Assembly: GCF_036588685.1 (NCBI RefSeq)
Contig: NC_086385.1
Coordinates: forward strand, 23,273,216 to 23,337,215
Source of the DNA: Mytilus trossulus
Taxonomy: Eukaryota
Reading direction: 5' to 3'
DNA length: 64,000 bases
The notes beneath the pieces are model-generated. The model had not been told where the DNA came from. It saw nothing but the letters and a program-made list of their open reading frames with translations, and did no database searches. This document shows positions 1-64,000 of the stretch, piece by piece. Positions within the stretch are counted from its first letter, which is position 1, and every line of letters starts with the position of its first letter. The position numbers were made by a program, and so were the translations under genes.

Positions 1-1223
1 CTATTTTAAGCCATAGCGGCCATCTTGGTTGGATGGTCGGGTCACCGGACACAATTTTTAACTAGATAACCCAAAGATGATTGTGGCCAAGTTTGGATTA
101 ATTCGGTCCATTAGTTTCAGAGGAGAAGATCTTTGTAAAAGATTACTAAGATTTACGGAAAATGGTTTAAAATTGACTATAAAGGGCAATAACTCCTAAA
201 GGGATAAATTGACCATTTCGGTCATGTTAATTTATTTGTAAATCTGACTTTGCTGAACATTATTGCTGTATACAGTTTATCACTATCTATAATAATATTC
301 AAGATAATAACCAAAAACAGCAAAATTTCCTTAAAATAACCAATTCAGGTGCAGCAACCCAACAACAGGTTGTCTGATTCATCTGGAAATTTCAGGGTAG
401 ATAGATCTTGACCTGATATTCAATTTTACCCCTGTCAGATTTGCTCTTAATGCTGTGGGTTTTACTTATAAGCCAAACACTGCATTTTACCCCTATGTTC
501 TATTTTTAGCCGTGGCGGCCATCTTTGTTGGATGGTCGGGTCACCGGACACATTTTCAATCTAGATAACCCAAAAATGATTGTGGACAAGTTTGGATTAA
601 TTTGGCCCAGTAGTTTGAGAGGAGAAGATTTTTGTAAAAGATTACTAAGATTTACGGAAAATGGTTAAAAATTGAATATAAAGGGCAATAACTCCTTAAG
701 GGGTCAATTAACCATTTCGGTCATGTTGAGTTATTTGTAAATCTGACTTTGCTGAACAATATTGCTGTTTACAGTTTATCTTTATCTATAATAATATTCA
801 AGATAATAACCAAAAACAGTAATATTTCCTTAAAATTACCAATTCAGGGACAGCAACCCAACAACGGGTAATCAGATTCATCTGAAAATTTCAGGGCAGA
901 TAGATCTTGACCTGATAAACAATTTTATCCCGTCAGATTTGCCCTTAATGCCTTGGTTTTTGGGAAATAAGCCAAAACTGCATTCTATTTTTAGCCATGG
1001 CGGCCATCTTGGTTGGTTTGCCGAGTCACCGGACACATTTTTAAACTAGATACTCCAATGATGATTGTGGTTAAGTTTAGTTTAATATGGTGCCGTAGTT
1101 TCAAAGGAGAAGATTTTTGTAAAAGTTAACGACGACGGACGACGGACGACGGACGACGACTGACGACGGACGCAAATTGATGGGAAAAGCGCACTTGGCC
1201 CTTCGGGCCAGGTGAGCTAAAAA
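1..1223 (-). mobile_element. Helentron-associated non-autonomous element (HINE/DINE-1/pearl-like) with ~490-bp tandem core repeats, cut by the window start
   Basis: Unit 'ctatttt(t/a)agcc..gcggccatct' starts at 1, 500 and 985. GACG/GAC microsatellite at ~1130-1171. Terminal hairpin AGCGCACTTGGCCC-TTC-GGGCCAGGTGAGCT plus A-run at ~1188-1223, with the same end as the element at 48099-49499. Confidence 0.8.
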
Positions 1224-2744
1224 GGCTGATAATTTAATTTCACCTTCAGATACGTTGAAGAATTCAAACGTTTTTCAATCTATTCATAAAGTAAGAAACT
1301 CATTCATTAAGTAGATGTTGGGTCGGTGAAAATGTTCGCATTCGGTTCTAAATTTAATAGCGTATTTTGTCATTTGTAGGTTCAATAACACAAACTGGAA
1401 AAAAACAAACTCATATAAAAAAACAAGTCGAAAGTAATAGACTTTCATGCTCAATTAAAACTCAATTAAGAAGTTGATATCGAAATTGTTGTCAGCTGGT
1501 GGTTTTATTTATTCATTAGATATAGCATGTTTTGATTGTCATGTATATCCTGTTTAATGACAAAATGAAAGACATTGTTGTTAAAACTATGGTTATGGAA
1601 ATCATAACAGTACATTGTGTTAGATAATGCATACGTTAAAATATATACATACATGTAAGATGAGACGCAGCTCTTTAAATATCAAACAGGACATTTGCTT
1701 GTGAAAACTTGAAGTCAAACATAATTTTTAGCATTAGTTAACGATAGGTGGCCATTGAGTAATATCCGACCATACATCATTTATGAAGATATATATTTTT
1801 GTTAAACACAGTAACCATAGTGATTTATACATGTAAATAAAACACTTTTGAATCAACAATGATATAGGCAAACGAATACGTTCACTTGGTGGGATATTTC
1901 TACGTACAACTAGCGAGGTTTGTAGATTAAAATTTCTGTATTTCTCGAAAACAACAGGCAAAATAGTTTCGCTGCAAATTGTGTTTGGTTTACATGATTG
2001 ATGTTATATTTTAAATCGCATTTATCAAAATTTCATCTGAATTTAATTACGTTTTCTAAATTTGAATATCAATGGAGGTATTTATGCTGAAAAAATCGAC
2101 ATACATTGAAGTGCAAAGGTGCACTTGTTTGCGTAAGTTTGGTAGTGTCAGAACAGACATTTCTGATGGGAGCCCTTCTATTTTAATTGAATACATTTTT
2201 CATAATTACAAAAAGAAAATATAACAATTTTATAGACACTCCTAGTCAATAAGCTTAATTTATTACAAACATCACCATTATAGTTTTTACCCGTATCGTT
2301 GTTGCTTTTGTAAAAATACTAGTTTGTATTATTTCCGAAAGACTGAGAAATAATTAATCTTCATTTTGAGATAGGAAATTTACAGTTACACAGTTTTAAA
2401 CAAAACTAGGTTCATTAAGTCTGCATCTGAATAGACACGACGGTTTATATCAGTGAAAAACTTCCGAAATAGTTTATTAATTTCGAACACAATTCAAACA
2501 TTACTTACATACGTTTTGAAAAAAAAAATAACACTTGGTATTTATACGTGTAAACAAAATGTGAAACGAAAAAAACTTGTTTACCCGTTTAAGAGAAAAC
2601 ATATTAAAATGTTACAAATTTATGTAAATTAGCAAAAATTAAATATTCAATGAGTGTGGAATCCTTAGAATCCATACACAAAATGCATGACGTATCATTT
2701 GTGACAGCTAAAATAATCCAAAAATGTTTTAAGTATGCACTAAT

Positions 2745-3025
2745 AATCAAAGGTACCAGGCTTTTAATTTAAGACGCCATACGCACGTGTCGTTTACGTA
2801 AGACTCACCAACAACGCTCAGATCAAGATAGTAAGAAAGCCAAACAAGTTTAAAGTTTAAGAGCGTTGATGACGCAAACTTCCCAAAAAATTGTGCCATA
2901 TCGGCTACAGTAACATATTCTTGAAAAAGAACATCAATATTTTGAATAGTTAATACTTTTGCAAACAGTAAATTTATTAAAATGACCATAAAATTGATAT
3001 TTATGGCAACACCGAAGTTCTACAG
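2745..3025 (-). mobile_element. Decayed Penelope-like-element terminal fragment carrying a degenerate hammerhead ribozyme
   Basis: Similar to 37745-37855, 40550-40670 and 50860-51000 (caaaggtaccagg...agacgc..gtttcgtctac..aagactcaycagtgacgctc); the core is mutated. Confidence 0.6.
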
Positions 3026-5158
3026 TTCCCATAAGAATATTTGCATGTCCCGTTGAAAAAAGAGTTTTTTAATACTTATCTATGGTGTATCAACATAAAT
3101 TTTGTTAATTAAACAAAACTACCTTCATCATATCAAATAATAGACTTATCATAACTTTGTTAAAAGATCTACGAATTGGATACTTTTTTCCAGCTATATA
3201 TTATGGGGTGTTCTGATAATATTTTCCCTAAACAGCAACGATAACCCGCAATTCTTTTGATTAATCAAAGCTTTTCGTGTATGACTTTTTAAAGTTATAT
3301 ACACAATGAACCATGATAATGCAGGTATATATATGTTAGAAAACGTTAGGTGAATACCCTAATACACAAAGTTATGCATTCAGTAATTGTCTTCTCCTTT
3401 AAAGTTTGAAAGAATTAATATGTATTTATACAGATTAACAAATCTAAATTGATTTTAAATGTCTAACAATATGATTTATAAAAATATAATGTCATATCCT
3501 GTTGAAATTGAACTCAATTTTATACTGAACTATTGTTTATTACAAAAACTTGCTTACGTCTTTAAATGTATGTTTGAAAGCGTGAAACCAATAACAAACG
3601 GATTCATAACTTAAATGCTTTTGTTTACAATATAGTTTTACAAATAAAAATATTTTCTCTTCTATTCAGGTTATTTCAAAATAAACTGTCTAACCGACTT
3701 AAAAAATACAACCAGTACGTATTTTTGAATGGACAGAAATCGTGTACGATTTAAATAACGCTTAACAAAGTCTAGCCTAGATTTTTAAGTTTCGTTCGAC
3801 GATAGAAGATTAAGCACTGCCATGAAATTAGTTTAATATAAAAAAGAAGATGTGGTATGATTGTGAATGTGACAACTATCCACAAGAGACCGTATGTCAC
3901 AGAATTTAACAAATACAGTTCATATTAGATTAATTGTTGTCAATTTGCAAACATTATCTTGAAAAAAATTAAACAAATCTGTCGAAATTTAAAGGGCAAT
4001 ATTGGTTTTTTACTTGGACAATCATATCCTGTGTGCCTACATAATAAAATATGTGTTCAATGAGTAGTTCATTAAATGAGACTGAGTTATCCTTGATTTG
4101 ATATTATATAACATCACAAAACCATGAATTAACATACCAGTTGTGTAATTCGCCAATACATGTTTCTTCAGGGAGTCAAAAATTTAAAAAAAAATCAAAG
4201 TTTACCTATCATGATGACCTATAAAAAGTATAGCCATTTTTATGAAAGACATCAGAGCTTTGAATGGGTATACTTCTCTCTCAACTTATAAAATAATATC
4301 GAACTTTTGATAAGGAAAATTTGAATATCATAAAATTTATGTGTTCATGCCAATACAATAATAACAAACCACAAGTAGAGGTCTTAACGAAGTGTTAGAT
4401 ATAACATTTACGTAACCAATTTATTGACTTAGATGCGCAGAATTTTAAGAAGCCAGAATATTTGAAAATCAAACAATTTATTAAACAATGAAAATCCTAC
4501 AAGTAAAGCAAATGTTGGGCAAGTCTCCAGAGGGGGATATAATCCTTGAATTAAAATTAAAAACTTAATATCCGTATTTTTAATTCAAGTACAATAGTAT
4601 TGTATACCCTCGGGTATATGTAGCAGTTGTCGCGACTCGGTGGTAGTTATAACATGAGGATAAATATAACTATGAATGGTTTTTGATTTGTATGTTCTGT
4701 TCATTATATTTCTTCGCAACTATTGATACGTAGTAAATATATATTACCAGACTTCAGGTTAAGACAAAATAATTACATTGTTTTAATCGTTGTCTTTCAT
4801 ACATGTTTAATATCTGATTTCTTTTTGTCCACAATGGTATTCAAAAAGTTATATGATTTTTTTAAGGCTTCAATCTTTTTCAGTTTGTCGACACAAATCA
4901 ATTTATATAGAGCAAGAAACGAAAATCCTGAATTTTGTTTAGAGAAATTTAATTTGATTTGAAAACTCGCTCCTTTTTTCGAGACTGATATCCGTCTGAT
5001 ATACATGCATGTATTCTTAACATATTCGAGAGTATATTACATGATTCTCTTTTCAATGCATTCTTAAAAATGGCTTCATACAATTAAAATTCCAAAATTG
5101 TGTTTCATATTGTAGGACTGACGTGCTCTGGATTTTGCCTTGGACCCTTTGGTAAAAT

Positions 5159-5222
5159 ATGAAGCTGTCACAGATAATGTTGGACATGATGTCGGTGCTT
5201 TTCATAGTAACTGGTTTTTATT
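5159..5222 (+). CDS. YWTD beta-propeller gene, coding exon 1 (signal peptide MKLSQIMLDMMSVLFIVTGFY)
   Basis: Acceptor ttgtag at 5115, ATG at 5159, hydrophobic stretch, phase-1 donor T|gtaagt at 5223 matching the next exon. Confidence 0.6.
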
Positions 5223-6124
5223 GTAAGTAATACTCAATAATGTATATGCTATTTTCCCATGATCTCTTTACTCTTATTTCTCATCCTTATCATTATCATC
5301 GGCATCGTCCTTAATATTGTTATTCTATTAAGATGCTCTGAACTTAAAATCATGATAACCATGTCTGAAACATTTGCAAATATACAGTTGAATTTTGATT
5401 CTATGAATGTATGAACAGTCTGTAAGGTCGAGAATTTAGTTTTGATAAATATTACACAATTTATTTAGGGGCCAGCTGAGGACAACCACCGGGTGCGGGA
5501 TTTTCTCGCTGCGTTGAAGACCCATTGGTGGACTTCGGTTGTTGTCTGCTCTTTATAAAGGTTGTTGTATCTATGACATAATCCTTAATTCCATTCTCAA
5601 TTTTGTTGACTAAGTGTTACCCTGACTTTTATTTGACAGACACAAACATTTGAACGTAAAAATTTCAATGAAATCGAAGCCATACTTGACATTTATCTGA
5701 ATTTTTTCATTTTTTTTAATTCAACGCTGACAATTTAAAAAAATACAACTACTAAATGATGTTTATCAACGAATATTGAATAAATACGTCCTTCTGATAC
5801 CGTCAAGTTACAACACTTATCCATGCACCACGACGATGCTTTGTAAAAAGATAATCAGTGTTGTACGTATTAGTTTATATAATAAGCGTTTGATGAGCCT
5901 TCCAATCTCTTTTTTTTTGGAACCTCTTCCTGAAGCTGTATGTGCATATTCTGGTTTATTTGTCTTGCTTCTTTGACATGAATAACAAGATACAGAAAGT
6001 CATGGCACTGTCCAGGGTTATATGTACACAGTCGTCGTAACACCTTATCTATATGAATGTGAACTGATAGACAATTGTAAATAGCGTTGTCAGTTATTAA
6101 ATCATCATTTAATTCCCTCTAAGG

Positions 6125-6327
6125 CTTTCTACCTCAGGCATAGATTACCATAGCTGTATTTGTCAAAGCTTTTAGGAATTTTGGTCCTCAATGCTCTTCA
6201 ACTTCGTACTTTATTTAGCCTTTTTAACTTTTTTGGATTCGAGCGTCACTGATTAGTCTTTTGTAGACGAAACGCGCGTCTGGAGTATATATAAAATTTA
6301 GTCCTGGTATCTATGAGGAGTTTATTA
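6125..6327 (+). mobile_element. Penelope-like-element 3' fragment with hammerhead ribozyme (core mutated to CTGATTA)
   Basis: Near-identical to 37098-37300; HHR motif at 6241-6286. Confidence 0.7.
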
Positions 6328-6690
6328 ATGAGGTCATTCTTCTGTGTTTATCATGTTTATTGTGGAAGTGTATTTACAGGCAAAAATTGGATTTTTAAAA
6401 ATAAATCTATTTCCACTGTACATTTTTCAAATCCTTTATGAAAAAAAATATATATCGAGTACCGTCCGGAACATTGCTGATTCAAACTGGCGCAATTATA
6501 GATTTTGTTTGTAATTCCCAAAAATTTCCCGGTTGTGTCCGTTGAAATTGGTATACTTTCAATATTTACATTGCTAGATAGCTTCTGTCAAGTCCTCTTT
6601 CTAAAAGATAAAGGTCTATTTTCTTGTATTTACTACATAATTTGGTATTTGCTTTGAAAATATCAGCATGAAGTGAAATGTTCATTGCAG

Positions 6691-6865
6691 GTTTTGAAGA
6701 AAAGCTGTTATTTTCGACTTCTTCGGGGAAAATAAAAGAATTGAACATAATAAAAGGGGAAGTGAAAGTACTTGGTAATGCAGAAAGTGAAGTATTTGTA
6801 CTTGCATACGATAATGAAGACAAATATGTGTATGTTCCAAGACAGACCCAGGAGCAAATAATAAG
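6691..6865 (+). CDS. YWTD beta-propeller gene, coding exon 2 (FEEKLLFSTSSGKIKELN...LAYDNEDKYVYVPRQTQEQIIR)
   Basis: ttgcag| acceptor and AG|gtatt donor; phases 1 and 2 agree with the neighbours; LAYD...YVY blade motif. Confidence 0.8.
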
Positions 6866-7808
6866 GTATTGTCATTAAATCTATCAATTTGTAATTAATC
6901 AAATATAAGCAAGTTATTGTCAATAGATCGTATAACGAGGTGATTAATTGTTATTTTTGTTTGGAAACACATCCAGGCAGTCACGACGGCATGTTCCTTT
7001 CATCCACGTTATGAAGTAAGTTCAAATTAGGAGACCGGAAATGCAGATACTATTTTTATGAAAGAAAAGTTAAGAAAATCATGCCTTATAGTATATATAA
7101 TTATTTGATTGGCTAATACAGAAATCATTTGTCATAGTTTAATTTTGATGTTTTTTCCTAAAATTGGCAGAAGCGATGAATAACCGTAAAAAAAGAAGCA
7201 TCCATCGAACCGATGAATTACCCTTGTCGTACTCAATGACTCCCTTAAAAAATATGACGTCACCTAACGCCAGTAAAACAAAAACAAATATGACAACGGC
7301 CAGGTGAGAAGTCCATCAAGTGATGAAGAAGCTGACTATAATGAATGGCCTTTGCTCATTGTTGAGGGACGTACGGTGACCTATAGTTGTTAATTTCTGT
7401 GTCATTTTGGTCATTGGCAATCATACCACATCTTCTTTTTTTATACATACAAGACTTGGAAATTCATCTATAATGTCGACGATATCTCTTGTAAACGGCT
7501 CTTTTCAGGGCCATATATATTTCATAGAAAGAATCTACCTTTGTTGTCCTTTTACATTCGCGAAAAGTCAATAGACAGAAAATAATTTTCTCAGGTAAGT
7601 GTTTTTGATAGTAATATGTTTGTTCGGTATAATAAAACAATTATGCCCCCGTGAAAAAAATCCTTACTCGAAATATCAATATTAAATATTCACTTCCTCA
7701 GCGGGCCATTCTTGTATTTTATATAAGTCACTTTCTTCTCACAATGGAAAATGTGATTTATATGTGTTGGTGTTTGCTTCTAAAGCAAAGTATTTTTACT
7801 TGATTCAG

Positions 7809-8024
7809 ATTCCCTTATCCAAGCAATCAGACCACTGAGTTTGAAATTGTTGTCTCGGAAATTATTCCAGGCGGGATCGCATTTGACTCCGAACATAGAT
7901 ATCTATACTGGACTGAACCTATGGAAAGAAAGATAATGAGAAGTAATACAAATGGATCAAATATAACCAGAATTTTCAATGACACAGTCGAACCTGCTGC
8001 ACTTACCATTGACAAAGAGAATAG
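7809..8024 (+). CDS. YWTD beta-propeller gene, coding exon 3 (FPYPSNQ...PGGIAFDSEHRYLYWTE...RSNTNGSN...PAALTIDKENR)
   Basis: Canonical LDLR class B repeat (P-x-G-I-A-x-D-x4-YLYWTE; I-x-R-x3-NGS); ttcag| and AG|gttggt; phase 2-2. Confidence 0.9.
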
Positions 8025-9139
8025 GTTGGTAACTTTTCTAATTTTTTGATACAATAAAATGATCATATTGTAATACATAACTGCATAGCACGTTTTAGTA
8101 AACTAAAGTATTTCCTTACCAAAGGCTATCCGCGCGTATTGATATAACTTAAGATCGTTGACCAGATTTTCAGAAAATTTAGTTATTCGTTAATTTGTCT
8201 TATACGTAAACATGCTTTGAGACCTGTTGGTGACCTTCTGCTGTTGTTTTTTTATTTGGTCGGGTTGTTGTCTCTTTGACAAATTACCTATTTCCATTCT
8301 CAATTTTATTTAACATCATGTTATGATAACCGAGTACCAACTGTTATTTTGTATTCTAAAAACAACAGTTTGAGTGTTTCTCTAGTTTTTTTTAATAATA
8401 CGTCAGGAACTACAGGCGTAAAAACGAAAATCTGCAAATAATCAAACTGTATATATATGATCCGTATTGTCATGAAAATGCGATTACCCTCAACAGCGCT
8501 TAAGACCGAGAGGTCACGGTGTTTTGTCAAAGAGGATCAAATATCATCCCCAACCTAAGACAGATCGGGAACATTTTTGTCAGGTAGTGATATATACCTT
8601 ATTAAATCCTATTGCAGGAATTGTAGAAAAAGAAACCAATTTGAAGTACTCTCAACGACTTGTGTGTTCGTATCGGCTGACAGTGTCTGCTAACAGTCAA
8701 TAAAGAACCATCTGAATTCAAGTTAATTGTTAAATTTTACAACACTTACCGTTACATTAATGATATTTTCCAAAATTCTACAAAAGACTACCAAAATTTA
8801 CCAAAAGGTACTGATATTAAATTAAATCAAATATATGTATAAACTATAATAACTAACTGTCCTTTCCTAGATTTCGATTTTGTTCCTTTACCAATGAGAC
8901 ACAACATAAAACTTTAAGACAAAAGACCGTTTATCGGCTTCCTACTGTTAATTTTATTTCTATTGTGGACAGTGTCTATATTATCTAAATATATTCATCT
9001 GTCTGTAGTGAATTTGTTTTAATTGCAATGAACGCAGACTATCTATTACTGGTAATAATTAAGTCAATGATTTTGCCATCATACTTTTACTTTAAACCTT
9101 TAGTATAAACGTGAGAAGATGTTGTAATATACGATAACT

Positions 9140-10710
9140 CATCTGCATGTTCTACTAAAGAATTGTCCATTAAATTGACTAAAATTTTGTCCGCAGTTTA
9201 AGAGGGTCTTCATATATACTGTGAAACTATTTACTCGCGCAGTGGTATTAACCATATGTGGATTCTTAAAAACTCTTAAGAACTTTTTTAAAAATTTTAA
9301 TCTCTGTCTTTTTCTGAAGTTAGTTCTATCAAAACTTTAGATTTTTCAACCTTGTATACAACCATTACCCATGTGAAATTTAAAAACCGTCTAAAAGAAA
9401 TAATCCACAAAATGCTTTCCATCATAAACATGGTAGCATACGCTATAACTTTATCACTTTGGAATACCATAAGGCATATTTCGTTAATAAGGAACAAAAG
9501 GGTAAAACACATTACACAGAGGAACAAGTGATCAGTACATTTGTATGCCGGAGTTTCTTATTGGCAACATATTTGTTGAATTTTGAGGTAGACTTTTTCA
9601 ACAAATTGTCGGCATTCCTATGAGAACGAACTGTGCGCCTCTCCTTGCCGACTTCTTCTTTTTTTCATATGAATCGGAGTTCCTTCAGACACTTGTCAAA
9701 ATCAAGAAGAAATAAGAAGCCAGGTTATTTAATTTCACTTTCAGATATACTAATGATGTTCTTTCCATTAACAATCCGAACTTTTCTGATTGGGTTCCAT
9801 TAATATATATACCCACCAGAACTAGAAATTAAAGAGATAACAGACACGGCTTCATCCGCCTCATTTTTAGACTTATACCTCGAATTTGACATACACAGTC
9901 ATCTCAGTACCAGAATCTATGACAAACGAGACGATTTTAATTCTGAAAATTATCAATTTCCCCCACCTTAGTAGTAATATACCAACGTCACCTGCATTTA
10001 AAATATACATTACCCAACTTATTCGGTACTCAAGAGCTTGCAGCTCCTATTCAGACTTGTAAAACGTCACCAGTGTCTGAGCAGAAAGTTGATGAATCAG
10101 GTGTACGTAAAAAAACGTCCCGTCATTTTTCTACAAAAGTTCATTAGAAGGTACTAAGAACTTGTTGATAAATATTTCGTATCAACTTCACAAATAATAC
10201 AAGATGGTCTTGAAGTATATATTTTGCGTACTGACGTTGGTTATCATCTTAAAAACGTGTTATAGTTTTCTTTTATTTGTCTTTATTAATATTACTTTGA
10301 CTGTTAAGTCAGTTCTTTAAGATAGTCATTTGATGTGACTCTGTGCTTATGTAAAACATCATACTTTGAACGACAAAACTATTTCAGTTATTGATATTAC
10401 TTTTACTTATGGATCTTGTCATACTTTGAATGACAAAACTATTTTTGACATTTTTACTCTTTATGTATCACTCATCGTTGACAATGTAATGGAATTTGAT
10501 GCGACTGTCATATAAGTGAGAGGTTTAGCTAACTATTAAACCAGGCTCAATCCACCATTTTCTACATTAGAAAATGCTTGTACCAAGTCAGGAATATGAC
10601 AGTTGTTATCCATTCGTTTGATGTGTTGGGACTTTTGATTTTGCCTTTTGATTTTGGACCTCCTTTTTGAATTTTCCTCGGAGTTCAGTATTTTTGTGTT
10701 TTTACTTTTC
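9140..10710 (+). mobile_element. Decayed Penelope-like retroelement: reverse transcriptase remnant plus 3' tail, in intron 3 of the YWTD gene
   Basis: Frameshifted translations SSACSTKELS, SGINHMWILKNS, DFSTLYTTI, FQQIVGIPMRTNCAPLLADFF, FRYTNDVLSINNPNF (YIDD site), SFLDLYL, IYDKRDDFN. Tail 10480-10710 ends gagttcagtatttttgtgtttttacttt. Confidence 0.85.
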
Positions 10711-10920
10711 ATCACTAGAGACCAACTCACATAGGAGTGAAAAACTATAAGTTATCGTACGACCTTCAATGATTGACAAAACCCAAACCGCATAATCAGC
10801 TGTCAACGACCTGGAAATGAGTAGATACCTGTTAGTAAGTTTTGAACAAATAATCCTAAATGAAGCATCCTGGCTGAAATTAACATTCGAATTTATTTCT
10901 ATTTCTAAATACAATTTCAG

Positions 10921-11036
10921 ATGGATGTATTTTGGTCAAGGCATTCCCAACGGAACAATACACAAATTGTCACTGGACGATGAGGGACACCATATCATAA
11001 ATGACCTGGCATCGTGGGTGTTCGGTATATATGCAG
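10921..11036 (+). CDS. YWTD beta-propeller gene, coding exon 4 (WMYFGQGIPNGTIHKLSLDDEG...WVFGIYA)
   Basis: tttcag| and G|gtatga; phase 2 to 1; continues the DKENR-WMYF blade. Confidence 0.85.
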
Positions 11037-11790
11037 GTATGACATCTGCATTTAATGAAAAAGGAAAGATTGTAGGGGTCGTGCAGTATCATTGAAATGT
11101 TCGAAATAAAGTAACATTTACATGATAATTGCAATTTGAAAAAAAAATTGATACATTAAGTGATTAAATGACTAAGTAAGCTAAAATATTGAACGCATTA
11201 TATGTTTATCTTTTTTTTTATTTTCAAACTCTCAGCTTCATACATTTTAGGTCATGTTTTCGAATGAAACAAACCTGTGAACACCAATTTGATGCAAGTG
11301 TCCAATTTATTGAATTAAATTGTTGACACGGATTGATGATTGTAAATCCAAGAAGTGCTATGGTATCCTGAATTACTAGTATATCGCGTAACTTTAATTG
11401 TTTTTAGTCCGGCTTGCATTGACGCCTTAGCTTTGGATTGCTTGCCCCGGAAGTTGTATAATTCATGGATGTTTCAGTGAACATTTTAAGAAAATACGCT
11501 TTCATCTTTCTCAGGCTGAGTTAATGATTATGCTCATTTTTCTTTGTTATTTCCTTTAAGCGTTTAAAAATTCCTTTTGTTAATATCAAGTTTCAATCAG
11601 ACTAAAAGGGGTCATTAAAAAAATGCGTCCTAGAAGCACATACCTTTTTTTTTTAGTTCAAAGACTTTACATATTTTATTAGTGTTCTAGGTAAGATGTG
11701 ATGTTACATCTTAGTTCACGTGTTTGACAGTATGGACATGATGTGAGTTCATAGCAACCTGCTATATTGGCTTTACAACTATTATGACAT

Positions 11791-11836
11791 GAGCGTCACT
11801 GATGAGTCTTACGTAGACGAAACGCGCGTCTTGCGT
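11791..11836 (+). ncRNA. Minimal type I hammerhead ribozyme (Penelope-like-element type), intact core
   Basis: gcgtca-CTGATGA-gtct(tacgt)agac-GAAAC-gcgc-GTC-ttgcgt; palindromic stem III ACGCGCGT; one mismatch in stem I. Confidence 0.75.
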
Positions 11837-12137
11837 ACTCAATTATAATCTTGGTACTTTTTATATTATCTATTCAAAGTAATTAAACTCTGTTGTTTTG
11901 CCATATTTGTGCAGCTGGTATCCATCTGGGTAATGCGTAATGTTTCAAACCCATCATCAAATCATTATCGCATTAATATCAAGAATAGTTATGGATGGTT
12001 TACCTAACAAGATCATTCAAACTGACAATAAAACAAATACATTTAATTCAGTGTTATGTATGTAAGTCGATTGATAAAACATAAATAACTTTTTTTATGT
12101 CAAGTACCTGTAACATAGATTTTTCTGTTGATTTAAG

Positions 12138-12392
12138 ATGATACCCGACTTTACTGGATGGACAATTTCATGGGAGATTTGAAATCGGCTTTGTTTGATG
12201 GTACTGATATTCAAACGATAGTTAGCACTAATACATTCAAGCTTAACGGGGAAGTCGATGTCAAGGATGACTTCATTTTCTACACAAGCAGTACACAAAT
12301 TTTAAAAATAAACAAAAATGGTGGAGAAGTTCCTATTGCTTTGCACACAGATACAGAAAGGGTTCATGGACTTTTGTTGTTTAAGCAAGAAG
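12138..12392 (+). CDS. YWTD beta-propeller gene, coding exon 5 (DTRLYWMDNFMGDLKSALFDGTD...HGLLLFKQE)
   Basis: RLYWMD and DFIFY blades; donor G|gtaaac at 12393. In frame only from the AG at 12136-12137; the upstream AG at 12117-12118 runs into a TGA. Confidence 0.8.
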
Positions 12393-13767
12393 GTAAACGA
12401 TATAAATAATTTTAATATAAAAATGAATTTTGTCATACAATTACATAAAATCAAAATATGATTATGGTACCAATAGGGCATGTCTGTGAAAATTCATGCT
12501 AACATTTAACGTTTAACTTAGAATTAATGGTGACCTTTTTCAATCAGCTTCTCATTTAAAGCTTTTAAAAAATACTTTTTCTATGATGACTATGTTTTTT
12601 TTATTTTTTTTACTATAAATGCTATTATTTGTATATCAACATTGCACATGTTACATATTCTAATATTTATTATTGTTTTGCTTTATAATAATTATAGACG
12701 CACTGGCAAAATATTAAAACAAACACAATATTTAATGGTTGCTATTTGTTTAATGATTTTATATTGTATTTTTGTGTTTCACTTGTGAATTATATGAATT
12801 TAACCTGGAATGGTATTCTGATCTCTCAAATATACTGGTAATTGCATATACTCTTTTCTTTAAATGTGTATTAATTGGTAATCCGATGCTAAATATAGCA
12901 TGCTAATTAATCCTGTTAATGTACATTTAACTGTTGCTTTCATGCATTTCTTGTGTCTCACATATTGTGTAACTAGCTATATAGGTGATGTTAATGTGGC
13001 GATAGATTTTTGTACGTTTCATATTGTATGTTTTTATGAAGTGATTTTTTTTCAAAATTGTGTTTTAAGTCAAATTAATGAAACCTAGAAAAACATGAAA
13101 CTGTTCGAATCTTTAAAAATATAAATGTATTTTAACAACTTATAAGGACATGTCTCTATTTAATTTTAATAACAAGTTGAAAATTTTTCGTAAATATATT
13201 TGTTTTTTATCTGTTATATTTTGTTTTATAATTATTTTTATCATACTTACAGGGACTTCCAATGAATTAGACATTATCAAAGTGGTAACCATTTGATATC
13301 TACACGAAACTAACGAGAAAAAAACATGCGTGACAAACGTTATGAAGACGATTAAATTATATTACGTTATTATCTTAATGTATGAATTTTAGTGTATGTT
13401 CATTCAGTAAAGAATATTATGAAACATATGAAAGAAATCCTTGCAGATTACCAAAATAGAATATAAAGAACATTAATTGAAACGGTACATTTAAAAGCAA
13501 AGGACATTGTATTTGAAACTTAATAACCTTATGCAAACGCAAGGACCAAAAAGAAGTCAATGAATATATGTTTCAATAGATTTTCATTTTAAGATATATA
13601 TTATTTTTAAAAGGATAAATGACTTTTTCTCTATTTCTATTGATTTGCATTTCTTAAGGATACTTTCTAGGGAAATCATTTCAGGAAAGTAAGGTGACTT
13701 TGATTTAGTTTTCTTGTGCAATTATTTGTATTTGTTTGCCTTTGTTTTGTTTGTTTTGTTTTTGCAG

Positions 13768-13961
13768 ATGATATTAACTACGTGGCGAATGAAAGGGACG
13801 ACATAAGAACAGCAACAATCGAGAACGGAGTAGCTTGTGCAGTATCTTGTCACAATGGACTAAAAACACGAACACCATACGATAAAAGTAGTTTCGAGGT
13901 ATGTACATTTTTGTACTATTTCTTACTACGGTTCAAACTCTCTCAAGCAAAGTTGAACTAA
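13768..13961 (+). CDS. Candidate 3' exon of the YWTD gene (DINYVANERDD...CAVSC...YDKSSFE), PAN/apple-like remnant; ends either at donor 13899 or at stop 13961
   Basis: Strong acceptor (T-rich tract plus tttgcag) in phase 1, matching exon 5. AATAAA at 14009 supports a terminal exon; GAG|gtatgt supports an internal one. Confidence 0.4.
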
Positions 13962-14971
13962 GATTTGTTTTATATTATATTTTCCTGTTGTTCGTATATG
14001 TCTTCACAAATAAAGGTCATGCATTTCTTTCGTCTTTAGATAATTGGCCTTAATATTAATTGTCTATATGCCTTTATGTGTTTCTTTGTTTATAAAATAT
14101 AAGACGTGCGTCTATTTATTCACCCTTTCATGATGTTATTGTGCCATGGAAAATGCTTATTTACATGTTTATTTTATTAGCCAATGTTCGTTTTTGAATT
14201 GTTTAAAAAAACAACCTCTTATTGTTTTCATATCCAGAATTGAACCCCTCTGTTAATTCAAATCTTTAATACAATTGGTCTAGTTAACGCTCAACATGCT
14301 CTTGTTGAAAATATTTTCAAATCATAATACAACACTCACCTAATTAAAGATATATGAAATTTAACAGTAAGATAACATCCATATGCTTTGTAAAGGACAC
14401 AACGTTTTATCCACTGAGATTAGATAGAATGGAACATGTATACAGGAAATATCTTTATAGTAATTGCTTTGGTGCAAGGGTGAACTGTACTATCTAACTC
14501 ATTGCTTAAACACATATAGCTTATTCCTTCATGTCTGTATGTATTTATTGCACACTCCGAGTTCCGAGCAGCTAGATTTGTTAATACCATATGACAGGAG
14601 GAGTACACTGAAAGTGTCCAAAATTGTACAAACGTCGATATATTTTATTTACATTCGAATTCGTAGCAATACTCATTTTAAACATAGTTTGGCATTAAAA
14701 AATGAATAAAACAAACATAGTTTTAGATTAAACCAATCAAAAAGCCAAATTACTTATCAAATGTGAATTGATATAGGGAAGAATTTTTACCCTTTATAAA
14801 GTTAGTCTCAGATAAATGTGTTTATACTTTGATAATCTATTGGAAATTTGGCAGGAGATAATTTACCCCGGCTTTTTCATAAATTTAACATTGGCACCCG
14901 TTTTCTTTCAACAGCTATTAAAAAATATCAAAGATTTTTATAGATTTATGAAATATCTTTCTTTTCTTTTT

Positions 14972-16140
14972 TCGTTGTCTCGATATCGATTGACTCGAAA
15001 TTTCGAACGAGTCGTAGTTGTCTAGTTGTCCCGAACTCTGAACGATATAAATAAATGTCTTTTGACACCTAATGAGTCGAAATTGAATAGATCAAAATTT
15101 CGGTTGAGTCGAACTTTATATACGGTCCCGATGTTAACAAAATTCATTATTTGTTTCGAACTCATACACATATGTCAAAACTGACAATCTGACAATGCCT
15201 GTGTAATTGAATTGCCGGACACTGTATTGATTGATATCATGCTATTCCACGCGTGTTTACCTTAGATGATCTGTCATCACCATGATAAAACACAAGTGAT
15301 ACATTCTGTTTGTGATCACCTTAAAACTACACAAAAAAATCTTTTTTTATTTTCTCTTTAAAAAAAAAATTTCAGATGAAGAAAATATGGAAATAAATCT
15401 ATATTTTCTAAAATCGAAAACAATTATTTGATAATTCAAAGATCAATTCGAAATTACTCTCTGAAAAAAAGCCACAGGGAAAATTTTAACTTTTAAAGAA
15501 ATAATTCAATAAGTGAAAACAATCACAATGTTATTGTAACAACGAAAGACCATAACATACACAAAAAATAATCTGAGACCAAAATTGACCCTTCCAAGAT
15601 TCATCAACATTTACTGTAGCTTTTCAAAAGAGGGACGAAAGATACCAAAGGGACAGTCAAACTCGTAAATCTAAAACAAACTGACAACGCGATGGCTAAA
15701 AAAAAAAAGACAAACAGAAAACAATAGTACACATGACACAACATAGTAAACTAAAGAATAAACAACACGAACCCCACCAAAAACTAGGGATGATCTCAGT
15801 TGCTCTGGAAGGGTAAGCAGATCCTGCTCCACATGCGGCACCCGTTGTGTTGCTTATGTGATTACAAATCCGGTAAATAGTCTAATTCGGTAGGTCAAAT
15901 TCATGAAAGGGAAGGGGATTGTAGTTACGACGTAAGGAATATATCCGATATCATTTGTGAATCGGTTATTCCATAAAGGTCAACCAACTCGTGATGACGT
16001 CCGTAAAAGCTAGGCAAAAGTTGTGTTCCTACATTGTACATGTAGGTCTGTCAAACTTCCAGTTTTAGTTCGTGTCAATCGACCGGTGTCTCGAAATATA
16101 TCTCTGGTCCATCTGACGTCGAGATATAGAGAGCCGACCT
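14972..16140. mobile_element. Degenerate pogo/Tigger-like MITE interrupted by a retroelement 3' fragment
   Basis: Ends rich in tctcga/tcgag motifs (cgttgtctcgatatcg... and ...gtcgagatatagagagccgac); TIRs eroded. Confidence 0.4.
15622..16008 (-). mobile_element. 5'-truncated Penelope-like retroelement: RT C-terminus plus 3' UTR
   Basis: The minus strand reads FYGRHHELVDLYGITDSQMISDIFLTS*, then a UTR with gtggagcaggatctgcttacccttcc. A related remnant is at ~41805-42020 (+). Confidence 0.7.
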
Positions 16141-18454
16141 ATTGTAAAATCTTTTTTTTTGGCATAGGCACATATAAAATTAACTTTTGATCAATTTTTG
16201 ATAAGTCTCATACACTAATTTAGTATGCTAGCTATTACTTTGAATAGATAATATCTTATAAATTGAGACATTAAAATGAGCAACGTCACGATTCAGAAAC
16301 CAAAGTTGATATATAGAAATTGCCACATTTTCTAAATATACATTGTATATCATATGGCTTTTAAACTCTGTGAATTGTCTCATGATACACTAAGCTTAGA
16401 TCGTGCCAAGTTTTATTGGAATTGGTCAAGTTTTTGATCCCTAAATGGCCCAAGACCACAATTGATGATCCCGTTTTTCGTTGTCCATGAATATAGTTCC
16501 CTTTGAATAAAGTGTATTTTATTCTTTGTTGTTTTTCTTTCCCTTTCTCATACATTTCTTCGTTTGTCTGGGGTGAAAATGAAAGAAGAGAACCAAAATA
16601 AACTTTTGGATGCTTTATTTCAACTGATTTCGATAAGGAAAGGGTAACAAGGCCAGGTGTAAAAAGGTAGTATTTACACTTTTCGGAACATCTCTTGAAT
16701 TGCATATAGGAGTATAGATGTGTATTGGCCAAATTTGTATGTAGTTAACATTTTCTGATAATTGCATATATTTTTGGACTTGTACTGTACATTAAACACA
16801 CGCACACACATACGTACAATAAGACAAAAATAATTAGCAATTTTTTTAATGCGACGAAATGTTACAAAGAACTGATAAAGGAATTTATTGTGGCCTCGGG
16901 CCAAATCAGCGGATTTTTTTATTTCTGGAAAACATTAATTTAAAAACCAGATGAAGGAACATCCTTAAACATATGAACAATGACAAATATATATCAAGAA
17001 ACAATCAGCTCGTACAAAATATTACGCCTACTGCGTTATATGTTAACCGCCATTTACACAATGATTAAGATCTACCTGTGAATTTTAATCAGCAAGTAAT
17101 TTGTTTTTTACTTTAATTTCATGAGTACCAAAGATAAACAAATGTGCAGCCGTACCTTGTCGGCATTTGTTAACGTTTCCTAGTTACACATGTATTGGTT
17201 TCTTATCTCACTTGTGACGTTAATTCTGTTGAAACTAGAAAGTAAATAAAAGTCCGAGAAAAACGATAAACGATAAAAAAAAAAGACCAATTGTATGTTT
17301 AGATTAGGATTTGACAGAAAAGTTATAACCGCTTAACATGTAACTATAATTAGCAAAAAGAAAAGACAAAACGCAATGTAGGTGCGTTTCATTTTGCGGT
17401 GTATCATAAAAGCAGATTCTCTAAACATTATATTTGTAAACATTGATTTTACATTATACTTACAACAATGTACATAGAATGATATGTCATTGCAGTAGAA
17501 TGTTTTGACTGTTTTGAGTGTATCCTAGTGCTTATGATTTTAAATAAAAAAAAATAGAATATCTTACTGATTGCGTAGAATATTTTTGGTGAAATTCATT
17601 GTCACAAGACCTACAAAATTCTGAAAATATTCGTTTGGGTCAATAACAGCTTAAACTTTAACAGTAGTGAATAATTGGGTTCATATCCTTATAAAAATGA
17701 ATGGACCTTGAGATGAGGAACCCAGATGACTTTTAAAAAATAAAAGGTCCGCCATACAATTATAGATGCTGTGAATTTAAAAATGGACAAACATTTACAA
17801 TATGACCTGTTTTATAGAGATGATGTAATGAGAGAAATATGTAGATTTCACTTGAAATACATTAATGCAAAGAACATTTTTTTTATTTAATTTTATGATC
17901 AGAATATTTGGATCATTTCATGAGAAGAGTGACAATTTTTACCATTTTTCGAGGTCCCACAATTTGTAAAACCAAAATCTCACTTGCGTTCCGTAAATTT
18001 AACGAGACATTCATGTATGTGTAAGCTACGCTATGAGCTATCATATATATTCAAGTAAACGATAACGATTGATCAAGACAGAGGAATATTAACATAACCG
18101 CCTATTGAAAAAAGAATCTTGACCCATTTAACCAAATAGCAATCACACCACTTGTTCTCATGTCAATACAATAAAGCTATACTTAAAGCTTTACAATAAT
18201 CATCCATATGTATAAATGGATACGATAAATCTTCATTTAATCGAAAAGCATTTTCATTCGAATTGTATATCGGTTAAAACTAGAAACATCTAGCCTTCAA
18301 TGTATTTAATTATTATCACAATATATACATTTGTATACAAGTAGTGATAATAAGTGTTATATCCTAGTAATACAACAATAAAATAGATATGAAATAGCCT
18401 CTAAAAATCGTTTTGTCATTTGCATCGCATTCTTTCAAATTTCAACGAATTTAA

Positions 18455-18525
18455 TTATTTGTGCAAGCAACACTCAACATGTTAGTATAAAATCATTGTT
18501 CTCCTACGCACATGATTCATTTACG
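18455..18525 (+). promoter_or_regulatory. Candidate core promoter of the Cys-rich peptide gene
   Basis: TATAAAA at 18486, Inr-like TCATTT at 18517 about 30 nt downstream, C/EBP-like TTGTGCAA at 18459; ATG at 18545. Such motifs are common by chance in AT-rich DNA. Confidence 0.3.
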
Positions 18526-18544
18526 TGGTGTATGGAATTTCGGC

Positions 18545-18593
18545 ATGAAGTTTACAATTTTAACATTCCTTATTATTATCATGGTTTCAAAAG
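18545..18593 (+). CDS. Cys-rich secreted peptide, exon 1 (signal peptide MKFTILTFLIIIMVSK)
   Basis: Basic-then-hydrophobic signal peptide; phase-1 donor AAG|gtagga matches the phase-1 acceptor at 27512. The link across the 8.9-kb intron is inferred. Confidence 0.6.
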
Positions 18594-19019
18594 GTAGGAC
18601 TTTTTTTTTTAATTTTTGTTTACTACTTTTCTCGATGAATTCTTGATGCTACGTAAATAACATTTATATGTTTAAACAGAGTAAAATCAGAAAGATATAT
18701 AAAAAAGAAGATGTGGTATGATTGCCAAAGAGACAACTGTCAACAAGAGACCAAAATGCCACAGACAGTAACAAGTAAATATGCCTATATTGATATAAAA
18801 AGATGTGATATAAGTGCCAATCAGACAACTCTTTATCCAAGTTCCCATTTTAAAAATAGATTATTATAGGTAAAACGTATGGCCTTCAACACGGAGCCTT
18901 GGCTCACTTCGAATATGAAGCTGTAAAGGGCCCAAAATAAATGATTAGTGAAAACCAACGGTTATTTTATATAAATACACGGCAATGTTTTTTTTTACTT
19001 TTATTTTTACTTACACATT

Positions 19020-19385
19020 CAATGATGTACTTAGATGATCTTAAGTAACATTAAATAAATCAAGAATTTAAAATTGATACTGTATTAGCTGAGGATCAAA
19101 ATACGCTAAAAAATCGATACCTGAATAGAGCTCCTTTTTGAGATATTTGATATATATCATGTATAAGATATGGCGAAAAAAATCTGATTTTTACCTTATA
19201 TTTGGGCCTCAAATGAAAAGAACAAAATCCAGAATATGCTCCAATTTAATTAAAATGACCTTTTATGAGCTATTTTGTCTTCTATTAAAAAGATAAACAT
19301 TTTTTTTACAAATGTCGTACCTAAGAACACAAAGGAGTCCGAACATCAGACACAAATTTCAAAACATTACCTAAGTACATCCTTA
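19020..19385. mobile_element. Degenerate Kolobok-like MITE
   Basis: Inverted ends aatgatgtacttagat... and ...acctaagtacatcctta. Confidence 0.45.
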
Positions 19386-19387
19386 TC

Positions 19388-19476
19388 TATCCTGGTTCCG
19401 AGACTACGTTCCAGGTATTAGCTATTAGCCATACTCTCTCACGACATACTTAATATTGCGATAGGGAACCAGTCTA
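19388..19476. mobile_element. 89-bp MITE with 9-bp target-site duplication
   Basis: TIRs tatcctggttcc / ggaaccagtcta; direct repeat ATCCTTATC at 19379-19387 and 19477-19485. Confidence 0.7.
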
Positions 19477-22400
19477 ATCCTTATCTCTCCCTCTTTACGA
19501 TTCTCTGCAGCTGTAAAGTCGATATGTTTACAACGATAATACCTATATGGGTAACATAAATAGAAATATGATTATCGATACAATAAAATATGTTAAAAAA
19601 AATCATTCACACAAATCCTCTTCGCCTAATTTCCTCGACATTATCAGTTTTTATTTACTTATACACTTTTAAAGATTCTTTTTGGTATTTGAATATATTC
19701 AATGCAGCTGTTGAGTTTTAAATAACTATTCCGCCAGACATTTGATGTGATTACCACAAAAAGATGTATAACTATAGCTACAAACTAAAACAAATGTTTT
19801 AAGAGAATCATTGATAAAAATCCTACTCTTCCTTTTAAAAGAAAACATGTTGCATTCTTTAAGGTTGTAAAATCGGTTAACTTAATATGAAGGAGACCAC
19901 AACTACTCAAAGTAATTTAAGTTCTCGCATTAAACATTTCTTCAACAGATTTGATAATAGTTCCTGTTTTATGGACAAAGTAAAACAAACAACTAATAAC
20001 TGGAAGGTAATAACGTTCAATAGGTTTCAAAAACAAACAACAACAATTGATTTAAGGAAGCTGGCTTGTCATGTTTTAGATTTTTTTTTCTGGTTTTATC
20101 TCTTTGAATGCCTTGAAAATTATACCCGGTGACCCCTATATTTCTTTTTGTATTTTTTTTAACTGCTAGTACTGTGTTGTTATTTATGTAATATGAGGAA
20201 GGCGCTACCTTAAATGCCAGCTTTATAATGTCCTATACATTGATTAGTTGTTGTTGTTTAACATTCAGTGGCAAATATTTCATGCATGTTCAGAACGAAT
20301 GACCAAGGCTACATTTACGTATTGTTTATGTCTAAAATAAAATAAAAAAAGTTCAGATGGAAAATGCTAATTTCCTCAAAAAAATATTCTGTTTCCCAAA
20401 TTAATGAATAAAAAAGCATAGGACAAAAAATATTTTGAATCCAGATCTTTACCAAAAATGATTTTATCTTTCAGATATGCAAAATAAATTTAACTTTTAT
20501 ATATCTAAAAACATAAAAACTTCCCAAACCGCACATGTCAGTCTGTACACAGTATTATTTTAGGTGATAATAAGGCTGTATTTGCCAATTTGTTATGATA
20601 AACCTTATAAATACTAGTGTTAAATTTTGACTAAATAATTTTAAATGATAGCGCTGAAGGGCTTCGGTTAAAAAAAATCTGACTCGAATAAAAAAAACCA
20701 TTTGTATTTCTGATCATCTTCAGTTTGTGAGTTCTACATCAATATCATGTACTATTAAATTCAGAGTCTGTTTTATGTCATTTCTTGCATATATTTTTTT
20801 TGTTATATGTACATAATGTAGCTTACTTTTCAAGTTCTTATATGACAGCAAAATAAAATTGAGAATGAAAATGGGAAATAAAAGCATGTAAAAAATTTGC
20901 TTTCGAGTAATGCTTAATCATGTCATAGTTGTTTTCAAGAAGACACATTTGGTTTCAGACAATAACTTGAGTTAAGTAAATTGATGTCCATGTATTTTAC
21001 TAGGAGGTTCAATACACAAAAGGAAGATAAGAATTGATTTAAGGGTTATAGTACAACATTATTGGGGGTATTTTTTTTTTTTAATTTTGGGTTTTTCTTC
21101 CAAAAATTACTTTATTTACATTGCCATCTAGTAAATATATAGATGCAGCAAATACAGATTTGGCAGGAGATGCACTCAAAATAGGGTGTTTTAAATATTT
21201 ATCTGTAGTCTGTGCATTTTTCCTATGATGTACATGAACTTCTTGACAATGTTGATGTGAGTATCATGATAAAGAAAATATATTTGGTAACCGTAAGTAT
21301 ATATTCACAATTGACATGCACCAGAGCGAGAAAAGGATCTTCTTTCCCTTTAATTTCAAAAATTGCACATGATTATTTTCTCACAGATACACATGAGTTA
21401 TTTGGTTAATAAAACATTTGTCAATGTTTGAAACTTTCAGTAATAAAAATTTAGTTTAGCTTGTTTGAATGTTTCACTGATTGTGTGAAAATTTTAACAG
21501 CAATGTACAAAACACTTGAAAAAATTGCATTATCTGCAGAATTATTGATAACTTTCCTCACAATAAATTCACAAGGACATAGAACTAACATATTGTCCAT
21601 GCTATTCTGATCTAAGTTTTATACATACATATACTGGCATAGCTGTTTCAAGTTGTCTTCCTTTTTTTTGATTTCTTGAGAAGTATTTGTTTAACCTGTT
21701 CAGTCACTATAAAGTGTTACAATTCTTATTTAGACGCAACACATTGATAGTGACCAGAAAGGTACTGCTTTCACATGAGAGAAGCTAGAAAATATTAAAT
21801 GTACATTTTCAATATTTTTGTAGGACTTACTATCATATGAAATTAAGGAGATATGTAGTTAGAGACTTCTTCTGAATAGAAATATGTGGGTCTACCTGCT
21901 ACCTGTTTTCAAATTAGTCCATATTGAAGTTGAAAGGATCCAAAATTAAAATATGTTTGATTTCAACTGACATAAAAAAAATTGTGTTATATTTATATTC
22001 TCAATATACATCTGCGGTCGTATCAGGCTGTGCATGGCAAAGCATTTTATTGCCTTTAGGTGTGTACTTTTCGTTTGTTTTGGTCATGAAAATAAATTTG
22101 TAGTTCTGTTGTGAAGTTGCTAACATGAGAACACCCAGATTAAACCTTTATTGTGAGTTTTTTTCACCAGCTTTTTTTATGAACCAGACAAAAGTTTATT
22201 CTGTGCTTATTTTTTTAGACTATACTTGTTTACAATTTAGTTACACGGTCACCAATATAATTTTGAGTTCATCCAGAGTCATAGAAAAATGGGTTTCAAC
22301 TGACCTCCAAACAATCCATGATTCTGTAATGAGGTCAGTACCCAAATACCATACATCATTACATGTTATTTCAAATCCTTAAAAATGAAATTAAACAGAT

Positions 22401-23864
22401 GTTTTGTTTTATTATTTCAAATATTTCAATAAATTTGACATTATTCCATGCTTAAACTTTTATGTTTTGAAGAAAAGGATGCTGGAAACAAATTTAACTT
22501 ACTCATTTTAAAAAGATGATAATTAGATAACTTCACATGGTGAAAGAAAATTTGAAGGATTTCCACAGCTTTTTTTTGTTGAATAGGTGCAATTTTAGTT
22601 ACTGAGACAGAGTGCAGTTTTGGTACTGTAATGTTATATAACCATAAGTGTGTATTGCAAAATAGGTTCAAATGTGAACCTGATAGTGATATAGTGATAC
22701 AGTTCTTGGTAGAGTGAAAATGTTTTTTGATCAGGTTTAAACTGATGCATAAAATATACAGGTGACTGTTGCAGCTTGAATTTTTAAGGATTTAGCCCAA
22801 AAACATGATAATCTCCCAAGTAATGTATGCCCTGTACATGTATATACCTATCAAAGTCATGGTATTATCATGGGTTATCATATTATATAATTAACTCCCA
22901 TCTTCCCATAAATCCAATTTTGGACAATATGGGAGCATACAATATATAGTTTGTACTTAAATGTTCTACTCAAACTCAAGTCTCCATTTATGATTGATCT
23001 TAGAGAGAGAAAACAAAACAGTTTGCCAAAGGGAGTCATGAAAATAAATTTGTAGCTGTGAAGTTGCTAACATGAGAGTACCCAAATTGCACAACTTTTT
23101 TTAAAAACCAGACGAATTGTGAATTAGGGGGGGGGGGGGGTAATCATCAGTTTTGAATTAGTCTGTGGGTTTCATGACTTACCGTGATCACATTCAACAG
23201 TATAACCAACGTCATTATCACTCTTCTTTGATATGGGGAATTAAGTGGCAGGTGAACATAAGTAGTCACGGTCAACCACAACCAGTGCACCGGAGTTTAT
23301 CCCGCATGCCGCAAGGCCATATTAAAATAAAATCCGAAATGTATTGCTTACAGAGTTTTTTACTGTGTTCCCATGACTGGACGGAACTTTTACACTAAAT
23401 ATGTTATCGTTTACTATAATTTTGTGACCTTTAAATGCAGTACCTGTGATTATTTAGGTAATTTGTTTTGACCTCACTGATAATGGAATGTTGTAGCAGA
23501 CGAAACATGGCGTCAGATGTTGTTGTCCTAACTTCGTTAATTTCCGTGGTACGATAAAATTTAAATAAACTACACAAGTTACCAAAATTTCTGAATTCTT
23601 GTTTTTGCAAACAAATAAAAATTCATGACGTATTTATCATCGAAATTATTCCGATCTGTCCCATTTTTTCAAGATCGCGTTGAAACGTTAAATTTGGCCG
23701 CCATTAAACAAAAATAATCGTTTGAGATTTTACGAGAGTGACGAAACTTTTCAGATGGGACATGTAGAGAGAGTTATCGTTCTTTATTCCAAAACGATGC
23801 TTCTACCATAAGTGCCAGCTAAAGCTGGCATATAATTTTGTTTATTTTCTTTGGTTACGTCTTC

Positions 23865-24262
23865 TGGTGTCGGACTCGTACTTCTCTTGGGCTGAATTTG
23901 ATGTGTGCGTATTGTTATGCAATTGCTTTTCTACATTTAATAGAGGTATTGGGGGAGGGTTGAGAACTCATAAACGTGTTTAACCCCGCCGCATTTTGTG
24001 CCTGTTCCAAGTCAGGAGCCTCTGGCCTTTGGTAGTCTTGTATTATTTTGATTTTAGTTTCTTGTGTGCAATTTGGAAATTAGTTTGGCGTTCATAACAC
24101 TGAACTAGTAAATATTTGTTTATGGGCCAGCTGAAGGCCGCCTCCGGGTGCGGGAATTTTTTGCTACATTGAAGACCTGTTTGTGACCGTCTGCTGGTGT
24201 TTTTCTTTGGTCGGGTTGTTGTCTCTAAGACACATTCCCTATTTCCATTTTCCATTTTATTT
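23865..24262 (+). repeat. ~400-bp interspersed retro-derived repeat (family B)
   Basis: Near-full copies at 39020-39418 (+), 51310-51700 (+) and 28705-29110 (-). 3' fragments at 5462-5605, 8218-8312, 26302-26345, 38200-38460 and 63545-63615. All share the end gacacattccccatttccattctcaatttt. Confidence 0.85.
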
Positions 24263-24559
24263 CTTTATAGAGTTTGTCCTTAGTGCCGTGTGGAGACAGT
24301 AGAGTGCCCCCCCCCCCCCCCGTGCTTCATGTTTATGCTCTTATAATATACTAGATTATGGAGTGTGTTTCCGAGCGAGAACTTCTCTAGTTCATTACTT
24401 CAGGAATATTTATCAAATTGTCGTATTTTAATACATTGTAGTATTCAGCCCCATTCTACTATATAGTCAGCTGTCAGTCGCTACCCTAATATACCCTGTC
24501 TTTTGTTAGGAAATTAATGCTAAAAGCTTTTGACATTTATAGCCGAATGATTTAACATT

Positions 24560-26345
24560 TTTACATAACTTAATTTATTGTATGCTGGTTCATATTCTGG
24601 ACGCCAGATTTTGCTCCTTTTTAATATAATTCACATACCCAAAACAAACATGAAGCTTAGAAATAGAAAAGCATTAAATACTAAACTCCTTCAAAGGGTA
24701 TCTTCACTCCTCAATCGTATCCTCAACCGATTATCTAAAAATACTACCATCGCTAACATTTTTAACAATAAAAATCGTGGTTACCCGTCTATCGATAAGT
24801 GTTATGCCAAAAAATGACTGACATGTCCACGACTTTCCTCTAACCATACGGTCAGGTCGACGTTTAATGGTCGCACATTTTCTTTAAATTTTGAAATTGA
24901 TATACTTGAAAAACAAACAGTATTGTTTATTCATTCATATGAAACAAACAGGGATGCGGTATTCAGAACGTAGGTGAAACTGAACGATATGTATGTAAAC
25001 GCACTCAAGAACATTTTAAAGACCCAATAAATTCAAAAATATCATTTATCAACACCTTAAGAAGCACAATCATCCTATTAAATATTTAGCAGTTCAACTT
25101 TAAGAAGTAGTAAATAAGTGAACATGGAGAATATCATTCAAAGTTTGTACGATCACGGAAAATAATTGAATTTAATTGGATTAGAAAGTTACAGACATTC
25201 TACCGTCTCGGTCTTAATGATTATATCATGGGAATTGGTAATATATCAAGAACCGATTCCGTTAACATTTTTGATATATTTTCTTAACCTATTCGTAATA
25301 TTTCGGACTTAATTTCTATTTCAAAAAACAACGACAGACATTATCTGTTAACAAAGCTCTGTTTATTACCGGTTACTGAGTTAAATTTTGGAGGATTGCA
25401 ATATAAAAAAGGAGATGTGGTATTATTGCCAATGAGACAACTTAATAGAAAAGACCAAAATGACACGAACTTTAACAACTATAGTTCACCGTACGACCTT
25501 CAACAATGAGCAAAGCCCATACCGCTAGTCAGCCATAAAAGGCCCCGATAAGACAATGTAAAACAATTCAAACGAGAAAACTAACGGCCTTATTTGTTTA
25601 TGTAAAAAAATGAACGAAAATCAAATATGTAACACATAAACAAACGACAACCACTGAATTACAGGCTCCTGACTTGGGACAGGCAGATACACAAATAATG
25701 TGGCGGGGTTAAAAATGGTAGCGGGATCCCAACCCTCTCCATAACCTGGGATAGTGGTATACCAGTACAACATAAGAACGAACTATAAAAATCAGTTGAA
25801 AAAGACAATTTCATATAGCAGTCATAAGTATGAAATAATTCAAATTATTATAGCATATTGTTATTCTTAACCATTTCTCAAAATTGATCGCCCTGAAGAT
25901 CATCAAAATAATTTATTAAATACAGTATGTCAATAAAGGTTTTGATTTTGTAAATATTGCCGGTATATTTAACGACCATTCTTTTAAAGAACAAATTCCT
26001 GGATATTTTGATAATACCCTATTATTCCCTATTATTTGTTATATTTACAAGAAATCTACCCGGAAATTTGTGTTTAGTTATAACGAATTGTGTAAAGATG
26101 TTAATATTAGAGAAAAATACACCCATTTCGTATAATTATAGTAATTCCAAATACATTTATGAATCCATTTTCCATGTTATAACAGGAGATCTTAACATCG
26201 TTTAAGATCGAGAGTTAAAATTATTCGTCAGTAGAGGACCTTTATATCGTCCCCCGTCAATTAATAATGTAATGAGTGTCGTAATATTATCCACGACTCA
26301 CTCTCTTTGACACATTTCCCATTTCCATTTTTAATTTTATTTTCC
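24560..26345 (+). mobile_element. Decayed Naiad-type Penelope-like element, copy 1: Zn-knuckle, N-terminal GIY-YIG endonuclease and linker, with TGA at Cys positions
   Basis: DKCYAKK*LTCP; T*KTNSIVYSFI*NKQGCGIQNVGET; RKIIEFNWIRKLQTFYRLGLND; HVITGDLNIV...SRGPLYRPP. Interrupted by another repeat at ~25400-25805. Confidence 0.8.
25400..25805 (-). repeat. Interspersed retro-derived repeat (family D tail) nested in Naiad copy 1
   Basis: aaaaag(a/g)agatgtggtatgattgccaatgagacaact...caacaatgagcaaagcccataccgc. Related copies at ~3840, 7330, 10715, 18700, 41350, 45520, 50090, 52920, 61250 and 63230. Confidence 0.8.
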
Positions 26346-26810
26346 ATTAATTTACCATAGTCATGTGTAAAATGAAATTGAAAAAACGGTAACAATGTTA
26401 AAACTTATCTGAAAGATTCCAAATTACCAGTGTGTTGTTTTTATATCTAAAGCATTGATTTGAGATAAAAACTTTTTTTTTCTTTTTCAAAAAACACTTT
26501 TTTCTTACCAAAATTATGGAAAAAATAATATGTCAACCCACAAGTAATAATTCGAACATAACTTGATAAGAATATTGAATATCTTAAAACAAATTTGAAA
26601 ATTCATTAAGTACTTAAAAAATCGAACTTTCGTCAAAATTAGTTTCTGCCCTATGATCGTTTACACGTAATTTTTATACTTTCCGACATGTTTTAATGTT
26701 CATTATCATTTGTGCATACATTGCAAATGATAGCTCTTTAAAATAGTATAACTCATTTTGTTTTACATTTAGTATTTTATTCCAAAATCTTGTATCGTTT
26801 CTTTTGTTAA

Positions 26811-27481
26811 AGGGGCAATAGCTGTCAAATTCATGGTAACCGATTTGACTCAAATTCTCATATTTGATTTATAACAATGTAAAACATTTATCCAAACTGC
26901 CAAAAGTCTAAAATAAACAGTATACAGAGCATGGTATAGATAATATGTAGGTTCGTTTCGTGTGTATGTTAGTCCAGACGCCATCTAATTAACTATTGAT
27001 TTGACCTCAGATGACCATATAAGCGATGTAAACATAAATAAAGATATGAATAGATTAAACCAACACGTGCAATAGGATTTTCATAGGTCTGTTTGATTTT
27101 ATCTTATGTGTCTCATTGTTTTTTTACTGTATACGAATGATTTTATATAGATCGAATCAGTAATCAAATGATTTACCGAAGTTTCACTTTCATTGTTGAC
27201 ATTCGTTTTCTTTAAATAACCTGTACACGTATAAAGCATGCGTTGTCAATCTCTAGCAAGGGGTTAAATTGAAGTTCACATGAATACGGACTTATTGAGG
27301 TTGGCTAATTCAATTGCAAGCGAAACAGTAATTATCAAGGTTTCATCGCTTAATTTGACAGAATTAAACCATTTTGGCTGCTAAAAGCGAATTATTTTTT
27401 CACTATAATTTCACTTTTATTATTGATTGAACAAAAGTAATCTTACTTAAGATTTTTATATATCTCTTAGCAAATGCCCCT
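26811..27481. mobile_element. Kolobok-like non-autonomous DNA transposon
   Basis: TTAA at 26807-26810 and 27482-27485; TIRs AGGGGCAATAGCT / AGCAAATGCCCCT. Confidence 0.75.
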
Positions 27482-27512
27482 TTAAAGAGTTCATTTTGAT
27501 TTTATTTTTTAG

Positions 27513-27626
27513 AAGGACATGGCACAAGATGTTCTGCAATGAATGGAAAGTGTAAAAGATCATGTTTATCAACAGAAATAGCTCTGACTGGACATGGGTG
27601 CTGTCATCATAAAAAATGTTGTAAAG
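27513..27626 (+). CDS. Cys-rich secreted peptide, exon 2: beta-defensin/big-defensin-like domain (EGHGTRCSAMNGKCKRSCLSTEIALTGHGCCHHKKCCK)
   Basis: T-rich acceptor (NAGNAG tagaag), donor AAG|gttagt, phase 1-1; C-x6-C-x3-C-x11-CC-x4-CC with GxC and C-x3-E. Confidence 0.85.
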
Positions 27627-28050
27627 GTTAGTATTATTAAATGTAAATGAATTATTTTTTTTGTAAAAAAAAACCGGAAATGTTCATTTATTCAAAACAA
27701 ACTTTTGTTGGATTATTAGTTGCTTGAATATGTTTAGCTTGAATGACTGTTTTTTTGATATTATAAGTTTAACATGGTTTAAAATATATAAAAATAAACA
27801 GTTTTCGGATTGTGTGAGTATTAAGCGTTTTTTTCTGAACTCCAAAGGGTTGTTCAACCTATATTTTAAAATACAAGAATATTACAAAATATAAATATCA
27901 ACTTAGCAGATAAAAAACTCAACGGAACGAGAAAAAAATCAACTATGTTTATTTCGGATTATTTCGAAAACATGTCGAGCATGTCTTGTAAAATGTCACC
28001 TACCTTTTATATGTATAAAAAAAGTTACTGAATATTTTTCTTTTTCACAG

Positions 28051-28199
28051 AACCTATAGCTACATGTAGGCCATCATGCCGCGATATTTGTGGGACGAAT
28101 GGATGTGGATGTATACATTGTGATTGTGAGTGTCATGGCAATTGTCTTGCGACCAATATTACTACTTGTTGTGAAGACTTCGTGACAGAGTGTACCTGA
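28051..28199 (+). CDS. Cys-rich secreted peptide, terminal exon: somatomedin-B-like domain (EPIATCRPSCRDICGTNGCGCIHCDCECHGNCLATNITTCCEDFVTECT*)
   Basis: tttttcacag| acceptor in phase 1; SMB signature SC-x3-CG...C-x-C-x3-C-x7-CC-x-D-F-x3-C; TGA at 28197; AATAAA at 28271. Confidence 0.85.
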
Positions 28200-28704
28200 T
28201 TTTTAAAGCATTTGCAATATGTATTGTTTATCATGTTTATTTGAGTAACTGTTACCAAATTAAAAAAAGAAATAAAAATAGACATGAAAAAATGTAGGAA
28301 TATATCTCCTTTTCTAAAGCTCTATTTTTATATCAATGTTTTGGTTCTGTTTCGTTTATATGTATTTCATTGGAGTTTTAAATAATCTTTTAGATTAGAG
28401 ATTGTACATTTTACATTGTTTAGTTGATATTTAGAGTAATGATAGAAAGATATTTGAATAATATATAGACTTTTATTTTTTTCAAAGATCTTCTCGACGT
28501 GTATATTTTATCTGAATATATCAGAAGTTATGAGAAAGGAATAGATGACAGTGGGTTAATTAGAGCAAAAAAATCAGACAACATCACCATGCTTAAACAA
28601 TTGACAAAAGGACAACGAACAAAACAAATAAGCACACGAAAATATTGTGTAACCCAAACGCCAACTCCAACCTTGCATTGAATTCTGTTTGATTTCGTTT
28701 CAAG

Positions 28705-31700
28705 ATGAAATTGAGAATGGAAATGGGGAATGTGTCAAAGACACAACAACCCTACCACAGAACAGACAACAACAGAAAGCCACCAATAGGTCTTCAATGC
28801 AGCAAAAAATTCCAGCACCCGGAGCGTCATTCAGCTGGCCTCTAAACAAATGTTAATACTAGTTAAGTGATAATAGACGTCAAACTAAACTCCAAATTAA
28901 ACACAAGAAACTCAAAGTAAAAAAAAGAAGGACAAGACTAACAACGGTCACACGCTCCTGACTTTGGACAAGTTCAAAAATGCGATTGGGTTAATTATTG
29001 TCAAAGGTACCAGGATTATAATTTAGTATGTTAAAAATGTTAATGAGTTCTCAACGCTCCCCCTTTACCTCTATCCAATGTTGAAAATTAAACGCAAAAC
29101 AGTACGCACATCAAATAAACAAAATGACAATTATACATAAATAACTGTGTGCGGTAACAGGGGGACAAGGCAACCTCACCATCTAGAAATAGATAATTAA
29201 CGATAGGAAATGAAAACTCATCTCTTTTATCATACCTTTTTTGTATTAAGCTGTCTGTTAAAGATATAGATATCAAAATCGAGGAAAGAGCAGTGGTCAT
29301 TGTGAGTAATTGCTTTTTTAAAATAAGTTCAACAGGATACATTTCTTTAGTATACATGTTCCGGACCATATGGGTATTTGAACCATACGCGTATGGTCAT
29401 GACCATATGCGTATGTTCATATGGTCCGACCGTACGCGTATGGTCAGACCATATGAGTATATACTCGTTTGGTTATAAACGGGCTGGACCATATGAGTAT
29501 TTGGACCATATAGGTATATTTTTCAATAATATGCATGAAAAAACTTTATGAAATAGCAATGATTGCTACATGCAATTGTATTGTTTACAATTCAAATAAC
29601 ATTAAATATTGATGACAAAGTTAGTTTTCGTCGCTAAATTGTTCTCTTGCATGGATGCGTAGGGTGACATTTACGTCCACACGGTACCATAGTTTTCTTT
29701 GGTCCTGGGTCATTCCGATGTGTCTACGGTGAAAAAGCTTTAGATCTCCAATATCGTAACATGACTGAAGTACATTATATCATTAGACAACTTTAAAAAA
29801 TAAACTAGTGTCCTTGCCTTTGAAGTCATTCGTATTTTTTTTTAAAACAAAACACGTATAAGTATAAACAATTATGAATATTGCACTGCTAATGCTTATC
29901 ATATTAAGTTTCATAAGTAAGCAATGTATTAGACTTTTCCGTCAGGTTATAGTAAAACAGTTGACTTCTTGTGTAACGTTTTATTAAAATATTTTTGGAA
30001 GTTATTTTCCCAGGTCGACATTTTGCCGTGCATTCACTCGTAATAACATATCGGTAATGAAAGAAAATGTGGTTAATATAGTTTTACTAGTGATGAAATT
30101 TAGTGTGTGACACTGCTTATTTTATTTTGCTAATCTTGTTATTCCTGATTTTTAATAATAAAAATGACCTTTGGTAGTGTCTTCTTAATGACGTGACAAC
30201 TAGACGGGTTATATAAAGAGGTAAGCATGAATGTACCTGTTAATTACCCCGACCATACGCGTACGGTCCGACCATACGCGTATGGTCGGACCATATGAGT
30301 ACATACCCATATGGTCATGACCATACGCGTATGGTCCAAATACTCATATGGTCCGGAACATACACACTGAAGTCATCATTATTGAGAGCCAATATATGAT
30401 CCAAATGTCTAAATGTATTTATTAATTTTTGGTATCTGATGTTGTTTCGAATGGTCTTTGCTGATTTTAGTCATACATTACAACTCATAGCAATACAGGA
30501 ACAGGTCCTTAATAAGTGGTGCACAGTTAGTTCTCATTGGAGTTACGATGACCTGACAATTTACGGTATCTACAAAGTGAACAAAAATGTTATTTAGTAA
30601 AATTCAAGGGCATTAAGTATGTCCAATTGAAAAAGTTCTTTTGTTTATTGCTACTAAAAAATTACCTGAAAGAGTTTGAATATATGTTATTACATTCTGA
30701 CTTGTTAAATGCCCATTTAATTAGGTGTGTTAATTTTTCTTAATAAGAATGTGAGACAATGTGGTATACTGGGTAGAAAAATCTAAACTTTGAACAGATT
30801 CAAAATCATAATCAAAATATAAGCATGTAATTTATCAAGTACTTCCAACGAGTTTTTGACACTCTAAACGTAACTCATTCAACTATTTTCAAATGTCTTA
30901 TTTGAACAATTTATTATCAGGTTTTTTATTGTTCCAACTGTACTGGTAAGAGGAATAGACGATTTAGTAGTGGAACAATGGCTTGAAGACGAAATAAGTC
31001 TATATCTATAGTTGTAAGGTGTTTTATGTAGCTTAAGAAGCCAGTACATAGACGGGACTTTCAATGTATTTGGTTCTACTTGTAAAGAGGTAGCTAAAAC
31101 TTTTATGTTTGTTACAGATGTCGTTTTCTGAAAATGGAGTCAGTTGGAATGTTGGTGAATTGGTGATTACTTTTTTCATAACCTCAATGTAACATTTACG
31201 TCTAACAATAATGATATCATTGTCAGGTTTATCGGCTGGGACAAAAACAAATTCCTTGGCTAGTTCTTTAAGTTTATGCTTGATGCGAGAAATAAGTTTG
31301 TTATGGCTGTTTTTAAGAGTAAAATGTTCTTAAAAATGTTGAATACGTATATCAAATATGTGCATTACTGAATTAAAAAAAAAATCAAAGATTTTTTGTC
31401 AGCTTTTCCCCGTTTTATCAATTTCAAACAGTACGTACGGAGTGAGCCGTGGATGATATTAAGACACTCATTCCAATTAATGATTGAAGGGGGCGATATG
31501 TAGGTTTATTACTGATACTATCATTAAGACTGAGAGGGTAGACTGTCTGTAAATGTTTAATCCAATTTAATTCAATTAGTTTTCGTGATCTTACAAACTT
31601 TGAATGCGATTTACCAGGCTGCTTATTTATCACTTCTAAAGGTTGAACTGTTAAATATTTGATAGGATGATTGTGCTCTTTATGGTGTTGATAAATGATA

Positions 31701-32110
31701 CTTTTGAATTTATAGGGTCTTTATATATCGATATAAATGTTCTCGCGTGCGTTTAGATAAATATCGTTTAGTTTCAGCTACGTTCTGAATACCGCATCCC
31801 TGTTTGTTCCAGATGATTAAATAAATAATACTGTTTGTTTTTCAAGTATATCAGTTTCAAAATTTAGAGAAAATGTGCGACCATTAAAAGTGGACCTTAC
31901 CGTATTGTTGGTTGAAAGATGGGGACATGTAACTCTTTTTTTTTCGCATAACACTTATCGATAGGAGGGTAGCCACGATTTTTATTGTCAAAATTGTTAG
32001 CGATGGTAGTATTTTTAGATAAGCGGTTGAAGATAAGATTGAGACGTGTAGATACCCATTGAACGAGTTTAATATCTAATATTTTTCCATTTTTACACAT
32101 ATATAAGGAT
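28705..32110 (-). mobile_element. Decayed Naiad-type Penelope-like element, copy 2: GIY-YIG endonuclease upstream of RT, ending in a family-B tail
   Basis: Order on the minus strand: DKCYAKK (31950); IIYLII...CGIQNVAET (31830-31770); ELNWIKHLQTVYPLSLND (31575-31520); FVFVPADK (31250); YWLLKLHKTPY; DFSTQYTTL; MRTNCAPLI; LDHILALNNDDF; SFLDFDI; YDKRDEFSFPIVNY (29230). Confidence 0.85.
29357..30360. mobile_element. Ginger-like non-autonomous DNA transposon inserted in the RT of Naiad copy 2
   Basis: TGT...ACA termini; >100-bp TIRs built from ACCATA(CGCG/TGAG)TATGGT units; 4-bp TSD TACA (29353-29356 and 30361-30364). Removing it restores the RT frame FSVYTKE. Confidence 0.8.
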
Positions 32111-32399
32111 ACGAAAAAAAACCCAGGCACGTCTCTAACCTCTATCATCACTAAGTTGCATCTTTATGTTAAAGTTGATTTTACGTTATTATTTTAACTC
32201 ATGGTTCTGGTTGTATCAAACTCAGTTGATAATGCGCTATTTTCTTGTTGGCAACTTAGGAAAGACGACATCTTGAATTTTTGTATGTATTAACACATTT
32301 GCTATTGTAAATTTTGAAATATTGTCTTTAATCTTTGCTAATGTGATTGGTCTATATGCAAGTGTGCTTGTTTATTACATATTTGTTTGTTTAATAGTG

Positions 32400-32705
32400 A
32401 TATTATAAGCAGTGTGGATTGTCGTACCCCTTTTTTGACATTTGTATGTACAAGATCTGTTTGTTTTGTGTACACATCTTTGTCAATATAATTGCATTTG
32501 ATGCGACTGTACTACAAGTGGGAGGTTTAGCTAGCTTTAAAACCAGGTTTAATCCATCATTTTGTACATAAGGATATATATGTACCAAGCCAGGAATATG
32601 ACATTTGTTTATTCTTTTGATGTTTGAGATTTTTATTTTTGCCATTAGATCTTGCCTTTTTAAATTCGTAGCAGAGAACATTATTTTTTGTATCCTACTT
32701 TTTCT
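32400..32705 (+). repeat. Retroelement 3' tail (family A)
   Basis: Homologous to 10478-10710. Other copies at 41093-41312 (-), 48210-48303 (-), 53930-54035 (-) and 57565-57755 (+). Confidence 0.75.
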
Positions 32706-32930
32706 GTGTAGATAAGGACCCTTCTTCCAGATGTTTTCTTTATAGGAAAAGCAAGCCGTTCAATATTGTATGATTTCCGTACACAGTTGTTTTTTCAATG
32801 TTATCAAAAAAAAAAAAAAAAAACTCCATTTAGACCTCTATGCAATATAGGAAATACAAAACGGTAGATGGATGGCAAATTGGTATCACTTGTTTGATAT
32901 CGAATTTTATATAATATATATATATGTTTA

Positions 32931-33475
32931 AAACTAGATATGTCAAAACGACACGAATGGCCTAATCTCAAAAAAGTTGAAAAATCTGCAATTTCAATAA
33001 CGCATGTGGACACAACCACGATGGTAGTCTAAAAATCTGAAAGCATCTATACAAAAGTCCGAACAACTGTGATTTTTAACAATTTTCGAAGTTGTAAACC
33101 CTTAATTTTAGCAAAAATCAGGGGAGCAGAACTTAACTTAAACTTGATCTGTGACTCGTCGTGGTTAACTCACATCCAAAAATCATCCCAATATATAAAG
33201 GTGTTTAGTAAAATGAGTCCATATAACTGTGACTTTCAACAAAGTCTCAAAGTCCGTATGTTTGGCAAAAAGTAACCGAGCGCAACGAAACTTAAACTTG
33301 GTCTGTAACTCCTCATGGTTAGCTCACATACAAAAAATCAGCCCAATATCTGAAGGCGTTTAGAAAAAAACTCCGTTTAATGGTTAGTTTCGGAATGACG
33401 GAATGACGAAATGATGGAGTGATGGACAAGGATAAAACTATATGGCACCAACAACTTCGTTGCGGGTCCCTAAAC
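32931..33475 (-). mobile_element. Degenerate HINE-like element with two ~155-bp core repeats
   Basis: aacttaaacttg(a/g)tctgt repeated at ~33135 and ~33289; GGAATGAC microsatellite at 33392-33427; eroded terminal hairpin. Confidence 0.55.
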
Positions 33476-34487
33476 AAACGTCAGTAGTTAACTGATGATG
33501 TAGTCTTTTTAATCGAATTGACCTGAAAACACAACACAAGGCACCAACAAAAAATCGAAATGAAGTAAGACCGGGAACTTTGTAAGGTTAGTCGCCTCCC
33601 GCTGTGTATTCTTCACTTGCCATGCACACTTCTATTCAGTCAAGATATCGCCATGGGTAATGTGACACAATCGGTATTAATCAAAACGGTATTGAAGACA
33701 GACCAAATAAGATTAACATCTTTCCATAAGACTGTTTTAAAAAACCTTGTTATTTTGAAACAATTTCGTTACATATAATGTTTCATTTGTATGGAAGTAT
33801 TCCAGTTGAATTTTATGTTCTCATTTGAAATCATCTTAATTTATTCAAATACTACACACTACAAGGTTTATTTAACAATTATATTGCTGCAATCAACTTG
33901 TTCTGATTTCACTTTACGCATAATAAATGTTCAAGCAAAGATTTTTTTATAATAAACGAAACAAAAAGTCTTACTTGATGTAACATACAGCAATCAAAGG
34001 CTGTAATTGAGCTTCTTAAACATGTTAAAGACAAGCGTTCATCAACTGTTGTTTTTGTCTATTTTTGTGTTTGTCGATTATACAATCTTTGCAATAAACT
34101 AAGAGTCTTCGATTGTTTCATTGAATACTTTGTTCACATTTTAACTTATATCATTCTGTGATATATGTCCATTAAAGATCAGCGAACATATTTATTTTTA
34201 ACATTTCTTTTTTTTAAATTCCGGTAAACAGAAGTGGAATCCATACCCGAATTCAGGAAAAAATATCACCGTACTTTATTCACAATTTATGTATATCCGT
34301 GGTGAATTAATAAATAACAGGTTTTTTCTCGGATTGACAGTCCAGAAAGTTGAGCAATACTTTGATACTTTCTCTCTCTCATCTTCGTGTAATACGACTA
34401 AGGATAACAATTCGTTATGAATTGGTTCCAAAACAAAAATAATTATTTTTTATGTTGATGTTCATCATGTTCATTCCCCCAGAGATG

Positions 34488-34708
34488 TTAAGATATATTC
34501 ATCAGTTCCAACTGATCTGCACGTCTAAACGTACTTTTCCGTCTTGAGATAAACGTCCTGTTATTAAAAGTTAGAAATATGATCGGATTCACCATACTGT
34601 TGAGTGGTGCGAGTGCTATAAGAATATCAAACCATCCGCCGTAACCTAGATCACCATACAGATTCAAAAGCCCGGCTAGGATAAAAGGCATCCAACAAAC
34701 GATAAAAG
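34488..34708 (-). CDS. Peptide GPCR, coding exon 6 (end of TM6, TM7, C-tail: FIVCWMPF...ALAPLNSMVNPIIF...ELMNIS*)
   Basis: CWxP and NSxxNPxxF motifs; catttcag| acceptor in phase 1. Confidence 0.93.
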
Positions 34709-37097
34709 CTGAAATGTAAGAGAAAACATAATGATTAGCTAATTTAATGTAATATTTAGGTACAATCATACTTAGTGACAAAGTGTAAAAAAATATATCG
34801 ACAGGGAACAAACTACAATGTATGCTTAATAGCAAATTATATTGATCGTTTAAAACGGAACCTTAGAATACATTCTTACACACATTTTCGTTTTTTTAAC
34901 AGTAGGTACAAAAAATAAATGCAGGTATTAAAGTATCAAAAATATCACAATGTTATTAACAGGAAAGGACACCAAGATCCTCAAAGTGTACCATTTTTGA
35001 GAGTATGTGAAATTGCAATTTCTTCTCCTTTATCGCTGTTTGTATAAGACATATGAAGACTACAATGTATGTTTGCACTTGACTTTATCAAAAGAAGAAC
35101 TTTTTGAAGTTAGTACTGATTTGAAATGCCTAAGACTGAAATATTGAAAGCATAATAGAATGATGCCTTCTAAAAGTTTGGAATAATGCGTCTCTGTTTG
35201 TATCTGTTCAAAAAATAATAAATAATAAATACTGCCTAACGTCCAATATCAAATTATCATTTTAATGCGAATCGTTTAGAACGAAACTTTTAATTGGATG
35301 ATGGATGGCTAGCTTTCTAACTCTAACAGTCCTTAACAAAGGACAGTCACCATAATTGTGGTTTCCGATTTTTGTTGTTTTAAATTGCTGAAAAAAGTTA
35401 AAGAAAAAGGTCACATGTTATGCCTCAAAATGCTTTTTGGTGTCAATATTTGTAACATTCAGAAGCGTCCGAAAAAAAAGATACGCCTTGTATTTATCGT
35501 TGACATCCAGGGTATACCTATTCCGTCAAATTGTTTAGATGACAAAGATGAAGTAACAGGTTATTAGAGGTATTTTATATATGGCATTTAAATTCAAAAA
35601 TTTTTACCAAAATCGAATGTATCTTAATTTGTTGCATTTTCATAATTATAACAGTATTTTGTTTTAAAATTGTTTTCAATTCAAAATAAAATCTAAAGAT
35701 TAAAAGACATTACAGTTATCTCCTCATGGTTGATATATTATGACTTACATGTTTTAGATCCTTACCAAACTCAAATTACGATGTTTTTTTCAAAGAAAAT
35801 AAACAAAGTATCAGATAAGGGTACCGTGAGTGTATTTATCCCACTTGAAAGACTAATGCCTATTTACCAATCTTTAATTTAATGATAAAACGACGTAGAA
35901 ATTATTTAAAAACATTTCAATACATAAGGGGATGACAGGAGTTTTCTGGTTACAGATTAACCTTTTGGTAGCTTAGTTGTTCAGTGCAAATTATGTATAC
36001 AGACTTATTAATCTATTCTTTTTCCTGACATTTTTTGTTATTGTAAATTTGAAAAAAAATAATGAAAAATCTTTATAAAAATCCAAAAAGACATTTAATC
36101 CAAAACATTTTTGTTAAAGATACCAGCGGTTTATTAAATAAATCCAAAATAAATTAAAACCGGCGATTCATTGAGGTCAATGACATTAGATATTCATATC
36201 CGATGTTCAATCATTTGCACAGTGCGATGGAAATGTAGTGTTAAAATATCATTTTCTAATTCAATTTACAGCCAAGTTTGAATGTTTGTCAATAAAGTGT
36301 GATAAATAAAAGAAAATACAATCTGAAAACCAATCCTGCGAGTTTGTATGTCATTTTATAGAATGCATTTAATTATATTCAATTTTATAAGGAACTTTCA
36401 ATTTCCTCTTCTCTTGACACTCTATGAGGATGGATGACCATTTTATTTTAAAAGAAAAATATTGTTGACGAAAAATAAAAAGAGAAACGCTGTTATCGTT
36501 AATGGCAATCTTCTAGCATTGTAAAATACGACAAAAGGACTATACGACAATACAATCGATGAAATAATGATATTACATTTCGGTACGGGAAGGTTAATAA
36601 ACAAGTATTTGAAAGACCCTTTTCATGCTTAAATCACGGAAAATTGGATTGCATGGATAATAAGTTTTATGTAATGAATAACTCCTTTTGAATTTGATAT
36701 GCAAACTAAAGTTATATCAAACTGATTTGCCAATCAAATGGCATTGATGAAATTCTAAATAATGTCTGAACGACGTGAGAAATATCATAATTGTTTTTCC
36801 TAAGGTTTCGTTTTTTTATTTGATGTTGTCAAGTAATGGTAACGTTTACTCTCTCTAATATACAATATAATTCCGTAATGCTGCTATATTTGTTTTCGTT
36901 AGACCCATCTTTTTAATATTAATTTTCAGAAGTCAGAAAAAAAATAACCATTCATAATATTTTGCGTTTAACCATATCTACGTTGGTATACAGGTTATGA
37001 ATATTTTCTTATGAGGACTGCTTTAATACATAGTATTTGTGCATAGAGACATTTGATATAGAGGTTGAAATACGCTATCCGTAATATTAGCAATGCT

Positions 37098-37300
37098 GTT
37101 TTACCTAAGGCATAGATCACCTTAGCTGAATTTGGTAAAACTTTTAGGGATTTTGGTCCTCAATGCTCTTCATCTTCGTACTTTATTTGACCTTTTTAAA
37201 TTGTCTTGGATTCGAGCGTCACTGATGAGTCTTTTGTAGACGAAACGCGTGTCTGACATATATACTAAATGTAGTCTTGGTATCTATAATGAGCTTATGT
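37098..37300 (+). mobile_element. Penelope-like-element 3' fragment with hammerhead ribozyme
   Basis: Homologous to 6125-6327. Confidence 0.7.
37214..37259 (+). ncRNA. Minimal type I hammerhead ribozyme, intact core
   Basis: gtca-CTGATGA-gtct(tttgt)agac-GAAAC-gcgt-GTC-tgac; stem I gtca/tgac is perfect. Confidence 0.75.
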
Positions 37301-37777
37301 ATAGTGTTTGACGATTTTTGTCGACGTCAATTTGTCAGATTATGTTTTTTTGTTACAAAATATATATATTTTTATTTAGGAAAACTGAATTCTATATATC
37401 GAGATATAATAAACCATACAATTCTCGAACTGTATATAAACTAAAAATTATTCCTTAATTGATGTGACTGCTATATCACAAATCGTCTTATGCAATAAAT
37501 TAGACACTACAATTGAAGGAACCAAATATGAGCGCCAACCACAAACCTGTCTTTAAACCTAAATATCAAGTTAAATACGTTATAGATAGAACAACTTATA
37601 ACCATTTTATGATCAGACTTTGCTTTGTGCAATTGTTTTTTTTTACAAATGAATAAACGAACTGAATAAATTAACAATACAAATTATATTTCAATCACAT
37701 TTCATTTTATTTGACAAAATTATGAATTGTTTTTGAATAAGTTGTTATCAAAGGTACCAGAAATGTTTTTTAGTATT

Positions 37778-37821
37778 CAAGGACGCTCGTTTCGTCAATA
37801 TAAGACTCACCAGTGACGCTC
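37778..37821 (-). ncRNA. Hammerhead ribozyme variant (CTGGTGA core)
   Basis: Reverse complement gagcgtca-CTGGTGA-gtcttatattgac-GAAAC-gagc-GTC. Confidence 0.55.
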
Positions 37822-38482
37822 ATATCAAAAAAAGTTATAAATCGAAACAAGTAAACATGGTTTGTGTGGATCACAATACAGCGTTCTTAACAAACGTAAC
37901 TATAAAAGATGCTATGAAATCAACTTCAATCAATTAAGAAAATTTAATTTAACATCTACAATCAACATCAGACTTCACAAAAATAATAATAATAAAAAAA
38001 ATATGAAGTACAAAAACTGATAATATTTTTGACATTAGACAGTGACATGAAAATATTTCGTTCAACCCCCTTTCAAAACATCTTTAATTTCCTAATGTTA
38101 TGCTATTCTTAGGTCGAAATTTAAGAAAAATATATAGCGTTTGTTAAAATCATTTAATGCATACTACTTTTGATTAAGCTTATAATCAGTAGTATACACA
38201 TGTTCAACGTTTGAACGTGTCCCAAGTCAAGTAATTGTTAGTCTTGTTTGTAATTTTTAATTAAGTACATTTAGATGATTTCTAGTTCAATTTCGTCCAC
38301 TTCTTTTGAACTTGTATACATTTATTAGAAGGCGACGGCTGATACCAGCCTTAAGTGCGGGACGTTCTCGCCAAGTTAAAAACCTATGAGTGGTTTTGAG
38401 TTCTTTTCTACTCTTTAGTCGAATTATTGTGTCTTTCACGTTTCCATTATCATTTTTATTATCAATGCAATCTGCTACTTAC

Positions 38483-38575
38483 TGATGCTGACTACAAATG
38501 TCATGATCGTACTTCTCCTATTAGCTTTGGAAAAAACACGGCATCGACAGTTGTTTGTAGCTTGCCTTATTAAAC
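38483..38575 (-). CDS. Peptide GPCR, coding exon 5 (ICL3-TM6: GLIRQATNNCRCRVFSKANRRSTIMTFVVSI)
   Basis: tatag| and A|gtaagt, 93 nt, phase 1-1; SKA-x-R-x3-MT motif typical of vasopressin/GnRH/CCAP-type receptors. Confidence 0.9.
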
Positions 38576-38620
38576 CTATAAAACACATTGACAATTATTA
38601 TAGCTGTCATAAAAACAGAT

Positions 38621-38885
38621 TATCAAGCTAAACATAGTAATGTTATATGAACTTTAATGCGGACGACGCCATGCTTTATTTCAAATATTCAAAAAAAGTC
38701 TATTTAGGTTGAGATCAGAATCAGAGTTATAAAAACAAACATCAACAATATGGGTCTTTAAATCAGAGTATCAAGCTAGACATAGTAATGACATATGTAC
38801 TTGAATGCGAACGACGACATGCTTAAATGAAATATTCAAAAAATTGTATTTAGGCTTGAATCTTCAGATCGTGAATCAGAGAATA
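38621..38885. repeat. Local tandem duplication, period ~148 bp
   Basis: tatcaagcta(a/g)acatagtaatg...gacgac..catgctt...aaatattcaaaaaa at 38621 and 38769. Confidence 0.7.
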
Positions 38886-39765
38886 CTTTGATCTGATATT
38901 GTGTCTATATAGTTTTATCAATTCGAAAATAAGAAATGGAATGAATCCTCGATTTCCCTTTAGTTTTGAAGACAAATTAACGGTATACTTTACTCATTAT
39001 ATGCTTATTTTTGTTACTACATCTTCTGACATCTGACTCGGACTTCTCTTGAACTGAATTTCAAATGTGCGTATTGTTATGCGTTTACTTTTCTTCGCTA
39101 TCTAGAGGTAGAGGGGGAGGGTTGAGATCTCATAAACATGTTTAACCCCGCGTTATGTTTGCACCTGTCCCAAGTCAGGAGCCTTGTTAGTCTAGTATTA
39201 TTTTAATTTTAGATTCTTGTGTACAATTTGGAAACTAGTATGGCGTTTATTAATACTGAACTAGTATATATTTGTTTAGGGGCCAACTGAAGGACGCCTC
39301 CGGGTGCGGGAATATCTCGCTTCATTGAAGACCTGTTGGTGACCTTCTGCTGTTGCTTTTTCTATGGTCGGGTTGTTGTCTCATTGACACATTAACCATT
39401 TTCATTCACAATTTTATTCCAAAATTTGATTATTATAATATGTTTAAATATTTTTCGTAACCAACATCATATTGTTACCGGTGTCAACTGGATTGAAATT
39501 AATTCTGATAAACATGAAAAAAATGGGTGTTAACTGTAGGTGATGTCTGCTTAGTTTTTATGTTGTGTTTTATATGATGCTATTTATCTTTTGGTCGTTC
39601 TCATTTTCTTTTGATGTCAATGTCGGTTTGTTTTCGCGTCATTAATATAAATATATATTTGCTGTCTCCAGACTGTCATTTAAAAAAGTTCATAAAACGT
39701 GATGATTTAATTTTTATCACAAATCACGATTACTGTATACAAAGTATAGGAACAATAGCTCTTAC

Positions 39766-39898
39766 CTATTTCTGACAATCTTTGACCATGTTTAATTTGA
39801 AGTTTCTGACAAATGAAGAACATTATCGTACTATAACATAATATAAGAACTAGTGATGGAATAAACAACAGGAAGGCAGCGTTGAGCAAGAGCGCTAT
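39766..39898 (-). CDS. Peptide GPCR, coding exon 4 (TM5: IALLLNAAFLLFIPSLVLILCYSTI...RLSEI)
   Basis: FxIP...CY TM5 motif; ttttcag| and G|gtaaga; phase 0 to 1. Confidence 0.92.
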
Positions 39899-40579
39899 CT
39901 GAAAAAAAATAAATTTGTAGAATTTGTCTTATTTGGCACCATTTCAAATAATCAAAAATACTTCAAAAGACCAGCACTATATCAGTTAAAAGTTCAAGCA
40001 GCTTAAAATTGGTTTCGAAAGGTTCAATAGCATATGGAACGCATAGTCATTTTTAAGTTGACTATTCGTTGTAGGTTGGTCATGAAATTAAAAGGAGACA
40101 TACCTGTATTTCCCTGAATTGTCTTTTTTGGACGGACTTACGGAAAATATAATAGGCTAATCCCTTCGAGAACATACACTTCATCCAAATTGATGCTCAA
40201 TGAAACTTTTATTTTGTATAATAAAATCAAATATTGATGTTTTTTTTGTTTTTTTTAGCAATAAGATTGCGGTCGTTCTTCGACTAATAGGTGTATATCA
40301 CATCGGCTTTTCTTATTTGTTTATCGATATAGCTCTTTGATCTCTGTAAAGTAAATACGTTGTCCAAATATGGAGTATGCCTATGTTTTAATTCATCGGT
40401 ATAACAGTCTGTACTGCGGAAACAGTTTAATTGTATAAATAAAATAATCTATATGATTTTATTTTGTTACATGATGTATATATATAATACTTTAACATAA
40501 GATAACTACAACACTACTATTTAAAATGTATAGGACGTTTGTTTAATTAGTTATCAAAGGTACTAGGATGATAATTTAC

Positions 40580-40626
40580 TACGCCAGACGCCCGTTTGGT
40601 CTACATAAGACTCACCAGTGACGATC
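40580..40626 (-). ncRNA. Degenerate hammerhead ribozyme (CTGGTGA, CAAAC)
   Basis: Reverse complement cgtca-CTGGTGA-gtcttatgtagac-CAAAC-gggc-GTC-tggcgt. Confidence 0.5.
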
Positions 40627-40715
40627 AAATCAAAATAGTTTTAAAGACAAACAAGAAAAAAGTTTAAGAGGTGAGAAAAAATAAATAAAAAAATAAAACT
40701 AATCTTCAAACGTAC

Positions 40716-41053
40716 CTCTCGAATGCCTCTGAGATCAGGTGTACATATATTGCATTCACAAATAGTAAATATTTTGGTCCAAACAAGAATTGGGATGTTT
40801 ACTAAAAACGACAATCCCCATGGTATTGTAATCATCCATGTTTTGTATCTTCGTCGCTGTCGGAGAATTGCAAGTGGATGTAACACACATAACAATCGGT
40901 CCACAGCTATTGTCACTATAAGGTACGTTGAGGCGAACAACGAAACATTACTGAGATAAAACTTCAACTTACACATGGTAAGTCCTAACATCCAGTTTGA
41001 AAAGAAATGATTGATAATCAGAGGAAATATATGAAAAACTGCTACGGCGATAT
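40716..41053 (-). CDS. Peptide GPCR, coding exon 3 (TM2-ECL2: DIAVAVFHIFP...WMLGLTMCK...IAVDRLLCVLHPL...CECNICTPDLRGIRE)
   Basis: WxxGxxxCK, DRL (DRY variant), TM4 W...IP; ttgtag| and GAG|gtacgt; phase 1 to 0. Confidence 0.95.
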
Positions 41054-42086
41054 CTACAAAGAAAAGTGTGTTTTAAAATTAGGTCGGTTATTTACTGTAA
41101 AACGTAAAATCGTAAAAATACTGAACGCTGAGAAAAAATACAAAACGTAAAGTTCCTTATACATTTTTTTATAAAATTGCAAAATCAAAATCTCAAACCC
41201 TAAACGTATGGATAACAACTGTAAAACTCCTGATTTGGTACAGGCATTTCTTATGTAGAAAATGGTGGATTATACATAGTTTTAAAGCTAGCCAAACTTC
41301 TCACTTGTATGAAATAATAAATTTCGGGGTTGGTCTTGACTCTGTTTTGAGGACAGTACCTTGACCTGTAATGGTTTACTTTTATATTGTGACTTGGATG
41401 GAGAATGTCTCATTGGCACTCATACCACATCTTCTCATATCTATATAGAAAAATACAAGCAGTGATTACCTGTAGGACAAGATAAATATGAACATTATCA
41501 TTATTTATTTTGTTTCCTGTAAACAGTTGTTTATCGAAAAGAAATATTGGTTTTAATGTTTGTGACCAGAAAGAGATCATTTCCCAAAAGCATCAAGTAT
41601 TGCAAAAAATACATGTAGCAATATCGCTAACTAGACTATATTCTCTCTGAAAATTCATAATATGGTGACTATGTTGAATGCATCGAACCAATGAACTAGA
41701 GATGAAGGAAACAACAGATTTGACAATAAGGAACGGTTAAAAAATAGTTTTACGACAAAAGAGATAACCAAGAGTTACAAATGGTGAAGTTGAAATCATC
41801 CCTTCGAAAATTTTACAGACGCCATCACGAGTAGGTTGACTGTTACTGAATATTCTTTTTCTCAGATAATATCGGATATGTTCCTCACGTCGTATCTACA
41901 GTTAAGTTTTAGTTTTGGTTCGTGTTTCCTATGCTTTAGTGTTCTATCTATCTTATGTTCTATTGATTTTCGTTTTGTTTTAGCCATCGCGGTGTCATTT
42001 TGTTTGTGATTTTAGAATTTGATGATTTTGAAGGTCCATCTTGTATCTTTTTTTTTTAAATATATATAACAAATATAAAAAAATAC

Positions 42087-42228
42087 CTGATAGAACAAGA
42101 TGGAAAACAAATAACACAAGATTTGACTTCTTTCCTTTCTTTTGTAGTAAAATACACAATGACACATTCAATACCACTGTCACAACGAACTCGGTACAAC
42201 GAATCCATTTAGCTATTTCCCATTCAAT
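42087..42228 (-). CDS. Peptide GPCR, coding exon 2 (TM1-TM2: IEWEIAKW...VVLNVSLC...FVFHLVLS)
   Basis: N1.50 and HLxxSD; atacag| and G|gtattt; phase 0 to 1. Confidence 0.92.
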
Positions 42229-43028
42229 CTGTATAAGAAAAATGATTTCTAAAACAATAATGTAAATGAGTTAAAAAAGTTCAATGTATTTCTTTACTCT
42301 TTTATCCACTGTTAATTTACAAACATCGTTAGTGTGAATAGTTGTTATAGCATACAGTGAATTATAGCAAATTATACAACATATCCAAAACAATTTTACC
42401 ATATTTACAATGATAAATCACAATCTCCACGCTCATACTTATATACTCAAAGTTGATATAGACTATCAAAACTGCATGTGCATAGCCTAGAGAAACAATT
42501 CAGAAACCGATATGGACACTACATGTCTGTTTTCTCATAGTTTAAATGTTTTATCAAACACTTCAAATAAAAGATAAACATAGAAAATGACAACATAACA
42601 GGTTATTGCTCAATAGTAAGCTCTACTATGTGTCTTGTAGGCTGACGTTTTTGTTTATAAAAGAAAAGCAAAGGATATGAATTATTCATGTATGGCACTC
42701 CATCAGAACATGCACGAAAAAGAAAACACAAATGAAAGGATCATTTAAAGTAACAGTGAGGGCTTCAGATCGGACCAAAAATACTTTCAACTCATCGGTA
42801 ATGTAACGCGGACCCTTACACCTGATTGTGCGAACTTCTTTGCCAAATACAAGATAAAGTCTTTGGAAGAGTTTATTTAACAATGTAGAGCCAAACAGAA
42901 ACAAAATACTGGGAAATGGTATTTAAAAATTTCGTCCCACTCATAAGTGAAAAAATCAAACGATGTTGACTTTTATTTTGGTAACTTATGTTTTAAGTGC
43001 ATAGTGAAGATGACTGGTAATCTTTGAT

Positions 43029-43269
43029 GAGGCCCCTCATGGGGGGGGGGGGGGGGGGGGGGGTCCTAGTAATCACATAATCACCATTTTTTTGCCAATA
43101 TAATCACATAATCATTAAATATTTGCTTATCTTTATTAATCAAATAATCATAAACTAAAAATACAGTCCTAGGTAATCAAATAATCATGAAATATTTGGC
43201 TTAATAATCAAATAATCATTAAAAAAACGGCCAAGTAATCACATAATCAAAAACCCCATGAGGGCCCTC
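43029..43269. mobile_element. 241-bp MITE with G23 run and six internal TAATCA(C/A)ATAATCA motifs
   Basis: TIRs GAGGCCCCTCATGGGG / CCCCATGAGGGCCCTC; flanking direct repeat TTTGAT (43023-43028 and 43270-43275). Confidence 0.8.
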
Positions 43270-43386
43270 TTTGATCTATGATCGTTTTTCACTTTTTGTC
43301 ATGGTGTTGTCATCTTGTCTTTGACTTATGAGTTTTGTATATTTCATCAATCTTTCACAGTGTTGCAAAGTCTTCAACTTCAAATA

Positions 43387-43594
43387 CTGTGGATTCAATT
43401 ATACTCATTGGATAACAATTTTCGTGGATTTCGTGAGTATTGCAGAACCACGAATTCAAATGCTCAACGAATTTTAAGTTTTCTAAAGGAATGAGTGCAG
43501 ACTTTGAAAAAACCACGAAATTAAATATCAACGAATATGTAAGTTTTCTTCGAATCACGAAAAATGGTACCCATGAAAATAAATGAGTTCACAG
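43387..43594. mobile_element. Tc1/mariner-type MITE
   Basis: TA|CTGTGGATTCA ... TGAGTTCACAG|TA. Confidence 0.7.
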
Positions 43595-43859
43595 TACACT
43601 AGACATACGCTAATTATCAATATGTTTTAACTAAACTTTATCGATCTATCGATGCAGAAAGTATTTGATGTGAATAAGAAAGAAAACAAAGTATCAATAC
43701 AAACTTTATGTTCCAGTTGTACTTTTATTCCCCCTCGAATTTTTGCGGTAAATATCGAAAGTGATTGACCAAAACAGGATTCACGACAATAAGATTTGAT
43801 TACCGTCTTTTAATATGAGGGTATGGTATGCAGAAGGCAAAGGTCACAAATAAACTTAC

Positions 43860-43928
43860 AGGGAAATTTATCATTACACCACGGGTTCCACAAAATGAGT
43901 TATTATCAGATATATTCATTGATGACAT
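43860..43928 (-). CDS. Peptide GPCR, coding exon 1 (MSSMNISDNNSFCGTRGVMINFP)
   Basis: ATG at 43928 just inside an acceptor (ctacag| at 43944); two N-glycosylation sequons; phase-0 donor |gtaagt matching exon 2. The six exons sum to 996 nt, or 331 aa. Confidence 0.85.
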
Positions 43929-46094
43929 TGCAGCTGTTTTCAACTGTAGCATCTACAAGTAAATAATTTAAAATCATATAAATGCCTTAACAAATGAACA
44001 ATTGAAGTTTAAATAAACATGCTTTATCTTCACAGAGCAAGCAGATACGACAAGTAACGGATATCTTATCTTAACTTTATCGCTCACTCTATCAAAAAGC
44101 AATTTAATGTGAAATATCAAGATTACCGATTGACAGTAACTAGTTCTTTCGAATGTATTAACAATTTCGTTTGCAAATAATCTATATCCAATTTGGCAAC
44201 AGTTCAATCACATACAAGAATACAAACATATTTGCCTTAAACATGTTAAAATCATGTTTTCATTACCAGAACTATTCAACAATAAGAAAAACACACGCAT
44301 CTTGGTATCTACTTTTATCTCACGTGTAATTCTTAATAATATATACGCATTGTCTCATTTAGTTTATGTTATGTTTTAATCTGCTAAATTGTATCTTAAG
44401 TGAAAGTTCAGGCATCATCACAAATAGAAATGGGCGAAAAAATATAGCTAATGTATCTCAAATAGATAGCTAGAGCAACGATTGGTGTCATTATTAACTG
44501 TTGTCAAAATGATGTATTTACATAGGCACACGATTAACAAACTATGTTGTTATATTACGCAATGGTTCATTTACAAGTTGTGTACCTATTAATGTCAACG
44601 TTTTTACATAGCTTCCTGTTTACTTTTATATTTGTATACTTGTTAAACATGCATTGTATTTCCCGGTGAATTACACAAGCTGTCATCGTGTTTTTATTAA
44701 TGACCGATCAATTTCATAAAGGCAGTGGTATCCTGATGTTCAATAGTCATAAATCGATTAAGAAAAATTAAACCAAAATCGAGATAAGCGCACCAACTAT
44801 AAAAGGAAAACAAAGGAACAATCTAAACACCAAACTGCATTTAAAACAAACGCGAACATGCATAGAAATATATAATATGATATCAACTGCTATATTCCGT
44901 ACTTGGTACGGGACATTTTACTTATACACAAAATTGGTCAACCCTAACCTTTGCCCCAATTACTGTTTGTTATCAATAAAAAACATTAACGAAAAAACTA
45001 CATAAATGTCCATTAAAGTTACTTTTATACTTGACTTCTTAAAAAAGTTGAAACCGATTGTAAAACGCATGTCAACCAGAGAGAGTCAAAATACTTTTCA
45101 GTTGGTCTGTTTGTAGTTAGTGTTTTTGATAGTTATGTCATGTTATTGCGTTGAGTTATCATACCACTGTCTCAGTTAAGAAGACATTTTTCTGGTCCCC
45201 AAAACCCGATCAACTCCGTCACGGTTAATAGGAGTTCTTTCTTAATCACCAACGTATTTTCAAGTAGTTGGTGTTGAACGCTGTCGGTATACATTGTTCC
45301 TCTTGTATTGCTTCAGTTTAATCAAGCAATTCGTGTTTGAAAAACAGATGTTGATCAGTTTTCTCGGATTCTATTATTTTTGTTGTGTCGCACAGTTATA
45401 TGCAGGTGTCATAATATCTTCTGCTAAATTTTTTTTATCAGTTCTACGAATATTATGTGTCAAACATTTTTTAAAATGGTTTTACACTAGTTATTTTGAG
45501 GTTCTTAATAGCTTTTTGTTCGGTGTGAGCCAAGGCTCCATGTTGAAGTCCGTACATTTACCTATAATGGTTTACTTTAATAAATAAAGGAAACAGTAGT
45601 ATACCGCTGTTCAAAACTCATAAATCCATGGAGAAAAACCAAAATCGGGGTAACACACTAAAACCGAGGGAAACGCATTAAAAAATAAATTGTAATTTAG
45701 ATTGAGAGTTGTCTCATTGGCACTCACACACCATCTTCCTATATCTATTGAATAACGAAAAGTTAACGAATAGGCGGATGCTAATTTTAACATTTAAAAA
45801 TATTTACAACAACAAATGTAAGACACACTACATATAGTGTTGTTTAAATATTGAGTACAATGGAGACATGGTCATGGTCACTGCATCTTTGTTTTACCTT
45901 TTCCTTATGATAAAAAGGTATAACATAGTTTAAGATTAACATGGTTAAGTTATATTACATCATCATAATTTATAGATCAAGGTGTCCTATACGTCATATG
46001 TAACACTTATTAGGACAGGAGAATGATACATTATGTAACTAACTAATTAATAATTCTTTTCTTTATTTTCTCATATTCTCAATGTTTATCTCAT

Positions 46095-47296
46095 TAGGTC
46101 TTTCCACTTTTCTGTGGAAAGACCTATTGTTTTTCTTCTGAATATTTTTTATTTTTTTTTTTTTTCTTCCGCCTAATTTTGTTCTTGCGATAAACATTTG
46201 TTTCGCAATATGTCGCTTAGATATTTGGTATATGATATCGAACAGTTTATGCGCTTTTGAAATTTACCCTGCGTAAACGAATACTTTTCTTTGTAGGAGT
46301 TATCTCCCCAAACACTGTTTTCCTTGTTAGCGCATCTCCTTCGCAACCGTAAAAGATTACGACAAATTTATTTTACAAAATTGCTCGTTATATCCTTGGC
46401 ATGATTTGTCCTATTTTGACCGAAGCGATATGACCGCTCCATATGAGAGTTATTTCCCCTTATGCATCTGATATAAGTGATATGAATTTCTATCTTAAAA
46501 ATCATAAGTGATAGAGACCTAGGATCTTTTGATTTGACGTCCTTGGTCCCAAAAAATGAAAATTAGGTCAAGGTCAAAGGTCAAGGTCATATTCTTATAT
46601 TTGAATTTGGCTTATTTTCACTTATATCCAAAGACTGTATAAGATATCAACAAATTATTTTTACTCAATTGTTAGTTGCGACATGTCGTAAGATGTACAT
46701 TTTGATTCCAAAACGTTGAATGTAAAAGGGAGTTTTCTCCCCTCTTGTATTTAAAAATACGCGTTTGGTGATATAACTCATTAACTAAATATAATTAAGA
46801 CCTATGGTCTTTTGATTTGAGGTCCTTGGTTTATGACCTTGAAATTGATCTCAAGGTCATAGCTTAATTTGACGTTCTACATTTTGACCTTTGCTTTTAT
46901 TCTATATGTTTACATGATAGAGATATACAACTTTTAGAAAAAGGTATCAAACCATTTAACCTTGAAAAAAACAACCGGAAGTGACCTTTTGTAAACCGGA
47001 AGTAGCTATTTTTTTGTACTTTATTAATATAAAAGTATATAGAACCAGATATTTTTGGAATTAGTGTCAAGTAAATATTCAAATATAATCGGAAGTAACA
47101 TTTTTCAAACCGGAAGTAACAAATTAGCTCCCTTATTTAAAAAAAAATGTATGGAAACAATATATTTTTGGAATCAGCTTACTAGGAGCTATCATTTGAC
47201 GATTGAAATGACATTTTAAACTTAGTTTCACAACTTTTCATATCAAAATACATTGTTTTGATGGAAAGACCTTCAATTGTTCTCTGAACAATTGGT
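46095..47296 (+). mobile_element. Complete HINE/DINE-1-like non-autonomous Helentron derivative
   Basis: 5' palindrome TAGGTCTTTCCAC-n6-GTGGAAAGACCTA, T-rich microsatellite, 3' subTIR TGGAAAGACCT, 3' hairpin CAATTGTTC-TCT-GAACAATTG followed by a T-run. Confidence 0.8.
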
Positions 47297-48098
47297 TTTT
47301 AATTATAATAGGATTTGTATTTTTGATACAAAATTAAAAAGAGCTCAACTTGAACTGACTGTTGTGTATGACTTAAATAGAAACTAGTGAGTATCTAAAA
47401 ATCAGTCAAAATTATCAAGATCAATTTTGACTGATATTTTTTTTTATTTTCTCCACTTAAAAACCTCTATACAATTTCTACCATTAGTTAAGCACGTTTA
47501 GTAAAAACAAAAAATATACTAATAATTAAGTGTTTAGGATATATTTCCTCTTGAACATAAACACGCAAAGGAAACAATTATCAATTTGTTACGGCATAGT
47601 TGATCTATCATGTAACATCAACAAATTAGAGATGGTGAATGTTATGTTATAATGAAGAAATATTCTTCAGACCATGTGAAGATTAAAAAGTACACAATAG
47701 CTGTTATTTATTTGCCCTTGATCATTTGTCCATTAATTGACCAATAATATTCCTATGCCATATACTTACTTTCTACAAGGTTAGCATTTGCGACTAAAAA
47801 AATGTGTTAGTCTAGCATACATCTACATACATGTAGATATTTGCAATCAATTTGTTACCAATTCACACGGTTAATCTTTAATATGATACTTTAATATGAT
47901 ACTTGGTAATTTGATGTCTCAGTATTCGCCTCTAAAGAATCCAAAGGCCTATAGGTAATTTCATTGTTCTTACACCAATATGAAAATAACTTACGTCATT
48001 GGTTGAATATCCATTGTTTATCACGTTGTTAACCAATCAAAACGTTTTGGTGTACGCTTTCAGAAATATTACCAAGAATGCATTAGATCATAAACTCT

Positions 48099-49499
48099 CA
48101 AGAGCCTGTGTCGTTCATCTGATTCTATTTGGGATTTTGAAATATTATTAAAAAATATAAAAAAATTGTAACTGATAAGTATGATGATGTTATAGGCCAA
48201 ATGTAGTTTAAAGTAAAATCACAAAAATACTGAACTCGAAAATCAATTCGGAAAGTCCATAATCACATGGCAAAATCAAATAACAAAACGCATCAAAAAC
48301 AAAATAGGCCAAATGTAGTTTGATATTGTTATGTTTGGATTTATTTTATTTATTAGTTCTCTTAAAGAAGACATTTGTATGTATTTCCTATAGGGTACCA
48401 TGTTAAAATAAGCATCCGTCTGGCGACCATCTTGGATAATAGATCGGGTACAAAGTAACTACACTTGGTAAGCACATCATAAGGAACATTCATGCTTTGT
48501 TTGGTTTCATTTTATTCCGTGGTTCTCTAAAAAAAGACATTTGTATGTATTTCCTATAGGGTACCATGTTATAAAAAAAGCCCCAATCTGACGACCATCT
48601 AGGATAATGGATCGGGTACAAAGTAACTACACTTGGTCAGCACCTCATAAGGAAAATTCATGCTATGTTTGGTTTCGTTTTATTCCGAGGTTCTCTAAAA
48701 AAAGACATTTGTATGTATTTCCTATAGGGTCCTATTTAAACTAAGTCCCCCCTGGAGGCCATCTTAGAAGATGATGGATCGACTACAAAGTAACATCACT
48801 TGGTCAGCATCTCATAAGGAACGTTCTTGCTATGTTTAGTTTCAATCCATTCAGTGGTTCTCTAAAAGAAGACATTTGTCTGTATTTCACATAGGATCCT
48901 ATGTTAAACTTAGTCCCCCGCTGGCCGCCATATTGGATGATGGATCGGCTACAAAATAACAACACTGGGTAAGCACATCATAAGGAACATTTATGCTATG
49001 TGAGGTTTCATTCCATTCTGTGGTTCTCTAAAAGAGGACATTTGTGTGTATTTTCACATAAGGTCCTTTGTAAAACTGTGTCCCCCGCTGGCGGCCATCT
49101 TGCAGAATGGATCGGCTACACAGTAACAACACTTGGTCAGCACTTCATAAGAAACATTCATGCCATGTTTGATTTCATTCCATTAAGTGGTTCTCTAAAA
49201 AAGACATATGTATGTATTTCCCATAGGATCCTATGTAAAACTAAGTCCCCAGCTTGGCGCCATCGTGAATGATAGATCGACTACAATGTAAAAACGTTTG
49301 GTCAGCACCTCATAAAGAACATTCATGCTATGTTTGGTTTCGTCCCATTCAGTGGTTCTCTAGAAGAAGTTCAAATTGTAAAAAGTTCACGAAGACGACG
49401 ACGAACGACGACGAACGACGACGAACGACGGACAACGATGGACGACGGACAAGTGATGAGAAAAGCTCAGTTGGCCATATAGGCCAGGTGAGCTAAAAA
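48099..49499 (-). mobile_element. HINE-like element carrying about six 166-168-bp satellite monomers
   Basis: 'gacat' anchor at 48370, 48536, 48704, 48871, 49037 and 49203; GAC/GACGA microsatellite at ~49390-49450; hairpin AGCTCAGTTGGCC-ATATA-GGCCAGGTGAGCT at ~49464-49494. Confidence 0.85.
48210..48303 (-). mobile_element. 94-bp 5'-truncated retro-insertion (family A tail) with 18-bp TSD
   Basis: ATAGGCCAAATGTAGTTT at 48192-48209 and 48304-48321. Confidence 0.85.
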
Positions 49500-50891
49500 T
49501 TGTGTATACGTCATCAGATCAGACATGTCAGATGACGAAAAAAGGACGCATCTCTAATCATTTCAACTGTTACTGATCAATATACTGATATATACATCGA
49601 TTGTCAGTTACATCACATCAATGTGGAAATTTTATATAGAATTTACACGCATCATAGCAATAATAGGAAATCATATTATCGTAATATGTTGGCAAATTAT
49701 GGCAAAACGACAATGCAACCGGAAAGTCGTACATAATACGAATTTATGCGAAGTGGAAGCAATTTCACTTTCCAATTTTTAAACATTCAAATAAATCAAT
49801 CAACATGATTAAAGATAATAGATTATGATTTTACTTACCTAAATGCATTTGCTTCTAGATAAACAATAACTTGTTAAACCTGTGTAACTTCCTTCTGCTG
49901 AAATAAACATTTACATAGGTATCGTTTTAATCACCTAACGAAACATGTCGTTTTTCACGATTGTTATAATTTATTATAAACAACAACCGATAAGCAACAT
50001 GTTGTCTTATATAATTAATCATAATATAAATATGTGTTTGTACAATACATATATACAAAAGGTAACACTAGGATACAAATAAAATAAACAAATGTTTTTG
50101 TTTAAATTGTTTTACATTGTCATATCGGGGCCTTTTATAGCTGACTTTGCGGTATGGACTTTGCTCATTGCTGAAGGCCCTACGGAGACCTATAGTTGTT
50201 AATGTCTGTGTCAATTAAGTCTCTTGTGGACAGTTGTCTCATAAGCAATCATACCACATCTTCTGTTTTATAATTAAAACAGAATTAAATCAGTGTGAAA
50301 AATCTCTTTTAACAACTGGCTTTGTAAACAATTTCAAAGCTGAGTTATATCTAAAAGATTCAGAATGTATTAATCCATCCTCCGAATTGCCTTTGTTAAA
50401 TGTAACGTTGTCACTTTCAAGCGAATAACGACATAATTAAAACATTGCCTGCTTTGTTTGACTGTGCATTTATTTTCTCCATCTTTTATATAACAAAACA
50501 AGCTGTTTTAATCAAAAATTCTAATCAATACCCAAGTGAAGTTAATCTTTCTTCAAAATATTTGTATAGCCAATGTACAGAATAACCACATAGACGAAGA
50601 GAAAAAACCACCAATATTAAAATGTTGTACGGCAGCTGAATGTGTGTCTCGTCTACAAGAGACTCATAGATGACGAAATGAACAAGAAATAATACAGTAC
50701 AAATTTGGAGAGCATAGACTACGTAAAAAAAACTCGCGTCAGACATCAACTTAAAATCTACTTTTATACAATGTGTATACCAATGTATACTAATCAAATT
50801 GTAGACTTAAATTCCTATTAAACTAAAAAATCCCTTAAAGTTTGCAAATTGGCTATAATTAGTTATCAGAGGTACCAGGATTATAATTGTT

Positions 50892-50937
50892 CTACGTCAG
50901 ACGATCGTTTCGTTTACATAAGACTCATCAGTGTCTC
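50892..50937 (-). ncRNA. Minimal hammerhead ribozyme with an alternative palindromic stem III
   Basis: Reverse complement gaca-CTGATGA-gtcttatgtaaac-GAAAC-gatc-GTC-tgacgt; palindrome ACGATCGT; mismatches in stems I and II. Confidence 0.6.
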
Positions 50938-52251
50938 TAAAAAGAGTTATAAAGCAAAACAAGTACAAAGTTGAAGAGCTTTTAGGTTTAAAAAATTTAG
51001 AAAAAAATATATTAAAAAGTAATTATTACATATCAATAAAAAAAAGTATGTCCATCCTGCATTTATCGAGAGATTTCGCCAGAGTGATTTACATAGAATT
51101 AAAATGCATCTTTTGACAAGTGAAGTGATTGATCACAGAATTAATCAATAAATGTATCATCTCTCCAGACGAAACATTTACTACTCTCTAATACTGACAT
51201 AGTCCTTGTCTCAAGAGTAATTACTCATGAGTGCGTGTTAAGACAGTTTTCTTGTACATTCAACTGGAAAATAGTTACCAACCGCGTCAAGATGTGGAAT
51301 TCACTTGACACCAGACTCGGACTTCTCTTGAATTGAATTTTAAATGTACGTATTGTTATGCATTTACTTTTCTACATTTGCTAGAGTTATAGGGTGAGGA
51401 TTGAGATTTCATAATCATGTTTAACCCTGCCGCATTTATGCGACTGTCCCAAGTCAGGAGCCTCTGACCTTTGTTAGTCTTGTTTTTTTTTTAATTTTAG
51501 TTTCTTGTGTACAATTTTGAAATTAGTATGGCGTTCATTATCACTGAACTAATATATATTTGTTTAGGGGCAAGCTGAAGGACGCCTCCAGTGAGGGAAT
51601 TTCTCGCTACATTGAAGACCTGTTGGTGACCTTCTGTTGTTGTTTATCTATGGTCGGGTTGTTGTCTCTTCGACACATTTCCCATTTCCATTCTCAATTT
51701 AACGTAAAATCGTGGGATGCTTTTGATGAAAACATATGTTACAATTCAATTAAAGAGGCATGTCAATAACTTATTTGACTCAAGGAAACAAACCAAAAAT
51801 TATAAGTAATACAAGATATACACTTGTTTATTATATAAACTTTAATTGTTTTAGTTTGACCGTAGATCAGTACAAATGCATACCTGACAAGAGAAATTAA
51901 CACACGTCCTTCTATACACATTTTCAAAAAAATGGTTTATTGGTTGTGTGAACAGAAATTTCCCGGATTTTCGTGTCTTAAACTTTAATAGTTTCTCGAT
52001 TGTTTGTAACTTGTGAATGTGTATCGAATAGGTAATAAGTGCAAATAGAAAGAGATCTGTTGGACATTGTGTAACTGATCCTTCATGGGCTTGAAATTTA
52101 TGCAGACGCGAAACTTGATGAAATCACAAAAACTCATTCACAAAAAAAACACATCTAATTCAAAGATTTAGATGAACCGCATCATATCTTATTAACAGTT
52201 TATGGTTCCTTAGCTTGCTTCCTTATTCATGTGAAGTGTGTTTAGTACAAC

Positions 52252-52413
52252 TATAGTCAAACCTATTGTAAGACACCAGTTATATGAGAACAAAGAAGTG
52301 ACCTCCTAAGACATGTGGTTTTTAATACAAGTTCAATTTATATGAAATGTATTACAGAGGAATATAAAATGGTGGTCTTTAACACAGGTTTTGGCTTAAT
52401 ACAGGTTTGACTG
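52252..52413. mobile_element. Tc1/pogo-type MITE remnant
   Basis: tagtcaaacct...acaggtttgactg inverted ends. Confidence 0.55.
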
Positions 52414-54273
52414 TGTATAGAGACAAAACAGTATTTCAATTCTAGTTAAACTAATGGTTAGAGTCTATAAAACAGTATGTCAACAGATCAAAATAGGTAA
52501 ACGAATAGTGTTAAAGTTACAAAAAACAACCTTATAGTGTTAGATATAATTCTACTGCAGTTGGAATTATATATTTTGACATCAGCTTGAAACTATTGTG
52601 CGTGCTATGTCTAATTGGAAATTCCTTTAAAAAGAGCATTTGAACTTCTGTTAAATTCAAATCAATCCGGATTTCAATGACATATATACCGGCAACAGTA
52701 AAATATATGAAGAATATTAGATCCTTTTAGATTAAGTTAACATCAAATGACAGTTTTGACATTGACATAAAACTAACGACATTAATAGTATACCATTTAT
52801 AGAAGGGTGATGCTAATAAGATTGACGGGAAAATTGTATTCTAACGTACCACTTAGAGATATGAGATATTGCTCCGTATCCTTGCTAAATTTGATATCAA
52901 CAAGCAAATATCATAAATATAAAAATAAGGAGATTTGGTATGATTGCCCATGACACAAAAACCCACCTAACTTCAAATGAAGTTAATGTAACAGTTATAC
53001 GCAACCGTACAGCCAATAAGAAAGCCACATATCGTAGAGTCAACTAAAAGAGTCTTCGATTTTTTTTTATAAGAATTCAATTAAGGAAACCATCTGTTGA
53101 AAGCAAGTGTTCTTCAAAATAATCGACCTTCAAAGTTAACCTGTATAATTAGTTGTATTATTATGTTGTAAGCCACATGACTTGCTTCTCATCCTTAATA
53201 AACTTTAATAACCCTTTATTGGTCCGTTGGGGATTACTAGAGAATAGTATAGCGACTTATCAGCACAACACTTTCCCAACCAGCGTAAGTATTCAAATAA
53301 CCAATTAAACATGATGTCCTAATTTTCAGTAGATGTAAGCCCCCATGATACTCTTTGAAATTTAATCAAACCCACCCATTCGCAAGCGTCACCATGTGTC
53401 AGCGTGTAACCAATCACAACTTTATCATTTGCCTAAGTTTCAAAGATAGAGTAATTAGCAGTCGAAGCACTTAACTTTATTCGATACATTTTACACTTTT
53501 TCGATTTCATGCGTCACTTCAAGTAAAGGCGTGTTGCTATTATGCAGGTAAATTGAAGGGCAACATGTATTTTTAATGGATCATTCTTTTGCAATTTAAA
53601 AACCTACCAATCATTTAATTTTCAAAATTAATGTGTATATGAGTATACAGAGAACAGACACATACTTTATTACAAACAAAAAGGAAACAGTTATTAAATC
53701 AACTAAATAAAAACAAATCGACTTGAGTTTGTCTAGAACAGTTGTTGAAATGGGAAACATTACTGCACTCTTTACTCTGGCTTCTGAAACATCATAAATG
53801 ACACTTATATCAATACACAGTGTTGATAACACTGTTTACATACAAAAGAAATGAACTAATTAATAAACAAGTTATTCAATTTCTTGATTATTCTGAAAAG
53901 AAAATATGCGAAAACTAACGATCAACAATAGTAAAATCACAAAATACTGGATTCCGATGAATATTCAAAAAGGAAAGTCCCTAATCAAATGGCAAAATCA
54001 AAAGCTTAAACATATCAAACGATTGGATAACAACAATCATAATGACAAGAGAAACAACGCAAATTTAGAATGCAATATATCCGTTAGATGCGTAAAGGAC
54101 AGTTAGCCCAAAAAAGATGAAACAAATTTCATGTCAACGATTTTGAATAAAACAAATACATTATATGACTTTACTAAAAAAATGAACGTTATGATCCATA
54201 ATAATATCTTAAAGTGTATGAGATGAAAAGTCTCTTTTTCATGTTACATTGACATCATTTTGCTACGTTTTAT

Positions 54274-54492
54274 TATATAGCGGGTTATTTTGGTGGGTGT
54301 AAAATTTCGCGATTTCCATTGAATAAGGTATACGAAATATTTTGGCGGTTATTATTTTGGCGAATTCAAAACTTATATCAACACCTTTGCATGTACAGTT
54401 TTTAATTTGGCGGAATTTATTTAGGCGATTTTGTTTCATCCGCGAAAAAGAGCGAAAATTTACACCCCGTGAAAATAACCTGCTTTACGGTA
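54274..54492. mobile_element. Tc1/mariner-type MITE
   Basis: agcgggttattttggtgggtgtaaaatttcgc ... gcgaaaatttacaccccgtgaaaataacctgctttacggta inverted ends. Confidence 0.65.
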
Positions 54493-57400
54493 TATGAAAT
54501 CTTCGTCAGTGAAAAGGGAGGGGAGAGGCGTACATACACATTCAGTGTGCACGGATTTTTTTCCTCAGTCGATTTCAATTGTAAACGTAAAACATATGTA
54601 TACACGTCAGTTCAGTGTATTTATTTCGTTTTCATGGTAAGCTGAATTGGAGTAAGCTGAAATCTTCTTTTACAACAAACCCAAACAAGACGAATATTTT
54701 GACACCTGCTGAACCATCATATACTGCTGACAGAAGGAATATAGTTTTAATGAAAATATTAACTTAATCTATAGCCTTAGAAAGTAAACACATTAAAAGT
54801 TTTGCAAACTGTTAATTTATAAGTATGACCATATCAATGATAATTCATGTTTTTAACTCAGCAAAGAAGTGCTGAGTACTAGGTTGGTGAATTCTCGATG
54901 GAGACCCGCAGTGACTGACATTGGCCCAGTGTTTGATAAGGGACTTTCCGTCTTCAATTACAGGTTGGTTTTGTTTGGTATTTTGATATCTTACTTTTAT
55001 CATGAATATTGAATTGATCACATTAATGAAACTCTTTATAAATATATGAGAGAGAAGGAGTTAATAATCAAGCTGTTTGCTGTTACCCGTGCCAAAAAAA
55101 GTGGTTTAATCAAACGGTTAGTTACTTGAGCATTTTCACAAGGTAACACACTCTAGCTAATTATTAGAAATGAACGACAATGGTTATTATGGATTGACTG
55201 AGGAATGTTGGAACACGCGAACAAAAACTGAATAACCAAAAACTGTAGACACCGAATGCATTCTTATCAAACAGCGATTATGAGATTCCTTTTAAGTCAT
55301 TGAGGTCATATGATATACTAGAAATTTAGAAATTCTGACGTGCATTTATGATTATGATTTCGTCATTTAAGACGAAAATGCTATTTGAAATTTTGCGATA
55401 ACATTTTTTATTTTGTATAACTCATAAAAAAAAATTATTCAAAATGCCAGTTTAAATTATTGCTTTAATTTGTTAATCTGTCGCAATTTTGTAATAATAA
55501 AAAAATATCGCAATATTTTTTTAATTAACAGTATATCTCTTGAACAGTTGAGTTAATGGTTAATTGCATTTTGTCAAACATTATACATGTTATATCCTAT
55601 GAGAATTTTACAACATTTAAAGATATTGGAAAACAGTTGTGTTTTTGTTAGAAGAAACCAAGTTGAATCACAGATCGCTATGCGGTTATATGAATGATCA
55701 GATTTCAGATTTTGCAAATAATACTGCATCATATCTACAACCTTATAATTTTATTACTGACAGATTACTTGTTTAAGACAAATCGTGTGCATGTGCTAAA
55801 ACAATATTTTTATACATTGAAATGAAAAATGATCTGCAACAAGTTTCATGTTTGTGGAAGTAACCATCTGTGACAAATGATGTAATGAAATTCATTTAAA
55901 AATTTAATTTTAGAAGATTACATAGAAAATAAACAAAAGATACCAGAGTGAGATTTACACTCATAGATCGAAATAAACTGACAACGTCATAGCATCAAAA
56001 GACAAAAAAAGACAAAAAAGCAAATAACAGTAAACAAGACACAACATAGGACATTACATATTTAAGACATAGCCTTACAATTGACTCAATGTCCTCCAGG
56101 GGAATTTGTTGAGATAATTCTAATGTATTTGATACCTGTTGACCCCAACAACTTTAGTTATGTAAAATTTACCAACATAACTGTCCAGTACATTTTCATT
56201 GATACTTTATTCTATGGCCGCTAATAAGAACATGTCTTGTATTTAAAATTTAGCGTTTCCAGTGTGTGTCATGTGTTAACCTTCTATGAATTTGTAAGGG
56301 GTCAGAAATATGTAACCTTATCTACCGTATCTGCCAAGTTTTATATAAAACAACACAGCGAAATACAAAAATCTCAATAGATCACGCCATGATACTCCTA
56401 TGAAAACAGTTGAACCAATTGGTATCCAATGGTTATCACCATGTCACGTTATCAAACGAGTAGGAAACATTTGATATTAATTATATAAGCACCAAACTAT
56501 ATGAAGTAATATTTAAATAAAATAAATTTAAAAGAGTACTGGAAATGATTTTTTGGCAACTTGTTCAATCAAAAGACAATGTATGTGTATACTTGTTACT
56601 TGTTATGATTTTATGATTACTTGTTATGATTATAAATGTCATAATTTAAAAGGTAACAGTAATTGTATCTATCAAATGTTAAAGACAAAACACATTATTT
56701 ACGATCTTGAACTGGGAAAAAATAATGCATTTTTCAATCTGGCTTACAAAATTATATACATTGTGAAATTGTGGCACGATTGATGGATTTCATATTAAAG
56801 ACCCAGTGTTCATAACATATACAACAGGCAACAGAAATGCATGGAAAAAATGAAGAAATACAAAATTCTTACAAAATGTGAAATGAAAATGTTCGAAATC
56901 TACGAATTAACAAGGAAATTTACGATTTATTGTGTGTTTTATTGTACATATACAGTTAACATTTATAGGTCTCATCCGGGTGCTCCTAAACAGGAGGGAA
57001 TTACGAAAGAAGAAAAAGACAAGGAAGGGACAACATTCAAGTTTACTAGACATTACATTTATTGTTTTTTTGTAAGGAATGTACAGTTTGATAGATACCA
57101 CCCACACATGTATTCCCTTATGTTCTCTTAAAAGTATAAGAACTAAGATTTTATCTATGGTAGATTCAAAACTTATTTGCGATATAGTCTATCAAAAGTT
57201 AATCTATATTAAGGCTGTACAATTCAATGAATAAAATGAATGCTGACCCACTATATTGTGCTAGAGACGATACAAATCAGAATAGTTATTTTTCATTTGA
57301 TAATTTGAATCCAAAAGCTAAGAAAAATAAAATCTGAGAAAACACCTGCCAGATTGTTTCTAGAATTTCCTTTAAAGACCAAGATAGTACAGATTCAGAT

Positions 57401-60400
57401 AATGCTACATGAAAAACGTAATCGCTCAATATAAAAATTGTACAATTACTTGATATCTTATAATGGAACTACTCGTACACTATTTGACACCAATTATAAT
57501 GACATCAACTGTATATACCGTTGTTTCTTTAGTTTAGATTCAAAGTTCAATGCTAAGGACATTCAGGTGAGAGGTTAAGCTAGCAATCAAACCAGAGAAT
57601 ATCAACTATGTTCTACAAAGAAAATGAATGTAACAGTTCAGGAATATCACATTTGTTTTCCATTCGTTTGACATAGTTGAGCCTTTGATTTAACCATTGA
57701 ATAATGACATTTTCGAATTGAATTTTATATGGCGTTCAGTATTTTGTTATGTGACTTAATACATTTTTGGTGATTTCATGTTATATGTTCCATCAAAGAG
57801 TATTATTTATAAAGTCGATGTAACTTGCAGTGTTGAATAATTTAACGTAGAACGTAACTTACAACTAACGTCAATCAAAGAAAATTGTTCGTGTTGTTAT
57901 TTAAATATAATTCAGAGAATTTTTCTTCTGTTATGATAATATAATTACAGAATGGAAGCCAATATATTTAAAGGTTGACACATCTCGAACCATATAAAAC
58001 AATTAATATACTTAACAATAATAGACTGTCATAAGAAATACTGGTTCAGTAAACAATGCTCACAAACGTATAGGCTCATAAAGCAACAAAAACGGTACCA
58101 ATTTCCCAGCACATGATGATTACTAGTATTACGATTATCAATGCTTTTTTTGTCAGCAGAGATAAAAAAAATATGTAATAATATGCTTAAAACACGAAGA
58201 GCTTGTCAGACAACGATAACAATATTGAAGCCAGTGTCCGGCAAGGATTAGAAAGATACAATTTAGATTCATTCATTTCAAATGATTACCTTAATTTTGT
58301 AACGAATATCTAATAGCACACAAATTCAGTATTTGCATTAAAAGTTGAGATGAAGAGCTAACAAAATAACTAAACTGTTTATAATGTGTTATTTTCCGTG
58401 CTATTCCTTTCAGAATAAGATCTATAACATATTTGAGCTTTTAATATGCAACTGGCATATGTTATAGTTTCATTTTTCAATCAACTGACGTAAAAAGGGG
58501 ATGGCTTGTATAAACATGTTTATTTTCTACTTAGATTTAATTTTCATTTGAATACAATTTCACTTTAATAAAGAGTTGTGCTGTATTCCAACCAAAAGTA
58601 TAAATACGATATGGCGTTATTAATTGGCTACATACAAGGGATTGCTGTACAGTAATTGAAAGCATTAACACAACTGGTGTCATTGACTTTATGAGGCCTG
58701 AATGTTAAAATAAGCATTCGCAGCTAATAGAAAAATACGTTACATAATTATTAAAGTGCTATCGCTTTGATCAGCGACATATTGAGAAATAAAATAACAA
58801 CTAATTTCTCAAGAAATACAGAAATACGGAGTTTGTGCTAAGTTATGTAATGGAAAAGATTAATATTTAATATCTGTGTTAATAACACATCATTTTTAGT
58901 GAAATAAAACGTCACATTAATTTAATCGTACATTGTAGTAACCAGAATATCAATCCAAAAATGAAAATTAGAAACTTTGTTTAATTGTCAATCATACAAG
59001 AACTGGGAAATAAACCACAGAACAAGGATGGATGTAACAAATGCAGGTCATCGTTCGTCATTTGAACACAACAAAGCGTTTGCCATAAACTCAAAAGCTA
59101 TGAAAGACTTTGTAAACGAAAGTTTTAATTATGACTATTTGCAAATTATTCAACATGCCATTATTACATGAAAAGTGGTAAAGATAGTGGTTGGAAATGG
59201 TTATTCAAGTAAATTGCCTCTAACGCAATACATTTGTTTTAAAGATTTATTCCGTTTTACAGATGACCTACATTTATCCTAGGGTTCCAGTAATAATACA
59301 AGCTAACATTAAAAATCGAAGTAATTAAACATTATTTATAAAATACATATATATCAAACGGAAGATTGCACTTTGGTTTTAGACGCCTGTACACGAGTTT
59401 ACCCATAATTATGGCCAGAAGAAATAACGACGCACTTATACACGGATGTGAACATCCTCTCATTAACAAGAAACATCATCACCATGGCTTAAAAAGCTAC
59501 AAAAATATATATTGAACACAAAACGCCGCTATGTCAGTTTATATCCTGCTAATATTGATTAAGGCAAAGTTGATTTAGTAAGTTAATTGGAATAGCATAT
59601 ACATATACGTTCATATGCTTATCTATAAAAAAAACCCAGAAACAGACAAATAAACAAACAAACAAGCAAACAAAAATAAACCGATATGAACATTGAGTGT
59701 AATCACTTTTTTAAATATCTGGAATGATGTGATTTGTGCATTTGAACAGCTTGTATGGGTAGCCTTATTTAGAAACAATTAAAATGAAATTTCAATCAAA
59801 TATGCACCTGGAACCTAAATTGACAAACAAAACATATTTGTACTTTAGATTTAACAACAAATAACAGAATGTTTTTCAATTCATTAAGTACTATATTCCT
59901 CAACTTCAAATAGAATTACGTAAGATGCATTTTGCATTTAGAAAATGACAGTATCCGCCTTTTTATTGCAACAAATTTTAGATTTTTCCAATCGTATAAC
60001 ACAGCTGTAGTTTGTATATCGCCAAACCCTAGGGCAGTCACGACATTCTCCTTCGTGTTTACTGCCGCGATTAAGTACGAAGAGATAAATTAACTGAAAC
60101 AGATCTTCAGACATTCCAAAACACTAACAAAATAAAGAACCTCGATATTTGTTTGTGTGTTGTATAGAGATACACCGTATATCGTATTCCTGCATTGATC
60201 AGATTTAAGCTTATTTATCTGCTGGTTCTTTATAACACCCTTGTGTGTTAAAGTCTCAGTAAAATACAATGATAAGCTTTACTTGGAACGTAAGTATACC
60301 CCCGTAGCCAATAAATTTAATATTTACTTTACATAAATCTCAATCGTTGTTTCTGTAAGCGAGAATTTTAGTATCAGTTATAAAGTTCCACAAAGAAAAT

Positions 60401-63400
60401 GTCAATGTTTCTTCCGAAACAAGGAATGAAACATATCATATCGCATTATTTATAAAGGCTTATCAGTTACATTTGGATTTAATCTGTCAAGCTCGGAACT
60501 ATAATGCAACGTTAATTTTTTATATTAAACACCGGCCTGAATACGGATAAGAATATTCTTTTACGATATTGTCATTTTATATGAGAAGTGAGATGTACCG
60601 GTATTACAATACTTAAAGTGATAAGATCGTAGGTATGTGCCCACTATATGTAAAACGATTTGTTTGATGTCCCATATGTATTTTATCATAACAATGAATT
60701 AACAATATACATACTTAAAGTATATTACTAAAGAACTTATTGATTCCATAACTTGCAATCTTCAAAACGATTTTACATATTCAGAATGACAGGTGGCCGG
60801 ATTGGCAACACTGGCAGATCTTCTTAAAGTATGCACATTAAGATTAGCAAAAAGCATACGCGTGGAATGAACTCCAAACAGAGGGAATAAAAAAAAGTTA
60901 CCAGCTAGCAAATGAAATATTTGACGGAATCTTATAACAAAAAAAAAGTTCGAGACGTTAGAATCAAAGACAAATCGGTAATTTTATAGTCCAAATAAAG
61001 ATGACGTCTTGCAAGGTTTTCTTTTTTAATTTATTTTCCTGCTTTGACGCCTTTTGTGACGTCATAACCTTCAAGCCATGTTATCAGTTGGATTTTAAGA
61101 GATAATTTTGCTCTTTACTTTGAGACAACATTTTTTAGTCATCAGATTGTCATTGATTGCTGGAAATGTTTGCAAATGTACAAATGCGTACCTTTTATAC
61201 GTTTGCTAAGGAAATATTTTATCCTATAATTTCCAAAGAAAGTTTTAATAGATATAGGAAGATGTGGTGTGAGTGCCAATAAGACAACTCTCCATCCAAA
61301 TAACAATTTAAAAAATAAACCATTATAGGTTTAAGTACGGCCTTCAACACGGAGCCTGGGCTCACACCGAACAACAAGCTATAAAGGGCTCCAAAATTAC
61401 TAGTCCATATGAAGCAGACGACAATCTACTGTTTTTTTTCAACGTTTAGCTGTTTCATTTAAGGAGAGAATAACATAGATTTTTTCACCAACGTCGCTAA
61501 AATTGGACACAGATTTCAGGGTCGTTAGTTTTATTTGGTCATCTCATTCAGTTGCATTAAATGTTAGATATGCATTTCATGGCCATTATTGACTATCAAA
61601 CCCCTCTCAAACGACTTTCAAATAAAATCAAACACATGTATGTACTTCCTTGACTTACCAGGTTTATGTAATCAACAAGTGTAACACAAAACATACCCAT
61701 ATAAATATAAATAATGACTAACATTCTCCAATTCATGTAAAAAGAGGAAACTACATAAACAATGATAAAAAATACATCATTGAAAAGGAATTGTAAACAT
61801 TTTTCAATAAAAATTTGAGATTATAGCATTATCAAAAACTCTAAATGTTTAATTCATTTGATTTATATGGATCTACAATAAAGGAGTATTCGAAAAATTT
61901 TGGTTTATGTGATGAATCCTGTTTAATTTATTTAAGAAGAAAAAACGATAATCGAGAGGATATGTATTACAGAGACATGCTTTTTTTCATTTATCAACAT
62001 AACACAAAAAAAATAATGATGAAAATTATATTGTCGGCGAAACACCACTAATTTGGTTTGGGTTATTGTCTGATACTGACAGTTTTCCAGTAGCATTTAA
62101 ACGATTATAATAATCAAAGCTTACTTAGTTGGTATCACGTACTGAATCCGCAGAGTTATTTTCATATTTATCGTAATAGGTCACTAGCATACTGTGTTAC
62201 TTATATAATTGGAGCTTAATAAAAGTTAAGAAGACTTTGGACGACAAGGGATAGTCAATTCACTTGGATAGATCCAGCATTATTTTCGTGATGATACTAT
62301 CGAAAAGGACAGGCAAGCACAGTGAGTATCACACCAGTGTGAATATTTACATGTATACAAATTATCGTATTGCACAAACCTTCATCTAAATATATGTCTT
62401 TTACAGCATCAATACAGTTGAAACGGACTTCTGTTATTTCGATATTGTTAGTGTCATTAAAGACTGTGCATGCGAATCATACATGGTAATGATAATTATT
62501 TTTAAACTCATAAGATAGCAAGTATATTTATAGACGGTTTAGAGTGCGCGTCGGAAGCATGACATTTTAAACGTGTTGTTTTCAACTTTTTCGATTAATA
62601 AAACATGAGAAACATTTGTTTTGACAATATGAGTTTCTTCCACATATTTTATAATGTAAAAGACAATGTTTGGTATCATATCACGATTCGTGTCGTATTC
62701 CAAAAGTCATATTGACATCAATGATCTTGTTGTAGGAAGTAGATTTTTGCTGGCCTCTTGTAATGCAATATAATACAGAGATAAGATTTGTAGTATCGGA
62801 TTTGTTGTTATTAATGCCATCTTGATATATATAATTAATGTAAAGGGGATCGACTACATAAACTCTTATCTTTTATATACGATAAAACTGAAACAGGGTC
62901 TTATCAGAAACATTCTATGACATACAGTATATAATATATAATGCATGAGCTTAAGATTGACTGCTTTGTAAATCTGATTTATATCTTTTATTTGGAGAAA
63001 AAAAAATACAATATTTATATTTTGAAAGGTACTTTGACTATATACAATTATTGTGGGTGACAATTTGGCAGGTATATACTCCTTTGATATCTTCAACCAA
63101 ACATGGTACGAAGTAAGAAGAAATTATAAGGATCTAAGACTGTTATATTTTATAAAACAGTTTTATTTTTGTGTTATCATAAACTAGTTCGTTAGTTTTG
63201 ATCATATTCAAATCGATGTCGCCTTTAATTGGTGACTCTGAAGTGTGGGTGTTTGACCATTGTCGAAGACCGATAGTTGATTATAATTGTTATAATTAAC
63301 TTCAACTTCATTTTAACTGTGTTGGGTAGTTTTTTCGTTGTCAATCATGCTACGTATCCTTATTTATATGGTGTCAGTTGTCTAATGCCGTTGGTATATA

Positions 63401-64000
63401 GTAGGCGATGTTAGAACATAGATAACAATATGTTGAGTTGAAATCCCGTTTAGAAAACAAAAAATAATGTGACCTCTAGAAGGTGAAAATAAATGTGCGT
63501 ACACATCTATCTTGCAATACTACAAAAACGTCTTATAAGTAAACCACTCGGCTATTGTCTGCTCTGTTGGGTTGTTGTCGCTTTGACACATTCGATATTT
63601 CCATTCTCAATTTTACTGGTAGCAAAAATATTGTTTTGTTATTCGGAACATGATAAAAAAAAAAATGATAAGTATACAAAAAAATATATTGCTATTAACA
63701 TATAGCATCATATAGACTTTAACACTAAATGGAGTCTTTTTAATTGTTGCTGATTTTTTTAAAAACAAATCCTGAACAACGCCTGAAGATTTCTAGAGAA
63801 TATAGATAATTAAATTTCATTTTATTATGCACCAGATTGTAAGTCTTTTTTTATGCAATCACTATGTTAGCCTGTGCTCAAACCACTGGATAGTTTGAAG
63901 TGTCTATCATGGTGAATTGATGATTTCATAGCTGACTACAACATGAGAATATGCTGGGATATGTAAAATATATGCAGGGATAACACTGATCGTACAGCAT

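What the first reader, a model, noticed from the sequence alone, without database searches (positions are those of the whole stretch)
18545..28199. Hidden 103-aa secreted peptide joining a beta-defensin/big-defensin-like domain to a Cys-augmented somatomedin-B domain
Seen: three exons joined by phase-1 introns (18545-18593, 27513-27626, 28051-28199), none in the ORF track. They splice to MKFTILTFLIIIMVSK-EGHGTRCSAMNGKCKRSCLSTEIALTGHGCCHHKKCCK-EPIATCRPSCRDICGTNGCGCIHCDCECHGNCLATNITTCCEDFVTECT*, followed by AATAAA. Established: C-x6-C-x3-C-xn-C-x4-CC with GxC and C-x3-E is the beta-defensin-like module of bivalve big defensins, and CxC-x3-C-xn-CCxD[YF]x3C is the SMB signature. Big defensins have a propeptide and a hydrophobic N-terminal domain, both absent here. 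Inference: an exon-shuffled two-domain effector (antimicrobial, protease/carboxypeptidase inhibitor, or matrix protein). I do not recognise it among the named mussel antimicrobial peptide families (defensins, mytilins, myticins, mytimycins, mytimacins, big defensins, CRP-I, myticalins).
Basis: partly seen in the sequence, partly recalled or inferred. Interest (0 to 1): 0.85.

Follow-up and report, generated by a model that had tools for sequence, protein, structure and literature searches.

The report
Mussel defensin-like plus somatomedin-B chimeric gene
This is an intact three-exon mussel gene for a small secreted protein that joins a positively charged beta-defensin-like knot to a cysteine-enriched somatomedin-B knot, and the same defensin exon is also found joined to other domains in mussels, so it looks like a shuffled building block of immune-type proteins.

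Summary
Exons at 18545-18593, 27513-27626 and 28051-28199 (+) have GT/AG borders and phase-1 junctions. A 115/116-aa Mytilus galloprovincialis "hypothetical protein" (VDI09863.1/VDI09862.1) has the same three parts, the same junctions and all 19 cysteines at 67-76% identity. Its two isoforms match the tandem acceptor at 27513/27516.

Exon 2 is a cationic, 7-Cys beta-defensin-like module. It is below Pfam's cut-off on its own, but a six-exon family profile hits only beta-defensin-fold structures in the PDB.

Exon 3 is a diverged, anionic somatomedin-B (SMB) knot with 12 Cys. All eight SMB cysteines align. A chromosome-2 paralogue carries a Pfam-significant SMB exon at the same position. Three structure comparisons return SMB domains as their best or only matches, at weak scores.

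The same module, with a similar signal peptide, is fused to a C-type lectin in M. californianus and M. coruscus. Related modules form tandem-module genes, greatly expanded on this chromosome. This supports exon shuffling.

My best guess is a humoral defence or recognition protein, with enzyme inhibitor as the main rival. The architecture is absent from the searched literature. The scan had not noted it elsewhere.

The parts
18486..18492 (+). TATAAAA, a possible TATA box 53 bp before the proposed ATG
   Evidence: Read directly. It could be chance in a 70% A+T genome. Its position would put the transcription start near 18512-18517.
18545..18593 (+). Exon 1: start codon plus signal peptide (16 codons and 1 base), phase-1 donor AG|GTAGGA. 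An in-frame upstream ATG lies at 18512.
   Evidence: Homologous to the N-terminus of VDI09862.1 (64% over 28 residues; the only match in the genome, 9 kb upstream of exon 2 on the same strand).
18594..27512 (+). Intron 1 (8.9 kb), holding interspersed repeats and retroelement debris
   Evidence: No ORF of 180 aa or more. Repeat copies at 23904-24200 and 26304-26343. An earlier scan note places a retroelement fragment at 24790-24985.
27513..27626 (+). Exon 2: symmetric phase 1-1 exon encoding the cationic 7-Cys beta-defensin-like module, with a tandem TAG/AAG acceptor (27513 or 27516)
   Evidence: The two M. galloprovincialis isoforms differ by the one Glu that this tandem acceptor would add or drop.
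27627..28050 (+). Intron 2 (424 bp), GT..AG, phase 1
28051..28199 (+). Exon 3: anionic 12-Cys SMB-derived domain with an N-I-T glycosylation sequon, then the TGA stop
28271..28276 (+). AATAAA polyadenylation signal (ATTAAA also at 28259)

Best explanation
This is an intact, probably functional, single-copy gene for a secreted two-domain protein of about 85-87 residues held together by disulfides. Exon 1 supplies only a signal peptide. Exon 2 is a symmetric phase 1-1 exon that encodes a cationic (pI 9.2) beta-defensin-fold module carrying one extra cysteine. Exon 3 encodes an acidic (pI 4.6) derivative of the somatomedin-B knot. It keeps all eight SMB cysteines, adds four more, and has a longer loop with a likely glycosylation site where vitronectin has its PAI-1/uPAR-binding residues. 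The gene belongs to a small Mytilus-restricted family in which the same defensin exon has been joined to different 3' partners: a 12-Cys SMB here and in M. galloprovincialis, a near-canonical SMB on chromosome 2, and a C-type lectin domain in M. californianus and M. coruscus. The lectin version also shares a similar leader; the chromosome-2 copy shows no similar leader. More distant copies of the module form tandem-module genes. Inferred, not shown: the protein is a humoral or mucosal defence and recognition factor. The cationic defensin module would bind microbial surfaces, and the acidic C-terminal knot would act as a binding or adaptor domain, or as a tethered charge-neutralising partner. 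The latter would resemble the anionic C-terminal extensions of mussel defensin, mytilin and myticin precursors. The odd cysteine count (19) suggests a free thiol or a disulfide-linked dimer. I put the gene and domain part at about 0.85 and the functional part at about 0.35.
For: Gene model: consensus splice sites, matching phases and a polyA signal. A spliced M. galloprovincialis protein has the same junctions and 19 of 19 cysteines conserved at 67-76% identity, with the N-x-T sequon kept. dN/dS for exon 2 against the chromosome-2 paralogue is 0.23.

Defensin module: Pfam Defensin_beta_2 at 18.5 bits, E 0.0028. All 6 related exons hit Defensin_beta_2, 3 hit Defensin_beta (best E 9.9e-6) and 3 hit Defensin_big. 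The six-exon profile against PDB sequences gave 10 hits, all beta-defensin fold: helianthamide (E 5.6e-4), a human beta-defensin analogue (6.4e-4), DEFB106, crocodile CpoBD13, platypus DLP-1, hBD-3, hBD-4, and oyster big defensins 1 and 5. The Atlas's ESMFold model of the module best matches a beta-defensin-like cluster, TM 0.77. A phase-1 intron just 5' of the Cys-rich region is the hallmark shared by big defensins and beta-defensins (PMC7203481).

SMB domain: the chromosome-2 paralogue has the same exon order and phases, and its exon 3 scores 29.8 bits against Pfam Somatomedin_B, cut-off 23.1. BLASTP of the two exon-3 peptides gives E 6e-4. hhalign against five SMB exons gives E 1.2e-4. The eight SMB cysteines plus D-[YF] align. 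The AF2 model of exon 3 returns only SMB domains in Foldseek (43 of 43, best TM 0.62). The full-length model's top five of 48,161 chains are SMB (Z 3.4-4.1, noise at or below 2.6). An MSA-free ESMFold model gives 10 of 10 rows with SMB proteins.

Shuffling: P0004 and P0006 combine a similar signal peptide and the module with Lectin_C at 68 bits. P0007 has tandem modules, with at least 55 exon matches in this genome. hhalign between the two module groups gives probability 82%, E 1.1e-5.
Against: The window's exon 3 has no Pfam hit even at E 10. It scores only -2.4 bits against an HMM of five SMB exons, and 26 of 5000 composition-matched shuffles do as well. A profile of the 12-Cys type alone finds no SMB in the PDB. 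AF2 confidence is low: 54.6 for the full length, with the module under 50, and 67.4 for exon 3. My AF2 alignments contained canonical SMB exons, which could bias those models. No antimicrobial, binding or tissue data exist. The top PDB sequence hit is an enzyme inhibitor, not an antimicrobial peptide.
Confidence: 0.6

Rival explanations
1. It is a secreted enzyme inhibitor. The beta-defensin-fold module would plug a digestive or microbial hydrolase, as helianthamide does with alpha-amylase or as the two beta-defensin-fold domains of tick carboxypeptidase inhibitor do. The SMB knot would add a second binding surface.
For: Helianthamide is the best PDB sequence hit, both for the family profile (E 5.6e-4) and for the 12-Cys-type profile (E 0.04). 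The nearest Atlas feature cluster includes members carrying Inhibitor_I68, the tick carboxypeptidase inhibitor family (a lead only). From general knowledge, SMB domains are protein-binding modules.
Against: The hits are to the shared fold, and true beta-defensins score almost the same (6.4e-4). Inhibitor contact residues were not examined. The same module is fused to a lectin and repeated in tandem arrays, which suits recognition or defence proteins better.
Confidence: 0.2
2. It is an extracellular matrix, shell or byssus component. The two knots would serve as structural or cross-linking units, with the odd cysteine used for intermolecular cross-links.
For: The lectin-fused relative is named 'perlucin-like' after a nacre protein. 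There are 19 cysteines with odd parity. From general knowledge, SMB occurs in matrix proteins such as vitronectin.
Against: 'Perlucin-like' is an automatic label given to many mollusc C-type lectins. The protein has no repeats, no Gly/Tyr/DOPA-type or acidic low-complexity stretches typical of shell or byssus proteins. No paper links these accessions to shell or byssus proteomes.
Confidence: 0.1
3. The C-terminal 12-Cys domain is not SMB-derived. It would be an unrelated cysteine knot that resembles SMB by chance or convergence.
For: No Pfam hit. HMM score of -2.4 bits, with 0.5% of shuffles as good. No SMB hit with the type-specific profile. All structural scores are individually weak.
Against: The domain sits where the paralogue has a bona fide SMB exon, with the same intron phase and the same first residues (E-P-I). 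All eight SMB cysteines and the CC-x-D-[YF]-x3-C tail align. Three separate structure comparisons return SMB and essentially nothing else, and one of them used no alignment.
Confidence: 0.1
4. The locus is a silent or decaying copy, a non-expressed relic of a family with presence/absence variation.
For: No RNA evidence was obtained. No predicted protein identical or closely similar to it is in the 5.8-billion-protein collection; the only relative found is the 67-76% identical M. galloprovincialis pair. Intron 1 is long and full of repeats. A chromosome-2-type exon in another assembly carries cysteine-to-tryptophan changes (P0001).
Against: There are no stops or frameshifts. All splice signals, 19 of 19 cysteines and the glycosylation sequon are kept despite about 30% divergence. 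The stop falls after the last cysteine.
Confidence: 0.08

Closest known systems
Mytilus galloprovincialis hypothetical predicted proteins VDI09862.1 / VDI09863.1 (P0005 / P0002)
   Same: Same leader, same 7-Cys module, same 12-Cys C-terminal domain and same exon junctions. The N-x-T sequon is kept, and the same one-residue isoform difference occurs at the tandem acceptor.
   Different: Only 67-76% identical per exon. The window's protein stops two residues earlier.
Perlucin-like C-type lectins XP_052082186.1 (M. californianus) and CAC5419524.1 (M. coruscus)
   Same: Similar signal peptide and a 72-77% identical defensin-like module at the N-terminus.
   Different: The C-terminal partner is a long-form C-type lectin domain (Pfam Lectin_C, 68 bits) instead of SMB. 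This genome has no close copy of that lectin part: the best match is 42-47% identical.
Big defensins, non-canonical big defensins, panusins and vertebrate beta-defensins (trans-defensins)
   Same: Cysteine spacing C-x6-C-x3-C-x11-C-x4-CC, a Gly before the second Cys, a Glu after the third, cationic charge, and a phase-1 intron just before the Cys-rich region (PMC7203481).
   Different: No prodomain and no hydrophobic N-terminal domain. There is one extra cysteine. The Cys-rich exon is internal and symmetric (1-1), not terminal, and is followed by a second folded domain. Scores are below the Pfam cut-offs.
Somatomedin-B domains of vitronectin, ENPP1-3, ENDOU and SUSD2 (Pfam PF01033)
   Same: Eight-cysteine knot pattern, the CC-x-D-[YF]-x3-C tail, and a predicted fold that matches these structures best.
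   Different: Four extra cysteines, a 5-residue and a 2-residue insertion, and no Pfam hit. The loop that aligns with vitronectin's PAI-1/uPAR-binding residues is replaced by a longer loop with a glycosylation sequon (alignment; the role of those residues is from general knowledge). It stands as a C-terminal domain of a tiny protein, not an N-terminal domain of a large one.
Helianthamide and tick carboxypeptidase inhibitor (beta-defensin-fold enzyme inhibitors)
   Same: Helianthamide is the best solved-structure sequence match to the module.
   Different: There is no evidence that inhibitor contact residues are shared, and these inhibitors have no SMB partner.

Membership tests
Beta-defensin-like (trans-defensin) module | Six-cysteine array C-x6-C-x3/4-C-x9-13-C-x4-7-CC with Gly before C2 | tested here: met
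   Exon 2 reads C-x6-C-x3-C-x11-(C)C-x4-CC with N-G-K-C. One extra Cys sits beside the fourth.
Beta-defensin-like (trans-defensin) module | Score over Pfam's gathering cut-off (Defensin_beta_2, 22.2 bits) | tested here: not met
   18.5 bits, E 0.0028. All 6 related exons match below or near the cut-off. Three match Defensin_beta, best E 9.9e-6.
Beta-defensin-like (trans-defensin) module | Profile-level sequence similarity to proteins with a solved beta-defensin fold | tested here: met
   The six-exon profile gave 10 PDB hits, all beta-defensin fold, best E 5.6e-4 and 6.4e-4.
Beta-defensin-like (trans-defensin) module | Phase-1 intron immediately 5' of the Cys-rich region | tested here: met
   The acceptor at 27512/27513 is phase 1, five to six codons before the first Cys. 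The criterion is from PMC7203481.
Beta-defensin-like (trans-defensin) module | Three-stranded sheet with C1-C5, C2-C4, C3-C6 disulfides | tested here: inconclusive
   AF2 pLDDT for the module is under 50. The Atlas ESMFold model matches a beta-defensin-like cluster at TM 0.77, but unrelated small sheets also appear. Disulfide connectivity cannot be tested here.
Big defensin (Pfam PF14862) | Prodomain plus hydrophobic N-terminal domain before the Cys-rich domain | tested here: not met
   Exon 1 encodes only a 16-residue leader, and exon 2 starts five to six residues before the first Cys.
Big defensin (Pfam PF14862) | Match to the Defensin_big model | tested here: not met
   No hit for the window's exon. 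Only 3 of 6 relatives hit, at E 0.0092 or worse. A whole-genome scan with the model found nothing at E of 1 or less.
Somatomedin-B domain (Pfam PF01033) | Eight cysteines C-x3-C-x9/10-C-x-C-x3-C-x5-CC-x6-C with the CC-x-D-[YF] tail | tested here: met
   All eight align at residues 9, 13, 25, 27, 31, 39, 40 and 47 of the exon-3 peptide, with D42 and F43. The spacers are x11 and x7 instead of x9/10 and x5. Extra Cys lie at 5, 18, 20 and 23.
Somatomedin-B domain (Pfam PF01033) | Score over Pfam's gathering cut-off (23.1 bits) | tested here: not met
   No hit at E of 10 or less for the window's exon 3, nor for the whole M. galloprovincialis protein at E of 1 or less. The paralogue's exon at the same position scores 29.8 bits.
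Somatomedin-B domain (Pfam PF01033) | Sequence similarity beyond cysteine-rich composition | tested here: inconclusive
   hhalign E 1.2e-4, probability 55%. BLASTP against the paralogue exon gives E 6e-4. The HMM score beats 99.5% of shuffles but is only -2.4 bits.
Somatomedin-B domain (Pfam PF01033) | SMB knot fold | tested here: met
   Foldseek on the exon-3 model: 43 of 43 matches are SMB, best TM 0.62, no E below 0.45. VIA-align on the full model: the top five of 48,161 chains are SMB, Z 3.4-4.1. Alignment-free ESMFold model: 10 of 10 rows are SMB proteins, TM 0.56-0.64. Every score is weak on its own because the domain is tiny.
Named mussel antimicrobial peptide families (MGD defensins, mytilins, myticins, mytimycins, mytimacins, CRP-I, myticalins) | Sequence match to a named member | not tested
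   No member sequences were compared directly. All relatives found carry only 'hypothetical', 'unnamed' or 'perlucin-like' names.

The most novel reading that the evidence does not exclude
Mytilus may hold a living example of the exon-shuffling route proposed for the origin of beta-defensins. A trans-defensin module sits on a symmetric phase 1-1 exon. It has been recombined with SMB knots, a C-type lectin domain and copies of itself. This would define an undescribed class of chimeric 'defensin plus recognition domain' immune proteins, with a large expansion on one chromosome.
Probability: 0.35. Interest if true: 0.75.

Novelty: new variant of a known kind. Interest (0 to 1): 0.6.

Why it matters
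Beta-defensins are thought to descend from big defensins. One proposed route is that the Cys-rich exon was shuffled onto new leader regions (PMC7203481). Here the Cys-rich module is an internal exon with matching phases, and it is joined to three different partners within one genus. That makes the shuffling idea directly testable by comparing Mytilus genomes.

It also adds an uncharacterised, fast-diverging, cysteine-conserved secreted protein family to the mussel defence repertoire. Mussels are noted for disease resistance and for gene presence/absence variation. The 12-Cys SMB derivative and the odd cysteine count are new structural variants that would be worth a disulfide map.

Tried and rejected
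- **Joined protein.** Exons were searched one by one by reference, and the deposited homologue P0005 stood in for the full length.
- **Other copies in the window.** There is no paralogous exon and no C-type lectin exon.
- **Exon 3 searches.** Exon 3 alone found nothing in the 5.8-billion-protein index, which is length-limited. It has no second copy in the genome.
- **Big-defensin model.** A Pfam Defensin_big scan of the genome found nothing.
- **PDB sequence searches.** The two-sequence exon-2 profile found nothing. The 12-Cys-type-only profile found no SMB.
- **Structure prediction.** The full-length AF2 model was poor, mean pLDDT 54.6.
- **Nearby SMB exons.** The canonical SMB exons 70-100 kb left of the window have no defensin-like exon within 10 kb upstream.
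- **Paralogue's first exon.** There is no nucleotide similarity between the window's exon 1 region and the 10 kb upstream of the chromosome-2 paralogue. A candidate leader at L004:9158 is unverified.
- **Literature.** Searches for the architecture, the accessions, and SMB or beta-defensin-like proteins in Mytilus found no description.
- **Spurious hit.** P0003 from the representative search is a repeat protein and was set aside.

Full report
**What is in the sequence.**
- The three proposed exons are present as described.
- Exon 1 (18545-18593) starts at an ATG and encodes a 16-residue leader with an 11-12 residue hydrophobic core. It ends one base into a codon at AG|GTAGGA.
- Exon 2 (27513-27626) follows a T-rich tract and a tandem TAG/AAG acceptor. 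It ends one base into a codon at G|GTTAGT.
- Exon 3 (28051-28199) follows CACAG and ends in TGA. ATTAAA at 28259 and AATAAA at 28271 follow it.
- A TATAAAA lies at 18486-18492.
- Among candidate leader exons with a phase-1 donor between 8000 and 27512, this one has the best donor together with a strongly hydrophobic core.
- The two Cys-rich exons are the two most cysteine-dense open frames in the 64-kb window, about 400 bp apart on one strand.
- The window has no second copy of any exon and no ORF of 180 aa or more.
- The window is G000:C13:23273216-23337215, in a 1.3-Gb genome of 541 contigs. All close relatives found are Mytilus proteins.

**Support for the splice model.**
- I was bound to search the model exon by exon, so I did not build the joined protein.
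- A profile of exon 2 and its paralogue (A1) was scored against 1.84 billion representative proteins and gave four hits.
- One hit, P0002 (115 aa), is M. galloprovincialis VDI09863.1. Its cluster mate P0005 (116 aa) is VDI09862.1. Both are "hypothetical predicted protein" with no Pfam domain.
- The two isoforms differ by one Glu at the exon 1/2 junction. That is what the TAG/AAG acceptor at 27513/27516 would produce.
- In G000, P0005 maps best to exactly the three window exons, at 67%, 76% and 67% identity.
- All 19 cysteines and the N-x-T sequon are conserved despite about 30% divergence.
- The window's stop lies two codons earlier than in P0005, after the last cysteine.
- Both proteins have an in-frame upstream ATG (18512 in the window). 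The TATA position favours 18545, but this is unresolved.

**A paralogue fixes the architecture.**
- Exon 2 has one close relative in G000, at C2:91119347-91119454, 68-71% identical. The DNA is 76.5% identical over 132 nt, and similarity stops at the exon borders.
- That exon is also phase 1-1. dN/dS between the two copies is 0.23, with dS 0.88, which indicates purifying selection.
- About 6.5 kb downstream lies a terminal exon that begins with the same E-P-I residues after a phase-1 acceptor.
- That exon scores 29.8 bits on Pfam Somatomedin_B, cut-off 23.1.
- "Defensin-like exon followed by SMB exon" is therefore a conserved arrangement on two chromosomes.

**Domain 1, the beta-defensin-like module.**
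- The window's exon 2 scores 18.5 bits (E 0.0028) on Defensin_beta_2, under the 22.2-bit cut-off.
- Scanning the genome with that model led to further phase-1 exons with the same C-x6-C-x3-C-x9-CC-x5-CC array on C13 and C12.
- hhalign relates them to the window-type module with probability 82%, E 1.1e-5. An HMM of them scores the window's exon 2 at 23.0 bits, a score reached by 0 of 5000 shuffles.
- A six-exon profile (A6) against all PDB sequences gave ten hits, and every one has a beta-defensin fold:
  - helianthamide (E 5.6e-4)
  - a human beta-defensin analogue (E 6.4e-4)
  - DEFB106
  - crocodile CpoBD13
  - platypus DLP-1
  - hBD-3 and hBD-4
  - oyster big defensins 1 and 5
- All six exons hit Defensin_beta_2, three hit Defensin_beta (best E 9.9e-6) and three hit Defensin_big.
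- The Atlas's alignment-free model of P0005 residues 28-66 is closest to a "beta-defensin-like 1" cluster at TM 0.77. Unrelated small sheets are also listed.
- The phase-1 intron just before the Cys-rich region is the feature that ties big defensins to vertebrate beta-defensins (PMC7203481).
- The module is cationic, pI 9.2.
- It is not a big defensin: there is no prodomain and no hydrophobic N-domain.
- It has seven cysteines, not six. Unlike in known defensin genes, its exon is internal and symmetric.

**Domain 2, the SMB derivative.**
- The window's exon 3 has no Pfam hit. Its best PDB sequence hits are not significant: follistatin-related protein 1 (E 0.31) and the SUSD2 SMB domain (E 1.2). 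The SUSD2 match aligns the C-x-C-x3-C ... CC-E-D-F-x3-C part.
- Against the paralogue's SMB exon, BLASTP gives E 6e-4. Against five SMB exons of this genome, hhalign gives E 1.2e-4, probability 55%.
- MAFFT aligns all eight SMB cysteines, the Asp and the aromatic residue. That leaves four extra cysteines, a 5-residue insertion and a 2-residue insertion.
- A plain HMM of the five SMB exons scores it at only -2.4 bits, better than 99.5% of composition-matched shuffles.
- A profile of the 12-Cys type alone finds no SMB in the PDB. Sequence evidence alone is therefore modest.
- Fold evidence agrees with SMB but is weak in score:
  - AF2 on exon 3 reached mean pLDDT 67.4. It returned 43 Foldseek matches at E of 10 or less, all SMB domains, best TM 0.62.
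  - The full-length P0005 model reached mean pLDDT 54.6, with the C-terminal part at 62-71. Its top five of 48,161 chains are SMB domains, Z 3.4-4.1, above unrelated rows at Z 2.6 or less.
  - The Atlas's ESMFold model used none of my alignments. It gave ten of ten rows containing SMB proteins, TM 0.56-0.64.
- Together with the positional homology, I put SMB descent at about 85-90%.
- The domain is acidic, pI 4.6.
- Its N-I-T sequon lies in the lengthened loop that aligns with the vitronectin segment used for PAI-1/uPAR binding (the role of that segment is from general knowledge). A vitronectin-like binding mode is therefore unlikely.

**The module is shuffled.**
- P0004 (M. coruscus CAC5419524.1) and P0006 (M. 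californianus XP_052082186.1, "perlucin-like") carry a similar signal peptide and a 72-77% identical module. A C-type lectin domain follows (Lectin_C, 68 bits).
- G000 has no close copy of that lectin part: the best match is 42-47% identical. The window has no lectin exon.
- P0007 (M. edulis) is a signal peptide followed by three tandem modules.
- G000 holds at least 55 exon matches to P0007, nearly all on C13 between 1.4 and 28.4 Mb. In the copy inspected in detail (L034/L035), both the acceptor and the donor are phase 1.
- The module is thus joined to a 12-Cys SMB, a 9-Cys SMB, a lectin domain, or more modules.

**Cysteine parity.**
- The counts are 7+12 in the window and in P0005, 7+9 in the chromosome-2 paralogue, and 7+6 in the lectin fusion.
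- The module always brings an odd cysteine.
- In the paralogue the two extra cysteines could form an interdomain bridge.
- In the window type the total of 19 implies a free thiol or an intermolecular bridge. This is inference.

**Function.**
- Nothing here measures function.
- I favour a secreted defence or recognition protein, for these reasons:
  - the module belongs to the defensin fold family
  - it is cationic
  - it diverges fast between cysteines that are strictly kept
  - it belongs to an expanded gene family
  - elsewhere it is tethered to a carbohydrate-recognition domain
- The acidic C-terminal knot may bind a partner. It may instead neutralise the cationic module, as the anionic C-terminal extensions of mussel defensin, mytilin and myticin precursors are thought to do (general knowledge).
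- The main rival is an enzyme inhibitor, because helianthamide is the top structural-sequence match.
- A matrix role and a silent copy are less likely.

**Novelty.**
- A relative is deposited but unnamed.
- Full-text searches found no paper describing a defensin-like plus SMB or lectin architecture, or these accessions, in mussels.
- The big-defensin review records domain-loss variants in clams and zebra mussels, but no such chimeras.
- I rate it a new variant of known kinds: a new architecture and a new SMB variant.
- The earlier scan notes held nothing on it.

Noticed in passing
G000:C13 1.4-28.4 Mb (for example 3.42-3.61, 5.2-5.28, 13.4-13.47 and 28.43 Mb) and C8:79.36-79.41 Mb; loci L034-L039: A large expansion of genes built from exons that encode a 7(+1)-Cys beta-defensin-like module: at least 55 exon matches to the M. 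edulis tandem-module protein P0007. Both junctions are phase 1 in the one copy checked in detail (L034/L035). Many matches have stops at their edges, and they were not checked for pseudogenes.
   Followed up: partly
G000:C13:23173631-23173732 (-) and 23204848-23204952 (-); L013, L014, L021, L022: Two tandemly duplicated canonical 8-Cys SMB exons lie 70-100 kb left of the window on the opposite strand. No defensin-like exon was found within 10 kb upstream of either, and their genes were not worked out.
   Followed up: partly
G000:C11:55036888-55038023; L015: A tandem array of at least five canonical SMB-type exons or repeats in one short stretch.
   Followed up: no
window 23904-24200 and 28766-29110; also 26304-26343 and 28702-28741: Inverted copies (81-88% complementary) of an interspersed repeat flank the exon 2-exon 3 block. 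Copies of the same repeat lie in the chromosome-2 paralogue's intron 2 (L005:3860-3972). A role in moving the exons is pure speculation.
   Followed up: no
window 27510-27516: A tandem TAG/AAG acceptor. The two deposited M. galloprovincialis isoforms differ by exactly the one Glu it would add or drop.
   Followed up: yes
window 18512-18544: An in-frame upstream ATG with an open frame is conserved with the annotated start of the M. galloprovincialis protein. The TATA-like box at 18486 would place the transcription start about there, so which ATG is used remains open.
   Followed up: partly
P0001 (Logan/ENA contig of 3889 bp, another assembly): A chromosome-2-type module exon read as a 95-aa genomic ORF. 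One internal cysteine is replaced by Trp and the final CC is lost. It may be a decayed copy in that sample.
   Followed up: no
window 29345-29476 and 30255-30372: Direct and inverted repeats of about 45-70 nt, roughly 800-900 bp apart, about 1.1-2.2 kb downstream of the gene. They resemble the ends of a small transposable element.
   Followed up: no

Follow-up and report, generated by a model that had tools for sequence, protein, structure and literature searches.

The 64-kb window, that is, the whole stretch of 64,000 nucleotides of Mytilus trossulus DNA analysed here, contains two dead copies from a family of Naiad (Penelope-like) retroelements that is abundant in Mytilus, and several lines of evidence suggest that the four in-frame UGA codons of this family are likely read as selenocysteine (Sec) by way of a predicted SECIS element. 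We put the probability of this reading at about 0.88. The initial annotation, made from the sequence alone, implied that a selenoprotein-encoding transposon of this kind would be novel, which does not hold: selenoprotein Naiads as such are already known, and the basic phenomenon is published (Craig et al. 2021). What is new is the mussel host, the combination of four Sec sites, the high abundance (nine separate 3' termini of the family in the 64 kb, three of which belong to copies 1 and 2) and the grouping of the family with the clam-type elements in a single Sec clade that has good support.

Both copies are decayed members of one family (table 1), and inverted 32095-31513 of copy 2 aligns with 24658-25228 of copy 1 at 85%. 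In copy 1 the endonuclease region has suffered frameshifts, TAA stops and a small internal deletion, both Cys of the CxC motif are now TAT, and beyond 26303 the RT, stop and SECIS are deleted. In copy 2 the endonuclease is joined to the pre-RT region across a deletion (L035 1088-1750; L035 is a full-length metagenome contig of the family, described below), and a second deletion has removed the thumb, stop and SECIS (L035 3106-3700). As both 3' deletions extend over the SECIS region and the stop codon, the window copies lack a SECIS, and neither Rfam nor our own model finds one in the window (best E 0.5). The insertion that splits the RT of copy 2 looks non-autonomous and is flanked by an apparent 4-bp target duplication.

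Table 1. Features of the two Naiad copies in the window; sites are numbered as in the intact 1002-codon frame, and percentages are identities.
Feature	Window positions	Strand	Match
Family 3' end immediately 5' of copy 1 (pseudo-LTR arrangement)	23835..24262	+	89% to L035 3721-4093, continuing into L035 1-1157
Copy 1, 5' leader	24263..24649	+	within unbroken match of L035 1-1157 to window 24131-25298, 86%
Copy 1, decayed ORF start, Cx4Cx2C knuckle, GIY-YIG endonuclease and CCHH motif	24650..25401	+	
Site 1: TGA at knuckle Cys2 position, codon 55	24815..24817	+	
Site 2: TGA at Cys position preceding GIY strand, codon 86	24907..24909	+	
Site 3: TGA at CCHH Cys1 position, codon 97	24940..24942	+	
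Copy 1, later insertions: other dispersed repeat and inverted family 3'-end piece (25663-25800)	25402..25801		
Copy 1, linker, CxC motif, GPxY motif	25802..26303	+	89% to L035 1327-1827
Final 42 nt of family 3' end, terminating copy 1	26302..26343	+	93%
Copy 2, decayed endonuclease	31513..32095	-	88% to L035 510-1087
Copy 2, pre-RT region, DKA motif, RT motifs up to YLDD	30357..31515	-	86% to L035 1751-2910
1-kb insertion of unrelated sequence, ends inverted and palindromic, splitting copy 2 RT	29357..30360		
Copy 2, last RT piece (YDKRD-F motif)	29154..29357	-	
Copy 2, remaining 3' UTR and family 3' end	28702..29145	-	

The three TGA codons that the initial annotation placed at Cys positions of copy 1 are indeed present, at 24815 (C-Y-A-K-K-stop-L-T-C), 24907 (T-stop-K-T-N-S-I-V-Y) and 24940 (I-stop-N-K-Q-G-C-G-I-Q-N-V-G-E-T). 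Its statement that all stops are TGA is correct within 24790-24985 and fails beyond, where copy 1 has six premature TAA over 408 aligned codons. For copy 2 it reported TGA at the second site, TGG at the third and AGA after an RT 'ADK' motif, and we recover all three codons: site 2 is TGA (31844-31842), site 3 is TGG (31811-31809) and site 4 is AGA (31203-31201) at the position of codon 522, for which the family has TGA. The 'ADK' motif is properly the decayed Naiad DKA motif. Site 1 of copy 2 is also AGA and sits within a slipped A-run.

In copy 1, site 1 is out of frame with sites 2 and 3 because of a 1-nt deletion. This deletion and six derived substitutions are common to copies 1 and 2 when these are compared with both L035 and another contig of the family, L033, over 565 sites, and the shared derived changes include an alteration of the catalytic motif, QYVG to QNVG/A. 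Since the copies share derived defects, we count them as one observation, and copy 2 was rejected as independent evidence. It is likely that both descend from a single copy that was already defective.

A HMMER search with the DKA fragment returned 59 proteins, two of which stop exactly ahead of site 4 and many of which have W there, which we take to be TGA translated with a different genetic code. Six such proteins, once aligned, led to metagenome contigs (the best 80 of 237 relatives) and to 12 loci in genome contigs. Three of the metagenome contigs, L033, L035 and L036, are full-length and align with the 3'-end repeat as well as with the two copies of the window, with 84-89% identity in the coding parts, and each contains one open endonuclease-RT frame of 1002 codons from Met within an element unit of about 4.0 kb. 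After the Met, TGA occurs in these frames at codons 55, 86, 97 and 522 only, that is, at knuckle Cys2, the pre-GIY Cys, CCHH Cys1 and DKA+8 (sites 1-4); L036 has one extra TGA 5' of the Met. The Cys-only Naiads have Cys at sites 1-4 in 16/16, 17/18, 17/19 and 25/25 covering rows. Given that four of four TGAs among 1002 codons fall on Cys positions of Cys-only Naiads, their placement is not due to chance. Protein word searches with window fragments gave no match, an exact 21-nt pattern had 0 matches in the metagenome and genome contigs searched, viral contigs yielded no relative, and plasmids no match.

Contigs of four public runs (four coded organisms) could be placed on copy 2 (1042, 445, 1895 and 2855 contigs, respectively). 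The letter that makes TGA accounts for 94, 100, 98 and 98% of the depth at site 4 and for 99, 99, 100 and 100% at site 3, the QYVG motif is restored in 98-100%, and the TGA of site 2 is retained in the loose-end consensuses of the runs. L035 agrees with 40 of the 40 majority letters listed for the four runs (L033 and L036 with 39/40), and hence L035 represents the family consensus in those runs. At site 1, where run depth collapsed, support comes from the three contigs (two of them near-identical), from L029/L030 and from copy 1. Neither of the two outcomes that the initial annotation had named as refuting its claim is observed: TGA is the family codon at all four sites in L033, L035 and L036 and, for sites 3 and 4, in the four runs as well, and the full-length sequences have a SECIS-like element (see below). 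Between L035 and L033, dN is 0.028 and dS 0.275 (dN/dS 0.10) with all four TGAs kept, and the family frame is under purifying selection. The term 'fossil' used earlier therefore suits the window copies and does not suit the family, whose frame is intact.

One may ask whether these intact frames arose in assembly as consensuses of old copies, such that no selenoprotein is made today. We regard this as a serious but rather unlikely possibility. The window copies have diverged by 11-16%, no single genomic full-length mussel copy is among the sequences examined, and the ends of L035 and L036 overlap, as is typical of collapsed repeats, for which reason these two contigs may be collapsed assemblies and not single live copies. 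However, there are two subfamilies 7% apart, each with an unbroken 1002-codon frame, at the dN/dS given above, and L033 and L036, which come from different assemblies, are 99.9% identical. Moreover, extinction would bear on present activity and not on the reading of the UGAs as Sec.

The predicted protein has the architecture of a Naiad. In the L035 frame, IIY/YVG, R-H, E and N motifs lie at 91-193 and RT motifs at 575-848, such that the GIY-YIG endonuclease precedes the RT in a single ORF. The knuckle is C50-x4-U55-x2-C58, in agreement with the Naiad pattern Cx2-5CxxC, and the CCHH motif consists of U97, C102, H138 and H144, as in Naiads; each of the knuckle and CCHH residues is conserved in 33-40 of 36-42 rows when TGA is scored as Cys. 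The linker between endonuclease and RT contains RKNRSHGRR at 218, SCNCS at 384, GPKY at 420 and DKA at 512, corresponding to the KR-rich block, CxC, GxKF/Y and DKA motifs of Naiads, and the pseudo-LTR or tandem arrangement, the 5' truncation and the length (3.4-4.4 kb in Naiads) agree as well. The UGA codons that the family consensus has in frame at conserved Cys likewise match the clam type of selenoprotein Naiad. The Pfam GIY-YIG model matches 25 of the 31 aligned endonuclease rows at E<=0.1, L035 not being among them, and Pfam searches of the window fragments and of the full L035, L033 and L029 proteins returned nothing relevant; the Pfam RT models likewise gave no match to L035, the RT identity of which rests on motifs and alignment. 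A structure model of the endonuclease (pLDDT 85) has as its best fold match the GIY-YIG domain of I-TevI (probability 1.0, E 0.014), with none reaching E<=0.001. By sequence, no relative of L035 with a solved structure was found, and a profile gave weak matches to I-TevI only (E 0.012). With Rfam models, no hammerhead was detected in L033, L035 or L036 (E<=1) or in the L035 3' region (E<=10), in line with the lack of a canonical hammerhead ribozyme that characterizes Naiads. The family 3' end contains a conserved block (window 23940-24020, 39100-39190 and 51390-51470; L035:3830-3915), in which Rfam found no match to twister.

If the UGAs are decoded as Sec, a SECIS would be expected downstream of the frame, and the full-length contigs have a SECIS-like element in the 3' UTR, shortly 3' of the stop, as detected by both Rfam and our own model. 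It begins 52 nt 3' of the L035 TAA and comprises AUGA/AA/GA motifs and two helices. When 16 loci were searched with Rfam at E<=1, there were 10 matches, nine of which were to SECIS_1; all nine lie close to where the ORF ends, in sense orientation and in TGA-bearing loci, and the four Cys-only loci of that run had no SECIS_1 match. The scores (L035, 32.3 bits; L033 and L036, 30.9 bits each) lie below the gathering cut-off of 35, and a search of the 3' region alone gave E 1.7e-4. Across 12 elements, both partners vary in 15 of 18 pairs, and 90% of cells are paired versus 38-48% in slid controls, with the proviso that the structure was derived from Rfam's alignment and the same sequences, which favours the pairing score.

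Our own model was built from nine non-mussel elements and run on the window and all 92 loci, and it recovers the mussel element at E about 1e-4. Frames of at least 540 aa are present in 61 of the 92 loci, 50 of which have at least 150 nt downstream; among these 50, the model matches 23 of 27 TGA-bearing loci as against 0 of 23 Cys-only loci. The 23 comprise seven training sequences, three weak or distant matches (L013, L025, L042) and several near-duplicate rows. Of the four misses, L027 is found by Rfam and, with filters off, by the model at E 0.01, and L029, which has five TGAs, reaches E 1.0 only. Folding energy alone is not significant (z -1.9, -0.05 and -1.4). Together, the family codons and the SECIS-like hairpin support the earlier prediction that three or four UGAs are read as Sec, the number being four.

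In eukaryotes, UGA is recoded as Sec by the combined action of the SECIS, SBP2, eEFSec and Sec-tRNA. We propose that the host Sec machinery, directed by the predicted SECIS, would recode the four UGAs of the mussel element. Unrecoded translation would end at codon 55, ahead of both enzyme domains, so that all activity would be expected to depend on four recoding events. The resulting protein would nick DNA and use target-primed reverse transcription to copy its own RNA. The products would be, for the most part, copies truncated at the 5' end and pseudo-LTR tandems such as that at 23835-24262. As to what the Sec residues do, the conserved Cys, Sec and His residues form, by conservation counts, three sets of four (C50-U55-C58-U86; U97-C102-H138-H144; C385-C387-H399-U522), H121 having been kept out of the ligand sets as the likely catalytic His. 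Because of these three sets of four, we suggest, less firmly than the Sec reading itself, that the Sec residues probably act as ligands of metal (zinc) and not as redox catalysts.

The wider distribution of TGA was examined in a tree of the RT region with 38 rows (15 near-identical and six long-branch rows having been dropped from 59), rooted internally on a Cys-only Naiad. In this tree, 26 of the 27 TGA-bearing rows group together as a clade (SH-aLRT 99.8, UFBoot 97). The remaining row, L042, attaches to it weakly (71/48), which is also the value for monophyly of all TGA-bearing rows, and other trees support that grouping weakly as well (0.78 and 75). The mussel family falls in a subclade with L027, L029, L032 and L047 (99.9/100), and in the sister family, L029, which is 69% identical in the RT region, the same four TGAs are kept. 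Among TGA-bearing rows (36, duplicates included), TGA is present at DKA+8 in 34/36, at CCHH Cys1 in 20/22, at the pre-GIY Cys in 17/22, at the first CxC Cys in 18/33 and at knuckle Cys2 in 7/20, which indicates that Sec positions shift within the clade; L018 has TGA at DKA+8 only, and L027 and L047 have Cys there. A TGA at the first CxC Cys is found in L029:473-3481, L002, L004, L006, L025, L042 and L081-L084, and this position is not among the Sec sites listed in the accessible part of Craig et al. 2021 (PMC8557442). Bacterial MAG contigs contain L081-L084 as intact tandem arrays, which likely represent animal DNA in the bins. Five loci closely related to the mussel family (L027, L031, L034, L039 and L047) have Cys at DKA+8 yet give SECIS-like matches (E 0.009 to 0.8), and these are possible Sec-to-Cys reversions.

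The exchange of TGA and Cys among relatives, seen at five of the nine sites scored, suggests that selenium is perhaps dispensable at any one site. It is also what one would expect if the UGAs were SECIS-read and served to limit output through slow recoding, with Cys working equally well or being partly inserted. That entire Cys-only Naiad clades thrive and that three UGAs lie inside the first 97 codons are consistent with this idea, which we nevertheless think unlikely: one UGA anywhere would suffice as a brake, whereas all four occupy near-invariant Cys positions, and the clade has TGA at still more conserved Cys sites, for example in CxC. Extended further, the ligand reading would place one of the most abundant transposons of mussel genomes in a single old and widespread marine clade of Sec retrotransposons in which Sec is a structural zinc ligand at three metal sites, Cys and Sec flip back and forth, and environmental selenium, as the initial annotation had supposed, gates jumping; we advance this fuller picture as a speculation that is unlikely to be correct in its entirety.

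Two further readings of the TGAs have almost nothing left in their favor. That they are ordinary mutations in dead copies, one step from TGT/TGC, might be argued from the six other premature stops and several frameshifts of copy 1 and from the defective ancestor common to both copies, but it is refuted by the presence of TGA at all four sites in the otherwise open family frame, and other Cys codons of the copies became TAT/TAC, not TGA. That TGA encodes tryptophan or another ordinary residue might be argued from W at site 4 in many close database proteins and TGG at site 3 of copy 2, but two such proteins also have W at an off-frame TGA, which points to a gene caller translating TGA as W, the host locus is mussel nuclear, and L035 (7 TGG, 25 Cys codons, 4 TGA) writes Trp as TGG seven times and has TGA at Cys positions only, which refutes it.

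Other features of the window include exons of a rhodopsin-family, mesotocin-receptor-like GPCR at 40644-41072 and 34491-34862 (- strand), the first of which shares 97% identity with a mesotocin-receptor-like protein of Mytilus galloprovincialis (one match among 422 candidates). A second abundant repeat family (32472-32702, 10470-10709, 41100-41312, 57567-57745 and 53927-54041) looks similar, on inspection by eye, to the 3' end of another Naiad consensus in the literature. Tandem repeats occupy 48326-49369 and 1-1125, the unit lengths being about 167 bp and about 500 bp, and open frames with YWTE-like motifs at 7800-8050 and 10800-11100 are presumably exons of an LDL-receptor-related gene. Among the loci collected, L049:202-4122 and L053:298-4188 (and, by alignment, L051 and L056) are Cys-only Naiads whose single ORF extends beyond the RT to include a domain of the ubiquitin-specific protease type (Pfam UCH, E 1e-33).

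Selenoprotein-encoding transposons were previously known from four families only, and the present family adds a high-copy one to a farmed and much-studied genus whose published Naiads are cysteine-only. In M. galloprovincialis, 86,269 Penelope copies are given in the accessible part of Murgarella et al. (PMC4792442), without division into families. Elements of this kind are taken to be broken by annotation pipelines. The family provides a natural setting in which to ask why several Sec residues are used where metal binding is apparent, and whether the rate of transposition can be set by a trace nutrient.

The four Sec-Naiads described in the accessible part of Craig et al. 2021 (PMC8557442), two from clams and two from spiders, have SECISearch3 grade A elements, and as they stand against 54 families in its table, the statement in the initial annotation that 'many' Naiads encode selenoproteins was too strong. 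Besides Craig et al., our search found no report of mussel or later Sec-Naiads, Repbase, Dfam and subscription journals lying outside its scope, and four short 3'-end motifs of the window had 0 matches in the accessible part of the Craig et al. supplement, in which line breaks could mask one.

The mussel family most closely recalls the clam elements Naiad_Mmer (Mercenaria mercenaria) and Naiad_Scon (Sinonovacula constricta), which, as far as the accessible sequences and text of Craig et al. extend, likewise combine, in one ORF, a GIY-YIG domain at the N-terminus and an RT at the C-terminus. Comparison with these published elements reveals a common UGA at the pre-GIY Cys, CCHH Cys1 and DKA+8 (sites 2-4) with identical U-x10-U-x4-C spacing, and in all of them the SECIS adjoins the stop. 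They differ in that knuckle Cys2 is UGA in the mussel family and Cys in both clam elements, that the mussel N-terminus is shorter, and that the predicted mussel SECIS lies 52 nt past the stop and has a small apical stem, whereas the clam SECIS is described as type I and lies 1-21 nt past the stop or overlaps it. L010, whose 3' UTR is close to that of Naiad_Mmer by eye, groups with the mussel family in one clade (99.8/97), with about 50% identity in the RT region. The clam-type elements are part of a larger clade. The spider elements from Stegodyphus, Naiad_Sdum and Naiad_Smim, have UGA at the pre-GIY Cys and DKA+8, as in the mussel family, and Naiad_Sdum also at knuckle Cys2, which in the accessible part of Craig et al. 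2021 (PMC8557442) is a Sec site in a spider only. Unlike the mussel family, the spider Naiads also have UGA at knuckle Cys1 and retain Cys at CCHH Cys1, and the same source attributes to them an independent origin. Finally, the published mussel Naiads, Naiad_Mgal, Naiad_Mcor, Naiad_Bpla and Naiad_Mphi, come from the same hosts or host family and have the same domain order, but they are without a Sec note in the accessible table and their endonuclease sequence differs from that of the window family; L052, which is near-identical to Naiad_Bpla by eye, falls outside the Sec clade, with 42% identity to L035.
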